From a bacterium (lineage in GTDB: Bacteria > RBG-13-61-14 > DATKZS01): a stretch of DNA of 64,000 nucleotides. This document shows, in pieces, positions 1 to 64,000 of this stretch. Both the position numbers and the translations under genes were made by a program. The notes under the pieces are model-generated. The model was not told where the DNA came from, did no database searches, and was given only the letters and a program-made list of their open reading frames with translations. The stretch covers positions 64,001 to 128,000 of the forward strand of contig CAXXFL010000001.1 in assembly GCA_963674965.2 (NCBI GenBank), in the 5' to 3' direction. Positions within the stretch are counted from its first letter, which is position 1; every line of letters starts with the position of its first letter.

Positions 1-926
1 CGCATGATGAGGACGGCCAGCCCGCCCAGGACGAGACTTGTCCCCCAGTGCAGAAAGATCACCGTCCTTTTCGGCCAGCCCGCCCGCTGCAGCCTCTTGG
101 CTATGTGGTCGGGCGAGCCTTGCCACACGGGAATGCCCCGCCTCCACCTGGCGGCCATGGTCACTCCCAGCTCGAAGCAGGGCACGCCCAGGATGATCAC
201 CGGGCAGACCGCGGCCAGGTCGTTCTTTTCGCTGTAGCTGCCTATCATGGCCAGGGCGGGAAGGCACATGCCCAGAAAAAGGCTGCCCGCGTCGCCCAGG
301 TAAATTTTAGCCGAGGGAAAAGGCGCGTTGAACGCGAGAAAGGCCATGGTCGCGCCCAAAAGGGCCACGGAGAAGATGGCCGCGTCCATCCTGCCGTTTA
401 AAAGGGCCACGGCGATAAGCGCCGGCAGGCAACCCGCCGCGACCCCTCCGCAAAGCCCGTCCTCGATATCGAGGAAATTGAAGGCGTTGGCCACCCCCAC
501 CAGCCACAAGACCGACAGTCCCCACGACAAAAGGGGAAGGTCGGCGGGCCACCTTACGGCCTTGAATATCTCGAGGTCCATGACCACGCCGCCCTTGATG
601 AGGGCCACCGAGGCGATCAGTTGTCCCAACAGCTTCATCTTGGGGGTCATGACTCCGAAGTCGTCGATAAGTCCGACCATGAGCATGAGGGTCGCGCCCA
701 ATAAAAGCCCGAGCAGGGAGGCGTTGAAGTCGGCCGCCACCGCCAGGGACGCGAGCATGGCCAGGTAGATGGCCACGCCGCCCAGGTAGGGCACGGGCTT
801 TTCCTGGACCCGGAGCACGCCGTCGGGTTTGGCCACGATGCCCAGGTCCCGGGCGGCCCGGGCCGTGAGTGGCGTGACGTAAAGCCCGACGCCCATGGCC
901 AGAAGAGCGGTGAAGAAAAAAATCAT
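1..926 (-). CDS. Undecaprenyl-phosphate GlcNAc-1-phosphate transferase (WecA/TagO, MraY-like family); 3' end runs off the window
   Basis: Not in the ORF track. Translated by hand from ATG 926, which overlaps the upstream TAA: MIFFFTALL...PVPYLGGVAI...VGLIDDF...NAFNFLDIEDGL...KIYLGDAGSLFLG...PDHIAKRL; multi-TM. Confidence 0.85.
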   Translation of the reverse strand, partial: MIFFFTALLAMGVGLYVTPLTARAARDLGIVAKPDGVLRVQEKPVPYLGGVAIYLAMLASLAVAADFNASLLGLLLGATLMLMVGLIDDFGVMTPKMKLLGQLIASVALIKGGVVMDLEIFKAVRWPADLPLLSWGLSVLWLVGVANAFNFLDIEDGLCGGVAAGCLPALIAVALLNGRMDAAIFSVALLGATMAFLAFNAPFPSAKIYLGDAGSLFLGMCLPALAMIGSYSEKNDLAAVCPVIILGVPCFELGVTMAARWRRGIPVWQGSPDHIAKRLQRAGWPKRTVIFLHWGTSLVLGGLAVLIM

Positions 927-2830
927 TAGTCTTTCCTCATGGCCTTCCAGTTTACCATATCCCTCTTGATATCATCGAGCCACATCTCGAGCAGCATCAT
1001 CGAGAAGAGGGCCTGTCCCTGGTTTTCCCTTCCCGAGAGGTGCTCGGTTAGGACCCCTCCCGCGGCGACCGGGTCTAAAAGTCCGTCCTCCTTCAGTTTC
1101 CCCGGGCTGAGCAGGTCCGTGACCATCTCCTTCAACTCTTTCCTGAACCAGGCGTCGAGAGGCAGGGTGAAGCCGGCCTTCTCGCGGGCGGAGATGGCCT
1201 CGGGCACCAGCCCCTTCACCGCTCGCTTGAGGACCAGCTTTCTCCCGAGCCGTTTAATTTTTTCCTCCGGGGGAATCCTGAGGGCCAGCTCGACCATCCT
1301 GTGGTCCAGGAAGGGCACGCGGGCCTCGAGGCCCACCGCCATGCTGGCCCGGTCCACCTTGGTCAGGAGGTCGTCGGGCAGCCAGGTGACCAGGTCCGTC
1401 CGCAGCGTCCGGTCGAGGTCGAAGGTCTTCTTTTGCCCCGCGAACAAGTCGCGAAAGATATCGAGCGTCGCTCGGCCGGCCGCGGGGTCGCCCGTAATCG
1501 AGCCGATCAGGTCGGGCGGCATAACCAGGAGCCAGGCCAAGTGCCTCGCGGCGGGGTCCTTCTCCCCGATGGCGCGAAGGCCCTTCCTGACCCGCCTCAT
1601 GCCCGGCGCCCGGGCGAAGGGGGCCTCGAACAACAGCCGCCGCAAAGGACCGGGGATGGGCCGGTAATAAGTTGCCAGCGAGCCGAGGGCGTAGCGCTGG
1701 TATCCGCCGAACAGCTCGTCTCCGCCCTCCCCGGAGAGGGCCACGGTCACGCTTTGGCGGGCGAACCTCGAGACAAGGTAAGTGGGAATAACGGCGGGGT
1801 CGGCGATCAGGTCGTCCAGCCTCGAGACCACCTCGGGCAGGGCGTCGATCATGTCCCTGGCCGACACGGTGAGGGAATGGTGCTCGGTGGCGAAGGTCCG
1901 GGCCGCCAGGCTCGACCACTTGGTCTCGTTCACCTCGCCGGCTCCAAGGTCGGCCTGAAAGTCCACCGAGAAGGTCTTGAGCCCCTCGCCCTTGTGGCGT
2001 CTCATGAGACCCACCAGGGTGGTCGAGTCGATGCCGCCGCTTAAAAAGGCCCCGAGGGGAACGTCGGCTATCAGCCGCAGTCTGACCGAGTCGCTTAGAA
2101 GCTCGAGAAGCTCCTCCTCCGCCTCGCGGCCGCGAAGGTCGGGCGGCCCCTGGGGAAGCGACCAGTACTTGTCCTCCTTGACCTCCCCGTCACTGACCAC
2201 CAGGCGGCGGCCGGGACCAAGCTCGCTTATCCCCTTGAAAAGGGTCCGGGGCGTGGGCGCGTACTGGACCGCCAGGTAGGCCCATACCGAGGACGGGTCT
2301 ATCTCCGGCGTCCGCTCCATGGCCGCCAAAAGGGGCTTGATCTCGGAGGCGAAAAGAAAACGAGCGCCCTCGACGGCGTAATAAAGGGGCTTGATGCCCA
2401 ACCGGTCGCGAGCCAGAAAAAGGGAGCGGGACTTTTGGTCCCAGATAGCCAAGGCGAACATGCCGTTGAACTTGAGCGCGCAGTCCGGCCCGTCCTCCTC
2501 GTATTGATGCGCGATGACCTCGGTGTCCGAGTCGGTCCGGAACTCATGGCCCCGCGAGACGAGGTCTTTTCTTAGCTCCTTGAAGTTGTAAATCTCGCCG
2601 TTAAAGGACACCTGGACCGAGCCGTCCTCATTGCCCATGGGCTGCTTGCCCCCGGCCAGGTCGATGATGGAAAGACGCCTGTGGCCCAGCCCCGCCATGG
2701 GAGGATCGGCCAGATAGAAGCCCTCCGCGTCGGGTCCCCGTCGCCGGATGAGCCCGGCCATGGTCTTGATGGTGGAAAGGCTGACGGCGCCGGCGCCGTC
2801 CAGCCTTATTTCTCCGCATATTCCGCACAT
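926..2830 (-). CDS. asnB: Asparagine synthase (glutamine-hydrolysing)-family amidotransferase, probably polysaccharide-associated
   Basis: N-terminal MCGICG (start 2830), RGPD, LGHRRLSIIDL, FNGEIYN, LSGGIDS, SGEGGDELFGGY, EARVPFLDH. Confidence 0.92.
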   Translation of the reverse strand: MCGICGEIRLDGAGAVSLSTIKTMAGLIRRRGPDAEGFYLADPPMAGLGHRRLSIIDLAGGKQPMGNEDGSVQVSFNGEIYNFKELRKDLVSRGHEFRTDSDTEVIAHQYEEDGPDCALKFNGMFALAIWDQKSRSLFLARDRLGIKPLYYAVEGARFLFASEIKPLLAAMERTPEIDPSSVWAYLAVQYAPTPRTLFKGISELGPGRRLVVSDGEVKEDKYWSLPQGPPDLRGREAEEELLELLSDSVRLRLIADVPLGAFLSGGIDSTTLVGLMRRHKGEGLKTFSVDFQADLGAGEVNETKWSSLAARTFATEHHSLTVSARDMIDALPEVVSRLDDLIADPAVIPTYLVSRFARQSVTVALSGEGGDELFGGYQRYALGSLATYYRPIPGPLRRLLFEAPFARAPGMRRVRKGLRAIGEKDPAARHLAWLLVMPPDLIGSITGDPAAGRATLDIFRDLFAGQKKTFDLDRTLRTDLVTWLPDDLLTKVDRASMAVGLEARVPFLDHRMVELALRIPPEEKIKRLGRKLVLKRAVKGLVPEAISAREKAGFTLPLDAWFRKELKEMVTDLLSPGKLKEDGLLDPVAAGGVLTEHLSGRENQGQALFSMMLLEMWLDDIKRDMVNWKAMRKD

Positions 2831-2956
2831 TTGTAAGAAGGTATCATGAGCCGCGAACCCTGGCAAAGGAGCGGCCGGGTGAAATAGGTTTTAAGCTGGA
2901 CGGCCCCGATGGATAAAGACCCGGAAAGGGGCCCGGCCCGCGGGATGAACGCCGGC

Positions 2957-4387
2957 CTATTCGGTCGTGTCGCCACCGGAGGGGGAAGTCCCGCCGCCCG
3001 TGATATAGCCCAGACTCCTTAGCTTTTCGATCGTGTCCTTATCGAGCTGGGCCGCGGCCGGCGCCTCCTCATTGAGAAGGGCCTCGAGGTCGGCCGCGAT
3101 GCTCTTGACCTGGTTCTTGACCGCCTCGGGAAGCTTGGCGGCGCCGAAGACGTTATTGGTCTCGCCCGGGTCGGCGGACAGGTCGTAAACCTCTATCTTG
3201 CCCGACTCGACGTTGATGATGAGCTTGAAATTCTCCGCGTAAAAGGCCTGGCGCTGCGGCCCGTAGTGCAGGTTCTCGCTCACGATGACGTGGGGCGGGA
3301 CCTTGAGCGCGCCGCCGCGCGGATAAAGGCTCACGCCGTCGATGGTAAAGGGCGTGGTCCAGCCCATGAACTCCGCCACCGTGGGAAAGACGTCGAGGAG
3401 GGACACGTATTCCTTGACCTCGGCGCCCGCGTGGCTCTGGCCGGGGTACTTGATGACCAGGGGTACCTCGAGGACCTCCCGGTGCAGGCTGTGCCCGTGC
3501 TCGAACCCGCCGTGCTCCCAGAATTCCTCACCGTGGTCGGAGGTGACGATAATAAGGGACTTGTCGTATATCCCCTTTTCCTTCAGGCGTTTGAGAAAGA
3601 CTCCAAGCTCCTTGTCCACCGCGACTATCTCGCCGTCGAACAGTCCCTTCACGTATTCCTTGTCCTCGGGGCTAAGGACCGTCTTGCCCGAGCGGAGGTC
3701 CTCCATCTCGGGGTCGAAGGGTATCTTCAACTCCCCCTTGTACTCGTTTATATAGGGAAGGGCCGTCATGAGGGGAGGGTTGTAAGCCAGGTGGGGATCG
3801 AAATAATGGACGACCATGAAGAAGGGGTCGCCGCCGTTCTCGTCGATCCATTTATTGGCCGCGGCCGTGACCAGGGGCGCGGGCCGTATATTCAGTTCGT
3901 CTCCGCCTTGGTAGTCGTAAAGGTCGAACCCCTTGTCGAGGCCAAAGCCGGGATGAACGAAGGGGTTCTGGAAGAAGCCCACGGTCTTGTATCCCCTTTC
4001 CTGGAAGAGCTCGGCCAAGGTCACCATGTCGGGCCGCATGGGGGTCATGCGGCGGTCGGCCATGGTGGGGGGATCGAGGTGGGTCCCGGCCTTGTGCCGG
4101 GAAGGATAGGCCCCGGTGAACAGCCCGGCTATCGAGGGCAGGGTCCAGGGCGCGGAGGCTATGGCCCGCTCGAACCGAACGCCGTCCTTGGCGAAGTCGT
4201 CCAGCCGCGGCGTGGTCGAGCGCTCGTAGCCGTAGCAGCCCACGTGGCCGGCCGGGAGGGTGTCGATAATCACCATCACCACCGAAGGCTTTTCTCCCCC
4301 CCTGGGGCACCCGTATATGGCCGCCGCGAGACAAGCCAAAATCAATAAAAAAATTCCAATAACGGTTATTCTCGATTTCTTCATCAC
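2957..4387 (-). CDS. Exported/membrane-anchored sulfatase-like hydrolase/transferase (alkaline phosphatase superfamily)
   Basis: N-terminal hydrophobic segment; IIDTL, WTLPS...LFTG, HYFDPH, TSDHGEEFWEHG..EHG, YDL..DPGET. Confidence 0.85.
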   Translation of the reverse strand: MMKKSRITVIGIFLLILACLAAAIYGCPRGGEKPSVVMVIIDTLPAGHVGCYGYERSTTPRLDDFAKDGVRFERAIASAPWTLPSIAGLFTGAYPSRHKAGTHLDPPTMADRRMTPMRPDMVTLAELFQERGYKTVGFFQNPFVHPGFGLDKGFDLYDYQGGDELNIRPAPLVTAAANKWIDENGGDPFFMVVHYFDPHLAYNPPLMTALPYINEYKGELKIPFDPEMEDLRSGKTVLSPEDKEYVKGLFDGEIVAVDKELGVFLKRLKEKGIYDKSLIIVTSDHGEEFWEHGGFEHGHSLHREVLEVPLVIKYPGQSHAGAEVKEYVSLLDVFPTVAEFMGWTTPFTIDGVSLYPRGGALKVPPHVIVSENLHYGPQRQAFYAENFKLIINVESGKIEVYDLSADPGETNNVFGAAKLPEAVKNQVKSIAADLEALLNEEAPAAAQLDKDTIEKLRSLGYITGGGTSPSGGDTTE

Positions 4388-5007
4388 GTGAAGAGCACCC
4401 CTTTGATTATTTTCTCCGCCGGAAGCCGGGCCTCGAGGGCCCGGACCAGATCGCTGTTATGGGGACCCAGAACGTATTCATCACCCCCGGAGGACCTCCA
4501 CTTCAGTCCCGGCGACCTTAATACAGGCTCGGGCATCGGACCGGATTTGTCAACCCAGCGCATAAAGGCCGGCACGAAGCCCGCCTCCGTCTTGATCCGG
4601 ACGTCGGGGGACTTGCCCCGGCTGGGACGGGAGCATACCTGGACCTCGATGACCTTGTCCCACCCCGCCGAGAACTCGCCCGCCGGAGTGACCGACCGAA
4701 AGCCGGACTCGGAAATCTCCAGCCGGGCGAACTCCATCATAACCCCTCGGTTTCGGGCCATCATGTAGTATCCGAGTCCCCAGCCGCCGAAGACGATCGA
4801 GGTCAGCATCGCGGGGAACCTGGGGTCGCCGCCCGGGCCGGCGGCCCATTTGATCCACACCGCCGCGGCCGCTACCAGGAGGACCGCCGAAAAGGCCTCC
4901 AACTGAACGCGTCCGGCCCTGGCCGAGTAAAGGATGGGGTCCACGAAAACGGCCGCCGGGTCCTGATGAGAGGCAAAGTCCTCTTTTGTATCGCCTTTTT
5001 CCGTCAT
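4384..5007 (-). CDS. Hypothetical membrane protein (2 TM plus soluble domain)
   Basis: Two hydrophobic segments; stop overlaps the start of the next gene. Confidence 0.6.
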   Translation of the reverse strand: MTEKGDTKEDFASHQDPAAVFVDPILYSARAGRVQLEAFSAVLLVAAAAVWIKWAAGPGGDPRFPAMLTSIVFGGWGLGYYMMARNRGVMMEFARLEISESGFRSVTPAGEFSAGWDKVIEVQVCSRPSRGKSPDVRIKTEAGFVPAFMRWVDKSGPMPEPVLRSPGLKWRSSGGDEYVLGPHNSDLVRALEARLPAEKIIKGVLFT

Positions 5008-5153
5008 GATCGATCACGTATTATGGCCGCCCGTTCCGGCCCAAGTCAAACTCCGCTTCCGGCGGCCACCGCCTCGGCCCCGCGCTTGATCGGGGCTTGG
5101 GTAAGTGTTTTAATACTTCGCGAAAGCTTTGCAAGGAGGTCCATGTCCGGGAC

Positions 5154-6158
5154 ATGAAGGTACTTATCACGGCGAACTTCACCGAGGAGGGCAAAAGGCG
5201 CCTCGAGTCCATGGGTCTCGAGGTCGTCCACGAGCCGTGGACCTCGCGGAGTAAGCTCCTGCTCAGCGAGGAACTGGCCGAGCGCGTCAACGAGGTCGGG
5301 GCGGACGCGGCCATAATCGAGGTCGACCTTTGCCACGAGGAGGTCTTCGAGGAGTGCTCCCTCCGCTTCGTGGGATGCTGCCGCGGCGACCCCATTACCG
5401 TGGACCTCGAGGAGGCCACCGACGCGGGAGTACCCGTGCTTTTCACGCCCGGAAGAAACGCCGACGCCGTGGCCGACCTGACCGTCGGGTTTATGCTCTG
5501 CCACCTGAGAAAAATCATCGACCTGAACGCGTCCCTCAAGTCCGGCCGGTTCAACCCCGAGACGCCCGCCGAGTACATGAAGCTCTTCCATGACCTCTCG
5601 GGCCTCGAGATCGGGGGACTGAAGATCGGAATAGTCGGACTGGGCGCGGTGGGAAGCGCCGTGGCCCGGCGCCTTGTTCCCTTCGGCCCGCGCCTCGCGG
5701 CCTTCGACCCCTTCGCGGACAAGGAAAGGTTCAGGTCCGCGGCCGCGGAAAAGGTCGAGTTGGCCGAGTTGTTCGCGGAATCGGACGTGGTGACCATCCA
5801 CGCGGCGGACGTGGACGAGAACAGGGGCATGATCGGTCGGGAGCTGATCGACTCGATGAAGCCGGGGGCCTTTTTTCTCAACCTGGCCCGCTCCTGGCTG
5901 ACGGACCAGGACGCCCTTTACGACGCCCTGTCACAAGGAAGGATCGGGGGAGCGGCCCTGGACGTGTTCGAGGACGAGCCGCCCTCCTCGGAGGACAGGT
6001 TCGTGCGGCTTCCCAACGTGATCGTGACTCCCCATTTCGGCGGCAACACCCGCGACGTGGTCAGGCATCAGACGGACATGATCGTGGCCGACGTCGAGGC
6101 CCTGCTCTCGGGCAAAAGGCCCCGGTTCGTGGCCAACCCCGAGGCGCTGGACTTGTGA
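5154..6158 (+). CDS. D-isomer-specific 2-hydroxyacid dehydrogenase family protein
   Basis: Start MKVLIT at 5154; TPGRNADAVA, GIVGLGAVG, NLAR, AALDVFEDEP, TPHFGG. Confidence 0.9.
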   Translation: MKVLITANFTEEGKRRLESMGLEVVHEPWTSRSKLLLSEELAERVNEVGADAAIIEVDLCHEEVFEECSLRFVGCCRGDPITVDLEEATDAGVPVLFTPGRNADAVADLTVGFMLCHLRKIIDLNASLKSGRFNPETPAEYMKLFHDLSGLEIGGLKIGIVGLGAVGSAVARRLVPFGPRLAAFDPFADKERFRSAAAEKVELAELFAESDVVTIHAADVDENRGMIGRELIDSMKPGAFFLNLARSWLTDQDALYDALSQGRIGGAALDVFEDEPPSSEDRFVRLPNVIVTPHFGGNTRDVVRHQTDMIVADVEALLSGKRPRFVANPEALDL

Positions 6159-6159
6159 G

Positions 6160-7710
6160 ATGAAAAAGAGCGAGCCGGGACTGGCGAGAAAAGGCCTGGG
6201 CACGGGGGGAGTGGTCCTGGTCCTCGACGCCGGCACGGGCGGCGGCCGGGTGATGGCCGTGTCCGAGTCCGGCGCAATAGTGGCCCGGTCCTACCAGCCC
6301 TGGGGATACTTCGAGCCCGAGGGGTCCGAGTTTTACGGCCGGGAGTTCGATCCCCTCGAGTTCAGGAATATCCTCGCCGCCCGCTGCCGCGAGGTAGTGG
6401 GGACCCTGGGCAAAGTCCCCATCAAGGGCGTCACCACCACGGGCATGAGGCAGGGCTGCCTTTTCCTGGACGGACAGGGAAAGCCGCTTTACGGCGGCCC
6501 CAACCGGGACGTGAGGGGCCTTATCTACACCGAGGAGGTCGAGGAGCTTCTGGGCGGGAAAAAGGCCTACGAGATCACCGGTCACTGGCCGCCATGGATA
6601 TTCGCGCCCTGCCGCCTTCAGTGGTTCCGGGAAAGGGCCCCCGACCTGGCCGCCCGGATCGGGAAGATCGTCATGATCAACGACTGGCTCGTGCACTGGC
6701 TGGCGGGCGAGGCCTTTTCCGAGCCGACCAACGCCTGCGAGTCCATGCTCTTCGACGTGGCCGCCAGGGAATGGAGCCCGGAACTTCTCGAGGCCATGGA
6801 CCTCGATCCCGGGATCGTGCCCGAGTCGAGACCCTGCGGCTCGATAGTGGGCGAGACCACGGGCGCGGCCTCGGGGGCCTCCGGGATACCGGAGGGGACC
6901 CCCGTCATCCTGGGCATGGCCGACACTCAGGCCGCCGTGCTGGCGGCCGGGGCCACCGAGCCGGGGACGGCCGCGATAGTGGCGGGTTCGACCGCTCCGG
7001 TGATGATGGTCTCCGACTCCCCCCTCCTCGACCCGGAAGCCAGGCTGTGGATCGGGTGCCACCCGCTCGAGGACAGGTGGGTGATCGAGAGCAACGCGGG
7101 CGACGTGGGCCTTTCCTACCGTGGCTACGTCGAGGGTCACCTTGGCTTCCTGGGGGGAAACAAGGACGACCTTTACGAGAGAGTGGCAAAGCTGGCCGCC
7201 GACCTCGAGGTCGGGTCCATGGGAGCGCGGTCCTACCTGGGGCCGGTCATATGGGACCTTGCCCGCATGTCGCCCCAGGCCCGGGCGGGCATCTCCTTTA
7301 CCTTCCCGGCCGAGGAGATGAACGCCGGCCCCGCCGCGGTGGCCAGGGCCATGCTCGAAAGCTCGGCCTTCGCGATCAGGGCCAACCTCGAGCAAGCCGC
7401 GGCCCTCGCCGGCCCGCCCCGATCGGTGGTCATGGCGGGAGGGCTGACGAGGACGCCGGCCTTTAACCGGATCGTGGCCTCCGTCCTCGGCCGCGAGACG
7501 CTGGTCTTCGCCGAGCACGAGGCCACGGCCGTGGGCTGCGCCATGACCGCCTTCGCCGCCCTGGGCGTTTATAAAAGCGTGTTCGAGGCCCTCGAGCCGC
7601 TCAGGGAAAGCATGGCGCCGGCCGAGCCGGACGAGGACGAGGCCGATGAATACGACGATCTTTACGAGGAGTGGCGTGAAGGATACCTCGAGATCATGGG
7701 CATTGACTGA
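6160..7710 (+). CDS. FGGY-family carbohydrate kinase
   Basis: VLDAGTGGGR, GMADTQAA, AGSTAP, RAMLES, AGGLTR, EATAVG. Confidence 0.88.
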   Translation: MKKSEPGLARKGLGTGGVVLVLDAGTGGGRVMAVSESGAIVARSYQPWGYFEPEGSEFYGREFDPLEFRNILAARCREVVGTLGKVPIKGVTTTGMRQGCLFLDGQGKPLYGGPNRDVRGLIYTEEVEELLGGKKAYEITGHWPPWIFAPCRLQWFRERAPDLAARIGKIVMINDWLVHWLAGEAFSEPTNACESMLFDVAAREWSPELLEAMDLDPGIVPESRPCGSIVGETTGAASGASGIPEGTPVILGMADTQAAVLAAGATEPGTAAIVAGSTAPVMMVSDSPLLDPEARLWIGCHPLEDRWVIESNAGDVGLSYRGYVEGHLGFLGGNKDDLYERVAKLAADLEVGSMGARSYLGPVIWDLARMSPQARAGISFTFPAEEMNAGPAAVARAMLESSAFAIRANLEQAAALAGPPRSVVMAGGLTRTPAFNRIVASVLGRETLVFAEHEATAVGCAMTAFAALGVYKSVFEALEPLRESMAPAEPDEDEADEYDDLYEEWREGYLEIMGID

Positions 7711-7855
7711 AAGTCGTGCTATAAATAGTAATGCGGCCCGCGAAAGCCGAGGGGGGCGGTTTTTTCAAGCCGCCCCTTCTCGCGACTTGGACGAGCCGGA
7801 TTCTTGCCCGAGAGGGACCGCCGCTCGCCGGCGGCTCGATTGAAGGAGGACCTTA

Positions 7856-9004
7856 TTGATTAAGCGGGAAAAAGCCATACTTGCGCTCGCCGACGGCGAG
7901 GTCCTGGAGGGCCGCTCCTTCGGGGCCTCCGGACTGGCCGCGGGCGAGGTCGTTTTCCATACCGGAATGACCGGCTACCAGGAGATACTTACCGACCCCT
8001 CCTACCACGGGCAGGTGGTGACCATGACCTATACCCAGATCGGCAACACCGGCGTAAACCCGGAGGACATGGAATCGAGAAAGGTCTGGGTCAAGGGCTT
8101 CGTGGTCAAGGAATACATCGAGACGCCGTCCAATTTCCGCTCGACCGTTCCCCTGGGCGAATACCTCAAGGAACAGGGGATAGTGGCCATCGAGGGCTTG
8201 GACACGCGCTTTCTCACCAGGAGGCTGAGGGACAAGGGCTCGGTCGCGGGGGTCATCGCCGCGGGCGACCATGATCCAGCCGAGCTGGTCGAGATGGCCC
8301 GGAACGCCCCCGATATAGTGGGCCGGGACCTGGTGGCCGAGGTAACCGGCGATAGCCCGTACACGTTCGAGGAGGGCACGTGGAAACTGGGGCAGGGCCA
8401 TCCCGTCCCCGACAAGCCCCCCCGCTTCAACGTGGTGGCCATGGATTTCGGTATCAAGACCAACATCCTGCGCATGCTGGTGGACGCCGGCTGCAAGGTC
8501 CAGGTCGTGCCCGCCTCCACCCCGGCCGAGCGTATACTCGAGCTTTCGCCCGACGGGCTGTTCCTTTCCAACGGGCCGGGTGACCCCGAGGGCGTTCCCT
8601 ACGCCTTCGAGACGGTCCGGCAGATAATGAACAAGCGCCCCGAGCTTCCCATCTTCGGCATCTGCCTGGGACACCAGCTCCTAGGGCTGGCCATGGGCTG
8701 CAAGACGGTCAAGCTCAAGTTCGGTCACCACGGGGCCAACCATCCGGTCAAGGACCTGGCCGCGGGCGCGGTGGCCATCACCAGCCAGAACCACAACTTC
8801 GCCGTGCCCATGGATTTTTTCAAGCGGCCCGACTGCCCGGCGGAGCTGACCCATCTGAACCTTAACGACGACACCTGCGAGGGCATGAAGCACAAGGAAC
8901 TGCCGGTGTTCAGCGTTCAGTACCATCCCGAGGCCTCGCCAGGCCCGCGGGACGCGGCGCCCCTTTTCGGCGAGTTCGTCAAGCTGATGGAGGAGGGCGA
9001 GTGA
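7856..9004 (+). CDS. carA: Carbamoyl-phosphate synthase small subunit
   Basis: GEVVFHTGMTGYQEILTDPSY, LSNGPGDP, GICLGHQ, SQNHNF, QYHPEASPGP. Confidence 0.97.
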   Translation: MIKREKAILALADGEVLEGRSFGASGLAAGEVVFHTGMTGYQEILTDPSYHGQVVTMTYTQIGNTGVNPEDMESRKVWVKGFVVKEYIETPSNFRSTVPLGEYLKEQGIVAIEGLDTRFLTRRLRDKGSVAGVIAAGDHDPAELVEMARNAPDIVGRDLVAEVTGDSPYTFEEGTWKLGQGHPVPDKPPRFNVVAMDFGIKTNILRMLVDAGCKVQVVPASTPAERILELSPDGLFLSNGPGDPEGVPYAFETVRQIMNKRPELPIFGICLGHQLLGLAMGCKTVKLKFGHHGANHPVKDLAAGAVAITSQNHNFAVPMDFFKRPDCPAELTHLNLNDDTCEGMKHKELPVFSVQYHPEASPGPRDAAPLFGEFVKLMEEGE

Positions 9005-9627
9005 GCGAGCTTTTCGAGCGCCTCTTCCGTGAGGTCCACGGCTTCGTGGACGCCGAGGAGTTCAAGGCCGAGCTCAAGGCCGCCAAGGAGGAGTTCTGGA
9101 AGAAAACGGGCAAGCCCCTGCCGGGCGAGCCCATCGAGGAGCTCAGGCTGGTGAGCTTCATCGAGTGGTTCATCTTCGACCGGTTCCTGACCGAGTTTAA
9201 AAGGACCCCCCTCGAGGAGTTCATGCGGCGCCGGGCCGACGAGCTCTCGCCCGAGGAAATCGAGATACTGCGGGGCTTCTCGGCCAACGTTCACGCCGTT
9301 TTCCTGGTCCTGAAAAGAGACGGCCGGACGGTGGACTTGAAGGACCTTTACACGGGCCGAAAGTTCAGGGGCGTGCAAAGGGCGCCCATCAGCCTGGGGA
9401 AGGGAGACATGGCCGAGCTGCGGCTCATTCCCGCCGGCGGCGAGTTCTTCTCGGCCGACGCTCTTTGCTTCCATCCCTTTTCGGCCAAGAAGCGTATCGA
9501 GAGGATATTGAAGGAGGCCGGCAAAAAGGGGGAACCGCCGGACGACGTGCTCGAGCGCCTCATGGCCATGAACACGCGCTCCGAGCACTCGCCCAAGACG
9601 GCCAAGGTCAACGCCTATGGCCCCTAA
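9001..9627 (+). CDS. Hypothetical protein
   Basis: GTG start overlapping the carA stop; host-like codon use; no recognised motif. Confidence 0.65.
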   Translation: MSELFERLFREVHGFVDAEEFKAELKAAKEEFWKKTGKPLPGEPIEELRLVSFIEWFIFDRFLTEFKRTPLEEFMRRRADELSPEEIEILRGFSANVHAVFLVLKRDGRTVDLKDLYTGRKFRGVQRAPISLGKGDMAELRLIPAGGEFFSADALCFHPFSAKKRIERILKEAGKKGEPPDDVLERLMAMNTRSEHSPKTAKVNAYGP

Positions 9628-10546
9628 GTCCGGCGCCCGCTACCTCTCGCTGAGCGAGGGCGACTGGCGCGAAAAGACTCGGGCGGCCATGGACCTTCTT
9701 GCCCCCTGCCGGCTCTGCCCCCGCGCCTGCGGGGCGGACAGGCTGAAGGGGGAGACGGGGGTTTGCGGCGGGGGGGACATGGCCGAGGTCTCGAGCTATA
9801 ACGACCACCGCGGGGAGGAGCCCCCCCTTTCGGGCTATAACGGGTCGGGCACGATCTTCTTCTCGCGCTGCAACTTAAAGTGCGTTTTTTGTCAGAACTA
9901 CCCGATCAGCCACCTTGGCAACGGCCGGAGGACGGCGGCGGGGGAGATTTCGAGGATGATGCTCGACCTCCAGAAAAGGGGCTGTCATAACGTGAACTTC
10001 GTGACGCCCACGCATATGATGCCCTTTATCGTCGAGGCCATGCCCCTGGCCGCGGCGGGCGGGCTTCGCGTTCCCCTGGTCTACAACTGCGGCGGTTACG
10101 AGGCGCTCGAGGCGCTCGAGATACTCGACGGGGTGGTGGATATTTACCTTCCGGACATGAAGTACGGAAGCGACGAGCCGGCCAAGGTCTTTTCCGGCGC
10201 GCCGGACTACGTCGAGCACAACCGCCGGGCCATCCTCGAGATGCACCGGCAGGTGGGCGACCTGGTATTGGACGACGAGGGGATCGCCGTCTCGGGGCTT
10301 ATAATACGGCACCTGGTGCTGCCCGAGGGCCTGGCCGGTTCCGACTCGGTGCTCGAGTTTATCGCCGAGAAGGTCTCGCGTTCCGCGGCCATCAGCCTTA
10401 TGAGCCAGTATTTCCCGGCCCATAAGGCCTTCGAGCACCCCTCCGTCTCGAGGCGTCCGAGCCGGGAGGAGTACCGGGCCGCCGTAAGGACCTTGGAGGA
10501 GCTGGGCCTTGAAAACGGCTGGCTCCAGGACGAGGGATTGGCCTAG
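9617..10546 (+). CDS. Radical SAM protein (PflX-like)
   Basis: CRLCPRAC, HRGEEPPLSG..GSGTIFF, CNLKCVFCQN (CxxxCxxC), RHLVLP. Confidence 0.9.
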   Translation: MAPKSGARYLSLSEGDWREKTRAAMDLLAPCRLCPRACGADRLKGETGVCGGGDMAEVSSYNDHRGEEPPLSGYNGSGTIFFSRCNLKCVFCQNYPISHLGNGRRTAAGEISRMMLDLQKRGCHNVNFVTPTHMMPFIVEAMPLAAAGGLRVPLVYNCGGYEALEALEILDGVVDIYLPDMKYGSDEPAKVFSGAPDYVEHNRRAILEMHRQVGDLVLDDEGIAVSGLIIRHLVLPEGLAGSDSVLEFIAEKVSRSAAISLMSQYFPAHKAFEHPSVSRRPSREEYRAAVRTLEELGLENGWLQDEGLA

Positions 10547-10569
10547 CCGTCCTTGAAAGGAGATGGGAC

Positions 10570-11409
10570 ATGAAAACCCGGTCGAGGATTATTCCGCTTG
10601 CCCTTATCGCGGTCCTGGCCATGGGGCTGAGCTGGGAGGGAGACGTCTTTTACGCCTCGAGCATGGGCTACCTCAAAAGGGTCAAGAAGCTGGTAAAGGA
10701 CGATCCCGCCCTGGTCAACGCCCGGAACGAGGAGGGCGAGACGCCCATTTTCCGGGCCGTGTTCTGGGACCGGGAGAAGGTGTGTTCCTTTTTGATCGAG
10801 AAGGGCGCCGACGTGAACGCGGTGGACAAATGGGGCAACTCTCCTCTGCACATGGCCGCGGCCAAGGGCAGGACAAAGATAGCGGTCCTCCTGGTCTCGA
10901 AGGGGGCCGAGGTCAACATGGCCAATGAAAAGGGAGACGCGCCCCTCCACCTGGCCGCCCTTAACGGCAGGGATGAGATCGTGGACCTTTTGATAAAGAG
11001 CGCCGCCGAGGTGGACGCGAAAAACAAGGAGAGCAAAACGCCGCTCCAGCTCGCGGCCTACGGCGGACGCGCCAAGGCGGGCTCGACGCTGCTGGCCGCT
11101 GGGGCCGACCCGGGCAACGTGGACGCCCTCGGGCTTACCCCCCTCCACCAGGCGGCCTATTACGGGGAGAGGGACCTTTGCGAGGCCCTCATCGGCAAAG
11201 GGGCCGACGTGAACGCCCGCTCGAACAAGGGACAGACGCCCCTGCACATGGCGGCCTTTAATGGCGACCGCGAGGTCATCGAGCTTTTGGTGGACGCCGG
11301 GGCCCGGATCAACGAAAAGGACGCCGACGGCAAGACGCCCCATACCTACGCCGTCGAGAAAAGGAACAAGGACGCCGCGACCTTCCTCGAGGAACGGGGA
11401 GGGAACTGA
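10570..11409 (+). CDS. Exported ankyrin-repeat protein
   Basis: Signal peptide followed by repeated G.TPLH.AA..G...LI.KGADVN units. Confidence 0.92.
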   Translation: MKTRSRIIPLALIAVLAMGLSWEGDVFYASSMGYLKRVKKLVKDDPALVNARNEEGETPIFRAVFWDREKVCSFLIEKGADVNAVDKWGNSPLHMAAAKGRTKIAVLLVSKGAEVNMANEKGDAPLHLAALNGRDEIVDLLIKSAAEVDAKNKESKTPLQLAAYGGRAKAGSTLLAAGADPGNVDALGLTPLHQAAYYGERDLCEALIGKGADVNARSNKGQTPLHMAAFNGDREVIELLVDAGARINEKDADGKTPHTYAVEKRNKDAATFLEERGGN

Positions 11410-11469
11410 GGCGGCCGTCGCGCCGCGAGGGATTATTTCGGCGCGAGAAGATTGAGGGATTAAAAAAAT

Positions 11470-14700
<3,231 letters not shown>

Positions 14701-14791
14701 GCGGGACCCCTCCCCCGGGCGACGCGCCCCAAAGACAAGCGCCGGGTCCAAGGCCCAAGGGCCCGTCCCGGCGCGTGGTTTTTCTCCAGTA

Positions 14792-15550
14792 TTAATTAAT
14801 TTTTCTGGATTTCATGCTCAGCACGGCGAACTGGACGCGCCGGTTCTTGGCGTAGGCCGCCTCCGTCTGGGAGGGGTCGATGGGGAAGTTCTCGCCGTAG
14901 CTGATGGTCTCCATCTGCGTTGACGGCACTCCCGCCGATACCAGGTAGTCGTAGGCCATACGGGCGCGCTTGGCGCCGAGGGCGTCGTTGTACTCGTCCG
15001 TTCCCCTCTCGTCGCAGTGGCCTTCCACCTTGACGTGCACGTTGGGGTGCTGGCGAAGCCAGTCGGCGTTGTTGTTCAGAATGGACTTGGCCTCGTCCGA
15101 CAGGGCGTCGGAGTCGAAACCGAAGTGGACCATTTTGAGCACCTGCCGGGCCATGTCGGCCTCGGTCATGGCCTGGCCCTCCCGGTCGAGAGATTCCTGC
15201 TGGATCGCCGCCAGACGCTCGGCCTCGACCCGCCTCTTCTCGACCTTCTCCAGTTCACCCAGCGCCAGGCCCTTGGCTATGCGGGCCTTCTCCGCCGACT
15301 CGTTGGCCTTGGTCTCGGACTTCTTGTAACGGATGCGGTCGAAAAGCTCCTGGGCCTCCAAGAGGCTTTCCTCAGCCGACTTGAACTCGACCGCCGCCAG
15401 CTCGTCCGCGTTCACCGCCCTGGCGTCCTCGATGGCGTCCTTCGCCCCCTCGATGGCCTGCTTGGCGTTCTTGCCGCAGGACTCAGCGCCCATTATACCT
15501 ACGTAAAGCGCCATTAACGCTACTAACCAAACCGTCCTTTTAAGTTTCAT
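14792..15550 (-). CDS. Pal/OmpA-family peptidoglycan-binding lipoprotein with N-terminal helical (DUF4398-like) domain
   Basis: Start MKLKR at 15550 after a GGAG RBS; lipobox-like AESC; VHFGFDS, EGHCDERGTDEYNDALG..RA, KNRRVQF. Confidence 0.88.
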   Translation of the reverse strand: MKLKRTVWLVALMALYVGIMGAESCGKNAKQAIEGAKDAIEDARAVNADELAAVEFKSAEESLLEAQELFDRIRYKKSETKANESAEKARIAKGLALGELEKVEKRRVEAERLAAIQQESLDREGQAMTEADMARQVLKMVHFGFDSDALSDEAKSILNNNADWLRQHPNVHVKVEGHCDERGTDEYNDALGAKRARMAYDYLVSAGVPSTQMETISYGENFPIDPSQTEAAYAKNRRVQFAVLSMKSRKIN

Positions 15551-15780
15551 CTTAATCTCCTTCCAGATCCGGTTGATCGAGATAAGTCTATCTATAAACG
15601 GCCAGAATGCAAATTTCAAGGGGGGAAAACAAATAACGCCTCCATGCGGGACCGGCGCTGGAGGATGACCCCGACGGGCATCGGGGCCGGACGCGGCCGA
15701 CGCGATGGGTGGCGCGGATAGCTCGACTATCCGCGAGGCGATAGCCGTTGGATTGAAATGTACGAGCCTGGCGGATCGCG

Positions 15781-16007
15781 GCCCCTTTCCCGCGCCTTCG
15801 GCGCCCGGATAGCAAAGCTATCCGGGCCATCACCCCCGCCCCGGGTGACCAATGGGTAACCCGTCCGGTTTCGCCAGAAACCGCGCGGGTCCCGCGGAGC
15901 GGGATGGGTATTCCGCCACGCCCCTCTCGTTACTCCATCTTTCCACAAGTCTCCGCCATCATGCCGACGTGCCAATCAGGCTCCGCCAGACCCGAACGGT
16001 TTTTTGG
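15781..16007. repeat. Dispersed palindromic repeat; diverged inverted copy of 40311-40530
   Basis: Shared blocks, e.g. AAACCGCGCGGGTCCCGCGGAGCGGGATGGGTATTCCGCC and AGTCTCCGCCATCATGCCGACGTGCCAATC, occur as reverse complements at 40.34-40.44 kb. Confidence 0.85.
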
Positions 16008-16195
16008 AGAACCTATTTGGAAGACCGAAGGGAGCAGTCCGGCGCTTTTGGATTGAATACCGGCCCACGATTTTATTTATAATAAGAATACCAAAAGAGG
16101 CAAGACGGGGACCATATTTTTCGAGCCGCGCGACCCGCTCGCTATGCTCGCCCACATAGCGGAGCCATGGGATACGCCCCTAAGGGCAATGTGGT

Positions 16196-16876
16196 TTATC
16201 CGTTACCCGCTTTTTTCTTGTAGCTTTTTACCGCAAAAATCATTATCAGAATGGAGGGAATGATACTCAATATTGCCAGGCCATTATAAAGACAATCGAT
16301 TTTACCGTCCCAGTAATCGGAGTGATATTCAAAACAATCGGTAGTAACAACGTCCGTTACCCCCTTGGCATCGAGGGCCGCTTTGAATCCAAGGAAATCG
16401 GCGAATACCTTCGTTTCGCCGGTTAACGTATCGAGGATATAATATTTCTCGATCGAATATTGAGTGGTTTCAAAGGTCCCATAAACGACCGGTCCGGATT
16501 TACCGACGCTTATTACGTCGCTTACATAGGGATTGCCGTCTTTTTCTATGTGCGCGCTACCGGGCATATCGGTAAATCCCAGCAGGAAATCATTACCGAC
16601 CGGCGCCTGCCAATAATCTCCGCAGCCTCGATATTTCTGGACGTCGTCTTCAGTCAGATACAGATGCAAAACGGTTATAAGCAGCAATGAAACGCCGAAA
16701 ACGATCGAGCATATCAACGTCAAAGCGGCCGAAGAGAGAAATATTCTGACTTTCGAAATCTTTTGCTTGATGTTTTTATCGGAAAATAAAAGCAATATTG
16801 ACAGGAGAAGAAATGGTATTGATGAGAGCAGAGTATAAATAATGACTTGAAAACATATCGCAACCATACATCCCAT
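16196..16876 (-). CDS. Hypothetical membrane protein (AT-rich)
   Basis: GGAG RBS before ATG 16876; two N-terminal TMs, soluble domain, C-terminal TM. Confidence 0.65.
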   Translation of the reverse strand: MGCMVAICFQVIIYTLLSSIPFLLLSILLLFSDKNIKQKISKVRIFLSSAALTLICSIVFGVSLLLITVLHLYLTEDDVQKYRGCGDYWQAPVGNDFLLGFTDMPGSAHIEKDGNPYVSDVISVGKSGPVVYGTFETTQYSIEKYYILDTLTGETKVFADFLGFKAALDAKGVTDVVTTDCFEYHSDYWDGKIDCLYNGLAILSIIPSILIMIFAVKSYKKKAGNG

Positions 16877-16977
16877 GGTTATTCTCCACGGCCCGCGCCC
16901 GGCGAACGCCGCAAGATGGAGACGGCGGATATCCAATGAGTCAAGGGTCCCTCCTTCCAGTTAGTAAATGAAAGAAC

Positions 16978-17003
16978 TTATCGGCATGCGCGTCCAGATT
17001 TGA
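16978..17003 (-). promoter_or_regulatory. Possible sigma28 (FliA)-type promoter
   Basis: Minus strand TCAA-N14-GCCGATAA; the -10 box is a perfect consensus match, spacing is one short. Confidence 0.4.
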
Positions 17004-17134
17004 ATAGTGGAAACGCGCCGACCCGATCTCTATGCTCTCCCATATAGAAGAGGTGGCGCCCGTTGGTATAGCTACCCCCTCGTTGTCTCGGGCGGCTTCG
17101 AATACTCCGTTATCCCCGTTGCACGAGCATTCAT

Positions 17135-17551
17135 TTAGAAATCTTTATTAACGCTTACTACGGTCGGTAAAGAGGAATAAAGGTCTTTGTTGACGATAAT
17201 GATATATAAGAATAGGGCTAAAACGGTAAAGTTTGAGAGGATATTTAAGTCATTGTAAGCCAGTGTTCCGATCAGGTTAACCAAGAAAATGTACATTAGC
17301 AATGTTTCTCTCATGAATATATAGTTGTATAAAGAATTATTGCGCCATACAAACATCAGTCTGCTTAAGAATATTGGAAGAGCGATTACAGATAATAATA
17401 CTTTGGGCTGCGCTTGATGAAGGTTTAGATAAGTCATGAGGCAGAGGCAGGAAATAAGGCCCATTAAGAGAAACCACAGCTTGAAGTGAATATACATATG
17501 AAAGAAAAAAAGACAAACCAGAAAAAGCAAGACATATGTGACGTCTATCAT
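17135..17551 (-). CDS. Hypothetical multi-pass membrane protein (very AT-rich)
   Basis: AAGGAG RBS before ATG 17551; almost entirely hydrophobic. Confidence 0.55.
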   Translation of the reverse strand: MIDVTYVLLFLVCLFFFHMYIHFKLWFLLMGLISCLCLMTYLNLHQAQPKVLLSVIALPIFLSRLMFVWRNNSLYNYIFMRETLLMYIFLVNLIGTLAYNDLNILSNFTVLALFLYIIIVNKDLYSSLPTVVSVNKDF

Positions 17552-18014
17552 TCTAATCTCCTTATGCTGTCCTGGTTCAGCGGGAAATGAAGCTCCCCGC
17601 TTATGCAAATTGAGCGCGTGCCGCACCCACCCTATTTTTTTCCGCTTCTCAGGCGGGAGTTTTTAAGGCGCCGGGGATATCGAAGGATGAGGTTCAAGAG
17701 CGGGCGCGGAAGGTTGATCCCACGCCATCATCCTTGAGATGATCCCGATAGGCTATCCCTCGGCGGGTTGCTCCAGGGCAGGGCCCGCCTCCGGTTTGAC
17801 CTGATAGAATTAGTCTACGCAACCCGCGAGACGGTTGTCAAATCCGTCAAGCCACAGGCTGAACGCCTCCAGCGGCAATCGCGTTGAAATGCCTTTTTAA
17901 GTAGAGAAGATAAAAAATAATCCGCGTCCGATTATAAATAAATCAATGCTCAGCCCATGCATTTTCAAAAATGCATGGGCCATCTTGCGGCGGCAAGGCC
18001 CCCGGGTCCGGTCT

Positions 18015-18248
18015 TCAGCGCTTGTGGCAGCCGGGGGTGGCGCAGGGCTCGGCGGCCCCGCAGCAGGGGGTGTCCTTGCCGCACTGGAGGGCGCCGCCGG
18101 GCGAGGAGACGCCGACCTTGCCGGGCGCGGAGAGGAGCTTGCTTACCTTTTTCGACCCGCAGGCCGAGCACCCGGGCTCCTCCCCCGGCCCGATCACCAG
18201 CTCGAAGCGCTCGCCGCACTTATTGCACTGGTACTCGTAGATGGGCAT
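18015..18248 (-). CDS. FmdB-family zinc-ribbon protein
   Basis: MPIYEYQCNKCGERFE...CSACGS..V.KLLS; Cys-rich tail. Confidence 0.88.
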   Translation of the reverse strand: MPIYEYQCNKCGERFELVIGPGEEPGCSACGSKKVSKLLSAPGKVGVSSPGGALQCGKDTPCCGAAEPCATPGCHKR

Positions 18249-18249
18249 G

Positions 18250-18588
18250 TCAGTGGTCGCAGACGTTCTGCCCGCTTGCGAGAGACCCGTCCAGGTAGGA
18301 CATGACCAGTTTCTCGGGGTCGGCCGCCGGGGCGCCCACGATGACGTGTATGCCGCGCTCCTCGAAGAGGTTGATGGCGCGCTGGCCCATGCCGCCGGCG
18401 ATGACCAAGGTCACTCCCTGGTCTGCCAGGAAGGGCGGAAGAACGCCCGGCTGGTGGGGGGGCGGCTTGAGGGAAGACTTTCCCTTGATGGTTTTGGTTT
18501 CCGGGTCCACGTCGATTACCTCGAAAATCTCGCAATGCCCGAAATGCATGCATAGTTGGCCTTCGGCCACCGGTATCGCTACTTTCAT
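18250..18588 (-). CDS. NifB/NifX-family Mo-Fe cluster-binding-like protein
   Basis: MKVAIP...HFGHCE.F...VIAGGMGQRA...NVCDH. Confidence 0.9.
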   Translation of the reverse strand: MKVAIPVAEGQLCMHFGHCEIFEVIDVDPETKTIKGKSSLKPPPHQPGVLPPFLADQGVTLVIAGGMGQRAINLFEERGIHVIVGAPAADPEKLVMSYLDGSLASGQNVCDH

Positions 18589-18623
18589 TTAGACTTCCTC
18601 CTTGATACTGAATATTACTTGTC

Positions 18624-19026
18624 TACAAATTTACAAGGGCACGGGACCGGCATAAGCCGTTAATCATAACCTGCGGCTTTCGCCGCCCACATAGGCAAGC
18701 TATGTGGGATACCCGCTACCCGCCGTTTACAAATTTACAAGGGCACGGGATCGGCATAGGCCGTTAATCATAACCTGCGGCTTTCGCCGCCCACATAGAC
18801 GAGCTATGTGGGATACCCGCTACCCGCCGTTTACAAATTTACAAGGGCACGGGATCGGTATAGGCCGTTAATCATAACCTGCGGCTTTCGCCGCCCACAT
18901 AGGCAAGCTATGTGGGATACCCGCTACCCGCCGTTTACAAATTTTCAAGGGTACGGGATCGGCATAAGCCGTTAATCATAACCCGCGGCTTTCGCCGCCC
19001 ACATAGGCAAGCTATACGGGATACCC
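18624..19026. repeat. Tandem array of about four 104-bp units, each with two hairpins
   Basis: TACAAAT unit starts at 18624, 18728, 18832, 18936; GCGGC-TTTC-GCCGC and CCCACATAG-N5-CTATGTGGG (second hairpin degenerate in the truncated last unit). Confidence 0.95.
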
Positions 19027-19040
19027 AATACCCAATTTAT

Positions 19041-19928
19041 TTATCTTAAGCCTTCCATTTTCTCGATCATGGGATCGAGGGCGGCGGCGAAGGCCTTGGC
19101 GCTCTCGGACTCGGCGAAGGCCGTGATGTAGGGCTTGCCCTCGTCGCAGGCCCTGGCTATCTCGGGATCGAGCGGTATCCTGCCCAGGAAGGGCACGTTC
19201 ATTTCCCTGGCCATCTGCTCTCCGCCGCCGGACTTGAATATCTCGGTGGTCTTGCCGCAATGGGGGCAGATAAACCCGGACATGTTCTCGATGACGCCGA
19301 GCACCGGCAGCTTGACGGTGCGGCAGAATTGTATGGACCGGCGCACGTCGATGACCGAGAGGTCCTGGGGCGTGGTCACGATGACGGCCCCGTCCAGGTC
19401 CTCCATGAGCTGGACCACGGACAAGGGCTCGTCGCCGGTGCCGGGCGGCGAGTCCACGATCAGGTAGTCAAGCTCTCCCCAGTGGACGTCCTTGAGGAAC
19501 TGCTTGATGACGCCCATCTTCATGGGACCGCGCCAGATCACGGCGTCCTCCTTGTTCCGGAGGAGAAGGCCGATGGACATGACCTTCAGCCGGTCTCCCA
19601 CGGTGGCCGGCACCAGCTTCTCCTGGAGCGCCTCGATGGGAAACCCCTCCAGACCCAGTATCCTGGGGATGCTGGGACCGTGGATGTCCACGTCCATGAG
19701 GCCCGTCATCTTGCCCCTGGCGGCCAGGGACAGGGCGAGGTTGGCGGAAACGGTCGATTTTCCCACGCCGCCCTTTCCGGAGAGGACCACGATTTTATTC
19801 TTGATCTGGCAGAGCTGACGCTGGAGTTCCTGCCTCTCCATGAACTCCTGGTCGGTCTCGCCCTGTTTCTTTCCCTTTGCCGAGCAGCTCCCCGAACTGC
19901 AATCTGAGCAACTCTTTCCCTCGGTCAC
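19041..19928 (-). CDS. Mrp/NBP35 (ApbC) Fe-S carrier ATPase
   Basis: SGKGGVGKST, DVDIHGPSIP, VIWRGPMK, DSPPGTGDE, ENMSGFICPHC. Confidence 0.95.
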   Translation of the reverse strand: MTEGKSCSDCSSGSCSAKGKKQGETDQEFMERQELQRQLCQIKNKIVVLSGKGGVGKSTVSANLALSLAARGKMTGLMDVDIHGPSIPRILGLEGFPIEALQEKLVPATVGDRLKVMSIGLLLRNKEDAVIWRGPMKMGVIKQFLKDVHWGELDYLIVDSPPGTGDEPLSVVQLMEDLDGAVIVTTPQDLSVIDVRRSIQFCRTVKLPVLGVIENMSGFICPHCGKTTEIFKSGGGEQMAREMNVPFLGRIPLDPEIARACDEGKPYITAFAESESAKAFAAALDPMIEKMEGLR

Positions 19929-20017
19929 TTTACTTCCCTCCGTTTGCGAGATTAATAAGAGGGCGCGGTCGCGCCGTTACTTATTATAAATCCATTTCCC
20001 TTTTTATTCACTTATGC

Positions 20018-20935
20018 TTATGCGCCCAGGTCCTCCTCGACCCTTTTCCATATTTTTTTGAGGGCGGGGGTGATTTTTTCCGCGCCTTCTCCGGCTTTTT
20101 CCTCCCACTCGACGATGGTCTCGCCCTTGACCATGGCCAGGGTAAAGGCGGGGTGATAGGGCAGCTCTCCCACTATCTTGACCTTGGCGCCCCGGGCCCA
20201 TTCCCGGATCGACTCGGTGACCTCGGCGTTGAGGTCGGCCTTGTTTATGATCAGGTTTAGGGGGATGCCGAAATGGCTCGCCAGGTCATGCACCCTTTTG
20301 AGGTCCGACAGCCCGGACTGGGTGGCCTCGGTCACGGCCACCACCATGTCGGCGTTGGTAAGGGACGCGATCACGGCGCAGCCGATGCCGGGAGGACCGT
20401 CCACCAGGATGAAGCGGCTGTTATTTTTCCGGGCGACCTCGGAGGCGGCCTTCCTGACCTCGGTGACCAGCTTGCCCGAGTTCTCCGCCGCGATCCCGAG
20501 ATGGGCGTAAACCATGGGCCCAACCTTGGATTCCCCGACGTACCAGTGGCCGGCCAGCCTGTCCTTTTCGTCGATCGCCTTCTCGGGACAGAACTCCTTG
20601 CAGACCATGCAGGCCTCGCAGGAAAGGGGGTCCACCTCGAATATTGGCGGGTCCTCTCCCGTGACCCTTATGGCGTCGTAGGGGCAAAGCCTATGGCACT
20701 CGCCGCAGGAGGTGCATCTTTCCCGGTCGATTTCAGGGATGGGCATGGCCATGAACTCGGTTTCCTGCTCGGCCCTGGGCGCGAGAAGAAGGTGGAGGTT
20801 GGCCGCGTCCACGTCGCAGTCGGCCACCACCACCGGCCGAGCCAGCACGGCGAAGGCGGCGGCGATCGAGGTCTTGCCCGTTCCCCCCTTGCCGCTTATG
20901 ACGGTGACGGTCCTGGCGTTTTCATTTGCGCTCAT
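20018..20935 (-). CDS. MinD/ParA-type P-loop ATPase with inserted 4Fe-4S ferredoxin domain
   Basis: Start MSANEN at 20935; SGKGGTGKT, DCDVDAANL, CTSCGEC...C, CEACMVC...CP, DGPPGIGC. Confidence 0.9.
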   Translation of the reverse strand: MSANENARTVTVISGKGGTGKTSIAAAFAVLARPVVVADCDVDAANLHLLLAPRAEQETEFMAMPIPEIDRERCTSCGECHRLCPYDAIRVTGEDPPIFEVDPLSCEACMVCKEFCPEKAIDEKDRLAGHWYVGESKVGPMVYAHLGIAAENSGKLVTEVRKAASEVARKNNSRFILVDGPPGIGCAVIASLTNADMVVAVTEATQSGLSDLKRVHDLASHFGIPLNLIINKADLNAEVTESIREWARGAKVKIVGELPYHPAFTLAMVKGETIVEWEEKAGEGAEKITPALKKIWKRVEEDLGA

Positions 20936-21771
20936 GCCGCCCTCCTCCCGGATATCTTCCGGACCAGCTTTTTCATGGAGTCGGCCATCTCGGGCACGGA
21001 CTCGAGCAGGCCCGATCCCGAGGCGTAAAGCTCGGCTATCCTTCTGTCGTTGGGTATCTCGAGCATGACCTCGAGTCCCCGCTCGCGGCAGAACTCGTGC
21101 ACCCTGGCGTCGCCCAGGCCGGCCCGGTTGACGACCACGCCGCTGGGTATGCCGAGCTCGGCGAGGGCGTCGGCCGCCATTTCCAGGTCGTGGAGCCCGA
21201 AGGGCGTGGGCTCGGTCACGAGGACGCAGAAGTCCGATCCTCTCACCGCCTCGAGCATGGGACAGGTGGTGCCGGGCGGGCAATCGAGGATGACCGTTTC
21301 CTTCCACGATTCGGGCTTTTCCTTCAAGGCGCGGATAAGGGGAGGGCTCATGGGCTCGCTGACCCTGAGCCGGGCGTTATAAAAGTCTATGCCGCCGGCT
21401 TTGCCCCACTCCATGACGCCTATCTCCCGGAATCCCGCGCTAATGGCGCCGGGCTCGCATATCATCTCGCAGGCGCCGCACCCGTGGCAAAGCTCGGGAA
21501 AGACCACCACCACGGTCCCCAACGCGGCGATGGCGTTGAACCGGCAGACGCGGGAGCACTCGGCGCAGGCGATGCACTTGGACTCGTCCACCTCGGGCGT
21601 CATGATCCGGGCCGTTTCCCGTCCCAAAATCTCGGGCTTGATGAAGATGTAGGCGTTGGGGGCCTCCACGTCCAGGTCGAGGAAGGTGCATTCCCCCAGG
21701 GCCTGGGCCATGGCGGCGGCCACGGTGGTCTTGCCCGTTCCGCCCTTGCCTGAAGCCACGGCTATGCGCAT
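20932..21771 (-). CDS. MinD/ParA-type P-loop ATPase with inserted 4Fe-4S ferredoxin domain (paralog)
   Basis: Start MRIAVASGKGGTGKT at 21771; CIACAEC...C, CHGCGAC...C, DCPPGTTCP, EPTPFGLHDL. Confidence 0.9.
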   Translation of the reverse strand: MRIAVASGKGGTGKTTVAAAMAQALGECTFLDLDVEAPNAYIFIKPEILGRETARIMTPEVDESKCIACAECSRVCRFNAIAALGTVVVVFPELCHGCGACEMICEPGAISAGFREIGVMEWGKAGGIDFYNARLRVSEPMSPPLIRALKEKPESWKETVILDCPPGTTCPMLEAVRGSDFCVLVTEPTPFGLHDLEMAADALAELGIPSGVVVNRAGLGDARVHEFCRERGLEVMLEIPNDRRIAELYASGSGLLESVPEMADSMKKLVRKISGRRAA

Positions 21772-22130
21772 TACCAATGGCCCTCCACGTCCGGACCGCC
21801 CGTATCGGACAGCTTGCCCGCCTTGAAGGCCTCGAGGGCCTCGGCCACCGTGCCGGACGCGCCCGAGTAAATTTTTACGCCCGCCGCGGCCAGGGTCCTG
21901 TAAGCCTTGGGCCCGCAATGGCCGGTGATGACGACCTTGACCCCCGTGCCGGCCACGGTCTGGGCCGCCTGGATGCCGGCGCCCTGGGCCGCCTGCAGGT
22001 TCTGTTTATTATCCACTACCTGGAAGTCGCCGCCGTCGGTATCGACGATGATAAACGCCGCGGCCCGGCCGAAGCGGGGGTCCAACTGGGCGCTTAAATC
22101 TCTTCCCTGGCTGGTTATACATACTTTCAT
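21771..22130 (-). CDS. NifB/NifX-family protein
   Basis: DPRFGRA..F, QGAGIQAAQ, ITGHCGPKA, DVEGHW. Confidence 0.9.
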   Translation of the reverse strand: MKVCITSQGRDLSAQLDPRFGRAAAFIIVDTDGGDFQVVDNKQNLQAAQGAGIQAAQTVAGTGVKVVITGHCGPKAYRTLAAAGVKIYSGASGTVAEALEAFKAGKLSDTGGPDVEGHW

Positions 22131-22236
22131 TCCTTACTCCTTTATGGAAACCGTTTAACAAACCGCTACTTATCGTTGTTTGGCCGGGGGGGGAAGGCTG
22201 GGTCTTGGCCCTTTTTCCTTCCCCCCTGGAGAATCG

Positions 22237-22578
22237 CTAATCCTTGTTTTCCTCGAGGCGCTCGAGCTGGAGCCTTAGTTCCTCGAGCCTTTCGCCCAGC
22301 GCGGCCATCTCGCCTTGGATGGCTGCCCTCTCCTGGGTGGGATCGGAAGCGTAACCCGCGTCGAGAGGGGCCCAGCCCATTCCTCGACCGAAGCCTCGGC
22401 CCATGCCCATCCCGCGTCCGAAGCCCTGACCGAAGCCTCTGCCGAAGCCCCGGCCCATTCCTCGACCCATTCCCATGCCCTGGCCGTATCCTCGGTTGGC
22501 CGCTCCGGTGCAAAGTCCCATGCCTCTTCCGGTCATGGGTCCTCTTCCCATTGGTCCCGTCCTATTGAATCCAGGCAT
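22237..22578 (-). CDS. DUF5320-type Gly/Arg-rich protein
   Basis: MPGFNRTGPMGRGPMTGRGMGLC, GRGFG repeats, C-terminal coiled coil. Confidence 0.85.
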   Translation of the reverse strand: MPGFNRTGPMGRGPMTGRGMGLCTGAANRGYGQGMGMGRGMGRGFGRGFGQGFGRGMGMGRGFGRGMGWAPLDAGYASDPTQERAAIQGEMAALGERLEELRLQLERLEENKD

Positions 22579-22649
22579 TTTAAACCTCCTTATATTGAAT
22601 AGTTGCGCGATTTGGGACGGTTAAAAGACCACTTCGGCAACGCGCGCTT

Positions 22650-23039
22650 TTACCGGTCGGGTCCTCTTTTTCGTCCCATTCGTCTTCCCCCGCCCCCTCG
22701 GTTTTTCCTGCCGGGGCAAAGGAACCTGTCCGAGGTCAAAGTGCCTCGAACGTATTCGTCCAGGGCCTTTTTATAAGGCCCGATCACTCCCCATATTACA
22801 TTGACGCCGTTTATTTCCAGTTCCCGCTGGAACCTCTCGTGGATTCCCCCGCAGATGAGAGTTTTGGCCCCTTGAGACATGACGAACCCGCAAAGCGATC
22901 GCGGATGCATGCCGGCGAGGGATAGGACCCTCTCGCTCACGACCCCGCCCTGGTCCACCTCGGCCACGAGCAAGGAAGGGCTCATTCCGAACCTGGGAGA
23001 AACCTCGTCATTAAACGTCGCTATGGCAATTGTACTCAT
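22650..23039 (-). CDS. NifB/NifX-family protein
   Basis: IAIA....VSPRF...LICGGI. Confidence 0.8.
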   Translation of the reverse strand: MSTIAIATFNDEVSPRFGMSPSLLVAEVDQGGVVSERVLSLAGMHPRSLCGFVMSQGAKTLICGGIHERFQRELEINGVNVIWGVIGPYKKALDEYVRGTLTSDRFLCPGRKNRGGGGRRMGRKRGPDR

Positions 23040-23053
23040 TTGCCTTTAAGTTA

Positions 23054-23070
23054 AGCATTTGGCGTGCCAA
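23054..23070 (-). promoter_or_regulatory. Sigma54 (-24/-12) promoter
   Basis: Minus strand TTGGCACGCCAAATGCT (GG-N10-GC) just upstream of the 23039 start, with an AT-rich upstream region. Confidence 0.7.
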
Positions 23071-23744
23071 AAGTGATAAAATCTTATTTATTGCTATTAA
23101 TCCAATAGTTAATCGCTTTTGTACTTTTTTTAACCCACGCGATTTATTGTATGTCGAAACAAGATGTTTTATAAAAGCAACAACTATATGATTCATTTGT
23201 AATACATCTGCTCCTCGGCCGAAAGGAAAAAGAAATCCCGGGGACCAGGTCGGGCCTTAAAAAAGAGGGCATTTCCCGCGCCTGACCGAATGCTCATCTT
23301 TGTCTCCAGGGATAACGACCCCTTTAAGTAGTAATTCTTTTCCCCTTAATCCCGTCACCAGTATCTTATGCTTATCGTTGTCCCTGGTAATTACTATTCA
23401 TACATCATGCCAATTGTCTAAGTACCTGATATTTTGTCATTCACTAACACCATGGGCCATGTCTTGGAACGAGGAATTCCGATTTTTGCGTGTGTTGCGG
23501 TTTCCAAAGGTGGTGAGAAAAATGGATAGGGGAAAGTTTGCCTGTACCGCGCCTTCCCGAGTTTATCCCCGGCAGGCGGAAATGATTGAAAAAGTTAGCA
23601 TTATATTCTGTCTTAATCCGTGGAATCAGGAGAGGGACGTATAAAGGATTGAAAATTGCGAACGAAGGGTTTGGACCTCAAAGTTCCGATTCTTTCTTCT
23701 TAACCTTGCGGCCGGAGGGTTTATATTTGGCTTTATCTATCTTA

Positions 23745-25119
23745 TGAGCCTCTTGCAAAAGTCTCAGTGATGATGATTTTTCCAAAAAATAAGCCGACTC
23801 TTCGTGGTAAAATATTTGGTGCAAGCCAAAATATCGACCACGGGAGCGGCTTAATGAATAAGATATCACAAGTATGGGGCCACATTCAATCCTCTTTGTT
23901 TCCTTTTCTCGAGGAAGAGCTCGACCCTCTGACCGAGAAGCAAAAAAAGCTCGTGGCGATCCTCGAGATGATCCGCATCGAGGACTTCCTGCCCCCTCGC
24001 TGGTGGCATCGGGGCCGACCGTCCAAGGACCGCGTCGCCTTGGCGAAGGCCTTCGTGGCCAAGACGGTTTACAACTGCTCGGCCACCCGCGAGTTGATGG
24101 ACCTTCTCGCGTCGACGCCGAACCTCCGCCGCCTTTGCGGCTTCGAGAGCGTACGCGCCATCCCGAGCGAGGCGACCTTCTCCCGCGCCTTCGCCGAGTT
24201 CGCCGACAACTCGCTCGCGGCCCGCGCCCACGAGGCCTTGATACGAACGTATCATGGCGAACGTTTGGTCGGCCACATCAGCCGCGACGCCACCGACATC
24301 GAGGCCCGCGAGAAGCCCGCTCGCAAAGCCAAGAAGCGGCCCCAGCCGAATCGCAAGCGCGGCCGGCCCCGGAAGGGCGAGGAGCGGCCGGCGCCCGAGC
24401 CGACCCGGCTGGAGCGGCAGGAGTCGATGGACCTCGGCGAGATGCTGGCCGATTTGCCCGCGGCTTGCGACTGGGGCGCGAAACAAAAAAACGGTAGAGT
24501 ATTTCATTGGAAGGGCTACAAGCTGCACGTGGACTGGGCCGACGGCGAGGTCCCGGTGAGCGCGGTTTTAACTTCCGCTTCCGTTCACGACAGCCAGGTC
24601 GCGATCCCGCTGGCCGAGATCAGCGCCGAACGGGTGACGAGTTTGTACGACCTGATGGACTCGGCCTACGACGCCGGCCTGATCAAGGCGCACTCGAAAT
24701 CGCTGGGCCACGTCCCGATCGTGGACCCCAACCCTCGCGGCGGCCGGAAGATCGAGATGGCCCCGGCGGACAAGCGCCGTTACGACGAGCGTTCGACGGC
24801 GGAGCGCGGTTTCTCGATGTTGAAGGAGAGCTTCGGCGGAAGGAATGTCCGTGTTCGCGGGCACGGCAAAGTCGAGGCCCACCTTATGTTCGGGCTTTTG
24901 GCTTTGGCGGCGGAGCGATTATTGAATTTTCTGATGTAAATGTGGGAGAAAAACCGGTGAATTTGGAGAATTGACGGACGAGCGCGCCCGAATTTTGGGT
25001 CCGCTTCGAGGAACGCGGAAAAATTTGGTCGATAACATGCAATCTCGATGAAAACCGTCATGGAGATTCAAGGCGAGGTCCCCGACATGGCGGTCCGAAA
25101 GGTTTTTGCAAGAGGCTCA
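23745..25119 (+). mobile_element. Insertion sequence (IS5/IS1182-like DDE element)
   Basis: Perfect 16-bp inverted repeats TGAGCCTCTTGCAAAA (23745-23760) and TTTTGCAAGAGGCTCA (25104-25119) flank a transposase. Confidence 0.88.
23854..24939 (+). CDS. DDE transposase
   Basis: PSEATFSRAF, SRDATDIEARE, WKGYKLH, SASVHDSQ, MDSAYD, Y..R...ER. Confidence 0.9.
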   Translation: MNKISQVWGHIQSSLFPFLEEELDPLTEKQKKLVAILEMIRIEDFLPPRWWHRGRPSKDRVALAKAFVAKTVYNCSATRELMDLLASTPNLRRLCGFESVRAIPSEATFSRAFAEFADNSLAARAHEALIRTYHGERLVGHISRDATDIEAREKPARKAKKRPQPNRKRGRPRKGEERPAPEPTRLERQESMDLGEMLADLPAACDWGAKQKNGRVFHWKGYKLHVDWADGEVPVSAVLTSASVHDSQVAIPLAEISAERVTSLYDLMDSAYDAGLIKAHSKSLGHVPIVDPNPRGGRKIEMAPADKRRYDERSTAERGFSMLKESFGGRNVRVRGHGKVEAHLMFGLLALAAERLLNFLM

Positions 25120-25131
25120 AAACTTAAATTT

Positions 25132-25318
25132 TGAGCCTCTTGCAAAATTCCCGCTTTGGAGTGCGGCGGCTCGACGCCGCTTTTCTTCCGAGCGGCTTGA
25201 CGCGAGGCAAGCAGGTGTATTAATAGGCCTTGTCAAGCCAAGGCCATCGAGAGCGGTCTCAAGCGACCGCACTCCAAAGCGGCTATGCCGCAAAGAAAAG
25301 TATTTTTGCAAGAAGCTC
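25132..25318. mobile_element. MITE-like non-autonomous element sharing the IS terminal repeats
   Basis: TGAGCCTCTTGCAAAA at 25132 and TTTTGCAAGAAGCTC at 25304-25318; internal inverted repeat CCGCTTTGGAGTGCGG (25151-25166) / CCGCACTCCAAAGCGG (25267-25282). Confidence 0.75.
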
Positions 25319-25419
25319 TTTTTAAACATTAAAAATTTTAATCTCGGAATATGATGCTACCCTCAATAAGAGTAATATCCGATGCGTCTAAGTAATACTA
25401 ACCGGAAAGGAGTAATAAA

Positions 25420-27408
25420 ATGACCGACGAGAAGCAGTCCATATTAGCCGCCGCCGTCGAGGAAAGAGTTTTCGAGGTACCGCCCGAATTAAAAGAAACC
25501 GCCCATATCAACTCCATGGAAATGTATGAAAAGATGTACAACCGATCGATCGATGACCCGGACTCCTTTTGGGGTCCCATGGCGGAGGAGTTCCTCGTCT
25601 GGGACCGAAAATGGGACTCCGTTTTCGAGTGGCCCGACCCTGAGAACGCCCGTTTCACCTGGTTCAAGGGGGGCAAGCTCAACGTCTCGGTCAATTGCCT
25701 TGACCGCCACGTCAAGACCTGGCGCCGGAACAAGGCGGCCCTGATATGGGAGCGCGACGAGCCGGGCGCCTCCCTGGTCTACACCTATCTCGACCTATAT
25801 CGCGAGGTGAACCGTTTAGCCAACGTATTGAAAAAGCGAGGGATTAAGAAGGGAGACCGGGTGGCCATCTACCTTCCCATGGTCCCCGAGCTTCCCATCT
25901 CCATGCTCGCCTGCGCCCGGATAGGCGCGATCCACGGGGTGGTCTTCGGCGGATTCAGCTCCGAGGCCCTGCGCGAGATCATGACAAGCTCGGGAAGCAA
26001 GCTCCTTATTACGGCCGACGCGGGCGCTCGGGGCTCGAAGATAGTGCCCCTCAAGGAGAACGCCGACGAGGCGCTCAAAAAGACGCCTCACGTCGAGAGC
26101 GTCATCGTGGTCAACCGCTGCAACCAGGAGGTCTGCATGGAGGAGGGCCGCGACTTCTGGTGGCGCGACCAGATTCGGGCCCACGACGTGGCCAACCACT
26201 GCGAGCCCGAGTCCATGGACGCGGAGGACCCTCTTTTCATGCTTTTCACCTCTGGTTCCACGGGCAAGCCCAAAGGGGTGCTGCACACCACCGCGGGCTA
26301 CCTGCTTTACGCCTCGGTGACCCACAAGTACGTGTTCGACTACAAGGAGGAGGACACCTTCTGGTGCACGGCCGATATCGGCTGGGTCACGGGCCACAGC
26401 TACATCGTTTACGGCCCCCTTTCCAACGGGGCCACGTCGGTCATGTTCGAGGGCGTTCCCAGCTATCCCGACCCGGGTCGCTTCTGGTCCGTGGTCGAGA
26501 AGCATAAGGTCAGCCAGCTTTACACGGCGCCCACGGCCATCCGGGCCCTGATGAGGGAGGGCGACGAGTGGCCCGCCAAATACGACCTTTCCTCGCTCAG
26601 GATTCTGGGCTCGGTGGGCGAGCCGATCAACCCCGAGGCCTGGATGTGGTATTACGAGAAGATCGGGGGAGGCCGATGTCCCATCGTGGACACCTACTGG
26701 CAGACGGAGACGGGGGGCCACATCATCACGCCCCTGCCGGGGGCCATGAAGATCAAGCCGGGCAGCGCCACGCTTCCGTTTTTCGGGGTGAGGCCCGAGG
26801 TCCTCCATTTCGACGGTACCCCCTGCGCGGTCAACGAGGGTGGTTTCCTGGTGATGGACCGCCCCTGGCCGGGTCTGATGAGGACGGTTTTCGGTGACCA
26901 CCAGCGCTACGTGGACACTTACTGGCGCCTTTTCAAGGGCAAGTACATGACGGGGGACGGGGCGCGGATCGACGAGGACGGCTACGTCTGGCTGATGGGC
27001 CGGCTGGACGACGTGATCAACGTGAGCGGCCACCGTCTGGGCACGGCCGAGATCGAGTCGGCCCTGGTGTCTCATCCCCTGGTCAGCGAGGCGGCGGTGG
27101 TGGGCATGCCCCACCCGGTCAAGGGCCAGGGCATTTACGCCTTCGTCACCCTTATCGCGGGGGCCGAGCTTTCCGAGGACCTGCGCGCCGCCCTCGTCAA
27201 GCACGTGAGAAAGGAGATCGGCCCCATCGCGGCCCCCGACCGTGTCCAGTTCGCCCCGGACCTGCCCAAAACCAGGTCGGGCAAGATCATGCGCCGGATA
27301 CTCAAGAAGATCGCCGCGGGCGAGACGGACGACCTGGGCGACACGACCAGCCTGTCCGATCCCGGCGTGGTGGACGCGCTGGTAAGGGACTCGGGAAAAA
27401 GAGACTGA
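25420..27408 (+). CDS. acs: Acetyl-CoA synthetase
   Basis: [58 protein letters not shown]. Confidence 0.96.
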
Positions 27409-27444
27409 TTCGGGGCCGTACGCTCGAGGGTCGCGGAGCCGGTC

Positions 27445-28041
27445 CTAGGCGGGTCTCCACTTGCCCTTGAACTCGTGGTAGGAGTCGCCCTTGTTCATGC
27501 AGGCCGACTCTCGAATGTCCTCGATCCAACGGACGCCGGCGGCCACGCAGGCCTGGGAAATCCAGCCCTCCATGAGCGCGCAATGGGCGGGGTCCATCTG
27601 GGGGAAATCGAGAATCCTTATCACCGTGTTCTCCCGGGCTTTATCCACCACCTTGAGCTCGCCCGAGTTGAGATGGTAGCTCCGCCACATAAGCTCGCCC
27701 GAGGCCTGGACGTCGTCCACGCTCGCGTCGCGGTTGAAAAGGCTCCTGAAAAGTTTGACGTCGCTATCGCCCGCGAACCTTCCCAGTTCCTTGCAGACCT
27801 TGAAGTCTCCCCTTCCCATGACCTTGTCGATGGCCCGGATCAGGTCCACGAACACGGCGTAAGGATAATCGGCCACGGAGATGACGCGGCGAGCAAAGAC
27901 AAGACTGGCCTCGTTGCCGAGGGCGGCCTTGACGGACTCGAGGTTTTGGGGGCCATAGGGCTTGTGCCTTATGAACTCGAGGAAGCCGACAAGGGAAGCG
28001 CCTTTTACGGCCGGGCCGTCGATGGGTTGTCTTGGACTCAT
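27445..28041 (-). CDS. DUF2378/TIGR02265-like protein with V4R-like C-terminus
   Basis: VKGA...YPY..F...LGRF...W..YH..G...C..MEGW...C...GD...EF...W pattern. Confidence 0.55.
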   Translation of the reverse strand: MSPRQPIDGPAVKGASLVGFLEFIRHKPYGPQNLESVKAALGNEASLVFARRVISVADYPYAVFVDLIRAIDKVMGRGDFKVCKELGRFAGDSDVKLFRSLFNRDASVDDVQASGELMWRSYHLNSGELKVVDKARENTVIRILDFPQMDPAHCALMEGWISQACVAAGVRWIEDIRESACMNKGDSYHEFKGKWRPA

Positions 28042-28206
28042 GAAGTAACGCCCTCCTCGAGGCTATTATAAATTATCCTTTGCCGCCTGGCCATGCCCGA
28101 GCGGTATAAAATATCAAAATAGTGAAATTGCCGTCCCCGCGGAAACGCTCGGGGGCCCAAAAGGCGATTCGCCTCGGGGCCCGGTTTCCCTTAAGGCCGG
28201 CGCTCC

Positions 28207-29403
28207 CTAGAACTCGGCGTCGATCTTTTTCATGGCTTGCTCGAAGATGTTGGTCACCTTCTCGAGGGTCTCGACCTCGACGTTCTCCGGCAGGTCCCCG
28301 TGCCAGTGGTAGTTGGGCACGTAGTCGTTCTCGTTCATGGCGATGATGCCGCTGGCCTTGAATCCCCTGACCGTGGGGGGGGACATGTCGGTGCCGCCCG
28401 TGCGCAGTATGACCGACTCGACGTCGTCGTAGCCCAGTTCCCTGGCCGAGTCGAGGAGGGCGTTGCAAAGCTGGGGCGAGTGCTTCTCGATCCAGGACAC
28501 TCCCTCCCCGATCACCACCCTGGGCCTGCCCACCCCGCAGGACTCGGGCACCAGGAAGTAGGTGTTTTCCTTGTCCAACTCATGTTGATGGGCGATCATG
28601 AAGCAGGCCATGCCGTGCATGTAGGTCTCCTCGCTCCCGTCGCCCAGGAACCTTATCTCGGAGTTCTCGAGCGGGTTGTCCTTGAAGCGCCTGGCCAGCT
28701 CGAGGGCCACGGCCACGCCGGCGGCGTTGTCGTTGGCGCCGGGGGATATCTTGGCGAACTCGTGAGGAGTGAAGATGACGATGGGGATTATGTGTATGGC
28801 GGCCGTGGCCAGGATGAAGACGGTGGTGAACGTGGTCACTCCCATTATGCCTATCATAATCGCGCCGGCCGCGTTCAGGATCATGACGTAAAATATGAGC
28901 GCCAAGAGGGGCGGCTGCATGCCCAGCTTCTCCTTGAACATCTTGGCCGTGGGCTCGGCCTTTTCCGGGTTGAGGGAAAAGCCCATCTGCCCCGCGTCCA
29001 TGTGTCCGGCCACGTATATCACCTTTTTGGCCTCGCCCCTGGCCTTGAGAGTCCCCACCACGTGGCGGCTTTCCCGGGAGGGCAGAAGTCGGCGCAGAAG
29101 GTAAAAGCGGGTCGAGGAGTCGCCCACGAAGGAAACCGTGACGAAGGCCAGCCCGGCGGCGGCGATGAAAGGATACCGGAAAGCCAGGAGGCAAAAGAGG
29201 ATGCAAAGGACGCTGTGCATGACCCAGCAGATGGGAAAATGGGGAATGACCCTGAAGGGCTCGACCACCGTTTCGAGACCCAGCTGCTTCATGCGCTCGG
29301 CCACGTACTCCGCGGCCTTCTTCTCTCCCTCCGTGGCCGGGCCCCGGTTGGGTATCCTCGAGATTTGAGTTATGTCTTCCAAGAACCTCGCCTGATCGTT
29401 CAT
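28207..29403 (-). CDS. Membrane-embedded M28-family metallopeptidase/amidohydrolase
   Basis: R.PATEGE..AA, AGHMD, PGANDNAAG, GSEE, TD, YHW..D; internal TM pairs. Confidence 0.85.
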   Translation of the reverse strand: MNDQARFLEDITQISRIPNRGPATEGEKKAAEYVAERMKQLGLETVVEPFRVIPHFPICWVMHSVLCILFCLLAFRYPFIAAAGLAFVTVSFVGDSSTRFYLLRRLLPSRESRHVVGTLKARGEAKKVIYVAGHMDAGQMGFSLNPEKAEPTAKMFKEKLGMQPPLLALIFYVMILNAAGAIMIGIMGVTTFTTVFILATAAIHIIPIVIFTPHEFAKISPGANDNAAGVAVALELARRFKDNPLENSEIRFLGDGSEETYMHGMACFMIAHQHELDKENTYFLVPESCGVGRPRVVIGEGVSWIEKHSPQLCNALLDSARELGYDDVESVILRTGGTDMSPPTVRGFKASGIIAMNENDYVPNYHWHGDLPENVEVETLEKVTNIFEQAMKKIDAEF

Positions 29404-29416
29404 CTACTTCCTCCAA

Positions 29417-30091
29417 TCATTTTTCTGTTTCCGGTCCGTCGCCGTCTGGCCGACCGCCCGCTTCCGGGCCGCCTTCATCCGGTGGGCGGCGTCTTTCCTC
29501 GATCAGGCCCGCCGACAAAAGCGTGTATACCGTGTTAAATATCTGTTCCTCGTCCACCTCGTCCTTGTTGCGAAGCTGGTGGTTGCACATGCTGTCCAGA
29601 AGGCCCACCAGGCCCACTGCCGCGAGCCGGAAATCGACCTCCCGGATGTAGCCCCGCCGGTGGCCGTCCTCCAAGACGTCCGCGAAGAAGGCCAGGTAGT
29701 CGCGGCGCACTTGCTCGATCTGGCGCAGGGTCTTGCGGTCGATCCCGTTGGACAGCTCGTTGTTGAATATCTTGGTGAGGTCCCCGTACTTGAGGTAGGA
29801 GGAAACGTTGACCCGGACCAGTTGCTTGAAGTGCTGGGGAAAGGGAAGGTCGGAAACCAACTCCTCGCTGAGCTTGGCCTTGAAGGTCTCCATGCCCTCG
29901 GTCACCGCCGCGGCGAAGAGGTCGGACTTGTTCTTGAAGTAAGTGTAGATGGTCCCCTTGCCCACCTGGGCCCGGCGGGCTATCTCCTCGATGTTGGACT
30001 TGTGGAAACCCTTGCGAGAGAACACGGCCACGGCGGCGCGTAAAATGGCCTCACGCTGCCGCCTGGAATTTTCCCGCCTGCTCTCGCTCAC
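29417..30091 (-). CDS. TetR/AcrR-family transcriptional regulator
   Basis: ILRAAVAVFSRKGFH...IEEIARRAQVGKGTIYTYFKNK. Confidence 0.93.
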   Translation of the reverse strand: MSESRRENSRRQREAILRAAVAVFSRKGFHKSNIEEIARRAQVGKGTIYTYFKNKSDLFAAAVTEGMETFKAKLSEELVSDLPFPQHFKQLVRVNVSSYLKYGDLTKIFNNELSNGIDRKTLRQIEQVRRDYLAFFADVLEDGHRRGYIREVDFRLAAVGLVGLLDSMCNHQLRNKDEVDEEQIFNTVYTLLSAGLIEERRRPPDEGGPEAGGRPDGDGPETEK

Positions 30092-31698
30092 GCGTCCTCC
30101 ACCCGGTTCAGCCTGGCGAACAGGGACTTGTTGCGCTCGTATAGCTCCTTGAAGACCTCGAACCCCTCGTCGTAAACGCGGCGGTACTCGGGCCTGGGCT
30201 CGTGGGTCTTGCCGATGGGGATGAAGTCGCGGGCCTTCTCGAAGGAGGGGATGACCCCGAGCCCCACCCCGCAGATGACGGCGGCCCCCATGGTCCCCGC
30301 GTCCTGAGGCGTGTCGATGGCGTCGATGGACCGGCCCGTGACGTCGGCCATGATCTGGCTCCAGGTCTCGGACTTGGCCCCCCCACCGGCGAAGCGTATC
30401 TTGTCCCGGCGGGGCACTTTTTTCTCCATGGCCTCCAGCATCCAGCGCTTGTGATAGGCCACGCCCTCGAGCACCGCCCGCACCATCATGCGCTTGCCCG
30501 TTTTCAGGCCCAGGTTGAAGAACATCGAGCGGGCGAAGGGGTCCTCCCGAGGCGACCGGTTACCGTGCAGCCAGGGCGTGAAGATAACCCCTCCCGACCC
30601 GGGCGGCGTTTGCTCGACCGTCTCGTTCAGAAGGTCGTAAACCTCGTTGGGCAGCCAGGACTTCTCGGCCCCCCTTTGCTCGAGGTATAAGCCGATCTCG
30701 TCCATGGCCAGGTGGTCCCTTACCCACTGCAGGCAAAGGCCCGAGGTTTCCTGCTCCGCGATGTAGTTGTAGCGGCCCGGGATGGCCCCCAGTATGGAGG
30801 CCATGAAGTTGCCTATGTCCACCATCCTCTTGGCCACGTTGGCCACCACCCAGCCCGAGGTCCCCACGTAGATATGCGCGTCGTTGTCCCGGGTGCAGCC
30901 GGCCCCGATGGCCACGCAGGTCACGTCTCCTCCGCCCCCGAACACGGGGGTGTCGGGAACCAGGCCAAGCTCCTGGGCCGCCTTGGCGGTCAGCCCGCCC
31001 ACCTTGTCGGTGGAGGCGATCACCTCGGGAAGATGCCTCGGCTCGATCTTGAACATCTTGCAAAGAGGAGCGCTCCAGCCCAGCCTGCCCGGGCGGGTGT
31101 CGTAAACAAAGGTCACGTTGGCCGAGTCGTAGGTCTGGGCCGCGGCGCCCGTGCAGCGCAGGGTCAGGTAGTCCTTGACGTCCAGCCACTTGTCGGCCCG
31201 CTTGAAAACGTCCGGCTCGTTTTCCCTTACCCAGTGGTATTTCCAAAGGGGGTCCTTGGCCGTGGCGGCCATGCCCCCCGTGATCCAGAGCGAGCGAAGA
31301 CCCATGTAGGCGTTGAACTTCTGAATCTTGATCAGGCCATGGTACAGCCCTTTCTCGATCTGCCTGGTGGCCCGGGCGTCCATGTAGATCATGGGATTGC
31401 GAAGGGCCTCCCCCTCCCGGTCAACGAAGATCGAGCCCTGCATCTGGCAGCAAAAGCCCATGCCCTTGATCTTTTCCGGAGACACGCCGGAGCCCTCGAG
31501 GGTGCGCCTGGTGGCCCGGCAAACGGCCCCCCACCAGTCGTCCACCCGCTGCTCGGCGCCGCCGTCGTCGGTCATGAACAGCGGGTATTCCTCCAGGCAG
31601 GAGAAAACCTTCTCCAGGCTCTCGCCCACCCGGTAAAGGCAGGTCTTGTTGCCCGTGGTGCCTATGTCGTGCGTCAGAATATAAGTCGAGTCGTCCAT
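30088..31698 (-). CDS. FGGY-family (xylulokinase-like) kinase
   Basis: Start MDDSTY; HDIGTTGNK, YMDAR, GGGD, YVGTSGW, PWLHGNRSP, GGGAKSETW.QI.AD. Confidence 0.9.
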   Translation of the reverse strand: MDDSTYILTHDIGTTGNKTCLYRVGESLEKVFSCLEEYPLFMTDDGGAEQRVDDWWGAVCRATRRTLEGSGVSPEKIKGMGFCCQMQGSIFVDREGEALRNPMIYMDARATRQIEKGLYHGLIKIQKFNAYMGLRSLWITGGMAATAKDPLWKYHWVRENEPDVFKRADKWLDVKDYLTLRCTGAAAQTYDSANVTFVYDTRPGRLGWSAPLCKMFKIEPRHLPEVIASTDKVGGLTAKAAQELGLVPDTPVFGGGGDVTCVAIGAGCTRDNDAHIYVGTSGWVVANVAKRMVDIGNFMASILGAIPGRYNYIAEQETSGLCLQWVRDHLAMDEIGLYLEQRGAEKSWLPNEVYDLLNETVEQTPPGSGGVIFTPWLHGNRSPREDPFARSMFFNLGLKTGKRMMVRAVLEGVAYHKRWMLEAMEKKVPRRDKIRFAGGGAKSETWSQIMADVTGRSIDAIDTPQDAGTMGAAVICGVGLGVIPSFEKARDFIPIGKTHEPRPEYRRVYDEGFEVFKELYERNKSLFARLNRVEDA

Positions 31699-31764
31699 GT
31701 CGGCCCCTTTTTCCCCGCGTATAAGCCGCCCGCCAGGGCGCCGGGAAATCATTCCCGACGAAAG

Positions 31765-33228
31765 TTACTCGGCCGGACCCACGTTGGCCAGCAGGCGGTC
31801 GAAAGACTCGAGCGCCTGATCGATCACCTCGTCCGTGTCCGCCATGCTGGTATAGAGCCTGCTTCCGGCCAGGGTGATGACTCCCTCGGCCAGGAACCCC
31901 GCTCCCATTTCCTCCATCATGTGCTTCCTGGGCTTGGCCTCCATGATGGCCTTCTTCGCGTCCTTCCTGATGTCCAGGAGCATGACCGCCGAGGTCTCGA
32001 AATGGCAGATCGAGCCCTGGTTGAAGGCCACGAAGGGAAGGCCGTGCTTCTCGATCAGCTTCTGGAGGCCGGCCGTGAGCTTGTCGCCCGCCTGGCCCGC
32101 CTTGACGTGGGCGCCGGTCTTTTCGATCTCGAGGATCGAGTGATATCCCGCGCAGCAGCTCAAGGGGTTGGCCGAGAGGGTGCCGCCCACGTAGGCCCGG
32201 GTCTTGCCCGCCTCGAGCCCCGCGGCCAGCCTCTCCATCACCTCGCGACGTCCGCCCAGGCCGCCCGCCGCCGGATACCCGCCGGCCACGGCCTTGCCGA
32301 ACACCGTCAGGTCGGGCTTCACCCCGAAGTAACCCTGGGCGCCGCCAAGGCCCACCCTGAAGCCCGTGACGACCTCGTCGAATATTAACAGGGCGCCGAA
32401 CTCGTCGCAAAGCTCCCTCACCTTGGCGTTGTAGTCGAAGGGGATGGGGCGGGTGCCGCTTTCCGGACCCACCGGCTCGAGCAGCACCGCGGCCGTTCCG
32501 CCGTCCTTCTCGTTGGCCTCGAGGATGGACCGGAGGTCGCCAAGGTCGGAGGGAAAGAACTCCCGCGTGTGCGCGTAGCATTCCTGGGGCAGGCCGTGGG
32601 CCTCCATGGGACCGGTGCCGGGCACGTGCAGGCCGAAGACCATCTGGTCGCTCCATCCGTGGTAGGCCCCCCCCGCCTTGATCACCTTGGCCTTGCCCGT
32701 GAAGGTGCGGGCCGCCCGGATGGCGGCCATCACGCTCTCGGTGCCGCTCCCGAGCATGCGGAAATACTCGATGGAGGGCATGTGCCGGTTGATAAGCTCG
32801 GCCAGCTTAAGCTCGTACTCGTGGAAAAGGCCGGTCACCGGGCCGCATTCCTCGATCAGCTCGATCACCTTTTTTCGCACCGGCTCGTAGTTGCTTCCCA
32901 GGATGACGGGGCCGCCGGCCTGGAGGAAGTCCACGTAGCGGTTGTCGTCCGCGTCCCACAAGTAGGCGCCCTGGGCTTTTTTGACGGCGATGGGGAAGGG
33001 ATAGTTGAAGGCCAGGTTGTGCTGGACCCCGCCGGGGATAAGCTTCTTGGCCTGGTCGGTCAGCTTTTTCGAGGCGCCGCACTTGCCCTCGAAGTAGGCC
33101 AGGTACTCCTCCATCTTCTCCCGCTTGATGGGATGCATGGGCTTGTATAAAAGGGCGTCAAGTTTCTTGTGCAGTTCATCGGCGTCGGGCCAGTGGGAAA
33201 TGGCGTATTTATTTTCACTCATGATCAT
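31765..33228 (-). CDS. Class III PLP aminotransferase (HemL-like fold, substrate unknown)
   Basis: IPGGVQH, SGTESVM, YHGWSD, FDEVVTGFR, FGKAVAGG, GGTLSANP. Confidence 0.88.
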   Translation of the reverse strand: MIMSENKYAISHWPDADELHKKLDALLYKPMHPIKREKMEEYLAYFEGKCGASKKLTDQAKKLIPGGVQHNLAFNYPFPIAVKKAQGAYLWDADDNRYVDFLQAGGPVILGSNYEPVRKKVIELIEECGPVTGLFHEYELKLAELINRHMPSIEYFRMLGSGTESVMAAIRAARTFTGKAKVIKAGGAYHGWSDQMVFGLHVPGTGPMEAHGLPQECYAHTREFFPSDLGDLRSILEANEKDGGTAAVLLEPVGPESGTRPIPFDYNAKVRELCDEFGALLIFDEVVTGFRVGLGGAQGYFGVKPDLTVFGKAVAGGYPAAGGLGGRREVMERLAAGLEAGKTRAYVGGTLSANPLSCCAGYHSILEIEKTGAHVKAGQAGDKLTAGLQKLIEKHGLPFVAFNQGSICHFETSAVMLLDIRKDAKKAIMEAKPRKHMMEEMGAGFLAEGVITLAGSRLYTSMADTDEVIDQALESFDRLLANVGPAE

Positions 33229-33247
33229 GTCCTCCTTTTTAAGCGGC

Positions 33248-33934
33248 TCAGCCCTGGGCCGGGCCTTGTTTCGCGTCCGCCGCTTTCTTCTGCTCCGCCT
33301 TCATCAGGGCGAAGACCAGGGCGGTCACGTTCTCGGGCAGCCTCGAGACCGGCCGGTTGGTGGAAAGGGCCAGGTAATAGGCCATGGCCACCTTGTCGAT
33401 GAGCTTGACGTTGATCATGGCCTTCTCGACGGTCCGCCCCAAAAGCAGACAGCCGTGGTTCTGCAGGATGAAGGCGTTGCATTCGTTGGCCACGGCCGCG
33501 CCGATGTTTTTTAAAAGTTCCTCGCTGCCCGAGAGGGCGTAGGGCACCAGGTCGATCCTGTCGCCCAGGTTGGCCACCTGCTCGTCGAAGATGGCCGGGA
33601 TCGGCTCCCCGATGAGGGCGAACATGCTGGGGTAGACCTGGTGGGTGTGGGCGATGGCGTTGACGTCGGGCCTTTTCTTGTAGACCTCGAGGTGCATGCC
33701 CGTCTCGAGGGACGGACGGTGCTCGCCCTCCACCACGTTTTTGTCGAAATCGACCACGCAGATATCGTCGTCCGTGAGGGTCAGGTAATCCATGCTCGAG
33801 GGAGTAATGGCCACGAGCTTCTCGCCCTCGACCAGCACGGAAATGTTTCCACCCGTCCCGACCAGGTATTTTTCCTCGGCCAGCTTTTTGGCGCACTCCC
33901 TCAAAATCGTTTTATATTTTTTAACGTTACTCAT
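33248..33934 (-). CDS. Class II aldolase/adducin family (fuculose-1-phosphate aldolase-like)
   Basis: GTGGNIS, ITPSS, PSLETGMH, HTH, LQNHG. Confidence 0.9.
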   Translation of the reverse strand: MSNVKKYKTILRECAKKLAEEKYLVGTGGNISVLVEGEKLVAITPSSMDYLTLTDDDICVVDFDKNVVEGEHRPSLETGMHLEVYKKRPDVNAIAHTHQVYPSMFALIGEPIPAIFDEQVANLGDRIDLVPYALSGSEELLKNIGAAVANECNAFILQNHGCLLLGRTVEKAMINVKLIDKVAMAYYLALSTNRPVSRLPENVTALVFALMKAEQKKAADAKQGPAQG

Positions 33935-33983
33935 TCTATCCTCCAAATATCTTTGCCAAACGGCTACTTACAAAATAATATCG

Positions 33984-33997
33984 ACTGACTGGTCAGT
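33984..33997. promoter_or_regulatory. Palindromic operator, likely bound by the operon's TetR
   Basis: ACTGAC-TG-GTCAGT just upstream of the aldolase; lies next to a minus-strand TTGACA (34021-34026)...TATAAT (33998-34003) sigma70-like promoter. Confidence 0.6.
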
Positions 33998-34319
33998 ATT
34001 ATAGGCAAAGAGGAAAGGCTTGTCAAGATAATTTTTTCAAAGGAAACGAAAGCGGCTGAATATAGGGAAAAGACCATCGCGGAAATTCAACCGCTTGGGC
34101 CTTTTCCATACTGGCTTTGCTTTTTAGGCGCGCGGGCGCCTTAACAATCAATCCATTCCGGAACTTCCCCCAATTTTAACCGTTTCACTCTTGGTTCCTT
34201 TTTTCATCCGGCAAGTTGTCCGCCACTCGAAGTGAAAATCATTCCTCGCCTCCTCGCGCGGATAGTCTGGGACGCCGCTGCAAAGGACGCGGCCGCCTCC
34301 CCCCGAAGGGGGGAAATTC

Positions 34320-34510
34320 GAGTAGCCGTAGGCTTTGGCCTACGGTGGGATTTGGCAAATATTCTTCGGCCCTGAAGGGGCCGGACTCGCGGCGACCTGG
34401 ATTGCCGACGCCCGGCAAGGTTCGCCCCCCGTAGGGGCGCCGAAGAAATTTTCGGCCACGCCTCCCGTAGGCTTGCGCCTACGGCTACTCTCGTTAAAGC
34501 CCTTCGGGCT
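34320..34510. repeat. REP-like inverted doublet with internal hairpins
   Basis: GAGTAGCCGTAGGC-TTTG-GCCTACGG at ~34320 and the inverted CCGTAGGC-TTGC-GCCTACGGCTACTC at ~34465. Confidence 0.65.
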
Positions 34511-34622
34511 TGGTCTTCGAAATATTTGCATACCGCCACGAACCGTACGTCTCAAGTTTTATAAATTGGGGAAGTCCACATCCATTCCTCTTGACGTCGG
34601 GAATGGGGACCTCTATACTAAT

Positions 34623-34649
34623 TATGTACGACTTGTACGTTATGTACGA
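34623..34649 (+). promoter_or_regulatory. Three 9-bp TGTACG-core direct repeats (candidate autoregulatory operator)
   Basis: TATGTACGA-CTTGTACGT-TATGTACGA directly downstream of TTGACG-N17-TATACT (34591-34619). Confidence 0.55.
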
Positions 34650-34663
34650 TTTGGGAGGAATGA

Positions 34664-35194
34664 ATGGCAAAGGCGAAAAAACTGGACGACAATTTGCAAA
34701 CCGATCATGGGAACAAGCAAAACCCGAGGTTTCAGGGCGTCACGCGCTACAAGGTCTCGACTTTCAGGGAGAATTTAAAGAGCATTCTGGATGAGGTCCA
34801 TTTGGGTAAAAGGGTCCTGATCGACGTCCGGGACACGCCTTACGCCTTTTTAATTCCCGCGGACGCCCCCGCCGCGCCAATGGGCGAATATGAAGACCAG
34901 CTTGCCTGCATTATATCCGAGCGGTTGCTCAAGGACGCTCCCATGCATATTCTAAGGCCGCAGATCGAAGAACTCGCCAGGCTCGAAAGGGAGGAACTTT
35001 TCGCTCTTATGGACATCGATAAGTTTCCCCTGCCCAGGGAGGTGAGGAAAAGGGTCCTCGCTAAATTGAAAAATCCCGAAATTTTGAAGCGGCTCGAGAA
35101 AAGGCGAAAAATTGTGGACTCGATCCTGGCCGCGAAACGCGACGGGCTTTACGAGGCCTCGGAACACGCCACGGGATTGCAGACCTTTGAATAA
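34664..35194 (+). CDS. Protein with a Phd/YefM antitoxin-like domain and extended C-terminus
   Basis: VSTFRENLKSILDEVHLGKRVLIDVRDTPYAFLIP fits the Phd/YefM pattern; GGAGG RBS. Confidence 0.6.
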   Translation: MAKAKKLDDNLQTDHGNKQNPRFQGVTRYKVSTFRENLKSILDEVHLGKRVLIDVRDTPYAFLIPADAPAAPMGEYEDQLACIISERLLKDAPMHILRPQIEELARLEREELFALMDIDKFPLPREVRKRVLAKLKNPEILKRLEKRRKIVDSILAAKRDGLYEASEHATGLQTFE

Positions 35195-35219
35195 TGGCCG
35201 CGCTCGCCATGGTTCCCAT

Positions 35220-36275
35220 TCAAAACCTCACGGGCCAGCCCGAGGGTTCGGCGGCGATGCCGGACCCCGTTTGCTCGGCCAGGCGCCGGGCGGCCAGGGT
35301 CGCGGCGACGGGTGAGGAGTCGATGCCGATCCAGTCCCGGCCCAGGCGGTGGGCGGCGGCTGCCGAGGCCCCGCTGCCCAGGAAGGGATCGAGCACCAGG
35401 TCGCCGGGGTCAGAGCTCGAGGAGACGATCCTCTCGAGAAGGGCCAGGGGCTTCTGGGTGGGATACCCGGTCCTCTCCCGGGCCTGGGAATGAACGTACT
35501 GGACGTCGGTCCACACGTCCCCCGCGGCCGACTTCCTCGGCTCGCGGCGGACCACGCGGCCGTAGCGGGAAAAGTCCAGCCTGCCCTCCTCGGCCGCCGC
35601 GTTGGCCTTTTCCTCGTCGTAGATCAAAAGCTGGAGCACCTTGCCCGAGGGACCTTTGACCTTGTTCACGTTCCAGCCCCGCTCGATCACCCGGGCCTGC
35701 GACTCGGTGGGATCGACGTAGGGCGCGTGGAACTTGACCTTGCCGCCGCCGCCGTAAAAGAGGATCACGTCGTGCATGCGCTGGAAGCCGGCCTGGGCGT
35801 TGGTCCATCTCCGGTAGTGCCAGACGATCTCGTTCTTGAAGTTTTCCCGCCCGAAGACCGAGTCCATGAGGAGCTTGAGGTAATGTCCGGCCGAGGGGTC
35901 GCAGTGGAGGTAAATCGAGCCCGCCGGCCTCAGGGTCCTTTTCATCTCGAGGAGCCTGGGCGCCATCATGGCCAGATAGGCCGCCATGTCGGACTTCCCC
36001 AGGAAATCACGCAGCGCGGCCAGGAGCTTGCCCGTCTCGCCTCCTTGGTTGACCGCCTCCTCGAAGGCGTCCCGCGCCCGGTCGTCCCATTTCCAGGCGT
36101 CGTCAAAGGCCTCGACCCGGACCTTCCCTTCCCTCCCCTTTTCCTCCAGGCTGGCGGCGTACTTGCGGTTGCTCTTGAAGGGAGGATCGAGGTAAATGAG
36201 GTCCACGCTCGAGTCGGCGACCTCGCGCCGGAGCACCTCGAGGTTGTCGCCCAGATGGATTGTCCCGGAGGGCAT
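35220..36275 (-). CDS. Solitary N6/N4 DNA methyltransferase (beta class)
   Basis: Start MPSGTIHLGDNL at 36275; DLIYLDPPF precedes YPTQKP...VLDPFLGSG. Confidence 0.9.
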   Translation of the reverse strand: MPSGTIHLGDNLEVLRREVADSSVDLIYLDPPFKSNRKYAASLEEKGREGKVRVEAFDDAWKWDDRARDAFEEAVNQGGETGKLLAALRDFLGKSDMAAYLAMMAPRLLEMKRTLRPAGSIYLHCDPSAGHYLKLLMDSVFGRENFKNEIVWHYRRWTNAQAGFQRMHDVILFYGGGGKVKFHAPYVDPTESQARVIERGWNVNKVKGPSGKVLQLLIYDEEKANAAAEEGRLDFSRYGRVVRREPRKSAAGDVWTDVQYVHSQARERTGYPTQKPLALLERIVSSSSDPGDLVLDPFLGSGASAAAAHRLGRDWIGIDSSPVAATLAARRLAEQTGSGIAAEPSGWPVRF

Positions 36276-37513
36276 CAGGACGCGGCCTTCTCCCGCCTCG
36301 GGTCGGGCGCGGCCTCGGCCTTGTCGGGAAGAAGCAGCCGGGCCAGGAAGGGACAGACCAGGCCCATGATGATGGCCATCAGAAGAAGGCTCCCCTGCAT
36401 CTCGGCCGACACGCCAATGCCCGCGTCGCCATGGCCCGCCTGGTGGGCCGACTCCGCCAGCGACGCCCCCACCTCGGCCACGGCCACCGTCAGCGTGAGC
36501 GGAGCGGCCAGCAACAGGCCCGCGGCCAGCACTTCCCTCAGCTTGAGGCCCACGCGGAGGAAGGCCAAGGAGGGAAAGACCTTGACCGACAAGGCCAATA
36601 GCGCCAGTACGCCCAGTTCCTCCCACCTGATGGACTTGAGGGTGGCAAAGGGATTGAAATGAGTGCCCACCACGATGAAGAAGAAGGGAACGAAAAAGCC
36701 CTGGCCCATGGCGTTGATCTTCTCGGCCACGACCTCCCTTTCCTGGAAGATGAACCCGAACATGGCCCCCGCCAAAAAGGCCCCGAGGATGGGCTCGACC
36801 TCGACGTAGGCCGACAGGGCCACGAAGATGAAAAGCAGGGCCACCGAGAGCCGGACGCCCAGCTCGAGGGGATCGGCGCCCGCCAGCACGGACTCCACCT
36901 TTTCCGGCGCCCACCAGATGATGAAACGGAAGACCCGGATCAAAAGGTAGGCCAGGATGAATATGCCCGCGAACTTGCCGATGGCCATGGCGAACATGGC
37001 GGGCTCGGGATACTTGGCCCGAAAGTCCAGCACGGTAAGGGCGAGGATGGACAGGGTCTCCCCGATCAGTCCCACCGCCAGGGTCACCTGGCCGATGGGC
37101 TCGGGCAGGAGCCGCTTCTCGCGAAGCAGAACGCTGGCCAAGCCTATGGAAACGGCGCACACGGCCAGCGTGGGCCAGGGGCCGATGCCCAGGTAAAGGG
37201 CCAGGGCGACCGAGGCCCCAGCCGCCAGGATGGTCCAGATCACGGCCGTGCCCAGGGTCTTGGAGCCTCTTTTGCGCAGCGGCGCGAAGTCGATCTCCAT
37301 GCCGGCGCTGAACATGAGGATGGCGAACCCGATCTGGGCCATGAGGTCGGTAAAGTCGGACTGGGATATAAGCTTCAGAACGCTGGGCCCGAGGGCCACG
37401 CCGTAGAGTATCTCGCCCACGGCGGAGGGCGCCCTGAGCCGCCTGGCGATCATGGGCAGGGCGAAGGCCCCGATGGCGATCCAGAAAAGGCTCGCGGCCG
37501 CGGCGGTGGTCAA
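36275..37513 (-). CDS. Cation:proton antiporter (CPA2/KefB-like)
   Basis: TTG start 37513; multi-TM; GEILYGVALGP, MFSAGMEID, ILGAFLAG, GFFVPFFFI. Confidence 0.88.
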   Translation of the reverse strand: MTTAAAASLFWIAIGAFALPMIARRLRAPSAVGEILYGVALGPSVLKLISQSDFTDLMAQIGFAILMFSAGMEIDFAPLRKRGSKTLGTAVIWTILAAGASVALALYLGIGPWPTLAVCAVSIGLASVLLREKRLLPEPIGQVTLAVGLIGETLSILALTVLDFRAKYPEPAMFAMAIGKFAGIFILAYLLIRVFRFIIWWAPEKVESVLAGADPLELGVRLSVALLFIFVALSAYVEVEPILGAFLAGAMFGFIFQEREVVAEKINAMGQGFFVPFFFIVVGTHFNPFATLKSIRWEELGVLALLALSVKVFPSLAFLRVGLKLREVLAAGLLLAAPLTLTVAVAEVGASLAESAHQAGHGDAGIGVSAEMQGSLLLMAIIMGLVCPFLARLLLPDKAEAAPDPRREKAAS

Positions 37514-39036
37514 TCTTCCTCTCCGGTGTAGGGCAGGACCATGACCGAGCAATCGACGCGGTCGAGTATCTCGAAGGTGATGTTCATCCTGGGCCAGAAG
37601 GACCTTCTTCCCTTCCGGTGGCCGAGGAGGAGGAGGTCGGAATCCTTCGCCAGCTCGACCACCTTCTTGATGGGGTTTCCCTCCACGTGGATGATGTTGA
37701 CGTGGTGCCGGTAAAGCGAGGACCTCTCGACCACCTTGTCGAGAATCTTCCTTTGCTCGGCCACCTCCTCCTCGCCCACGGCGAAGCGGGGCTCGGTGAC
37801 GGTGACGGCCCCCAGGGTGGCGTTGAAGAGCCTGGAGAGGTCTATCCCGAGCTGGGCCACGGCGTAGGGGCTGTTCTTGACCGACACCGGCGCCAGGATG
37901 TTCTTGTAAGGGTGAGACCCCCTCGAGACGAGCACGGGATACTGGGCCCTCTCGAGCACGCGGGTAAGGACGCTCGAGAGCATTCCCGTCCTGCGAAGCA
38001 GCCCGAGCCGTTTTTGGGATAAAACCACGCACCCGAAGTCCTGGGCCTGGCTGGACCGGCGCTGGGGATCGTCATCGTCGTGGAGGAAGTTGGCCATCTC
38101 GCAGGTCACCCCGACCCCGCCGCATATCCGTTCGGCCACCTCGAGGTCGGGCTCGGCCTGGCCCGGCAAATGAAGCATGACCACGCTGGTGGCCTTGGTG
38201 TTGGACGCCAGGTAATGGGACTCGGACACCAGGTCCTCGTTCGAGTCCTTCCCGCCCCCGGCCAGGACGCCGATGAGAGGGCCGTACTGGAGGGGAAACT
38301 CGGGCTGCCCCATTTTGAAGAAGTCGGCTATGCCGTTGAGCACGTGGGGCTCGCCGATAAGCACGACCCTGTCCCCCTCCTGGATCACCGTGTGGCCGTG
38401 GGGCACCACCAGCTTCTCGTTGCGGTAGATGGCGCCCACCAGCCAGGGCCGGGCCCGGTAGGTCGAGAGCGGCCTGCCCACCACGGGCGAGCCGGGCAAG
38501 ATGGGCACCTCGAGTATCTCGCCCTGCCCCAGGCCCACGTTAAGAGCGGTCCTGCGGTCCTGCAGCACCCGGGCCTCGAGGAAGGCCCCCAGCACCTTGG
38601 CCCGGTTCACCGTCTCGACCCCCAGCTTCTCGTACTCCTCGATCCGGCTCGAGCTGTGGATAAGGCCCAGCATCCGCTTGACCCCGAAGTTCTCCTTTAC
38701 GATGCGGCAGACCTCGACGTTGACCTCGTCCCGACGCGTCGTCGTCACCACCACGTCGTCCGGATTAAGTCCAAGCTCCTCCCAACTGATGCGGCTGGTG
38801 GCGTCCTTTTTCGCCAGCTCCGCCAGCCCCCCCAGCACCCGGTCCTTGGCCAGCTCGAACTTCCTTTCCTCGACGTCGAGACCGACCACCCGGGCGTGCT
38901 TCATCAGCCGGTATAAAAGCTCCCGGCCCGTCTGGCCCATGCCCACCACGAATATCCGCGGGCCCTGGACCTCCTCGGCCGCGGGCGCCTCCTCCTCGCC
39001 GGGGTCGCGAGGGTCCTTTAATATCTCGTCTTCCAT
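37510..39036 (-). CDS. TrkA-N/TrkA-C (RCK) protein fused to universal-stress-protein-like domains
   Basis: VVGMGQTG, SPVVGRPL...PHGHTVIQEGDRV; C-terminal ILAPV...GNP...DLLLLG...CSVMVLP. Confidence 0.8.
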   Translation of the reverse strand: MEDEILKDPRDPGEEEAPAAEEVQGPRIFVVGMGQTGRELLYRLMKHARVVGLDVEERKFELAKDRVLGGLAELAKKDATSRISWEELGLNPDDVVVTTTRRDEVNVEVCRIVKENFGVKRMLGLIHSSSRIEEYEKLGVETVNRAKVLGAFLEARVLQDRRTALNVGLGQGEILEVPILPGSPVVGRPLSTYRARPWLVGAIYRNEKLVVPHGHTVIQEGDRVVLIGEPHVLNGIADFFKMGQPEFPLQYGPLIGVLAGGGKDSNEDLVSESHYLASNTKATSVVMLHLPGQAEPDLEVAERICGGVGVTCEMANFLHDDDDPQRRSSQAQDFGCVVLSQKRLGLLRRTGMLSSVLTRVLERAQYPVLVSRGSHPYKNILAPVSVKNSPYAVAQLGIDLSRLFNATLGAVTVTEPRFAVGEEEVAEQRKILDKVVERSSLYRHHVNIIHVEGNPIKKVVELAKDSDLLLLGHRKGRRSFWPRMNITFEILDRVDCSVMVLPYTGEED

Positions 39037-39248
39037 CGAATTCTCCGAAGCTCTTTATAGCGATACGCCGGGCCGCCGGCGATAAAACCCTTCCTTTTCC
39101 CGTATCCCATAACTTTGTTATGTGGGCGAGTTTTACGAGCGGGTCATATGGCCTTACTTTAAAATCGCCGCGTCGTTCACGCGCGGCTTCAACTCGTCCT
39201 AATATATATCATGCCCGCCCAATAATCACCCCTCACGCCGGGGGGGTC

Positions 39249-39454
39249 CCGGATAGCTTTTGCCGTCTGGGCGCCGAAGGCGCGGGAAAGCGGGGTGGCC
39301 CGGATAGCTTTGCTATCTGGGCGCCGAAGGCGCGGGAAAGAGGGATGGCCCGGATAGCTTTTGCTATCTGGGCGCAGAAGGCGCGGGAAAGCGGGGTGGC
39401 CCGGATAGCTTTTGCTATCTGGGCGCAGAAGGCGCGGGAAAGCGGGGTGGCCCG
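39249..39454. repeat. Tandem array of four ~51-bp palindromic units
   Basis: CCGGATAGC-TTT(T)-GCTATCTGG plus GCGC(C/A)GAAGGCGC; unit starts 39249, 39300, 39350, 39401. Confidence 0.92.
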
Positions 39455-39468
39455 GCCGGTTTCGTAAG

Positions 39469-40300
39469 AAACCGCCCGGGTCCGGCAAAGCCGGATGGGT
39501 ACATTGGCTGGGTGAATGTAGACCGCGACGAAGATACGGCGGCCCGATTCATCGGGCTCCCGAGCGAGCTTTAGCGACGCGAGCTAATAGGCCCGCGCTT
39601 CAGCGCGGGTTGCTCGGTGGCCCGCGTTATCGATCAAGGGCGTTTTAACGTCCTTCTCGAGACGGACGCTTCAGCGGCCCGCTCCCCTGGCTCGACCCGG
39701 ACCGCGTCGCTCCTCGCGCCGTTCCCGGATAAATCCATATTAACGAGAAGCGCGTTGAAACGCGCTCCCGGAAAAAGATATCGGAGCGACCGGCAACCCG
39801 CGCTAAAGCGCGGGCCTGGAACTCGCCACGCTCGGAAGGCCGTTGAAACGGCCAAGGCGGAAAGCCGGGGCCGATTTTGTCAAAAACCGCCCGGGCCGGC
39901 AAAGCCGGATGGGTACATTGGCTGGGTGAAGTAGACCGCGACGAAGATACGGCGGCCCGATTCATCGGGCTCCCGAGCGAGCTTTAGCGACGCGAGCTAA
40001 TAGGCCCGCGCTTCAGCGCGGGTTGCTCGGTGGCCCGCGTTATCGATCAAGGGCGTTTTAACGTCCTTCTCGCGACGGACGCTTCAGCGGCCCGTTCCCC
40101 GGGCTCGACCCGGACCGCGGCGCTCCTTGCGCCGTTCCCCGGATAAATCCGTTGTCACGAGAAGCGCGTTGAAACGCGCTCCCGGAAAAAAATATCGGGG
40201 CGACCGGCAACCCGCGCTAAAGCGCGGGCCTGGAACTCGCCACGCTCGGAAGGCCGTTGAAACGGCCAAGGCGGAAAGCCGGGGCGGGTTTTGCCAAAAA
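39469..40300. repeat. Tandem duplication of a ~415-bp hairpin-rich unit
   Basis: AAACCGCCCGGG at 39469 and 39884; each unit has an inverted pair AGGCCCGCGCTTCAGCGCGGGTTGC / GCAACCCGCGCTAAAGCGCGGGCCT. Confidence 0.92.
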
Positions 40301-40742
40301 CCTCCACTCGGCCAAAAACCGTCCGGGTCTGGCGGTGCCGGATTGGCACGTCGGCATGATGGCGGAGACTCGTGGAAAGATGGAGTGACGAAAGGGACGG
40401 GGCGGAATACCCATCCCGCTCCGCGGGACCCGCGCGGTTTCTTCGAAACCGGACGGGCAACCCATTGGCGGGCGGGGTGATGGCCCGGATAGCTCCGCTA
40501 TCTGGGCGCCGAAGGCGCGGGAAAGAGGGCGACGGTCCACCGGGCGCGCGCATGTCAATCCAACGGCGCACTGAACGCGAGCTATCCGCGCCACCCATCG
40601 CCTGGGGCGGCCCTGTACCCATCCCGCTTCGCGGGACCCGCGCGGTTTCTTACGAAACCAGACGGGTCACCCATTGGTCACCCTAGTCCTCGTTTCACAG
40701 GCTGGATCAGCCGTGCTAAGATTTGTGCTGGGAGGACAAGAA

Positions 40743-41060
40743 ATGGAAGAGGAGAAACAAAACCAGCAGCGCCCGATCAACCTGGAGATTCAGGTGGACC
40801 CGGAGATGGAGGGCGGCCAGTACGTCAACATGGCGGTGGCCCAGCACTCGGGCTCGGAGTTCATCCTGGACTTCATCTTCATCCCGCCGGGCCAGCTCAA
40901 GGCCAAGGTCAAGTCTAGGATCATCCTGGCCCCGGAGCACGCCAAGCGTCTTCTTTACCTCATGAGCGACAACGTGAAGAAGTACGAGGGCCGCTTCGGG
41001 GAGATCAAGCTGGTCGAGCAGGGCCCAAGGCCCATGCCCGCTCCGCGCAATATCCAGTAG
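40743..41060 (+). CDS. DUF3467-family protein
   Basis: G.YVN.....HS.SEF.LDF...P....KVKSRII.APEHAKRL...L..N...YE..FGEI. Confidence 0.85.
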   Translation: MEEEKQNQQRPINLEIQVDPEMEGGQYVNMAVAQHSGSEFILDFIFIPPGQLKAKVKSRIILAPEHAKRLLYLMSDNVKKYEGRFGEIKLVEQGPRPMPAPRNIQ

Positions 41061-41073
41061 GAACGAGGACAAA

Positions 41074-42456
41074 ATGGCCAAGACGCCCTGGGGAGGAAGG
41101 TTCAAGGTCGGCGTGGACGACCTCATGCGAAGGTTTTCCGAGAGCGTTTCCTACGACCGGCGGTTGATCGATTACGACCTGACGGGAAGCGTGGCCCACG
41201 CCCGCATGTTGGGCGAGACGGGCATCGTCACTCGCGAGGAAGCCGGCCGTCTCGTCGCGGGCCTCGAGGAAATCCGGCGTGACCACGAGGCGGGCAGGAT
41301 CGAGTTCGACCCCGCCCTCGAGGACGTGCATATGAACGTCGAGTCCATTTTGCGCTCCAAGGTGGGCGAGGTGGCGGGCAAGCTCCACACCGCCCGCTCG
41401 CGCAACGACCAGATCAACCTGGACATGAGGCTGTATTTAAAGGACGCGATCGAGGCGGCCATGGACGGACTGGCCGCTCTTTGCCGCGCCCTGGCCGGGT
41501 CGGCCGAGGAGAATATCGGCGCCATCATGCCCGGCTACACTCATACGCGGAAGGCCCAGCCCGTGCCTTTTTCCCATCACCTTCTGGCCTACGTGGAGAT
41601 GTTCCTCCGCGACCGGGGCCGGATGGAGGACTGTCGGAGGAGGATGGACCTTTGCCCCCTCGGCTCCGGCGCCCTGGCGGGAACGACCTTTCCCATCGAC
41701 CGGGAGATGACGGCCCGGGAGCTGGGCTTCGCGGGCGTGACCCAGAACAGCATGGACGCCGTGGGCGACCGGGACTTTCTTCTCGAGTTTTTGTCGGCCG
41801 CCTCGATCGCCATGGTCCATCTCTCGCGGCTGATGGAGGAGCTCATCTGGTGGGGCCTGCCCGAGATAGGCTTCGTGAGCCTGCCCGAGAGCTTCTGCAC
41901 CGGCTCGAGCATGATGCCCAACAAGATGAACCCCGACGCGGCCGAGCTGGTAAGGGGCAAGACCGGCCGGGTGATCGGCTCCCTCAATTCCCTGCTGGTG
42001 ATAATGAAGGGCACGCCCCTGGCCTACAACCGTGACTTGCAGGAGGACAAGGAGGGGACCTTCGACGCCTCGGACACCCTCATCGACTGCCTCCTGGTAA
42101 CGGAGCGCCTGGTGGCGGGAATGAAGATCGACGCCGAGCGCATGCGCCGGGCCTGCTCGACGGGCTTCGTGCTGGCCACGGACCTGGCGGACTACCTGGC
42201 CGGGCGCGGCGTTCCCTTCCGCGATGCCCACGAGGTCTCGGGCAAGCTTGTTCGTCATTGCGAGGAGAGGGGGGTGGGACTCGAGGACCTGTCGCTCTCC
42301 GAGCTAAGGTCCTTTTCGGGGGCCTTCGAGGAGGACGTCAAAGACTGGCTCAGCCTCGAGGCCTCGGTAAACCGCCGTTCCCTGGTGGGCGGCGCCGCGA
42401 CTTCCGAGGTGGCTCGGCAAATTCAAAGGCTGAAGACCGTACTCGAGCCCTTGTAA
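41074..42456 (+). CDS. argH: Argininosuccinate lyase
   Basis: WGGRF, EDVHMNVE, LHTARSRNDQ, MPGYTH, GSSMMPNKMNPD, YNRDLQEDK. Confidence 0.97.
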   Translation: MAKTPWGGRFKVGVDDLMRRFSESVSYDRRLIDYDLTGSVAHARMLGETGIVTREEAGRLVAGLEEIRRDHEAGRIEFDPALEDVHMNVESILRSKVGEVAGKLHTARSRNDQINLDMRLYLKDAIEAAMDGLAALCRALAGSAEENIGAIMPGYTHTRKAQPVPFSHHLLAYVEMFLRDRGRMEDCRRRMDLCPLGSGALAGTTFPIDREMTARELGFAGVTQNSMDAVGDRDFLLEFLSAASIAMVHLSRLMEELIWWGLPEIGFVSLPESFCTGSSMMPNKMNPDAAELVRGKTGRVIGSLNSLLVIMKGTPLAYNRDLQEDKEGTFDASDTLIDCLLVTERLVAGMKIDAERMRRACSTGFVLATDLADYLAGRGVPFRDAHEVSGKLVRHCEERGVGLEDLSLSELRSFSGAFEEDVKDWLSLEASVNRRSLVGGAATSEVARQIQRLKTVLEPL

Positions 42457-42493
42457 CCCGGCATGAAACGATCTGACTTGACGGAGGTTGGAA

Positions 42494-43270
42494 ATGAAGA
42501 GACTTTTTTTAGCGGCCGCGCTGATATCGTTATTGCCTTTATCGGCGCTGGGACAGGAAGACCTTCGGGCCAGGGCCGACGCGGCCTGGGCCGCCAGGGA
42601 CGAGTTGAGCAAGACCCTCGAGGCCATCGATCTTTTCGAGAAGATGGCGGCCCGGGACCCGTCGGACATGGAGACGCGGGTGAAGCTGGCGCGGGCTGTT
42701 TACTGGGCCATCGAGCAGGACGAGGTGCTGGCGGATATCGAGGACAGGTCCAGGATGGACAAGGACAAGCAGCTCGAGCTGGCGGAGAAGGGCATCAAGG
42801 CCTGCCGCGAGGTCCTGGCCAGTAATGAGAACGACCCGGGCGCCCGCTTCTGGCTGATCTGGAACATGGCGGCCCGGACGCTGGCCAAGGGCCTGTTCTC
42901 GGGCTTCGCCCTGGGCGAGGCCATCATGGGCACCATCGTGGTGAGCAAGGAGGACGTCAATTACTGGTACGGCGGGATTTACTGCTACTGGGCCCGGGTG
43001 ATCTACGAGATACCGGGGCTCCTGGGCAAGTTCTTCCACTTTACCGACGACGACTCGGTCTGGCTTTACGAGCACGCCATCGCGACCGAGCCGAATTACC
43101 TTCGCAACCATTTCTGGCTGGCCGACAGCTACGTGAAGATGGGCAAAAAGGACCTGGCCAAAAAGGAGTTCCAGTTCTGCGCCGGCCAGGCGGAGGGCGC
43201 CCTGCCCGAGGTCGAGCCCGAGAACAAGCTCTACAGAAGGTACGCCGCCAAAAGACTGGAGAAGATGTAG
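42494..43270 (+). CDS. Exported TPR-like helical protein
   Basis: Signal peptide MKRLFLAAALISLLPLSALG; helical TPR-like repeats. Confidence 0.65.
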   Translation: MKRLFLAAALISLLPLSALGQEDLRARADAAWAARDELSKTLEAIDLFEKMAARDPSDMETRVKLARAVYWAIEQDEVLADIEDRSRMDKDKQLELAEKGIKACREVLASNENDPGARFWLIWNMAARTLAKGLFSGFALGEAIMGTIVVSKEDVNYWYGGIYCYWARVIYEIPGLLGKFFHFTDDDSVWLYEHAIATEPNYLRNHFWLADSYVKMGKKDLAKKEFQFCAGQAEGALPEVEPENKLYRRYAAKRLEKM

Positions 43271-43288
43271 TCCGCGGGACCGTCGCCC

Positions 43289-44899
43289 ATGGGAAAGTCC
43301 GGGAAAGCCACAAAGAGGAAAAGCCCAGGCGAGCCGCCCAAGCCCGGGCGCCGATGGGCCCTTCCCGCGGCGGCGCTGGCCGCGGCGCTCTTTCCCTGGC
43401 TCCTTTATTTCCAGACCATCCACGCCGGCTTCGCGTGGGACGACCATAACCTGATCCTCAACCAGCCCCAAGACCCGGGACTTTCAGACTTCGCCCGGCT
43501 GTGGGTCTCGGACTTCTGGATGACCGACCAGGTGACCAACTCGTCCCAATACTACCGGCCCCTTACCACCACCACCTTCGCCCTCGACTCTCTTATTCAC
43601 GGACGGGACCCGGGCGGTTTCCACCTTACCAACCTCATCATCTACTCGGGGACCTGCGCCGTGGCCCTGCTCGTCTTCCGAAGGCTGATGAATGACCTGC
43701 CCGCCGCCCTGGCCCTGGCCCTGGCCTTCGCCGCTCATCCGGCCCACGTCGAGAACGTGGCCTGGGTCTCGGGCCGCACCGACCTGGTCTGCGCCCTGTT
43801 CATGTTCGCGTCTCTTCTTTTCTACCTCCGGGCCGAGGAGGAGGAAAAGCCCTGGCAATGGGCGCTTTCGTTGGCCCTGTTTTTCCTTTCCCTCCTGGGC
43901 AAGGAGATGTCCATCGTCATGGTGGGAGTGGTGGCGGTCCATCAATATTTAAGGCGCGGAGTTAACCGGTCCATGTTCGTCAGGACGGGAACCTACGCCG
44001 CGGCGGGCGCCGTCTTCTGGCTAGTGCACTCCCTGGCCGTCTCGAAGACGACCGCGCCCGAGAACGTGTACCTCACGGCCGCGGAAAAGGCGCTCAGCGT
44101 GGCCCGCAACTTCTCGCTCGGGTCCTTTTACTCGGTCGTTCCCGGCGGCTTCGAGCTGATCGTGACGGCCACCAGGGAGGAGGCGGCCCGTCTTTTCCCG
44201 CTTCCGACCGGGCCGGCGCTGGCGGCGACCCTTTTTCTCCCGGCCGCGCTGGCGGCGGCCGCCGTTTTCGCGCTGGTGAAAAAGGACAAGCTTCTCGCCC
44301 TGGGCCTGGCCTCGGGCCTTGGTTCCATCGCGCCCGTGAGCAACGTCGTGCCTTTCGGCGTGATCTTCGCCGTCCGCTTCCTCCTGATCCCCAGCTTCTT
44401 TTTCCTTCTGGCGGGAGGGGCGCTCCTGGAGCGGGCCCGGGCTTATTCCTTCCGGCTGGGCCAGGTCGAGATCACGCCGCTTATCATGGTCATGGCGCTT
44501 ACGACCATGGTTTACTCGGCGGTCACCCTTTCCTGGGTCCCCCGCTGGCAAAATGATGTTACCCTAATGGAGGCGGCGCTGGCCAAGGCGCCCGATGCCT
44601 CGCTGGCCCATTTTCTTCTCGGCAACGGACTGACGGAAAAGGGCGACCGGGACGGGGCCGTCAGGCATTACGAGCGGGCCATCGAGCTTCGGCCGGGCTA
44701 CCGGGAGGCCATGCTCAACCTGGCGGTGGTGGAGGGCCTTCGAGGCCGGCCCGCCAGGAGCGAGGCCCTCTACCGCGAGATATTGAAAATGTACCCCGGC
44801 GACCGGGGCGCCAGGTCGCGGCTGGCCAGGCTTCTGGCGAATAGCGGGCGCATGGACGAGGCGGTCCGCCTGATGGGCGGCGGGACTGGACCAAGATAG
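43289..44899 (+). CDS. TMTC/PMT-like GT-C membrane glycosyltransferase with C-terminal TPRs
   Basis: GFAWDD, YYRPL, FHLTN, HPAHVENVAWVSGR.D, GKE; C-terminal TPRs. Confidence 0.8.
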   Translation: MGKSGKATKRKSPGEPPKPGRRWALPAAALAAALFPWLLYFQTIHAGFAWDDHNLILNQPQDPGLSDFARLWVSDFWMTDQVTNSSQYYRPLTTTTFALDSLIHGRDPGGFHLTNLIIYSGTCAVALLVFRRLMNDLPAALALALAFAAHPAHVENVAWVSGRTDLVCALFMFASLLFYLRAEEEEKPWQWALSLALFFLSLLGKEMSIVMVGVVAVHQYLRRGVNRSMFVRTGTYAAAGAVFWLVHSLAVSKTTAPENVYLTAAEKALSVARNFSLGSFYSVVPGGFELIVTATREEAARLFPLPTGPALAATLFLPAALAAAAVFALVKKDKLLALGLASGLGSIAPVSNVVPFGVIFAVRFLLIPSFFFLLAGGALLERARAYSFRLGQVEITPLIMVMALTTMVYSAVTLSWVPRWQNDVTLMEAALAKAPDASLAHFLLGNGLTEKGDRDGAVRHYERAIELRPGYREAMLNLAVVEGLRGRPARSEALYREILKMYPGDRGARSRLARLLANSGRMDEAVRLMGGGTGPR

Positions 44900-44957
44900 G
44901 GACCGGCGTGGGACCGGACGCGGGAGGCCGCGTTCCTTAAAGGGGAGGCTAATCGAG

Positions 44958-45320
44958 ATGGAAAGCGAGATGGACGGCGAGATGATGGATTACATGGAGG
45001 ATGAGGAGATACGCCACGTGGTCGTCTTCGTGACCGCGCCGGACCTGGAGGGCGGCAAGAAGATCGCCCGGGCCCTGGTCGAGGAGGAGATAGCGGCCTG
45101 CGTCAACGTTATCGAGGGCATAACCTCGATCTTCATGTGGAAGAGCAAGATCGAGGAGGAAAAGGAGTGCCTGCTCGTGATCAAGACGCGCCTGGTCCGG
45201 GTGGGCGACGTGATCGACGTGGTCAAGAGCATGCACGGCTACGACGTTCCCGAGATCATCGCCCTGCCCGTGGTGGACGGCAACCCGGCCTATTTGAAGT
45301 GGATCGACGAGGTCACTTGA
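44958..45320 (+). CDS. cutA: Divalent-cation tolerance protein CutA
   Basis: LVEEEIAACVN, SIFMW, E.LLVIKT, H.YDVPEII, YLKWI. Confidence 0.93.
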   Translation: MESEMDGEMMDYMEDEEIRHVVVFVTAPDLEGGKKIARALVEEEIAACVNVIEGITSIFMWKSKIEEEKECLLVIKTRLVRVGDVIDVVKSMHGYDVPEIIALPVVDGNPAYLKWIDEVT

Positions 45321-45400
45321 AACCCCATCCCCCGCGCCCGGGCTTTACACGTGCGCCGTTTGCGCTTACAATCAATCGCTCTTGATAGGAGGGACCTTTT

Positions 45401-46207
45401 TTGTCACGCCTTGCCAAGCGTTTCGAGGAACTGAAGAAAGAGGGGAAAGCGGGGTTTATTCCGTTCATCACCGCGGGGGACCCGACCCTGGCGCGGACGG
45501 CCGAGCTTTTGGACGTTTTGGCCGAGTCGGGGGCGGACGTCATCGAGTTGGGCATGCCCTTCTCGGACCCCATGGCCGACGGTCCCACCATCCAGGCGGC
45601 CTCCGAGCGGGCGCTGAAAAACGACTTCGGCATCGAGGAAATTCTCGAGCTGGCCGGGGACTTCAGGAAGCGCCATGACGTTCCGCTCATTCTTTTCGGC
45701 TATTACAACCCGGTCTTCTCCTACGGCGAGGAGCGGCTGATGAGCGAGGCCCAGGACTCGGGGGTGGACGGCTTTCTCATCGTGGACCTTCCCCCCGAGG
45801 AGGGGGAGGACATGCTCCGCTACGCCGACGGGGCCGGGGTGGACGTCATCTATCTTATCGCTCCCACCACGCCCGACTCCCGGATCGAGAAGATAGCCAG
45901 GGTCGCCCGCGGCTTCGTCTACTACGTGTGCGTCACGGGAGTGACCGGCGCCCGCGCCACCGTGTCCACCACCATTGCCCGCGACGTGGAGAGAATCCGC
46001 CGTCATATCGACCTGCCCGTGGCCGTGGGCTTCGGCATCAGCACGCCCGAGCAGGCGGCCGAGGTGGCCCGCCGGGCCGACGCCGTGGTGGTGGGAAGCG
46101 CCATCGTTTCCATGATCGGAAAACTGGGAGACACGGACGAGATGGTCGGGAAGGTGGGCGAGTTCGCCGCCGCCCTCAGCGCGGGCGTCCGCTCGGCCAA
46201 GAAGTGA
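45401..46207 (+). CDS. trpA: Tryptophan synthase alpha chain
   Basis: PFITAGDP, IELGMPFSDPMADGPTIQ, YYNP, DLPPEE, GVTG, GFGIS, VVGSA. Confidence 0.97.
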   Translation: MSRLAKRFEELKKEGKAGFIPFITAGDPTLARTAELLDVLAESGADVIELGMPFSDPMADGPTIQAASERALKNDFGIEEILELAGDFRKRHDVPLILFGYYNPVFSYGEERLMSEAQDSGVDGFLIVDLPPEEGEDMLRYADGAGVDVIYLIAPTTPDSRIEKIARVARGFVYYVCVTGVTGARATVSTTIARDVERIRRHIDLPVAVGFGISTPEQAAEVARRADAVVVGSAIVSMIGKLGDTDEMVGKVGEFAAALSAGVRSAKK

Positions 46208-46237
46208 GTCCGGCCTTTTAAGCTCCGCCCATTCGCC

Positions 46238-47044
46238 ATGCCTGAAGTTGAAGTCAACGGAGTCCGCCTGCATTACATGGCCGCGGGAAAAGGAGAGGCG
46301 GTGGTCCTTATCCACGGCTTCACCTCCAGCCACGTCATGTGGTACAACCAGGTACCCGCCCTGGCCCGGGCCGGTTTCAGGAGCTACGCCTACGACGCGC
46401 GCGGCCACGGCGACTCGCAAAAGCCCGGAAAGGGATACGACGCCGACTCCCTCGCCCTCGAGCTCGGGGCCTTCATGGACGCCCTCAATGTCCCGAGGGC
46501 CCACGTGGCGGGCCTGTCCATGGGAGGCATGATCGCCCAGCGCTTCGCGCTCTCGAGTCCCGAGCGGGTCGCCACCCTCACCATCGCCGACAGCTTCACC
46601 GGCGGCCCGGTCAACGGGGTCATGCGCTCCTTCCAGGACCAGATGGACCTGCTCATGAAAAAGGGACTGCCCGGCCTGTGGGCAAGCATGCTTTCAAACC
46701 CCGCCTTTCCGGTGGGACCCGACTTCACCGGTCACCTCGAGCTGATGGACCTGTTCCAAAAGAACTTCATGAAGAACGACCCCGACTCCCTCGCCCTCTT
46801 CGTGCAGGAGTTCGCCGCCGCCCGGGACTGGACCGGAGACCTCGCCTCCATATCGAGGCCCACCCTCCTCATCGTGGGCGAGTACGACGCGCCCTGCCTG
46901 GACCCGATGAGGCGCATGAGCGAGAACATACCCGGCTCCGAGCTGGTGGTCATTCCGCGCTGCGGACACGTGTCGGCCCTCGAGAAGCCGGAGGAATTCA
47001 ACCGCGCCTTCCTGCCCTTTTTAAAGCAACACCCCATCGGGTAA
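46238..47044 (+). CDS. Alpha/beta hydrolase
   Basis: LIHGF, DARGHG.S, GLSMGG nucleophile elbow, GEYD, CGH. Confidence 0.92.
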   Translation: MPEVEVNGVRLHYMAAGKGEAVVLIHGFTSSHVMWYNQVPALARAGFRSYAYDARGHGDSQKPGKGYDADSLALELGAFMDALNVPRAHVAGLSMGGMIAQRFALSSPERVATLTIADSFTGGPVNGVMRSFQDQMDLLMKKGLPGLWASMLSNPAFPVGPDFTGHLELMDLFQKNFMKNDPDSLALFVQEFAAARDWTGDLASISRPTLLIVGEYDAPCLDPMRRMSENIPGSELVVIPRCGHVSALEKPEEFNRAFLPFLKQHPIG

Positions 47045-47052
47045 CCGCCCTC

Positions 47053-47547
47053 TTACTTGCTCCTGATCAATAAGCCCGCCACGTAAAACATGCGGTCCTG
47101 GGTGGGCGAGCCGTTCTTGCCGGCCACGCTGAAAGGTTTCCATCCCGTCCCGAACCCCGTTATCGAGCCCTCGCCCTTCCAGCCGTAGGAGTCTCCCGTG
47201 TCCGGGCAGGAAAGGTCGCAATATTGAGAGTCCACCGTCACCCGGAAATACTTGCCGCCCGCGGGCGAGTCCTCCGTCATGCCGTACACCCGGACCCCCA
47301 GCTCGGACACCCCGTCGGGTATCCAAACCACGCCGGTGAAAAGTTCCTCGGTGGATTGATTGGACACGTCGCGCTGGGCCTTGAAAACGTACTCCCACGC
47401 GCTCGAGTTATAGAACCTTCCGTGCGCGTTCAAAAGGGGCATGCCCTGGTGAAGCGCGTCCAGGTTGCCTTTGATCTTGCCCATAAGGGTCTGGTTGAGC
47501 GGACTGTTCGCGTCCACCTCGCCGGCCGCTATGTCGGTCCAAGCCAT
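47053..47547 (-). CDS. Putative short tail fibre/receptor-binding protein
   Basis: N-terminus MAWTDI...EVDANSPL.QTLM.KI..N resembles phage tail-tip anchoring segments; beta-rich C-terminus; AAGGAG RBS. Confidence 0.5.
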   Translation of the reverse strand: MAWTDIAAGEVDANSPLNQTLMGKIKGNLDALHQGMPLLNAHGRFYNSSAWEYVFKAQRDVSNQSTEELFTGVVWIPDGVSELGVRVYGMTEDSPAGGKYFRVTVDSQYCDLSCPDTGDSYGWKGEGSITGFGTGWKPFSVAGKNGSPTQDRMFYVAGLLIRSK

Positions 47548-47623
47548 CTCGATCTCCTTTTATTTAAGGCTGTCGCCGCGTCCGCCTCTCGCCTCGAGGG
47601 CCGGGGGCTGGGAGCGGCCAGGT

Positions 47624-48133
47624 TCAGTCGGCGGCCAGGAAATTTTTTTCCCGGAGCCAGGCGGCCCTTTTCAGAACGTCCCTCGAGTAGTCCTTGCCGG
47701 TGGTCGAGGAATCCACGTCGCGGCCCCGGATAAGGTGCCGCTCGACCCGGCCCATGCCGCAGTTGTATCCGGCCAGGGCCGCCCGAAGGGCCTTGTCCTT
47801 GTCCAGGTCGGGAAAGGCCTCGGCCAGGCGGTCAAGGTTCTCGCGCAAAAGGCCGCACCCGTAGGCCAGGTTGGCCGCCGGGTTGCGCCACAGATCGCCC
47901 AGCCCGACGAACCCCTTGTGCCAGCGGTCGTCGATCTGCATGAGTCCTCGCCCGTGTCCCTTGTCGCCCGTGTCCGGCGGGTTGCCCCATTTGCCTAAAA
48001 GGCGGCCCGCGCCCGACTCGCGGCTGATTATCGCGGCCACCACCAGGGGGTCCAGGCCGAAGCTTTCCGCCACCGCCGCTATCAGGGGCCCGATCATCTC
48101 GAGCCAGGGAAGGTCCAGTTCCATCGCCTTCAT
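47624..48133 (-). CDS. GH23 goose-type lysozyme/lytic transglycosylase (endolysin)
   Basis: Start MKAMEL at 48133; AIISRES, GD.G.G.GLMQIDDRWH, AGYNCG, TTGKDYSRDVLKRA. Confidence 0.85.
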   Translation of the reverse strand: MKAMELDLPWLEMIGPLIAAVAESFGLDPLVVAAIISRESGAGRLLGKWGNPPDTGDKGHGRGLMQIDDRWHKGFVGLGDLWRNPAANLAYGCGLLRENLDRLAEAFPDLDKDKALRAALAGYNCGMGRVERHLIRGRDVDSSTTGKDYSRDVLKRAAWLREKNFLAAD

Positions 48134-48408
48134 TTGTTCTCCTCCATGGTTTTCCTCCTCTCGTTCTCGCGCGCCAGTCCCTCCCGAATCTCCTCGAGGG
48201 AGGTCCACGCCCTCTCCAGGCCCCGCTTGATCTCGATCACGTCGTCGTGAAGCTCGCGGTGCTGGAGCGCGCAGTACTCGCGCGCCACTTTGCCGTCCAC
48301 GCTCTCTTGCATGGACTCGATCCGCTGGTTGTTGCTCTTCCAAACCAGCCCCCATAAAAACAGGATCGCCGCCCCGTCGATCAGTATCGACGGCAATACT
48401 CCTCCCAT
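48130..48408 (-). CDS. Putative holin-like protein (1 TM plus coiled coil)
   Basis: 92 aa, N-terminal hydrophobic helix, stop overlaps the endolysin start. Confidence 0.5.
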   Translation of the reverse strand: MGGVLPSILIDGAAILFLWGLVWKSNNQRIESMQESVDGKVAREYCALQHRELHDDVIEIKRGLERAWTSLEEIREGLARENERRKTMEENK

Positions 48409-48420
48409 TTCCTCACCTCC

Positions 48421-50352
48421 TTAGTAAACGTGGTAGCCGTCCTCGCCGTCCGGCCCCACCTTGTTGTCCCAGTCTCCTATCCAGCCGTGCCTCTCCCTCT
48501 CCTCGACGCTCGCCGACGAGTAGTCGTGGCCGACCTCGGCCGGCGAAATGAGCGGATAGCGCCGGGAAAGGTTGGTGTCGATCGCCGCGTACTCGAAGCG
48601 GTTGTCGCTTCGGGCCGACTTCTTGAGGACCTCGAAGAGCCTCCCCGCCAGCGGAGCGCCGCTCGCGTCCACCACGTCGCGGCTGGTGACGCGGACGAAG
48701 TCGCCCACCTTCAGGCCCGAGTCCTTGAGCTCGAGGGAGAAGCCCAGCGTCGGCGCCCCGCGCCCGTAGCGGATCAAATACCTCGAGGCCAAAATCAGCG
48801 CCTCGTTCTCGCGATATATCCAGTCGGCCTTGATCTCCTTGTTCTTGGAAAGACGGAAAAAGTCGTTGCTCTCGCTCTCGGCGTCTATATAAACCAAAAG
48901 CCCCGCGTAGGAGTCGGCCTCGTCTCCGGACGCCCCGGCCATGGGATCGTAATAAACCGTGGCCCGCGTGGCCTGGAGCTTAAGGCCCGGCTCCCAGCTC
49001 GTCGAGCCGTCGATGAAGCCCGTCTCGTCGTCAAGCTCGGCGGCGTTCCCCGCCATGACGGGCGGGGCCACGCACTTGGCCCATATTTTCGAGTCCTCCC
49101 CCTGCCAGACGTGAAGCATGGTCTGCTCGCGAAGTCCGTTGATGAGCTTCTTGATCGAGGTGGGCTTGTCCACCCTCCTCCGAAAAAGCGAGCCCGAAAG
49201 CCAGCGCCCCAGCTCGTCGCTGAAGACCACCACCGGCGCCGCCTCGTCCTGGCCGTGGCTCGCGGCCTCGGAGCCCAGCGCGCCCCTCTCCGTCGCGTGA
49301 ACGCCCGAGGAGGTCTTGCCCCGGTAGGAAACAAGCTCGTCTCCTATCCGCACGGTCCCGGTCTCGGGCAGGTCCCGGGCGTTATTCAAGCCGATCTCGA
49401 GCTCGGAGGCCCCGATGGACGAGGACAAGGTAACGCCCCGGTCCACCGCCGCCAGGTCGAGAGGGTCGATGCCGCCGCTCTCGCAGAGAAGAGACATGAA
49501 TATCTCGTCCGCCGGAAGTCCCTCCCCCGAGTCCTCCTCCGCGAAGACCGCGGCCTGGGCGACTTTGGTCCCGGCCAAGTGGGACGCCGCCGCCGAGCCG
49601 TAAGCCCCGCTCGAGCACCCCTCCAGCGTCTGGGCGGTCACGCCGGTGAAGGTCACGTACTCGTCCTCGATCTTGACCGCGCCGGGGGCCTCGAACTCGG
49701 CGCCGTCCGCCACGTGCATGACCGAGCCGCCGCTATAGTCCATGAGCAGGACGTTTTTCGAGGACTGGCGGGGAGGTATCTTTTTGTCCAGGAGCTTGAG
49801 CTGGTCCTTGACGATCAGCCGCGCCCTACCCTCCTCCCACTCGAGGCCGTCGATTACTCCCTTGAAGACCAGCCGATACTCCGAGACCTCGAGGCCGCCG
49901 AAGCCCCGGTAGACGCGGGCCGTCCGGCCCTCGAGGTTCGGGTTGCGGGCGATGAGGTTGCGGAAATAGGAGCCTCCCGTCTCGAGGCGGGAGACGGCCT
50001 TGTCCGGATTGGCCAGGGCGAGGGGCTCGTCGTCCAGGAACTCGATGGTGACGCGGGCCCGGCGGGTGACGCTCTCTCCCGGCTTGATCTCGGTGGGTAC
50101 CTCGCCCACGCTCGCGAGGTAGGGCAGGGCGCCCGGCAGCCTGGGACCGTCGGCCGAGCAAAAGCAATACTCCTTCATGGTCCTCGAGAAATCGGCCGGG
50201 GCCAGGCAGGTGGAATAGGTGTAGTAACAGCCCTCGCCGCCCGAGGCCCCGCACGGCGCCTGGCCGTACTCGTTCGCGCAGTAGTCCAGGTCAAGCGCGA
50301 CCAGCCACGTGACCTCCCGGCAAATCCCGGACCTTTTATCATCGTAGTTCAT
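48421..50352 (-). CDS. Putative tail tip/hub protein
   Basis: Follows the Dit-like gene; N-terminal DYC...YG.APC...C..T..TC; F.GVID..E; C-terminal LKVGDFVRVT. Confidence 0.65.
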   Translation of the reverse strand: MNYDDKRSGICREVTWLVALDLDYCANEYGQAPCGASGGEGCYYTYSTCLAPADFSRTMKEYCFCSADGPRLPGALPYLASVGEVPTEIKPGESVTRRARVTIEFLDDEPLALANPDKAVSRLETGGSYFRNLIARNPNLEGRTARVYRGFGGLEVSEYRLVFKGVIDGLEWEEGRARLIVKDQLKLLDKKIPPRQSSKNVLLMDYSGGSVMHVADGAEFEAPGAVKIEDEYVTFTGVTAQTLEGCSSGAYGSAAASHLAGTKVAQAAVFAEEDSGEGLPADEIFMSLLCESGGIDPLDLAAVDRGVTLSSSIGASELEIGLNNARDLPETGTVRIGDELVSYRGKTSSGVHATERGALGSEAASHGQDEAAPVVVFSDELGRWLSGSLFRRRVDKPTSIKKLINGLREQTMLHVWQGEDSKIWAKCVAPPVMAGNAAELDDETGFIDGSTSWEPGLKLQATRATVYYDPMAGASGDEADSYAGLLVYIDAESESNDFFRLSKNKEIKADWIYRENEALILASRYLIRYGRGAPTLGFSLELKDSGLKVGDFVRVTSRDVVDASGAPLAGRLFEVLKKSARSDNRFEYAAIDTNLSRRYPLISPAEVGHDYSSASVEERERHGWIGDWDNKVGPDGEDGYHVY

Positions 50353-50381
50353 CCGCGCCTCCAGTTAATCGGTCGTCCCCA

Positions 50382-51155
50382 TCACTCGCCCGCGCTTATC
50401 ATCTCGATCGCGAGCGAGCGGTAGGGCCCCTGATAGGGAGAAGAAAAGCCCGGCTCGGCCGAGCGGACCAGCGCCACGCGTCTCGGGTCGCGCGCCGGGT
50501 CCCAGGCGAAGAAGAAAGGCCTCAGGCCGTGCAGTCGCCAGAAGCGGGACCACTCCTCCTCGATAAAGCCCGGGTCCAGCCGATCGAAGCTGGCCCGAAT
50601 CCGGCGCCTCGAGTATTTTTGCGCCACGCCGAGAAGACGGCCCGTCCTTCCCGTCTCGGCGGCCATGGCCGTCTCGAGACCGTCGGGATCGAAGCCCGCC
50701 TCGGGAAAGGCCGGTATTTCCATGGCCTGGCCCACGAAGAGAACGCCCAACCGCGGGGCGGCCGAGTATCCGTCGGGTATGACCAGCTTGAAATAGCGGC
50801 GGCTTTGGACGGGAAAGCGGCAAAAGAACGCGGAGTCGTCCTCCGGCGCGGCCGGTTCCATGCAGTCATGGTAGATCGAGTCGTCGTCCGAGTACTTGAG
50901 CGCCAGGCCCGAGACGCCGCTCGAGGCCAGGTCATGTCCGGCTATCGCCAGGCAATCCACCGGGGCCTGGCAAGACTCGCCCGCGTCGATCTTGATCTCG
51001 AGGTCTCCCGAGGACGCCTCCGCTCGCCAGTGGGTGTAGTCCCTCCAGTCCAGGGCGTTCTGAAAGGGAAAACCCGCCGCGTCGGCCGGCCGCGTTACCG
51101 TAACGCCGTCCATGCTCAAAACGTTCTCCCAGGCGATCACCGGATAATCGCTCAT
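50382..51155 (-). CDS. Putative distal tail protein with carbohydrate-binding-like N-terminal domain
   Basis: Directly after the tape measure (ATGA overlap); GFP..NALDWRDYTHW, AIAGHDL, RYFKL, RPFFFAW.P. Confidence 0.6.
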   Translation of the reverse strand: MSDYPVIAWENVLSMDGVTVTRPADAAGFPFQNALDWRDYTHWRAEASSGDLEIKIDAGESCQAPVDCLAIAGHDLASSGVSGLALKYSDDDSIYHDCMEPAAPEDDSAFFCRFPVQSRRYFKLVIPDGYSAAPRLGVLFVGQAMEIPAFPEAGFDPDGLETAMAAETGRTGRLLGVAQKYSRRRIRASFDRLDPGFIEEEWSRFWRLHGLRPFFFAWDPARDPRRVALVRSAEPGFSSPYQGPYRSLAIEMISAGE

Positions 51156-51766
51156 GACGCCACCTCCAGGATCACGTCGTCGCTCAGGTTCTCGTTGATG
51201 GCGTCGATCAGCTCGCGAGCGAAGTCGTAGGTGTCGATCAGGCCCACGTTGCGGCCCACGTCCACCACCACCCGCGTTTGTCTCGTCTCCGGGTCGCTAT
51301 TGGAGGGGGCGGTCTCGGCCGCTGACCCCTGGCCGCCGGTCCGGTATCCCGCTACGCTTCCCCCACCCGACTTGGCGGCCTTGGCGTACTGCTGGGCGGC
51401 CAGGGCGTGCTTGAGCGAGCTGGCCAGGGCCGTCGGGTCCTTGGTCCCCAAAAACCTGGCGAACTCCTTGGTCGCCTCGGCGATCTCGAAGGGGATCATA
51501 ACCTTGGCCTGGTCCTTGACCGACCCGCCCAGCAGCGTGGCCATCGAGCCGGCCAGCTTGCCGTAGCTCGAGAGCTGCTCGGACCAGGACGACTGGCGGA
51601 GGTCCGAGATGAGAGACTCCCACCTCGAGACGGTCCCCGCCTTGTCCGAATAGGAGGTCTCGAGCTTTTCACGCTCGGACCCGAGGTATTGCTCGAGCAG
51701 GGCGGCCCTTTCGTCCATCATTTCCCTAAGCGCCTCCATGTCGGAGGCGAGCAACTGGTCATCCAT
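51152..51766 (-). CDS. Putative very short tape measure protein (~204 aa)
   Basis: Lies after the frameshifted chaperone pair; helical Ala/Leu/Glu-rich; G/S-rich linker, then C-terminal VVVDV...ARELIDAINE; GAGGAG RBS. Confidence 0.6.
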   Translation of the reverse strand: MDDQLLASDMEALREMMDERAALLEQYLGSEREKLETSYSDKAGTVSRWESLISDLRQSSWSEQLSSYGKLAGSMATLLGGSVKDQAKVMIPFEIAEATKEFARFLGTKDPTALASSLKHALAAQQYAKAAKSGGGSVAGYRTGGQGSAAETAPSNSDPETRQTRVVVDVGRNVGLIDTYDFARELIDAINENLSDDVILEVAS

Positions 51767-52019
51767 TTTCAATCTCCTCGATCAGGTGAAGGACCCAAAG
51801 GTCCCAGAACTCAAGTCCGGTCTCGGCCGCGGGATACCCGGCCTTTATCGGCCCGCGCCAAAGGAGGACCCGGATAAGCTCCGGCGACGCCTTCTCGATC
51901 GTCGGCTCGGAGCAGTTCCGGCAGGTCCAGTCCGAGTAGGGACCGAGGCGGTCCTCGCAGTCGGCGCAGCTCGAGGCCCGGCCCGAAAGAAAGGCCCGGG
52001 CATCCCGCGCTATTTTTTT
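51759..52019 (-). CDS. Tail assembly chaperone extension (gpGT-like), reached by -1 frameshift
   Basis: Open -1 frame after A AAA AAA; encodes CADC...CRNC; no ATG downstream of the shift site. Confidence 0.6.
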   Translation of the reverse strand, partial: KKIARDARAFLSGRASSCADCEDRLGPYSDWTCRNCSEPTIEKASPELIRVLLWRGPIKAGYPAAETGLEFWDLWVLHLIEEIENG

Positions 52020-52378
52020 AGGCCGCCCTCCCTCACGTGGGACGGCACGGCCGAAAGGTACTGGCCCAGGGCGATGGGTATGAGCGGACAGCGCTCGGCC
52101 AGGGCGTCCTTCCACCCGCCGCGCTCCTCCCCGGCGCCCGGCGAGGGCGCGCCGTCGATCTCGAGGTCGCCCTCCCCCACGCCGGTCACGCAGGCCAGGC
52201 CCAGCTCGAGGTTGGCGTGAAGGGCCCGGAGCGCGTCCTCATCCTCGCCGCCGCGGGGCATCTTCTTCACCATGGTCTCGATCACCTCGTCCATGGCCGG
52301 CCTTCTGTACCTCACCCGTATCTCGTCGTCTCCGACCCTTAGTCTCAGTTCTCCCTCTTTGCCGATCCTTAACGTCAT
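52010..52378 (-). CDS. Tail assembly chaperone (gpG-like)
   Basis: Start MTLRIG at 52378 (AAGGA RBS); between tail tube and tape measure; ends GGC CTA AAA AAA TAG. Confidence 0.65.
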   Translation of the reverse strand: MTLRIGKEGELRLRVGDDEIRVRYRRPAMDEVIETMVKKMPRGGEDEDALRALHANLELGLACVTGVGEGDLEIDGAPSPGAGEERGGWKDALAERCPLIPIALGQYLSAVPSHVREGGLKK

Positions 52379-52407
52379 GGCTTTATCCTTTCCGGCCCGG
52401 GCCGATT

Positions 52408-53682
52408 TTAAAGGTATCCGTCCACGCGGTTGTGGCAGCGTATAATCGCGCCGCCGCAAACGCCGTCGTCCATCACCACCAGGTCGCCCTCCTCGGAGAG
52501 CCGGCCGCCGCCGCTTACGATGGCCGACTTGACCAGCCCGCACCTGGGGAAAATCAGCTCGGCCCCGAAGCGCTCGCCTCCCTCGTCGATTTGGGCGCCC
52601 TCGAGCAAAAGGGCCAGCGCCAGGGTCTCCGTCTCCGGGTTGTCCGCCCGCCATCTGCCGACCGTGTTCCTCAGTCCCTCCGACAGGCTGATGGTGATCT
52701 CTCTCGCGCCGCGAAGCGCCAGGGCCGCCGGTCCCGAGTCGCCGGGAAACCTTTTCAGCTCGAGGTTGTTCTTGCCGGAAACGGAAATGGACTCGATCCC
52801 GGAGGATATGGTCTGGCCTCCCAGCAGGGTGGTCCCGTCGAAATAGGCGTCGGCTATAACTCTTGAGTCGATAAGCTTGAGGGGCGACTCGGCGGCCTCG
52901 GCGGGAAAGGCGGCCCAGTCCGGCGCGGGGACCAGGTAGTCCAGGTGGAACTGGACGTCCGAGGAGGACGAGCCGAGGGGCTGGACAAAGGTAATAACCG
53001 CGGGCTCGCCGTCGGACACGGAGGCGACCTCGAGGGTCGTCCAGGCCTGGCTTCCGGCGTCTTTGGCCCGGACCCGGTAGAGGTTGCCAAGACGCTCCAG
53101 AGCGGTGGCCCCCGCCACCTTGTTCGAGGCCAGCGTGATGGAGGCCGAGTCGGCCGGGGCCTCGATTACCTCGCGCTCGTAGTCGGTCTCGCGCGCGCCG
53201 GTCCCGATGACCTCGGCCGAGGCCGTGACCCATCCCTCCCCCAGCCCGATGGTGAAGGACTCGATAAAGTTACCCGAAAGGCGCTCGGTGAAAATCCCCG
53301 CGCCCCTTCGCTGCACGGCGGTGAAGCTGGGAAGCTCGAGGCCGGGAGCGGGACCGATTACGTGCTCGAAGGCCGTCGCGCCGACGGCCGCCGTCTGGAC
53401 CTCGCCGAGGAAATAGGCGAGGACGAAGGCGATGAAATCGGGCCTGGCCCGGGACTGGGCCAGGGAGCCCAAGGCGCCTCGAGCGGCCGAGAAAAGCCGG
53501 GTGGGAAACTCGGAGCCCGTAATCGAGCCGGCGTCGGTTTCTACCTCGGCCGAGCTTTGTATCCATGACCCCGGATCGAGCGGGAAAGAGGCCCCCGCCC
53601 GATTGGACGGCTGGTTCACCGCCTCTTCCGCGCCCCTGTAAAGGGCGATCCTTCCCAGGGCCTCGAGATTGTTCTTGATCAT
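52408..53682 (-). CDS. Putative major tail tube protein, possibly with an inserted accessory domain
   Basis: Start MIKNN at 53682 (AAGGAGG RBS); LPSFT, IESFTI...TASAEVIG.G, ISVSGKNNL, ELIFPRC; no sheath gene. Confidence 0.65.
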   Translation of the reverse strand: MIKNNLEALGRIALYRGAEEAVNQPSNRAGASFPLDPGSWIQSSAEVETDAGSITGSEFPTRLFSAARGALGSLAQSRARPDFIAFVLAYFLGEVQTAAVGATAFEHVIGPAPGLELPSFTAVQRRGAGIFTERLSGNFIESFTIGLGEGWVTASAEVIGTGARETDYEREVIEAPADSASITLASNKVAGATALERLGNLYRVRAKDAGSQAWTTLEVASVSDGEPAVITFVQPLGSSSSDVQFHLDYLVPAPDWAAFPAEAAESPLKLIDSRVIADAYFDGTTLLGGQTISSGIESISVSGKNNLELKRFPGDSGPAALALRGAREITISLSEGLRNTVGRWRADNPETETLALALLLEGAQIDEGGERFGAELIFPRCGLVKSAIVSGGGRLSEEGDLVVMDDGVCGGAIIRCHNRVDGYL

Positions 53683-53702
53683 TTCGATTCCTCCTTGATC
53701 CT

Positions 53703-54227
53703 TTAAAGGGCGAGTCCGGGACAAAAAGGCACGGCGACCTCGATCCCGGTCAGTGACGAGGCCATGGCGCCGTCGGTCCCCGTTTCGGTTTCATTGATCC
53801 GCGTCTGGATGATCGAGCAGGTCAGGGTCCCTTCCCCTCCCTCGATGGATTCGGCCAGCGCCTGCATGGGAGCGTCGGCGCGGTTCTGGGAACGCAGGAC
53901 CCGCTCGATCCTGGCGGCGATCCTTTTAATTTCGTCCTCGATCTTTTCCCTGTCCCTGCCGCGATGGGCCGCTCGGACCTCGAGCGCGAATATCTTGTTC
54001 ATGCGGGCGGCCGGGCACGCGGGCGTCTCGGTCTTGCCCGAGGCCCGGACCAGGACCGCGGGGAACTGGGAGGCCGCGAGGCTGTCGGGCGGTGAGCCGC
54101 CGCGCCCGAAGGTCCTCACCGCGGGACCGGCCGCCCGGTTCAGTCCGCCTTCCCCGGAGTCGGCCAGGAGCGTTTCGATCACTTTTTCCTCGACCTCGAG
54201 GTAGTCTCCATTCGCCAGGTTCGTCAT
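53703..54227 (-). CDS. Putative tail terminator/completion protein
   Basis: Position before the tail tube; QFPAVLV...F.LEV...I..I.RVL. Confidence 0.5.
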   Translation of the reverse strand: MTNLANGDYLEVEEKVIETLLADSGEGGLNRAAGPAVRTFGRGGSPPDSLAASQFPAVLVRASGKTETPACPAARMNKIFALEVRAAHRGRDREKIEDEIKRIAARIERVLRSQNRADAPMQALAESIEGGEGTLTCSIIQTRINETETGTDGAMASSLTGIEVAVPFCPGLAL

Positions 54228-54242
54228 GGCTTTTCCCCTTCC

Positions 54243-55034
54243 TCATCCCGGCCAGGGCCACTCGACGCCGCCGTCGGAACGGGACAGCTCTCCCCGATAC
54301 GCTGACACGGGACCTCGGTAGCCGGGCAGCCGCAGGACGGGGGTCTTGCCCTCCGAGGGCGTGAGGCGCATGAGCAGGGAAAGGGCGCGCTGATAAAGCT
54401 CCTCGTCGGCCCGGGCGTTGGCCCTTCCCATGAAGGACGCGCATTGCCAGGCGGACAGCTTGCGGCACGCGGTCTCGACCACCGCGGGCGTGGGCGTCTC
54501 GTCGTGGATCGAGGGAAAGGGCACGTCATAGCAAACGCGGAGGAAGGCGTCGATTTTGCGCGAGGCCTCGGCGATGGCCATGCTCACCATTTCCTCGGTG
54601 AACTCCTCGGGCCAGGCGCCGGGCAGCTCGGCCGCGACCCTTGCCGGCGTCGAGTAAAGAGGTCCCTCGACGCTTCCGGCCGCGACCTCGAAGGCCGCCA
54701 GCACGGTCGGATACGGGAAAACCTCGACCCCCGAGACGCGGGCGTAAACGTGGGCCTCGGCCACGCCGGCGGCGAAGCTCGCGAGCTCGATTCCCCCCAC
54801 GTACAAGAAGGGGCCGCCCTCCTGGTTCTGGGTCTCGTGATAGTCGTTGCCTTGCAGGATGGGGGGATCGCCGCCCGCGGTCGCCGCGGCCCTGACCGTT
54901 CCCCCGGCGTCGCGGAACTCGACCTTAAGGTCCGGGTCGTCCCAGTCCGGCAGGGTCCAGTGACCCAGGCCGTCGGGCACGCGGAAGTCGAAGCCGGCCT
55001 TTTCCGATCTCGAAAAAACTGGAAGCGAGTTCAT
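54243..55034 (-). CDS. Putative head-tail adaptor (Mu gp36/SPP1 gp15-like C-domain) with extra N-terminal beta domain
   Basis: YSTP..V...I.EAS.KIDAFL...Y.VPF....P.VV...C..L..W...Y..A...L. Confidence 0.65.
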   Translation of the reverse strand: MNSLPVFSRSEKAGFDFRVPDGLGHWTLPDWDDPDLKVEFRDAGGTVRAAATAGGDPPILQGNDYHETQNQEGGPFLYVGGIELASFAAGVAEAHVYARVSGVEVFPYPTVLAAFEVAAGSVEGPLYSTPARVAAELPGAWPEEFTEEMVSMAIAEASRKIDAFLRVCYDVPFPSIHDETPTPAVVETACRKLSAWQCASFMGRANARADEELYQRALSLLMRLTPSEGKTPVLRLPGYRGPVSAYRGELSRSDGGVEWPWPG

Positions 55035-56422
55035 TTTCTCCTCCATATTTCAGGTTGTCTTCTTATCGCCGCGCCGGGAACGCGAGGCTCGGTGACCTGC
55101 TCGAAGCCGGCGTCGATGGACATGGCCCTGGTCTTTCCCGAGGCGCCGCGGCCGGACCAGGGCCGTCCCAGGCCGAGGCAGGGGCTGAAGGTCCGGGGCG
55201 CGAGCCCGGCGTCGAGGAGGGGGTCGGTCTCGAGGGACGCCTGGTCCGTTCCCGTCCTGGCCCTCCACTCTTCCAGGCCCAGCGACTCTCCTCCCACCAC
55301 CGCCATAGCTCCGGACGAGCCGGGATGGAAACAGTTGCCGTCCGAGCGAAGGACCCGGACCTCGGCCGCGGCGTCGGCCCTAATGCACTCGAACTGGGAG
55401 CTTCCCCTTTCGAGGACGTTATTCATCATTCCCGCCAGGATGAGGGCCTTGTCACCCACGTGGCGGACGCCGAAGGAGTTGGCCTTGGCCGAGTTGTTGG
55501 CCAGGACGAAATAGACCTCGGCGTCGTTATAAATCCATTGGAAGCCGCCCATGGAGCGGCATCCGCTCATCTCGACCATGGTCTTGTAATCGTTTGGCGC
55601 CCCGGCGTAAGTCCCGGCGGCCTGGAAGGTCATGTCCTTAAAGTCGCAGCGCCTGATCGCGAGAAGGTCGGCGTTGACCAGGCAGACCCCGATATCGAGC
55701 GGCTTCTCGGGTGACCCCTCGAAGAGGCACTCCTCGATCCGCCAGTCCCGGACGACGGCGCTCCCGGGCCGGGCCGGCAGGATTCCCACCAGGGCGCCGG
55801 TGAACTTGATCCTCCTTACCCTCACGCTTCCCACGTCGCCGCTCTCGAGGCAGGCGCCGGCGTCCTCGCCGTCGAAGGTCACGGCGTTTCCCTCCTCGGC
55901 GTCTATCACCAGGGGATGGGCGGCGGTCGGGCTCAGGGTCGAGAGCGAAAGGGTCGCTCCCGAAACTCCCTGCCCGTAAACGCCGGCCCAGCCGCGAGCG
56001 TAATGGGTCTCGGCGAACTCGGACGGCCCGACCCAGGACAGGAGCGCGTCCAGGGCGGTTTGGGGCGAGCCGTAAGTCCGGCCCGGCCCGTAGTCCCACA
56101 CGGTCGAATGGGAGCGGTCCAGGCCCTCGGGGCCGGGGACGAGGGTCAGGGACGAGCCGAGGTTGGCCACGCGAAACGCGGCGCAGCGGGCGGCCGACTC
56201 GGCGGCGATGAACTCGCCGTCCTTGAATATAAGCGCCCTTTGTTTGAAGGAGGGCGGGTCTTTTTTCCTGAGGGCGGGCGGCAGGGCGCCGACCTTGTGG
56301 GCGCGCCACAGCCTTCCGCTTTTCTCGTAGTCCGTGGGCTCGACTCCATCGGGCATGGCGGCCGAGACCCATCCCTTGGGCAGGACGCCGTAGTCCTTGT
56401 CGACGATCAGCAAAGTGGGCAT
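55031..56422 (-). CDS. Right-handed beta-helix (pectate-lyase-like) protein
   Basis: IEECLF, IRRCDF, ANNS, MNNVL, SDGNCF repeats; C-terminal DPLL...SPCL..G...DAGFEQ. Confidence 0.6.
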   Translation of the reverse strand: MPTLLIVDKDYGVLPKGWVSAAMPDGVEPTDYEKSGRLWRAHKVGALPPALRKKDPPSFKQRALIFKDGEFIAAESAARCAAFRVANLGSSLTLVPGPEGLDRSHSTVWDYGPGRTYGSPQTALDALLSWVGPSEFAETHYARGWAGVYGQGVSGATLSLSTLSPTAAHPLVIDAEEGNAVTFDGEDAGACLESGDVGSVRVRRIKFTGALVGILPARPGSAVVRDWRIEECLFEGSPEKPLDIGVCLVNADLLAIRRCDFKDMTFQAAGTYAGAPNDYKTMVEMSGCRSMGGFQWIYNDAEVYFVLANNSAKANSFGVRHVGDKALILAGMMNNVLERGSSQFECIRADAAAEVRVLRSDGNCFHPGSSGAMAVVGGESLGLEEWRARTGTDQASLETDPLLDAGLAPRTFSPCLGLGRPWSGRGASGKTRAMSIDAGFEQVTEPRVPGAAIRRQPEIWRRK

Positions 56423-56507
56423 GGGGTAACTCCCTTTCCTATGGCTTGGTCATTATCGTCCGCGGCGGGGCTCGGGGCTCGGCGGCCGCGGGCCTTGCTT
56501 CCCCGGA

Positions 56508-57506
56508 TCAGGACGCGGCGCAGCGCCTGAGCTGCTCGGGTTCTCCCACGATGGCGCCGTACCTTCCCCACCCGGCGGTGGTCTCGGCGTAGGCGAGCAC
56601 GTCGCGCTCGGACAGCACGGTCAGGTCCATCCTGTTGCCGCTTTTTATCTTCCTTCCCGGCAGGGCCACGAAGTATTTGCCCGTCTCGGGCGTGGACAGG
56701 TCCTGGCTTTTAAGGCGCGTGGTGACGGCCAGCTTGACGTTGAAGTTGACCTCCCCCGCGTCGCCCGTGACCTGGCCGGAGACGGTGAGACGCAGAGCGT
56801 TCCTCATCCGGGACATGAGCTGGACCGGGCAGAGCACCACGAAGGACGAGTTGGCGTTGACCTCCATGCCCAGTCCCTCCATGTCATCGAGTATGGCGGC
56901 GCAGGCGGCGTTGATGGTCTCGGCGTCGCGGACGGCCTTGTCCTCGCCGGCCTCTCCCGCCCAGGCCACGTCCGAGTCGGGCCTCGCGGCGCTGATGAGG
57001 TCGTAATGGGCCTGGGCCTTGTGGGCGTACCATTTCGAGCGGAACTCTTTGGAGGCGTCCTCGATTTTCCAGTGCTCCTCGTCGTCGAACCACAGCCGAG
57101 ACCAGCCCAGGGCCCCGCCGTAAAGGTCGAAGTCCACGGTCACCTTCTCGCCGCTCACCTTGAAGACGTGGGCCTTCTCCCCCGGCTTGACGGCCCGAAA
57201 GCTGAGGCCGGAGGAAACGTCGACCAGGTCGAAGCCGTTCTTGCGCGTGCCCGTGAAGTCGATCACGTCGAACACCTCCATCCATCCCGCGTCGGGGTCC
57301 TCGACCTGGTGGTAGCGCGAGATGGCCTCGAGGGCGTCCTCGGGGAAGTCCCCCGGCGAGGTGAACTCCGAGACCCGGGCCAGGGTCTCGGCCGCCGCCG
57401 CCCGCGGACGGTCCATGAAGTACTGCACCGCCTCGATGAAGCGCTCTTGTCCGTCCGCGTCGGAAAGGTCAACCTTGTTCCAGTCGGATATCATCATTCC
57501 TTTCAT
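56508..57506 (-). CDS. Major capsid protein (HK97 fold, Mu gpT-like)
   Basis: 332 aa after the cement gene; F..VKPGE.A...YGGALGWSR.W.DD, VVLCP..L, YF...P, GWGRYGA; GGAGGAG RBS. Confidence 0.75.
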   Translation of the reverse strand: MKGMMISDWNKVDLSDADGQERFIEAVQYFMDRPRAAAAETLARVSEFTSPGDFPEDALEAISRYHQVEDPDAGWMEVFDVIDFTGTRKNGFDLVDVSSGLSFRAVKPGEKAHVFKVSGEKVTVDFDLYGGALGWSRLWFDDEEHWKIEDASKEFRSKWYAHKAQAHYDLISAARPDSDVAWAGEAGEDKAVRDAETINAACAAILDDMEGLGMEVNANSSFVVLCPVQLMSRMRNALRLTVSGQVTGDAGEVNFNVKLAVTTRLKSQDLSTPETGKYFVALPGRKIKSGNRMDLTVLSERDVLAYAETTAGWGRYGAIVGEPEQLRRCAAS

Positions 57507-57538
57507 TTTCTCTCCTCCCTCGATCATGCCCGAGGCGA

Positions 57539-57901
57539 TCAGTCCAGGACCATAAGGTCGATCAGCGCCGTCTCGTCCGAGGCGGCCGCCGCCTCGAGCG
57601 CCCTTCCGCAGGCCACGTTGTCCGTGGACTGGGGAGTCACAACGCCCGCCGACTCGTCGAAGTAAACCCGGTCGCCGGGCGATAAGGTCTCGCCCGAGGC
57701 CTTGGGCGCGAGTATCTTCTCGGCCTCATAGACCAGGACGAAGTCCGAGTTCTCGGGCGCGTCCTCGACCACCACGCCCACCGTGTCGTTCACCACGATC
57801 ATGTCGCCGGCCGACCGGCCCTCGCCCGCGCCCGCGGTCGCCCGCAGGGTCTTGGCCCGGCTTATGCTCGTCCTTAATTTCAATCCCGTCTCAGTCACCA
57901 T
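57539..57901 (-). CDS. DUF2190-like capsid cement/decoration protein
   Basis: AGD.IV....GV...K..GETL..GDRVYFD....VT......CG.ALEAAA. Confidence 0.75.
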   Translation of the reverse strand: MVTETGLKLRTSISRAKTLRATAGAGEGRSAGDMIVVNDTVGVVVEDAPENSDFVLVYEAEKILAPKASGETLSPGDRVYFDESAGVVTPQSTDNVACGRALEAAAASDETALIDLMVLD

Positions 57902-57928
57902 TTCCTTCTCCTTTCATTTCACGCTCGG

Positions 57929-59044
57929 TTAGAATCCTCGGGGACGGGGTATTAGGGGATTGTCCCGTCCCGCTCCCCACCGACGCGGCCTCTCGGGAGG
58001 GGCCGCCGACCGACCGACCGGCCAGGCCGACTTGAGCCTGTCGATCTTCCTCATCTCCGACTCGATCCTCTCTTTAAGCTCTAGCTCGAAGCCCGCTCCC
58101 TTCAGCGGCGGCCTGGTCACCAGGTCCTCGATGATGATCTCCCTTTCGATCCGGCCCAGGCTCGTGCCCTCGAGCATCCTGGCCGCGTCCACTCTGGCCT
58201 TTTCCGAAAGACGAGCCATGCGGGCCGCCTTTTTCAGCCTGGACAGCTCGCGGCCGGCGCGGCGGAGCTTTCCGTTCTTGGCCTCGAGTCCTTGCTCGAG
58301 GCCCTCCACCTTGGCGGCCTCCTTTCGGATCACGTCCGCCACGACCGGGTCGGACATGAGGCGCTCGCGGCCGAAAAGCTCCGAGGGAAGGGTCTCGGCC
58401 GGCGCGTCCGTTTCGCCGTCGCCGCCTTGCCTTTCGCCCGGCTCCTCGAACTCCTCGACCGCCGCCAGCACCGAGGCGTAGGCGAAGCCGGGACGGTCAT
58501 GGCCCGACCGGCCCAGGGCCACGCCCGTCACCTTCCTGACCGCGTCCACTATCCAGGCGCCGGAACTCCCGTCCTCACCGTGGCACTCGATCTCGGCCTC
58601 GATCGAGCACACGTCCAGGCGGCCCGACCGTATGTCCCGTTTGACCTCCGGGTCAGTCACCGCGGCCAGGCCCACGGCGCTGAGAAGTCCGTTCACCCTT
58701 CTCTCGCCGGCGGACACCACCTCGCCCACCTTGCGCCTGACCGCTCCCGCCGGGGCGTGGCAAAGGTAGAGGGGAACGCCGCTCCCCAGCCGGGCGGCCA
58801 GCTCGCGGACGCGCTCGCGGCTCCAGAACTTCCTTCTCGGAGAACCGCCCTTTCCGTCGTCGCTCATCCTTCCCCGCGAGTAGCCCTCGTGCCCCGCCAC
58901 CAGCTCGACGAACAGGGGACTCGAGTCCATTTCCTCGATCCGCCGGCGGAATCCCTCTCCCACCCGGGCCCTGGCCTCGAGGGCGTCGGTCTCCGTCGGG
59001 CCCGCGGCCACGAGGGTCAGGCCGGTTACCATTGTCTTTTTCAT
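57929..59044 (-). CDS. Prohead protease-scaffold fusion
   Basis: YLCH, VGEVV, I.SG.LD.CSIE, TGVAL...PGF..A, then coiled coil. Confidence 0.65.
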   Translation of the reverse strand: MKKTMVTGLTLVAAGPTETDALEARARVGEGFRRRIEEMDSSPLFVELVAGHEGYSRGRMSDDGKGGSPRRKFWSRERVRELAARLGSGVPLYLCHAPAGAVRRKVGEVVSAGERRVNGLLSAVGLAAVTDPEVKRDIRSGRLDVCSIEAEIECHGEDGSSGAWIVDAVRKVTGVALGRSGHDRPGFAYASVLAAVEEFEEPGERQGGDGETDAPAETLPSELFGRERLMSDPVVADVIRKEAAKVEGLEQGLEAKNGKLRRAGRELSRLKKAARMARLSEKARVDAARMLEGTSLGRIEREIIIEDLVTRPPLKGAGFELELKERIESEMRKIDRLKSAWPVGRSAAPPERPRRWGAGRDNPLIPRPRGF

Positions 59045-60360
59045 ATCTCTCCTCCTTCCTCTTCCTTACTGGGCTGGAAGACTTCCATCCCGCTTTCGCC
59101 CCTCGAGGCGGCCTCCTGTTTTTCCTTGTCGGGATCGACGTCGGGCAAAAGCCCCAGCAGGGTATCGAGCCCGATGGCGCCGGCCTGGAAGAGGGGCAGG
59201 TATAGCTCGGTGAGCCGCTCGATCTGGGCCCTGGTGACGAACTTCATGGAGGGTCTGACCTTGCCCTTCTTGAGGGGCGCGGCGCTCGCGAGGGCGTTTT
59301 CATTCCTCAGCTCGATGGCCTTGTCGAACAGCTCGGAGAACCCTCCCAGCCAGGAGCGCTGCTCGGAGATGGACACCAGGGCCACGGGCTCCATGGTGTT
59401 GTCGGCGGTGGCGCGGTTGCTCATGAACTCGGGAAAGCCCAGAAACTGCACGGGCACTCCCGCGCCTCCGGCGAGAATTTTGACCTTTGTCTCGATCTCG
59501 CGCTGGATGGAGTCGTATCCGGAGTCGCTCATGCCCACGAGGGAGAAGTCGGCCGGCCCGACGAAGACCTTTCCGATCTTCCAGTCCACGCCGGGAGCGA
59601 GAAGGCGCTCGTAAAGGTCCATGGCCTCCCGGACGTCCCGGGTCTTGAAGTAGGGGGTGGGCGAGGCGAAAAAGCGGTTGATCTTGCGCCAGTCGCGCAG
59701 GGCGTGGTCCACGTCCTCGGCCTCCTGGAGGAGCCCCGAAAGGGTCGGCGCCCCCTCGCGGCCGTGCACGCGGGCGTTGAACTTGATGAAGACGGCGCGC
59801 TCGGGAGGCACGCTCACCTCGCCTCCGTTTTCGTCCTCATAGGTGATGGCCGTTATTTCCGCGTAGTCGTCGCGGGCGTACTCGACCTCGTAGCGCGAGT
59901 CGTTCCAGGAGATGAAACGCGTCTTGATTGAGTCGGCCGCGGGTTCGTAATCGAGGGTGAGGAGCACCTGTCCCTCGAGTTCCTTCTCGACGGCGAGCTG
60001 CTGCCCGAACTGCCCGTCGAGGCGGTTCTCCCGGATAAGGCGGCGGAGGAACTCGAGCTCGGGTCCGGGTCCCTCGCCCGGAAGCGGCGCCGCCGACAAC
60101 CCGTTGGCCATGGCGAAGGCGGCCCTCGTGTCCACCAGACGCTGCACGAGCTGGTTGCCCGAGCGGGCGTAGCCCTTGTACTTTTGCACCAGTTCCGAGA
60201 CCAGTCTCTCCCGGTCCCGGTAGGGGTTGGCCGCCGGGATTGACTGGCCCGCCGCTCTTCCCGCCTTGAAGGACAAAACCTCTGACACGTACTCCTCGGT
60301 ACGGGCCAGCTTGATCTCGAGTTCCTTTGCCCTCGTCTTCCATTTCGATCTTCCAAACAT
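59041..60360 (-). CDS. Portal protein
   Basis: 439 aa, first gene of the cluster; V.R.VD..AAF, FIKFN...EG.P.L, GVPVQFLG....SNRATA; GGAGG RBS. Confidence 0.75.
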   Translation of the reverse strand: MFGRSKWKTRAKELEIKLARTEEYVSEVLSFKAGRAAGQSIPAANPYRDRERLVSELVQKYKGYARSGNQLVQRLVDTRAAFAMANGLSAAPLPGEGPGPELEFLRRLIRENRLDGQFGQQLAVEKELEGQVLLTLDYEPAADSIKTRFISWNDSRYEVEYARDDYAEITAITYEDENGGEVSVPPERAVFIKFNARVHGREGAPTLSGLLQEAEDVDHALRDWRKINRFFASPTPYFKTRDVREAMDLYERLLAPGVDWKIGKVFVGPADFSLVGMSDSGYDSIQREIETKVKILAGGAGVPVQFLGFPEFMSNRATADNTMEPVALVSISEQRSWLGGFSELFDKAIELRNENALASAAPLKKGKVRPSMKFVTRAQIERLTELYLPLFQAGAIGLDTLLGLLPDVDPDKEKQEAASRGESGMEVFQPSKEEEGGEI

Positions 60361-60835
60361 TTGATCCTCCCCTGAACTTGTTTTTTGCCTCTTACTAATG
60401 GCGAAACGGGCGCGTTTTTGTGGACCCCGGGTTGACGAAAAAGGGAAATGGGGGCGCGAGAAGGATATGCCGACGTGTAATTACTCGGCGTTACGGGAGG
60501 TTATGAAACGCGAAAAATTTTTCGTCCATCCTCCCTTGACGAGTTCAATTCAACCGTGACTCGACGAAAATAGGACTCGTTTATGGCCCCGCCTCGCGAC
60601 CTTAAGAGATCGTTACGCCGGGAGAATGGGCGCCCGGACGCCCGGCGGCGGCCGCCGCGAAATACGGGCTTGCTTGAGTCGGTTTCTTGAGATAATTTTT
60701 AGTCGTGTCCTTTTACCGCCCGGTCACGCCGGGCGCGGGCCCCTAGTTCACATCGCGGGTTCAAGGGGCCGCCTATTTCTTCCCGGCTCGGAAAGGCCTT
60801 CTCGAGGCGGGAGTTAAAAAATCGAGGAGGAGTGA

Positions 60836-62584
60836 ATGGGAAAGTATTCTCCTAACGTGATCGCCAACTGTCTGGCTTCCTGCGCCATGCACAACCCCGG
60901 CGGGGAGGTGGTCGTTTACGGCGACCGTCGCGTCACCTGGCTCGAGCTTTGGACGCGGTCGTCGAAGCTGGCCAACGCCCTGATCGGGCTGGGCGTGAAA
61001 AAAGGCGACAAGGTCTGCTTCATGTTCCACAACGTTCCCGAGTTCCTGGAGGTCAACTACGCGGTCCAGGCGGCGGGCGCGGTCCCGGTGCCCATGAACT
61101 ACCGCTTCATCGCCAGGGAGGTCGAGTATCAGGCCGGCCATTGCGACGCGTCGGTTTTCATTTACGACTCGCTTTTCAACGCGGCCGTGGAGGGCGCGGC
61201 CCCGCGTCTGTCCAAGATCGAGAGCTTCATCCGCCTGGGGGAGGGGGAGCTTTCCGGGGCCCTTGATTACGAGGAGGTGGTCAAGTCGGGCGTCGCCCGT
61301 GACCCGGAGGTCGAGAACGACTGGGACGACGTGGCCGCCATGATTTACACGGGGGGCACGACGGGTTTTCCCAAGGGGGTGATGCTGACTTACGCGGCCC
61401 ACGCCGAGATGCACTCGGCCCTTCTGGCCCGGGTGGTGACGCGAGCGGTTGACGTCCAACTGACGGACGAGCAGATGGCGGGGGTGGGAGACACCTTCCC
61501 TCTTCCGGGGGCCAAGCTTGTCCTTCCCCTTACCCGGACGGGGGCGTTCAAGCGTTTCATGAAGCGGGAGGGCGTTTACAAGGCCATATACAAGGGATTA
61601 TACCGCGCCTATACTCATCCCGAGGTGGCGCGTTTCGCCTACGACAAGACGCTCAAATACATGATCCCTTCCATGCCTCTTTTTCACGACGCCTCCTACC
61701 AGATACTTTTCCTGGCCTCCATGTTCGGCAACATCTGCTTCGTGCTGGTGGACGACGTGAAGTTCAACCCCGAGAGGGTCCTGGCCCTGGCGGAGAAGGA
61801 GGAAATCCTTTTCATGGCCAACGTGCCCACGGGCTGGAAAAAGATCGTGGGCTTCGAGGGTCGGCACAAGTTCAACCTCGAGTCCGTCAAGATCGCCGCC
61901 ACCGGGGCGGGCGCGGCCTCGGCCGGCCTCAAGAAAAAGATATTCGAGACCTTTCCCAACATCATCGTGGTCGACATGTTCGGCCAGACGGAGATGACGC
62001 CCATTACCACCTTCCGCATCGACGCCGACCCCTCGACCTTAAAGGACAGGTCGGTGGGCAAGTCCATCATCGAGGCCAAGGTGGTGGACGAGAGTGGAAG
62101 GGAGCTTCCACAAGGCGAGATCGGCGAGATACTTTACAAGTCCAAAACGGTGATGAAGGGCTACTACAAGGACGAGGAAAAGACCGGCGAGGTCATAAAC
62201 GACGGTTGGTTCCGGGGCGGCGACCTGGGCTACATCGACGATGAGGGCGAGATCAGGCTGGTGGACCGGAAGAAGGAGTGCATCAACACCGGCGGCGAGA
62301 AGGTTTTTCCCCTCGAGGTGGAGGAGGTCATACACGAGCACGAGGCGGTGGACGACGCGTGCGTCATCGGCGTGCCCGACGAGGATTGGGGCTCGACGGT
62401 GCGGGCGGTGGTTCAGCTCAAGCCCGGCAAGGACGCCTCGGAAAAGGAGATCATCGATTTCCTTCGCGACAAGCTGGCGGGCTACAAGATTCCCAAGTCC
62501 GTGGTATTCGTCAAGGAGCTTCCCCTCTCTCCCGTGGGCAAGGTCCTGCGGGCCAAGATTCGGGAACAATACGGCCGGCCGTGA
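60836..62584 (+). CDS. Long-chain fatty acid--CoA ligase (AMP-binding)
   Basis: YTGGTTGFPKG, FGQTE, GWF.GGDLG, DRKKE.INTGGEKV, LPLSPVGK. Confidence 0.92.
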   Translation: MGKYSPNVIANCLASCAMHNPGGEVVVYGDRRVTWLELWTRSSKLANALIGLGVKKGDKVCFMFHNVPEFLEVNYAVQAAGAVPVPMNYRFIAREVEYQAGHCDASVFIYDSLFNAAVEGAAPRLSKIESFIRLGEGELSGALDYEEVVKSGVARDPEVENDWDDVAAMIYTGGTTGFPKGVMLTYAAHAEMHSALLARVVTRAVDVQLTDEQMAGVGDTFPLPGAKLVLPLTRTGAFKRFMKREGVYKAIYKGLYRAYTHPEVARFAYDKTLKYMIPSMPLFHDASYQILFLASMFGNICFVLVDDVKFNPERVLALAEKEEILFMANVPTGWKKIVGFEGRHKFNLESVKIAATGAGAASAGLKKKIFETFPNIIVVDMFGQTEMTPITTFRIDADPSTLKDRSVGKSIIEAKVVDESGRELPQGEIGEILYKSKTVMKGYYKDEEKTGEVINDGWFRGGDLGYIDDEGEIRLVDRKKECINTGGEKVFPLEVEEVIHEHEAVDDACVIGVPDEDWGSTVRAVVQLKPGKDASEKEIIDFLRDKLAGYKIPKSVVFVKELPLSPVGKVLRAKIREQYGRP

Positions 62585-62604
62585 AGATAAATCAAAGGAG
62601 GACG

Positions 62605-62631
62605 AAAAGGCGGACGCGCTCCGCCCTTTTT
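62605..62631. terminator. Probable bidirectional intrinsic terminator
   Basis: AAAAGGCGGA-CGCGC-TCCGCC-CTTTTT between convergent genes. Confidence 0.6.
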
Positions 62632-63572
62632 CATTTGTAAAGCCCGCGCTCCCATTCCACCTGGGCCTTGAGGCCCTCGGCGAGGGGGGTGGCGGGCACA
62701 AAGCCCGTCTCTTCGCGAAGGAGGGTCGCGTCGGCCGAGGTGTCTCTCACGTCCCCTTTCTGGACCTCCTGGAAGACGATCCGGGGCTTTGCCCCCACCA
62801 GTCCGGCCAGGGTCTCGATGGTCTCGAGCAGCTCGACTCGGTGGCCGCCGCCGATGTTGTAGACCCGGCCCTCTTTTCCCCTTTCCATGCACCTCACCGT
62901 TCCCTCGACTATGTCCCGGATGAAGGTGAAGTCGCGGCTCTGTTTCCCGTCGCCGTAAACGATAATATCCTCGCCCTTGAGGAGGGCCTTGATAAAGCGG
63001 TGGAAGGCCATGTCGGGGCGCTGGCGGGGTCCGTAGACGGTGAAGTAGCGAAGACCGATGGCGTCGACGCCGTAGTTGGCCCGGTACAGGTCGGCCAGGG
63101 ACTCGCAGGCCAGCTTGCTCACGCCGTAGGGCGAGCGGGGCCTGGTCCGGTTGCTCTCGCGGGCGGGAAGCTCGTCGGTGTCGCCGTAGACCGAGCTCGA
63201 GGAGGCGTAGACCACTCGGGGCCCTCCCTTTTCCCGGACCGCCTCGAAAAGGCTTTGAGTGGCCTGAATGTTGTGGCGCAGGTAGTGGTCGAAGCTTTTG
63301 CCCCAACTGGCGCGCACTCCCGCCTGGGCCGAGAGATGGTAGACCCCGTCGGCCCCTTCCACCAGCTCGGCAAGGTCGAGGTCGTTGATATCGGCCTCGA
63401 TGAACTCGAGGCGCCCGCGGTCCCGGAAGCCCGAGGCGTTCGTCTCCTTGAGGAACCGGTCGTAATAGTCGGTAAAGCAATCGACGGCGACGACCTTGTG
63501 GCCGTCGGCCAAAAGCCGCTCGCAAAGATGACTCCCTATAAAACCGGCCGCGCCGGTGACTATGTATTTCAT
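62631..63572 (-). CDS. NAD-dependent nucleotide-sugar epimerase/dehydratase
   Basis: Start MKYIVTGAAGFIG at 63572; AQAGVR, YASSSSVYG, YGVSK, RYFTVYGPRQRPDM. Confidence 0.93.
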   Translation of the reverse strand: MKYIVTGAAGFIGSHLCERLLADGHKVVAVDCFTDYYDRFLKETNASGFRDRGRLEFIEADINDLDLAELVEGADGVYHLSAQAGVRASWGKSFDHYLRHNIQATQSLFEAVREKGGPRVVYASSSSVYGDTDELPARESNRTRPRSPYGVSKLACESLADLYRANYGVDAIGLRYFTVYGPRQRPDMAFHRFIKALLKGEDIIVYGDGKQSRDFTFIRDIVEGTVRCMERGKEGRVYNIGGGHRVELLETIETLAGLVGAKPRIVFQEVQKGDVRDTSADATLLREETGFVPATPLAEGLKAQVEWERGLYK

Positions 63573-63745
63573 GGCTTTCCTTTCCCGCCGTGGCCTTTGC
63601 GTTCCCGGCGGCCCCAGCGGAGTTTTCATTATATATCGGGGAGACGGACGCTCAAATGAACGGCGGCCCGCCCCGGCGTTGTAAGTGGGGCCGATGCTTA
63701 CTACAATCTTGTCATAAACGCCCCGGGCGGGAAGGGAGGAAGGTC

Positions 63746-64000
63746 ATGAAAAAAACCATCGCCATCACCGGCGCGTCGGGTTACATAGGGTCGATGCTTC
63801 TCGAGCGGCTCGCGGCCCGGCCGGAGGTGGGCAAAGTCCTGGCCCTGGACGTTAGACCTCCCGGGTATTTGCCGGCCAATTGCGAGTACGCTCGAATCGA
63901 CGTCAGGGACCCCCGCATAGGGAAGCGGCTCGAGGGCGTGGACGCGGTCGTTCACCTCGCCTTTATCGTCTCGGCCATTCACGATCGGGACCTTATCCAT
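63746..64000 (+). CDS. SDR/NAD-dependent epimerase family protein; runs off the window
   Basis: Hand translation MKKTIAITGASGYIG...LALDVR...VDAVVHLAF; GGAGG RBS. Confidence 0.85.
   Translation, partial: MKKTIAITGASGYIGSMLLERLAARPEVGKVLALDVRPPGYLPANCEYARIDVRDPRIGKRLEGVDAVVHLAFIVSAIHDRDLIH

Follow-up and report, generated by a model that had tools for sequence, protein, structure and literature searches.

The closest described systems are RcGTA, from the alphaproteobacterium Rhodobacter capsulatus, and FpGTA, from Faecalibacterium prausnitzii. RcGTA is described with a 49-nm tail and an oblate head holding less than 4.5 kb (PMC7296036). For agents of the RcGTA type, co-evolution of agent and host is reported (PMC10883770). 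FpGTA is a recently recognised, independent, gene-transfer-agent-like element. Its two operons lie ~125 kb apart and are near-ubiquitous in the host genus, and the published account ascribes no other prophage functions to it (PMC12946183, Nat Commun 2026).

We analysed a stretch of 64,000 nt (the window) from the genome G000. Positions 47053-60360 hold 16 tightly coupled minus-strand genes for phage head, tail and lysis proteins (Table 1). Like RcGTA, this is a head-tail cluster of ~14 kb without replication or integration genes. Both systems have genes at more than one locus, sugar-binding tip domains and vertical inheritance across a deep clade. Likewise, both have a very short tape measure (206 aa here, 216 aa in RcGTA g11; PMC7296036). 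Nevertheless, no homology to RcGTA is detectable by sequence: Pfam families typical of RcGTA did not appear, apart from one sub-threshold match to PF13550. The head genes are of another lineage (Phage_capsid_4, a Mu gp36-like adaptor and a cement protein), and the tube is of the fused double-domain T5/P74-26 type. TerL (the large terminase) is preceded by ParB-like and methyltransferase-like genes, whereas RcGTA has a g1-type TerS. The host also differs, being an uncultured non-proteobacterial phylum, and the function of the system is a predicted one.

FpGTA shares with the present system the two operons and, as far as it is described, the lack of other prophage functions (PMC12946183). However, FpGTA is podovirus-like, while the element studied here has a siphovirus-type tube, chaperones and tape measure. 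The head genes of FpGTA are accompanied by TerS and TerL, and operon II encodes tail and lysis functions; here the packaging genes are a separate operon. Conservation is at the phylum level here and at the genus level in FpGTA. For FpGTA, particles and ~9-kb DNA fragments are demonstrated (PMC12946183), whereas the present system is predicted from its genes.

The phage particle genes of this phylum are, in our view, strong candidates for a gene transfer agent that is new and was tamed independently. The first-pass annotation had proposed a host-maintained particle system in a non-alphaproteobacterial lineage. The tests on relatives, dN/dS, homologues and junctions support domestication, and a host-maintained, domesticated element is highly probable. 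We think it reasonably probable that the cluster encodes the structural half of a DNA-packaging particle system of gene-transfer-agent type, which derives from a siphovirus, was domesticated and is ancestral to the phylum. That the element acts as a true gene transfer agent is a view to which we incline with some caution.

Table 1. Features of the head-tail cluster and its upstream region (window coordinates).
Feature	Product	Length (aa)	Coordinates	Strand	Basis or detail
g01	probable portal protein	439	59041..60360	-	phrog_27684, E 5.8e-21
g02	putative prohead protease/scaffold	371	57929..59044	-	phrog_24820, E 1e-4; flanked by portal and capsid genes
g03	head decoration (cement) protein	120	57539..57901	-	PF09956 Phage_cement_2, E 4.6e-16, 59.5 bits
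g04	major capsid protein	339	56508..57527	-	phrog_24071, E 4e-20
g05	right-handed beta-helix protein, possible depolymerase or spike	463	55031..56422	-	
g06	head-tail adaptor with Mu gp36-like domain	267	54243..55046	-	PF07030 Phage_Mu_Gp36, E 2.5e-6
g07	neck protein (head closure or tail terminator)	174	53703..54227	-	position only
g08	fused double-domain tail tube protein	424 from M15	52408..53682	-	AlphaFold2 model and Foldseek
g09/g10	tail assembly chaperone pair		51759..52378	-	G 52010-52378; GT extension, -1 frame, down to 51759
g11	short tape measure protein	206	51152..51772	-	C-terminal ends of phrog_31452 and phrog_9483, E 3-5e-4
g12	tail-tip protein, Dit position	257	50382..51155	-	phrog_11633, E 4e-21
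g13	tail hub / tip adhesin	643	48421..50352	-	phrog_11439 'tail fiber protein', E 3.4e-49
g14	holin-like small protein	92	48130..48408	-	hydrophobic N-terminal segment read from sequence
g15	SLT-type lytic transglycosylase	169 from M75 of long ORF	47624..48133	-	PF01464 SLT
g16	small distal tail or fibre protein	164	47053..47547	-	slot
upstream	intergenic region		60361..60835	-	RBS GGAGG 60366-60370; diverged cis element copy ~60385-60413

An earlier count gave 15 intact minus-strand ORFs. Its coordinates hold, and the number becomes 16 with the -1-frame extension of the tail chaperone. The overlapping stop and start codons were read directly in the sequence: they share 4 nt (ATGA) at portal/g02, g05/g06, g11/g12 and g14/g15. 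The distances to the flanking genes are also as first described. Downstream, 8 bp separate the end of g16 (47053) from the end of an alpha/beta-hydrolase gene (47044). Upstream, 475 bp lie between the portal start (60360) and the start of an AMP-binding (acyl-CoA) ligase gene (60836). In each of two runs of a single sample, from which the assembly was probably made, a separately built contig of 26,021 bp covers 45500-61900 and shows 0 differences. Read depth over this interval is flat (~18x and ~16x), and the cluster has the depth of its flanks. Because of these spanning contigs and this flat depth, neither junction shows a sign of misassembly. The window contains no tRNA gene and no integrase: the genome's 12 Phage_integrase and 40 rve matches all fall elsewhere. 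No att-like flanking copies occur among the 20 largest direct-repeat families listed (at least 60 were found). Near the cluster and the packaging operon, we found no integrase, transposase or replication gene.

The g01 product is probably a portal protein, with a sub-threshold Pfam basis. Its Portal_Mu match has an E of 0.005 in G000, and 8 of the 12 phylum homologues match weakly (best E 3.7e-4). The gene directly follows TerL in five relatives, and identity to 11 of the 12 relatives is 57-71%. The g02 protein had no match in the Pfam search. Its C-terminal half reads as charged and helix-prone, and it is present in 11 of the 12 relatives (31-43% identity). The g03, g06 and g07 genes are present in all 12. 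Of these, g03 also matches phrog_122 head decoration (E 7.6e-18), while g07 has no family match in Pfam or PHROG (33-43% identity to the relatives). For g04, the probable true start is M8 (57506). PF25209 Phage_capsid_4 is sub-threshold for this protein, although 28 of 50 family members match it (best E 4.3e-12); its AlphaFold model is of low confidence (pLDDT 36). The adaptor g06 reaches 28.1 bits for PF07030, against a cut-off of 24.7, and also matches phrog_195 head-tail adaptor. The earlier description of Mu-like head components is weakly supported. Its gp36 part stands above the cut-off, but Portal_Mu does not.

The AlphaFold2 model of g08 has a mean pLDDT of 84.1 and a pTM of 0.82. The predicted fold is like the two-domain tubes of T5 pb6 and P74-26 (Foldseek E 2.8e-8 to 2.3e-3, probability 1.0). 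The best match is the P74-26 tail tube (8ed0, E 2.8e-8); other top matches are the T5 pb6 (7qg9_A, 9iny_A, 5ngj_A) and DT57C (8hrg) tail tubes. The five best have TM scores of 0.43-0.63, normalised to the target. Fused tube proteins of this type in T5 and P74-26 build trimeric, not hexameric, rings. Sequence identity with them is 7-13%, and the likeness is one of predicted monomer fold. A g08 homologue, P0156, matches PF18906 Phage_tube_2 (32.1 bits, cut-off 27).

A slippery heptamer, A AAA AAA, lies at 52013-52019, immediately 5' of the g09 stop codon, and g10 is in the -1 frame. All 13 phylum genomes have an in-frame A AAA AAN heptamer close to the g09 end. The tape measure g11 has homologues of 192-211 aa in G001-G007, G009 and G010. 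The G008 copy (172 aa) is ended by a contig edge, and in G011 and G012 a 249-aa ORF occupies the slot.

At the tail tip, the N-terminal half of g12 looks like a CBM32/discoidin sugar-binding module. Its profile matches the CBM32 module 4a42 (E 3.5e-5), and the F5_F8_type_C match is weak; the name Dit comes from position. Tail fibre/adhesin (hub) proteins of the small siphoviruses Oceanospirillum phage GJ44, Marinomonas phage P12026 and Idiomarinaceae phage 1N2-2 align with 70-90% of the hub g13, at 24-29% identity. The g16 protein has no family match in Pfam or PHROG. Its N-terminus is conserved in 7 of the 12 relatives, and its slot, directly 3' of the hub gene, is that of gp19 in P12026. In that phage, the distal order is like that of the cluster: tape measure, ~260 aa protein, ~600 aa hub and small protein. 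On the other hand, P12026 also carries replication initiator, DnaB helicase, resolvase and regulator genes, and the tape measure of this replicating phage has 640 aa, against 206 aa in g11. The g04 protein is 27.9% identical to the capsid protein of Microcystis phage MACPNOA1. Unlike the cluster, the records of these four phages are complete genomes of 31-42 kb. Identities to these small marine and cyanobacterial siphoviruses are low, and no one phage supplies both the capsid and the hub match.

Three genes vary among the relatives. The beta-helix gene g05, with no Pfam or PHROG match, gave as a lead a score of 0.95 to Beta_helix/NosD clusters in an Atlas feature search. By BLAST against the 12 relatives, it occupies its slot only in four of the same family (35-46% identity); a 26% match in G007 lies outside the slot. 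The holin-like g14, which matches no Pfam or PHROG family, is found in 4 of the 12. The g15 enzyme (PF01464 E 2.5e-7, 30.7 bits, cut-off 21.3) is found in 3 of the 12, at 59-65% identity. Lysis and spike functions therefore do not belong to every version of the cluster.

The terminase is not missing: in G000, TerL exists on another contig (C2; the cluster is on C1). It belongs to a packaging operon that the first-pass annotation did not notice, with two genes of unknown family, t0 (129 aa) and t1 (452 aa), a methyltransferase-like gene, a ParB N-domain gene and TerL. In G000 this operon is at least 323 kb from the structural cluster. It adjoins the portal gene in G001, G002, G004, G005 and G011. 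In G003 and G007, the operons point away from each other, and cellular genes separate them over ~5.8 and ~8.3 kb. The assemblies of the relatives are all fragmented, and for five of them a place on another contig is uninformative. Of ten flanking or intervening proteins scanned in relatives, eight belong to cellular families and two to no family. In TerL, the Walker A motif GHGKS is retained, and 114 positions do not vary among 11 sequences.

No classical small terminase was recognised in the system. The G000 ParB-like protein matches PF02195 (E 5.9e-12) and phrog_723 (E 6e-25). In the six relatives that cover the operon (G001-G005 and G007), a ParB_N protein and a weakly methyltransferase-like protein always lie 5' of TerL. 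ParB proteins are site-specific DNA binders. This constant arrangement would suit a system in which the two proteins guide TerL to a defined site. The DNA mobilised would then not be random but one given region of the chromosome or one element, as happens in lateral transduction or with a satellite. Nevertheless, no parS-like or pac-like site was identified, and neither operon has a conserved cargo region beside it, the flanks differing between genomes. We judge such locus-specific packaging quite unlikely.

We compared the gene transfer agent candidate across a phylum set of 13 genomes (G000 and 12 relatives), which takes in every sequenced species of this small phylum. The capsid and TerL genes are single-copy in all 13, and neither occurs in 28 genomes outside the phylum. 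Absence or pseudogenisation in relatives was not observed: the structural genes are intact wherever a contig covers them, and all 12 relatives keep the gene order of the whole cluster. The concatenated tree of seven cluster genes agrees with the species tree, which is one marker (RpoB) in 13 genomes. Each has seven well-supported inner branches, with 0 conflicts. Patristic distances of cluster and RpoB are correlated (Mantel r 0.927; 0 of 9999 permutations reach this value). The G000 end branch is the longest in the cluster tree (0.46; all other end branches measure 0.14-0.30).

Selection is far from neutral. In the closest pair, G002-G004, dN/dS (NG86) is 0.06-0.36 in 15 of 15 genes, at dS of 0.56-1.92. 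It means that these genes are under purifying selection. Pairwise values with G000 are higher (0.21-0.58), at dS near saturation.

The host-like base composition claimed for the cluster holds in part. The immediate flanks are also GC-rich (62-65%), but the cluster is not simply host-like, lying in the GC-richest part of the genome. With 65.9% GC, it ranks at the 99.97th percentile among 3207 windows, each of 13.3 kb; the mean for the genome is 58.3%, with an SD of 2.75. As Kogay et al. reportedly found in 2020, RcGTA also has a GC content above its genome mean, and the present cluster is alike in this. Across the phylum, cluster GC goes from 44% to 66% and tracks the rpoB locus of each host.

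Close homologues might have been confined to prophages. The nearest IMG/VR contigs share head genes only, at 35-43% capsid identity, with no tail genes in common; contigs with related head modules measure 4.9-92 kb. IMG/VR holds no clade member at 53% identity or more, and the phylum capsid clade is monophyletic (SH-aLRT 85). These head modules, the phage origin of the genes and the fact that MAGs can misplace contigs would agree with cryptic or defective prophages of one family that infect these hosts again and again and decay in them, or with an active temperate phage whose other modules were missed. This prophage reading is very improbable and already largely refuted. Against it stand the single-copy state of the two genes tested, the congruence with RpoB, the low dN/dS and a GC content ameliorated over a 22-point range. 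The operons lie apart, with cellular genes or at least 323 kb between them; no integrase is nearby, and no att-like repeat is among the families listed. The absence of clade members from IMG/VR at that identity and the equal read depth also argue against it.

The comparative evidence shows selection for a particle, not for gene transfer. It would also fit a PBSX-like killer particle, domesticated and DNA-filled, that kills or damages competing relatives and delivers no DNA for recombination. Sugar-binding tip domains and an SLT lysin would suit such a surface attack. However, the PBSX tail is contractile, whereas the tube here is of the non-contractile T5/P74-26 type, and the cluster has no tail sheath gene. 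The strict conservation of the TerL catalytic motifs, portal and neck genes is also hard to explain if the packaged DNA has no role. A killer particle is thus unlikely here, although the authors of the FpGTA account raise the same alternative for their system (PMC12946183).

The gene transfer agent that we favour would produce particles, package random DNA and transfer it. The last common ancestor of the phylum would already have carried the particle system, with a packaging operon and a head-tail(-lysis) operon; the holin-like and SLT lysin genes lie in the latter in the family of G000. The element has no replication, integration or lysogeny genes and its operons are at least 323 kb apart in G000; propagation as a virus is therefore not possible. 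A common upstream element may turn on both operons in some cells. TerL would load host DNA into HK97-type heads, perhaps with the ParB-like protein standing in for a classical small terminase. Short non-contractile tails, ~30 nm long, would join the heads, and lysis would free the particles. The sugar-binding tip proteins would dock them on related cells, where the DNA would be delivered.

In relatives, a TGCAAC-N-TTTCC element lies upstream of the portal gene and also of the gene that opens the packaging operon. The two G000 copies are diverged and were paired by eye; nhmmer gave nothing significant for the element in G000 (best E 8.2). Counted by hand, the G001 pair shares 26 of 28 nt, and the G007 pair shares an identical run of 18 nt.

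The packaging genes of the element lie outside the window and escaped the first-pass annotation. The large terminase gene (TerL) is on another contig of the same genome, G000. Five relatives have a gene of ~470 aa with Terminase_6N and Terminase_6C domains immediately upstream of the portal gene. Ahead of it are the genes of a ParB_N protein and of a protein with weak similarity to methyltransferases. The G000 orthologue (59% identical to the copy of the relative G002; phrog_38, E 1.5e-95) closes a packaging operon of five genes, and this operon is conserved in G001, G002, G003, G004, G005, and G007. Its TerL keeps the Walker A motif and shares 114 invariant positions across 11 sequences. For the products of t0 and t1, Pfam and PHROGs returned nothing, and an Atlas search with t1 reached only unnamed clusters (scores of 0.81-0.83) and gave no lead. 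In G007, TerL is broken in two pieces by an assembly gap of 102 N, so it is not a pseudogene.

Considering the distances to the contig ends (C1 for the cluster, C2 for the packaging operon), the two G000 operons are at least 323 kb apart. The complete element is therefore split over two places, with ~21 genes and 18.5 kb in total. The operons are divergent in G003 and G007, with ~5.8 and 8.3 kb between them. The intervening genes encode ferredoxin-type, membrane, hydrolase, AIR-synthase-like, and Fe-S oxidoreductase proteins. The packaging operon of G000 is flanked by radical-SAM, hydrolase, and phosphoesterase genes, and cellular genes also flank the element in G001 and G006. Ten flanking or intervening proteins were scanned. 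Eight belong to cellular families and two are without a family.

Some local features accompany this arrangement. The gap between the ParB-like and TerL genes of G000 holds a ~290-bp tandem duplication, in which the 3' end of the ParB-like gene and a GC-rich palindrome recur. Fragments of the repeat are present 5 kb away. The ParB-like protein of G000 is ~44 aa longer than in the relatives, apparently because of this duplication. The element has neighbouring alpha/beta-hydrolase genes in G000 (at each of the two operons), G001 (52% identical to that of the window), and G007. They may be the remnant of an ancestral neighbourhood. G000 also has 40 rve-type transposase matches. Many of these have the same score, and some are ~1.2 kb or less from the starts of contigs C2, C5, and C7. 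The contig breaks may result from this IS load, and so may the distance between the operons.

Features of the element and its surroundings, with their location, reading, and basis (L013, L014, L023, L083, and L085 are extracted loci; L083 is the packaging-operon region of G000)
Feature	Location	Reading	Basis
Structural cluster, 16 genes	window 47053-60360, minus strand
g01		probable portal	phrog_27684; Portal_Mu sub-threshold in 8/12 homologues
g02		putative protease/scaffold	position; phrog_24820, E 1e-4
g03		cement protein	PF09956, E 4.6e-16
g04		major capsid protein	PF25209 Phage_capsid_4 matched by 28/50 family members
g05		candidate beta-helix protein	lead from Atlas search alone
g06		adaptor	Mu gp36 domain
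g07		putative neck protein	position alone
g08		predicted tail tube, 424 aa	predicted fold match
g09/g10		chaperone pair	-1 frameshift
g11		tape measure, 206 aa	tape-measure PHROGs, E 3-5e-4
g12		tip protein, discoidin-like	4a42, E 3.5e-5
g13		hub/adhesin, 643 aa	phrog_11439, E 3.4e-49
g14		holin-like, 92 aa	read from sequence only
g15		SLT transglycosylase	PF01464
g16		small distal protein	position
Slippery heptamer A AAA AAA	window 52013-52019	right before the g09 stop codon
Chaperone -1 frame extension	window 51759-52010
Distal genes, G000	window 47053-48408	hub, holin-like, SLT, g16
Distal genes, G001, G002, G004	cf. L013 15625-16894	hub, g16, holin-like, SLT
Tip region, G011	L023 12380-17185
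t0		129 aa
t1		452 aa
Methyltransferase-like		215 aa
ParB_N		262 aa
TerL, last of the operon	C2:212156-213559	467 aa
ParB-like/TerL gap	C2:213560-213951 (L083 8560-8951)	392 bp
Repeat fragments	L083 3571-3873
Alpha/beta-hydrolase genes	window 46238-47044; L083 3977-4891; L014 20-826; L085 478-2804
Low-GC islands	window 16196-17626 and ~23300-23644	38-45% GC vs ~63% around

The genes of the structural cluster are separated by short gaps or overlap by 4 nt at their stop/start codons (ATGA). Their products were read through Pfam and PHROG family searches, profile searches, and one structure prediction (g08). The signs of a Mu-like head are mixed, with the gp36 domain of g06 above the cut-off and Portal_Mu below it in 8 of 12 members. 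Among the cluster proteins there is no Mu F-like match, and no transposase is near the cluster. In profile searches against PDB sequences, no informative match was obtained with the capsid protein (best E 0.11), the hub g13 (0.53), or the portal g01 (0.098). The AlphaFold2 model of the capsid, from an 11-sequence alignment, was unusable (mean pLDDT 36.1). Within the family, the distal genes occur in two orders.

The protein g08 is predicted to be a fused double-domain tail tube of the T5 pb6 / P74-26 type, with two tandem tube domains in one chain. The ten best Foldseek matches of its model (pLDDT 84, pTM 0.82) include the tail tubes of P74-26 and DT57C, T5 pb6, and further T5-type tail-tip chains. 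PF18906 is present in one homologue. Given this match to double-domain tubes, the tail would be non-contractile. The tube-type fold rules out a sheath as the reading of g08. Likewise, none of the 16 cluster proteins matches a sheath family, as a contractile particle of the PBSX or tailocin type would need. The single baseplate-wedge match among them is phrog_2885 on g13, and it is weak (E 2e-4). There are 24 other homologues of the tube, with 48-58% identity, and nothing more distant at the sensitivity of that search.

The chaperone genes conserve a recoding signal. In G000, g10 is in the -1 frame of g09, and an in-frame A AAA AAN heptamer is found near the end of the chaperone gene in all 13 genomes of the phylum. 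That this signal has outlasted the divergence of a whole phylum is a strong argument for continued tail assembly. The -1 frame extension shows a cysteine pattern, C-x2-C ... W-x-C-x-N-C, in all 12 relatives. This pattern, which comes with a weak match to a double zinc ribbon (E 0.0029), is unusual for the T domain of a tail assembly chaperone.

The tip proteins vary. In G011, which belongs to the deepest family, a CBM_4_9 module is present in the g12-slot protein, and the hub has 1103 aa and a Kelch beta-propeller. Within the phylum, the end of the particle that would bind the receptor has thus been reshaped. This variation is as expected if the particle has to recognise the surface of its own lineage.

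The element evolves as host genes do, by vertical inheritance and under purifying selection. The capsid gene is single-copy in 13/13 species-level genomes of the phylum, which are all those that the classification tool assigned to it, and it is present in 0/28 genomes outside. TerL is likewise in 13/13. The order of the cluster genes is kept in 12/12 relatives, whose assemblies are fragmented. A contig end accounts for the unmatched portal in G012 and tip genes in G008. The other unmatched genes are the variable ones (beta-helix, holin-like, SLT, and g16). Capsid identity falls with relatedness, from 74-77% within the family through 62-71% in the order to 53-55% for the deepest family.

We compared a maximum-likelihood tree of seven concatenated cluster proteins with a species tree from one marker, RpoB. 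Each has seven well-supported inner branches, and none is in conflict. The patristic distances of both trees correlate with r 0.927, a value reached by 0 of 9999 permutations, which overstates the case because related genomes are not independent. G000 has the longest branch of the cluster tree (0.46). In the closest pair, G002-G004, the NG86 dN/dS values are between 0.06 and 0.36 in 15/15 genes (dS 0.56-1.92). The values of distant pairs are upper bounds, since their dS is saturated.

The junctions of the cluster were as first described, with a convergent alpha/beta-hydrolase gene 8 bp away on one side and a divergent AMP-binding ligase gene 475 bp away on the other. In the first-pass annotation, a deletion or misassembly at either point counted against the system. 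Two runs of one sample, from which the assembly probably derives, each contain a 26-kb contig that crosses both junctions without differences and with flat depth. The read depth over the cluster is that of its flanks. On the other hand, the host-like composition noted in the first-pass annotation is only partly right. The cluster GC follows each host across the phylum, from 44% (G006 and G008) up to 66% (G000), but in G000 the cluster is in the GC-richest part of the genome (65.9% vs 58.3%, the 99.97th percentile). Raised GC has likewise been reported for RcGTA genes.

We also considered a functional temperate prophage. Neither a contiguous integrase or transposase, nor a repressor, a replication module, or att sites accompany the element. 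Of the 12 tyrosine-integrase and 40 rve matches of G000, none is less than 300 kb from either operon. The absence of tRNA genes was borne out for the window, and that of att repeats for the 20 largest direct-repeat families listed. Judging from its gene content, its cellular flanks, and its distant operons, the element is without replication, integration, and lysogeny functions, and would be unable to propagate itself.

The viral relatives are distant. The nearest IMG/VR contigs (16 loci) have capsids 35-43% identical. They share the TerL, portal, g02, and cement genes and none of g05-g16. A profile search of 1.84 billion representative proteins gave 345 capsid relatives. In a capsid tree of 69 of these relatives, the sequences of the phylum and two metagenomic representatives make one clade with moderate support (SH-aLRT 85). 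The isolated phages with hubs like that of the cluster are small siphoviruses. One of these, Marinomonas phage P12026, also arranges its distal tail genes as the cluster does, but its tape measure has 640 aa and its replication module is full. The sole match outside the phylum in species-representative genomes is L038, a locus of a MAG titled Candidatus Omnitrophota bacterium. Its head module (capsid 41%, portal 33%, and TerL 25% identical) comes with none of the tail genes.

Both operons may respond to the same signal. An element consisting of TGCAAC, 4-6 nt, TTTCC, and a purine-rich stretch is located 15-35 nt upstream of the portal start in most relatives, and a TGCAAC-type element is also upstream of t0. 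Counted by hand, the two copies share 26 of 28 nt in G001. In G007, they have an identical run of 18 nt, though 8 kb apart. This suggests a common switch for the two operons. The two copies of G000 have diverged and were paired by eye only. An nhmmer model from 13 instances of the relatives had no significant match in the whole G000 genome (best E 8.2), and the upstream region of neither operon was among the best 25 matches listed. We discarded a sigma-54 promoter reading of the TGCAAC element, since the GG of the consensus -24 box is missing.

In summary of gene content, the chromosome encodes a complete tailed-phage-like particle with its packaging motor: TerL, portal, capsid, neck, tube, chaperones, tape measure, and tip. 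We read it as a probable GTA-like particle system, phylum-wide and independently domesticated. The lack of a replication module and the unlinked operons imply that the terminase would have nothing but the host chromosome to package. The role of a small terminase may be taken by the ParB-like protein. At ~1.5 angstrom per residue, the 206-aa tape measure would give a tail of ~30 nm. The 206 residues are close to the 216 of g11 in RcGTA, whose tail with baseplate is 49 nm and whose oblate head holds <4.5 kb (PMC7296036). The element also differs from FpGTA, described in 2026 as podovirus-like (PMC12946183).

None of the families known for RcGTA was found by Pfam in the 16 proteins, apart from PF13550 at E 0.086. 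As no shared Pfam families were found, the element is not a member of the RcGTA family. No GTA of this phylum is reported in the papers listed for RBG-13-61-14 and for GTAs, and those listed for RBG-13-61-14 do not deal with phage-like particles in title or abstract opening.

A broader reading joins these observations, and we regard it as speculative and rather unlikely to be right in full. An independent GTA would descend from the common ancestor of the whole phylum. A ParB/CTPase-type protein, the methyltransferase-like protein, t0, and t1 would replace the small terminase. The promoter-like element would co-regulate the packaging and structural operons after their separation, and the 206-aa tape measure would reflect convergence on short tails in tamed phages. 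If this were true, only RcGTA in Alphaproteobacteria would be comparably deep.

To our knowledge, few GTA lineages are described, and only RcGTA has been studied over deep time. An unrelated phage lineage kept by a whole uncultured, sediment-type phylum would make particle taming recurrent and long-lived, and not an alphaproteobacterial oddity. The element is a natural comparison for traits that could be general in tamed particles, namely short tails, split loci, raised GC, and loss of a sequence-specific small terminase. With its 21 genes, frameshift site, and candidate control element, it also offers a handle on gene flow in an uncultivable phylum. The predicted DNA fragments of fixed size should show in long-read sequencing of virus-like particles.

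Finally, the window presents two low-GC islands with two small hydrophobic-looking ORFs. These islands may have been recently acquired.

What the first reader, a model, noticed from the sequence alone, without database searches (positions are those of the whole stretch)
59041..60836. Intact portal but no terminase at the head of the cluster
Seen: the portal is the first gene, and the ~475 bp upstream holds no terminase-sized ORF or recognisable Walker-motif remnant. Established: tailed phages and RcGTA encode TerS/TerL immediately before the portal. Inference: packaging is supplied in trans from a separate locus (a possible control point) or borrowed from infecting phages. Alternatively the particles are DNA-free (decoy, tailocin-like or protein-delivery), or they interfere with phage assembly.
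Basis: partly seen in the sequence, partly recalled or inferred. Interest (0 to 1): 0.75.

Follow-up and report, generated by a model that had tools for sequence, protein, structure and literature searches.

The report
Phage-like particle cluster with relocated terminase
The portal gene heads a phage-derived head-and-tail gene cluster that every sampled member of an uncultured bacterial class has inherited vertically, and its missing terminase gene is intact elsewhere in the genome, which fits a gene-transfer-agent-like element whose parts have been split between two loci.

Summary
The 439-aa ORF at 59041-60360 (-) has a portal fold, it is the first gene of a 14-gene head-tail cluster (47053-60360), and the 475 bp upstream hold no terminase ORF or remnant.

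The terminase was relocated, not lost. An intact TerL ortholog lies on another contig (G000:C2:212159-213559), behind a ParB-like gene and a methyltransferase-like gene. Its ATPase and nuclease motifs are conserved.

Portal, capsid and TerL are each single-copy in 13 of 13 genomes of the class. Their identities fall with taxonomic distance, and the portal and TerL trees recover the families. dN/dS between two congeners is 0.10-0.36 for the 16 genes tested. No integrase or replication gene flanks the cluster in this genome.

TerL sits directly upstream of the portal in 6 of 12 relatives and in 11 of 13 sampled related ~40-kb phage contigs, so adjacency is probably ancestral. TerL and portal are separated in 6 of 13 genomes, which needs at least three rearrangements on the portal tree.

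Best reading: a domesticated, GTA-like element with packaging supplied in trans. DNA packaging and transfer are inferred, not shown. A terL outside the structural cluster has a published precedent in Brachyspira BhGTA.

The parts
60361..60835 (-). 475-bp region upstream of the portal; no terminase ORF or remnant; presumed promoter and 5' leader of the head-tail module
   Evidence: Longest stop-to-stop frame is 85 codons. TerL tblastn gives best E 0.18. No sigma-70 consensus site was found. GC is 0.56, against 0.659 for the cluster. It carries a degenerate copy of a motif (GCAACAnTTTTCCA-like) that lies 35-60 nt before the portal start in relatives.
59041..60360 (-). Portal protein (439 aa)
   Evidence: AF2 pLDDT 92.1. 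Foldseek PDB: all listed rows are portals, lambda portal E 6e-12. phrog_27684 5.8e-21. Single copy in 13 of 13 genomes of the class.
57929..59044 (-). 371-aa protein, putative scaffold or prohead protease (inferred from position and a coiled-coil C-terminal half)
   Evidence: phrog_24820 (unknown function) 1.1e-4. A profile search of the PDB hits only coiled coils at positions ~190-310. Homologs follow the portal in 71 of 80 IMG/VR loci.
57539..57901 (-). Head decoration / cement protein (120 aa)
   Evidence: Pfam Phage_cement_2 59.5 bits (cut-off 24). phrog_122 head decoration 7.6e-18.
56508..57527 (-). Major capsid protein (339 aa)
   Evidence: phrog_24071 4e-20. Pfam Phage_capsid_4 19.8 bits, below the cut-off of 27. 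Single copy in 13 of 13 genomes at 53-77% identity. dN/dS 0.105.
55031..56422 (-). 463-aa right-handed beta-helix protein; variable accessory (spike or depolymerase-like) gene
   Evidence: ESM Atlas feature hits to Beta_helix/NosD clusters, score 0.95. The G002 ortholog hits Pfam Beta_helix at 29.2 bits (cut-off 25.9). Full-length orthologs are found only in the 4 same-family relatives.
54243..55046 (-). Mu gp36-like head-completion / adaptor protein (267 aa)
   Evidence: Pfam Phage_Mu_Gp36 28.1 bits (cut-off 24.7). phrog_195 head-tail adaptor 1e-4.
53703..54227 (-). 174-aa protein of unknown family (head-tail joining by position; inference)
   Evidence: No family hit better than E 0.0095. Syntenic ortholog in 10 of 10 fetched relatives.
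52408..53724 (-). 438-aa candidate tail tube protein
   Evidence: ESM Atlas score 0.98 (233 of 256 features) to ~430-aa viral clusters in which 21-25% of members carry PF18906 Phage_tube_2; this is a lead only. phrog_290 minor tail protein 5.9e-7. Ortholog in 10 of 10 relatives.
51759..52115 (-). 118-aa protein of unknown family (position of a tail assembly chaperone; inference)
   Evidence: No family hit. Orthologs in 10 of 10 relatives.
51152..51772 (-). 206-aa protein with weak likeness to tape-measure C-termini
   Evidence: phrog_31452 2.9e-4 and phrog_9483 4.9e-4, both tail length tape measure.
50382..51155 (-). 257-aa tail protein with a CBM32-like N-terminal part
   Evidence: phrog_11633 (unknown function) 4e-21. 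An ortholog profile hits PDB 4a42 (carbohydrate-binding module) at E 3e-4.
48421..50352 (-). Tail fibre / distal tail protein (643 aa)
   Evidence: phrog_11439 tail fiber protein 3.4e-49.
47624..48355 (-). Lytic transglycosylase (SLT domain, 243 aa)
   Evidence: Pfam SLT 30.7 bits (cut-off 21.3).
47053..47547 (-). 164-aa protein of unknown family, last gene of the cluster
   Evidence: No family hit. Orthologs in relatives lie between the fibre and SLT genes, so the order is swapped here.

Best explanation
The portal heads the head-tail module of a phage-derived element that has been domesticated and inherited vertically across a whole uncultured bacterial class.

Ancestral layout: a methyltransferase-like gene, a ParB-N-domain gene and terL lay directly upstream of the portal, as in related phages.

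Layout in this genome: a rearrangement moved the two modules at least 323 kb apart.
- The head-tail module is at G000:C1:111056-124360.
- The packaging module is at G000:C2:212159-216327.

Shown here:
- the portal fold;
- the intact TerL ortholog elsewhere in the genome;
- class-wide single-copy conservation, synteny and purifying selection;
- repeated separation of the two modules with both kept.

Inferred:
- the distant TerL docks on procapsids built from this cluster and fills them with DNA;
- because the element has no replication or integration genes and cannot fit both loci into one head, the particles carry host DNA, like a gene transfer agent.
For: Terminase present in trans.
- TerL ortholog at C2: E 4.8e-178, 482-codon open frame, no stops; phrog_38 1.5e-95; Terminase_6C 42.7 bits.
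- The Walker A (APRGHGKS), Walker B (LDDxxD) and nuclease acidic positions are invariant in the 10 aligned orthologs. The motif names are recalled, not tool output.

Class-wide conservation.
- Portal: 12 of 12 relatives of the same class and 0 of 48 other genomes.
- TerL: 13 of 13. MCP: 13 of 13. Each is single-copy.
- All cluster genes are single-copy in G000.
- Gene order is conserved in the 10 relatives fetched.

Vertical descent.
- Identity to G000 at same-family / same-order / same-class level: portal 69-72 / 61-64 / 57-58%; MCP 74-77 / 62-71 / 53-55%; TerL 59-62 / 49-55 / 48-49% (the 55% is the larger of two pieces of the N-interrupted G007 gene).
- Housekeeping CarB: 77-78 / 70-73 / 66%, except the f2 genome G005, whose best match is 57%.
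- Portal and TerL trees both recover the taxonomic families.
- Portal and TerL pairwise distances correlate at r = 0.909 over 55 pairs.
- The 13 portals form one clade (SH-aLRT 97) among 56 outside representatives.

Selection and long residence.
- dN/dS between G002 and G004 is 0.105-0.356 for 13 of the 14 cluster genes and for TerL, ParB-like and SPL-like; g118 could not be paired.
- Cluster GC tracks local host GC from 0.445 to 0.659 across 10 genomes, and is 0.01-0.05 above the flanks in all 10.

Not a prophage or satellite in this genome.
- The flanks are trpA, an alpha/beta hydrolase, an AMP-binding enzyme and an epimerase.
- No integrase, replication or repressor gene adjoins the cluster; the only mobile-element gene among those scanned in the window is a DDE transposase about 22 kb away.

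Adjacency is probably ancestral.
- TerL lies directly upstream in 6 of 12 relatives, from three families including the most distant one.
- It also does so in 11 of 13 sampled IMG/VR contigs that share the head module.

Both modules kept after repeated separation.
- They are separated in G000, G003, G006, G007, G008 and G009. The portal tree needs 4 changes of this state, 3 of them forced by well-supported branches.

No single head could carry the whole element here.
- The two loci are at least 323 kb apart, computed from their distances to the contig ends.
- Related phage contigs are about 40 kb.
Against: - There is no experimental or expression evidence for particles, packaging or transfer.
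- No small terminase and no holin/endolysin pair were identified. The only lysis-type gene is the SLT protein.
- Head capacity is unknown. In relatives with the contiguous form the whole element is only about 16 kb and could in principle fit in one head.
- The motif conserved upstream of the portal is degenerate in G000. No sigma-70-type promoter was found upstream. No sequence is shared convincingly between the upstream regions of the two G000 loci. Co-regulation is therefore unsupported here.
- G000 has the longest terminal branch of its family in both trees (portal 0.34 against 0.094-0.25; TerL 0.42 against 0.15-0.34). This could mean relaxed constraint after the split.
- Most relatives are fragmented metagenome bins, so 'different contigs' rests on binning. 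One case (G010) is undetermined. The G007 TerL is interrupted by runs of N, so its state is unknown.
- Purifying selection shows that the genes are used, not what for.
Confidence: 0.65

Rival explanations
1. It is a domesticated particle system with a host function other than gene transfer. Examples are killing or interference against competitors or phages, or delivery of some other cargo. TerL would still be used, or would have been repurposed.
For: Conservation and dN/dS below 1 show use, not the kind of use. The cluster carries a variable beta-helix protein, a CBM-like tail protein and a lytic transglycosylase, which would also suit a surface-attacking particle.
Against: Capsid, portal, decoration protein and a catalytically intact TerL are all kept in every genome sampled. 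Tailocin-type killing devices dispense with heads (recalled general knowledge). No toxin or effector gene was seen in the cluster.
Confidence: 0.17
2. It is a defective prophage remnant that is slowly decaying. The terminase-less cluster in this genome would be non-functional, and the distant TerL an unrelated leftover.
For: There are no lysogeny, replication or clear lysis genes. The upstream motif is degenerate in G000. G000 has the longest branches in its family. G000 also has a local swap of the last two genes.
Against: All 14 cluster ORFs and the 3 packaging-module ORFs are open in G000. The orthologous set is single-copy in 13 of 13 genomes that are about as far apart as 66% CarB identity. 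dN/dS is 0.10-0.36. MCP is almost as conserved as CarB within the family (74-77% against 77-78%).
Confidence: 0.1
3. It is an active mobile element: a prophage with scattered genes, or a capsid-forming satellite. It would package itself using a helper, for example the C6 prophage terminase.
For: A complete-looking prophage with its own TerL and portal exists on contig C6. Related head modules occur in ~40-kb viral contigs.
Against: No integrase or replication gene adjoins the cluster. There is no second copy in the genome. Portals matching the two conserved peptides were found in only 12 other species genomes of the 185,579-species collection, all with 57-71% identity. The search with 61 genomes found the portal in no genome outside the class (0 of 48). 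The trees follow host taxonomy. No match exists in 50,697 GenBank phage records.
Confidence: 0.05

Closest known systems
BhGTA (VSH-1) of Brachyspira hyodysenteriae, family Brachygtaviriformidae
   Same: It is a head-tail gene cluster without a terminase. A single conserved terL lies outside the delineated cluster and is proposed to act on it, and the 'genome' is likely spread over several loci. Source: passages of PMC9662315 read.
   Different: No homology was tested or seen. The present element has relatives that still show the contiguous terL-portal form, so the split can be dated within the class. BhGTA particles and DNA transfer are experimentally known; here nothing is.
RcGTA and RcGTA-like GTAs (Rhodogtaviriformidae) of Alphaproteobacteria
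   Same: It is a cluster of about 15 kb with head and tail genes. It is vertically inherited and co-diversifies with the host, and it has further loci elsewhere in the genome (passages of PMC9662315). Cluster GC is above the local host GC, as I recall was reported for RcGTA-like clusters (not read here).
   Different: RcGTA keeps terL (g2) inside the main cluster (PMC9662315). The proteins here fall in other families: Portal_Mu-like, Phage_capsid_4-like and phrog_38 TerL. This implies an independent origin. A ParB-like plus methyltransferase-like pair precedes terL, and no TerS was recognised.
Uncultivated ~40-kb tailed phages in IMG/VR that share the head module
   Same: The portal, 371-aa protein, decoration protein and MCP are homologous and in the same order. 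All 80 loci kept have a portal hit (27-36% identity to the search query). 71 have the 371-aa protein, 59 the decoration protein and 63 the MCP (MCP 35-43% in the ten loci printed). TerL is directly upstream of the portal in 11 of 13 sampled.
   Different: These are whole phage genomes of about 40 kb. None of the tail genes of the present cluster has a hit in them at E 1e-4. Most carry a different TerL type (phrog_2 / phrog_3717 rather than phrog_38).
Bacteriophage Mu head module (gpH portal, gp36)
   Same: The gp36-like protein passes the Pfam cut-off, and the portal's only Pfam hit is Portal_Mu.
   Different: The portal score is below the family cut-off (16.7 against 23.9 bits). No Mu F-like protein is in the cluster. 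There are no transposition genes.

Membership tests
Phage portal protein (fold) | Portal fold (recalled as clip, stem, wing and crown) recognisable by structure comparison | tested here: met
   AF2 model with pLDDT 92.1. Foldseek PDB: 184 matches at E <= 0.001, all listed rows are portals, best is lambda 8xot_B at E 6e-12 with TM 0.61/0.57.
Pfam Portal_Mu (PF06074) | Score at or above the curated gathering cut-off (23.9 bits) | tested here: not met
   16.7 bits, E 0.005. This is a distant relative at best.
Large terminase (TerL) | N-terminal ATPase with Walker A and B, plus a C-terminal RNaseH-like nuclease with conserved acidic residues | tested here: met
   The C2 protein scores 42.7 bits on Terminase_6C (cut-off 22.6) and 1.5e-95 on phrog_38. 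GHGKS, LDDxxD, D303 and HDDLxD are invariant in 10 orthologs. The motif roles are recalled.
Gene transfer agent (attributes listed in PMC9662315) | Encodes caudovirus-like structural proteins | tested here: met
   Portal, decoration protein, MCP, adaptor, tail fibre and SLT.
Gene transfer agent (attributes listed in PMC9662315) | Genome fully endogenised in the host genome, often across multiple loci | tested here: met
   Host genes flank the cluster and no integrase or replication gene adjoins it. The packaging module is on another contig.
Gene transfer agent (attributes listed in PMC9662315) | Mostly vertical inheritance and co-diversification with hosts | tested here: met
   13 of 13 genomes of the class carry it. 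Identities follow taxonomic rank. Trees recover the families. The 13 portals form one clade among outside homologs. No formal test against a species tree was run.
Gene transfer agent (attributes listed in PMC9662315) | Its own genes cannot all be packaged into one particle | tested here: inconclusive
   In G000 the two loci are at least 323 kb apart, far above the ~40-kb genomes of related phages. Head capacity was not measured, and in relatives with the contiguous form the element is only about 16 kb.
Gene transfer agent (attributes listed in PMC9662315) | Particles carry mostly random host DNA and deliver it to other cells | not testable with these tools
   This needs particle purification and sequencing, and transfer assays.
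RcGTA-like GTAs (Rhodogtaviriformidae) | Homology to the RcGTA head-tail genes, with terL inside the cluster | tested here: not met
   terL is not in the cluster. At E <= 0.01 the portal hits only Portal_Mu and the MCP only Phage_capsid_4. That RcGTA proteins belong to other Pfam families is recalled. No direct comparison with RcGTA sequences was made.
Tailocin / phage-tail-like bacteriocin | Tail-only particle without capsid, portal or terminase (recalled) | tested here: not met
   Capsid, portal, decoration protein and TerL are conserved.
Phage satellite (PICI, capsid-forming PICI) | Mobile island with integrase, replication and regulation genes that hijacks a helper phage (recalled) | tested here: not met
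   No such genes flank the cluster in G000. It is single-copy with a vertical pattern. Flanks in relatives were examined only upstream of the portal.

The most novel reading that the evidence does not exclude
This is an independently domesticated gene transfer agent that is universal in an uncultured bacterial class. The lineage is probably the one that named metagenome bins label 'Deltaproteobacteria bacterium RBG_13_61_14'.

Its packaging module (methyltransferase-like, ParB-like, TerL) is tied to a divergent HTH-radical-SAM (spore-photoproduct-lyase-like) gene. That module would be a separable control unit. This would explain why evolution could pull it away from the head-tail module at least three times without loss.

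The split and unsplit natural variants would then be a ready-made comparison for how GTA packaging is regulated and targeted.
Probability: 0.35. Interest if true: 0.75.

Novelty: new member of a known kind. Interest (0 to 1): 0.6.

Why it matters
Only a handful of independent GTA lineages are known. PMC9662315 formally classifies three (passages read). All were found through cultured organisms.

A class-wide, vertically inherited particle cluster in an uncultured lineage would add an independent case found purely by comparative genomics.

About half of the sampled genomes have the terminase module next to the portal, and in six of thirteen it is separated. The group is therefore a natural series for asking two questions: how a domesticated phage is wired into host regulation, and whether trans-acting packaging changes what gets packaged.

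The terminase is not missing; it has moved.

Tried and rejected
- Pfam TerL_ATPase (PF03354) and Terminase_3 (PF04466) found nothing in the genome. Terminase_6N found only the C6 prophage TerL and missed the C2 gene. The C2 gene was found only with a relative's TerL as query and then with Terminase_6C.
- The first portal model, from 10 close orthologs, was unusable (pLDDT 48.4).
- A profile search of PDB sequences gave only a weak SPP1 portal hit (E 0.004). It gave nothing useful for the 438-, 463- and 371-aa proteins.
- tblastn of the portal against GenBank phages gave no match. An IMG/VR scan with the close-ortholog alignment gave none. The 123-sequence alignment was too diverse for a pattern scan, and a 19-sequence alignment worked.
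- A Pfam scan of the 123-sequence alignment exceeded the size limit and was not repeated.
- Cluster look-up of ten outside portal homologs gave no informative names: one cluster was named only 'hypothetical protein' and nine carried no name.
- A search for a shared regulatory sequence between the two G000 loci found only a few 9-10-mers, at about chance level. The portal-upstream motif has no copy better than chance in the C2 locus. A weight-matrix scan of ParB-upstream regions was not significant in the 6 genomes scored before the script stopped at an N.
- The conserved TTGACA-type site between the SPL-like and methyltransferase-like genes is the SPL-like gene's own promoter-like site.
- The sigma-70 scan upstream of the portal found 0 sites.
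- No RNA holder was listed among public runs, so expression could not be examined.
- Earlier notes of this scan on this genome concern unrelated metabolic operons, and no look-alike of the portal was noted elsewhere.
- Complex prediction was not used. A TerL-portal contact is transient and multimeric, so a result either way would not have moved the odds.

Full report
WHAT IS AT THE COORDINATES

The minus-strand ORF 59041-60360 encodes 439 residues. It starts with ATG behind a GGGGAGGA ribosome-binding site.

Sequence families alone hardly identify it:
- Pfam Portal_Mu scores 16.7 bits, below the 23.9 cut-off.
- The best PHROG (phrog_27684, E 5.8e-21) has no annotated function.

I therefore tested the fold.
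- A model from ten close orthologs failed (pLDDT 48.4).
- An exhaustive HMMER search found 421 representative clusters at E <= 0.001; the best outside hit is 44% identical.
- A 123-sequence alignment gave a confident model: pLDDT 92.1, pTM 0.85.
- Foldseek against the PDB returns only phage portals among the listed rows. The best is the lambda prohead portal at E 6e-12, and 184 matches have E <= 0.001.

The portal call is sound.

THE CLUSTER AND THE EMPTY UPSTREAM REGION

A GC3-based gene call and family scans give 14 co-oriented genes from 60360 down to 47053:

| Position | Gene | Main evidence |
|---|---|---|
| 1 | portal | see above |
| 2 | 371-aa protein with a coiled-coil C-terminal half | |
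| 3 | decoration (cement) protein | PF09956, 59.5 bits |
| 4 | major capsid protein | phrog_24071, 4e-20 |
| 5 | 463-aa beta-helix protein | |
| 6 | Mu gp36-like adaptor | 28.1 bits, over cut-off |
| 7 | 174-aa protein | no family |
| 8 | 438-aa candidate tail tube | Atlas lead 0.98; phrog_290 |
| 9 | 118-aa protein | no family |
| 10 | 206-aa protein | weak tape-measure likeness |
| 11 | 257-aa protein with a CBM32-like part | |
| 12 | 643-aa tail fibre | phrog_11439, 3.4e-49 |
| 13 | SLT lytic transglycosylase | Pfam SLT |
| 14 | 164-aa protein | no family |

Both flanks are ordinary host genes: trpA and a hydrolase on one side, an AMP-binding enzyme and an epimerase on the other. No integrase, replication or repressor gene adjoins the cluster.

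In the 475 bp between the portal and the divergent AMP-binding gene:
- the longest stop-to-stop frame is 85 codons;
- six TerL orthologs give only noise by tblastn (best E 0.18).

Logan contigs of two runs of one sample cross the junction without a difference. They may be the assembly's own source.

WHERE THE TERMINASE IS

Family searches of the whole genome first pointed elsewhere.
- Terminase_6N hit only contig C6. That gene sits in a separate prophage with its own portal (phrog_2739), Mu F fusion protein, primase and helicase.
- TerL_ATPase and Terminase_3 found nothing.

The answer came from relatives.
- The portal is present once in each of the 12 other genomes of the same class, and in none of 48 genomes outside it.
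- In the ten loci I fetched, the whole cluster is syntenic.
- In five of those ten loci a ~470-aa gene with a Terminase_6C domain lies directly upstream of the portal on the same strand.
- With one of these as query, the window's own genome gives one strong match on another contig, G000:C2:212159-213535: E 4.8e-178, 59% identity, 482-codon open frame, no stops.
- Terminase_6C then finds exactly two genes in the genome, this one and the C6 prophage gene.

The C2 protein is a phrog_38 large terminase (1.5e-95). In an alignment of ten orthologs, the P-loop (APRGHGKS), the LDDxxD Walker B stretch and the acidic residues of the nuclease half are invariant. The functional naming of these motifs is from memory.

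Upstream of terL on the same strand lie two genes:
- a ParB-N-domain protein (45.9 bits; phrog_723);
- a 215-aa protein with weak, sub-threshold methyltransferase likeness.

A spore-photoproduct-lyase-like radical-SAM protein with an N-terminal HTH is transcribed divergently.

THE ELEMENT IS CLASS-WIDE AND VERTICALLY INHERITED

TerL and MCP, like the portal, are single-copy in 13 of 13 genomes.

Identity to G000 falls with taxonomic distance:

| Protein | Same family | Same order | Same class |
|---|---|---|---|
| Portal | 69-72% | 61-64% | 57-58% |
| MCP | 74-77% | 62-71% | 53-55% |
| TerL | 59-62% | 49-55% | 48-49% |
| CarB (housekeeping) | 77-78% | 70-73% | 66% |

The 55% in the TerL row is the larger of two pieces of the N-interrupted G007 gene. 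The CarB row leaves out the f2 genome G005, whose best match is 57%. The capsid protein is thus nearly as conserved as a core enzyme.

Further support:
- Maximum-likelihood trees of portal and TerL both recover the taxonomic families.
- Their pairwise distances correlate at r = 0.909 over 55 pairs.
- The 13 portals form one clade (SH-aLRT 97) among 56 outside representatives.
- Between two congeneric genomes, dN/dS is 0.105-0.356 for every gene that could be paired: 13 cluster genes, TerL, ParB-like and SPL-like. g118 was not paired.
- Cluster GC follows the local host GC from 0.445 to 0.659 in ten genomes and is slightly above the flanks in all ten.
- Elsewhere, a pattern scan of 185,579 species genomes found only these 12 relatives.
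- GenBank phages have no match.
- IMG/VR holds at least 119 contigs with a portal 27-36% identical, many on contigs of about 40 kb. They share only the head module.

ADJACENT IS ANCESTRAL; THE SPLIT IS RECURRENT

TerL is directly upstream of the portal in G001, G002 and G004 (same family as G000), in G005, and in G011 and G012 (the most distant family). It is also directly upstream in 11 of 13 sampled IMG/VR relatives.

The two modules are apart in six genomes:
- G000: different contigs. Given the distances to the contig ends, the loci are at least 323 kb apart.
- G003: 9.2 kb apart and inverted.
- G007: 11.6 kb apart and inverted.
- G006, G008 and G009: different contigs, with 3.2-14 kb of portal-side sequence that lacks TerL.

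G010 cannot be judged because both genes lie at contig ends. The G007 terL is interrupted by runs of N.

On the portal tree this state needs four changes, three of them forced by well-supported branches.

The methyltransferase-like, ParB-like, terL and divergent SPL-like genes stay together in 11 of the 13 genomes, whichever way the portal cluster went. Even in contiguous forms a spacer of roughly 230-520 bp, GC-poor relative to the cluster, separates terL from the portal in four of the five measured (94 bp in G005). A GCAACAnTTTTCCA-like motif lies 35-60 nt before the portal start in most genomes. This suggests that the head-tail module always had its own transcription start, which would make separation harmless. 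That is an inference.

In G007 a 21-nt exact copy of the motif also precedes the packaging operon. In G000 the motif is degenerate, and I found no shared element between its two loci.

INTERPRETATION

The element has these properties:
- It keeps all the parts of a tailed particle plus a working-looking packaging motor.
- It lacks any replication, integration or lysogeny function.
- It is inherited with the host.
- It is under purifying selection.
- It tolerates being scattered in the genome.

These are the genomic attributes listed for gene transfer agents in PMC9662315 (passages read). That paper also describes a terL outside the structural cluster for Brachyspira BhGTA, so the split itself has a precedent.

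The defining experimental attributes, random host DNA in particles and delivery to recipients, cannot be tested here. I therefore file it as a candidate GTA-like element of independent origin, not as a member of any named GTA family.

Against the strongest form of the claim:
- No TerS or holin/endolysin pair was recognised.
- There are no expression data; no RNA holder was listed.
- Head capacity is unknown.
- G000 has the longest branches within its family.

- Trans supply from a separate locus is supported.
- Borrowing from infecting phages is unnecessary.
- DNA-free or tailocin-like particles fit poorly with the conserved TerL, capsid and portal.
- Interference with phage assembly is not excluded, and nothing here points to it.

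Noticed in passing
L026:12420-13667 (+) = G000:C2:215419-216666; orthologs in L015, L019, L021, L023, L053-L057, L059: A spore-photoproduct-lyase-like radical-SAM protein with an N-terminal HTH is transcribed divergently from the methyltransferase-like/ParB-like/terL operon in 11 of 13 genomes. It stays with that operon even where the portal cluster has moved away. It has a near-consensus TTGACA-16-CATAAT promoter-like site, and dN/dS is 0.13. It could be a regulator or DNA-repair partner of the element, or simply a conserved neighbour.
   Followed up: partly
window 60385-60440 (-) and the equivalent stretch upstream of the portal in L015, L016, L018, L019, L021-L024: A GCAACAnTTTTCCA-like motif lies 35-60 nt upstream of the portal start in most genomes of the class, and is degenerate in G000. 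In G007 an exact 21-nt copy also lies upstream of the packaging operon (L054). It is a candidate shared promoter or operator.
   Followed up: partly
L002:5626-10913 = G000:C6:960625-965912: In the separate prophage on contig C6, an AbiEi/AbiEii toxin-antitoxin pair is inserted on the opposite strand between the large terminase and the portal. The next gene is a 1523-aa Mu F-domain fusion protein (phrog_6577).
   Followed up: no
L026:10561-10952 = G000:C2:213560-213951: The spacer between the ParB-like gene and terL in G000 holds two direct copies of an ~85-bp GC-rich element with an internal palindrome. Similar pieces occur elsewhere on C2 (near 208.6-208.9 kb and 361-362 kb), on C1 and on C5. 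This looks like a REP/MITE-type repeat.
   Followed up: no
window 47053-48355 compared with L015, L021, L023: The last two genes are in swapped order in G000 (fibre, SLT, 164-aa gene). Three same-family relatives have fibre, 164-aa gene, SLT. This is a second local rearrangement of the element in this genome.
   Followed up: no
window 55031-56422 and the MCP-adaptor interval in L017-L020, L022, L024: The beta-helix gene between the capsid and adaptor genes is a variable cassette. Full-length orthologs occur only in the four same-family relatives. Other families have 0.2-2.2 kb of unrelated sequence there (almost none in G009).
   Followed up: partly
window 16000-18000 and 22000-24939: Two low-GC islands (0.46 and 0.51, against about 0.62 for the window as a whole) interrupt a cluster of NifX-like (Nitro_FeMo-Co) and ParA/NUBPL-type Fe-S ATPase genes. 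The second island adjoins a DDE transposase at 23767-24939.
   Followed up: no
L059 (G010:C729): In G010 the packaging module carries a second ParB-like stretch and extra SPL-like radical-SAM sequence inserted between the ParB-like gene and terL.
   Followed up: no
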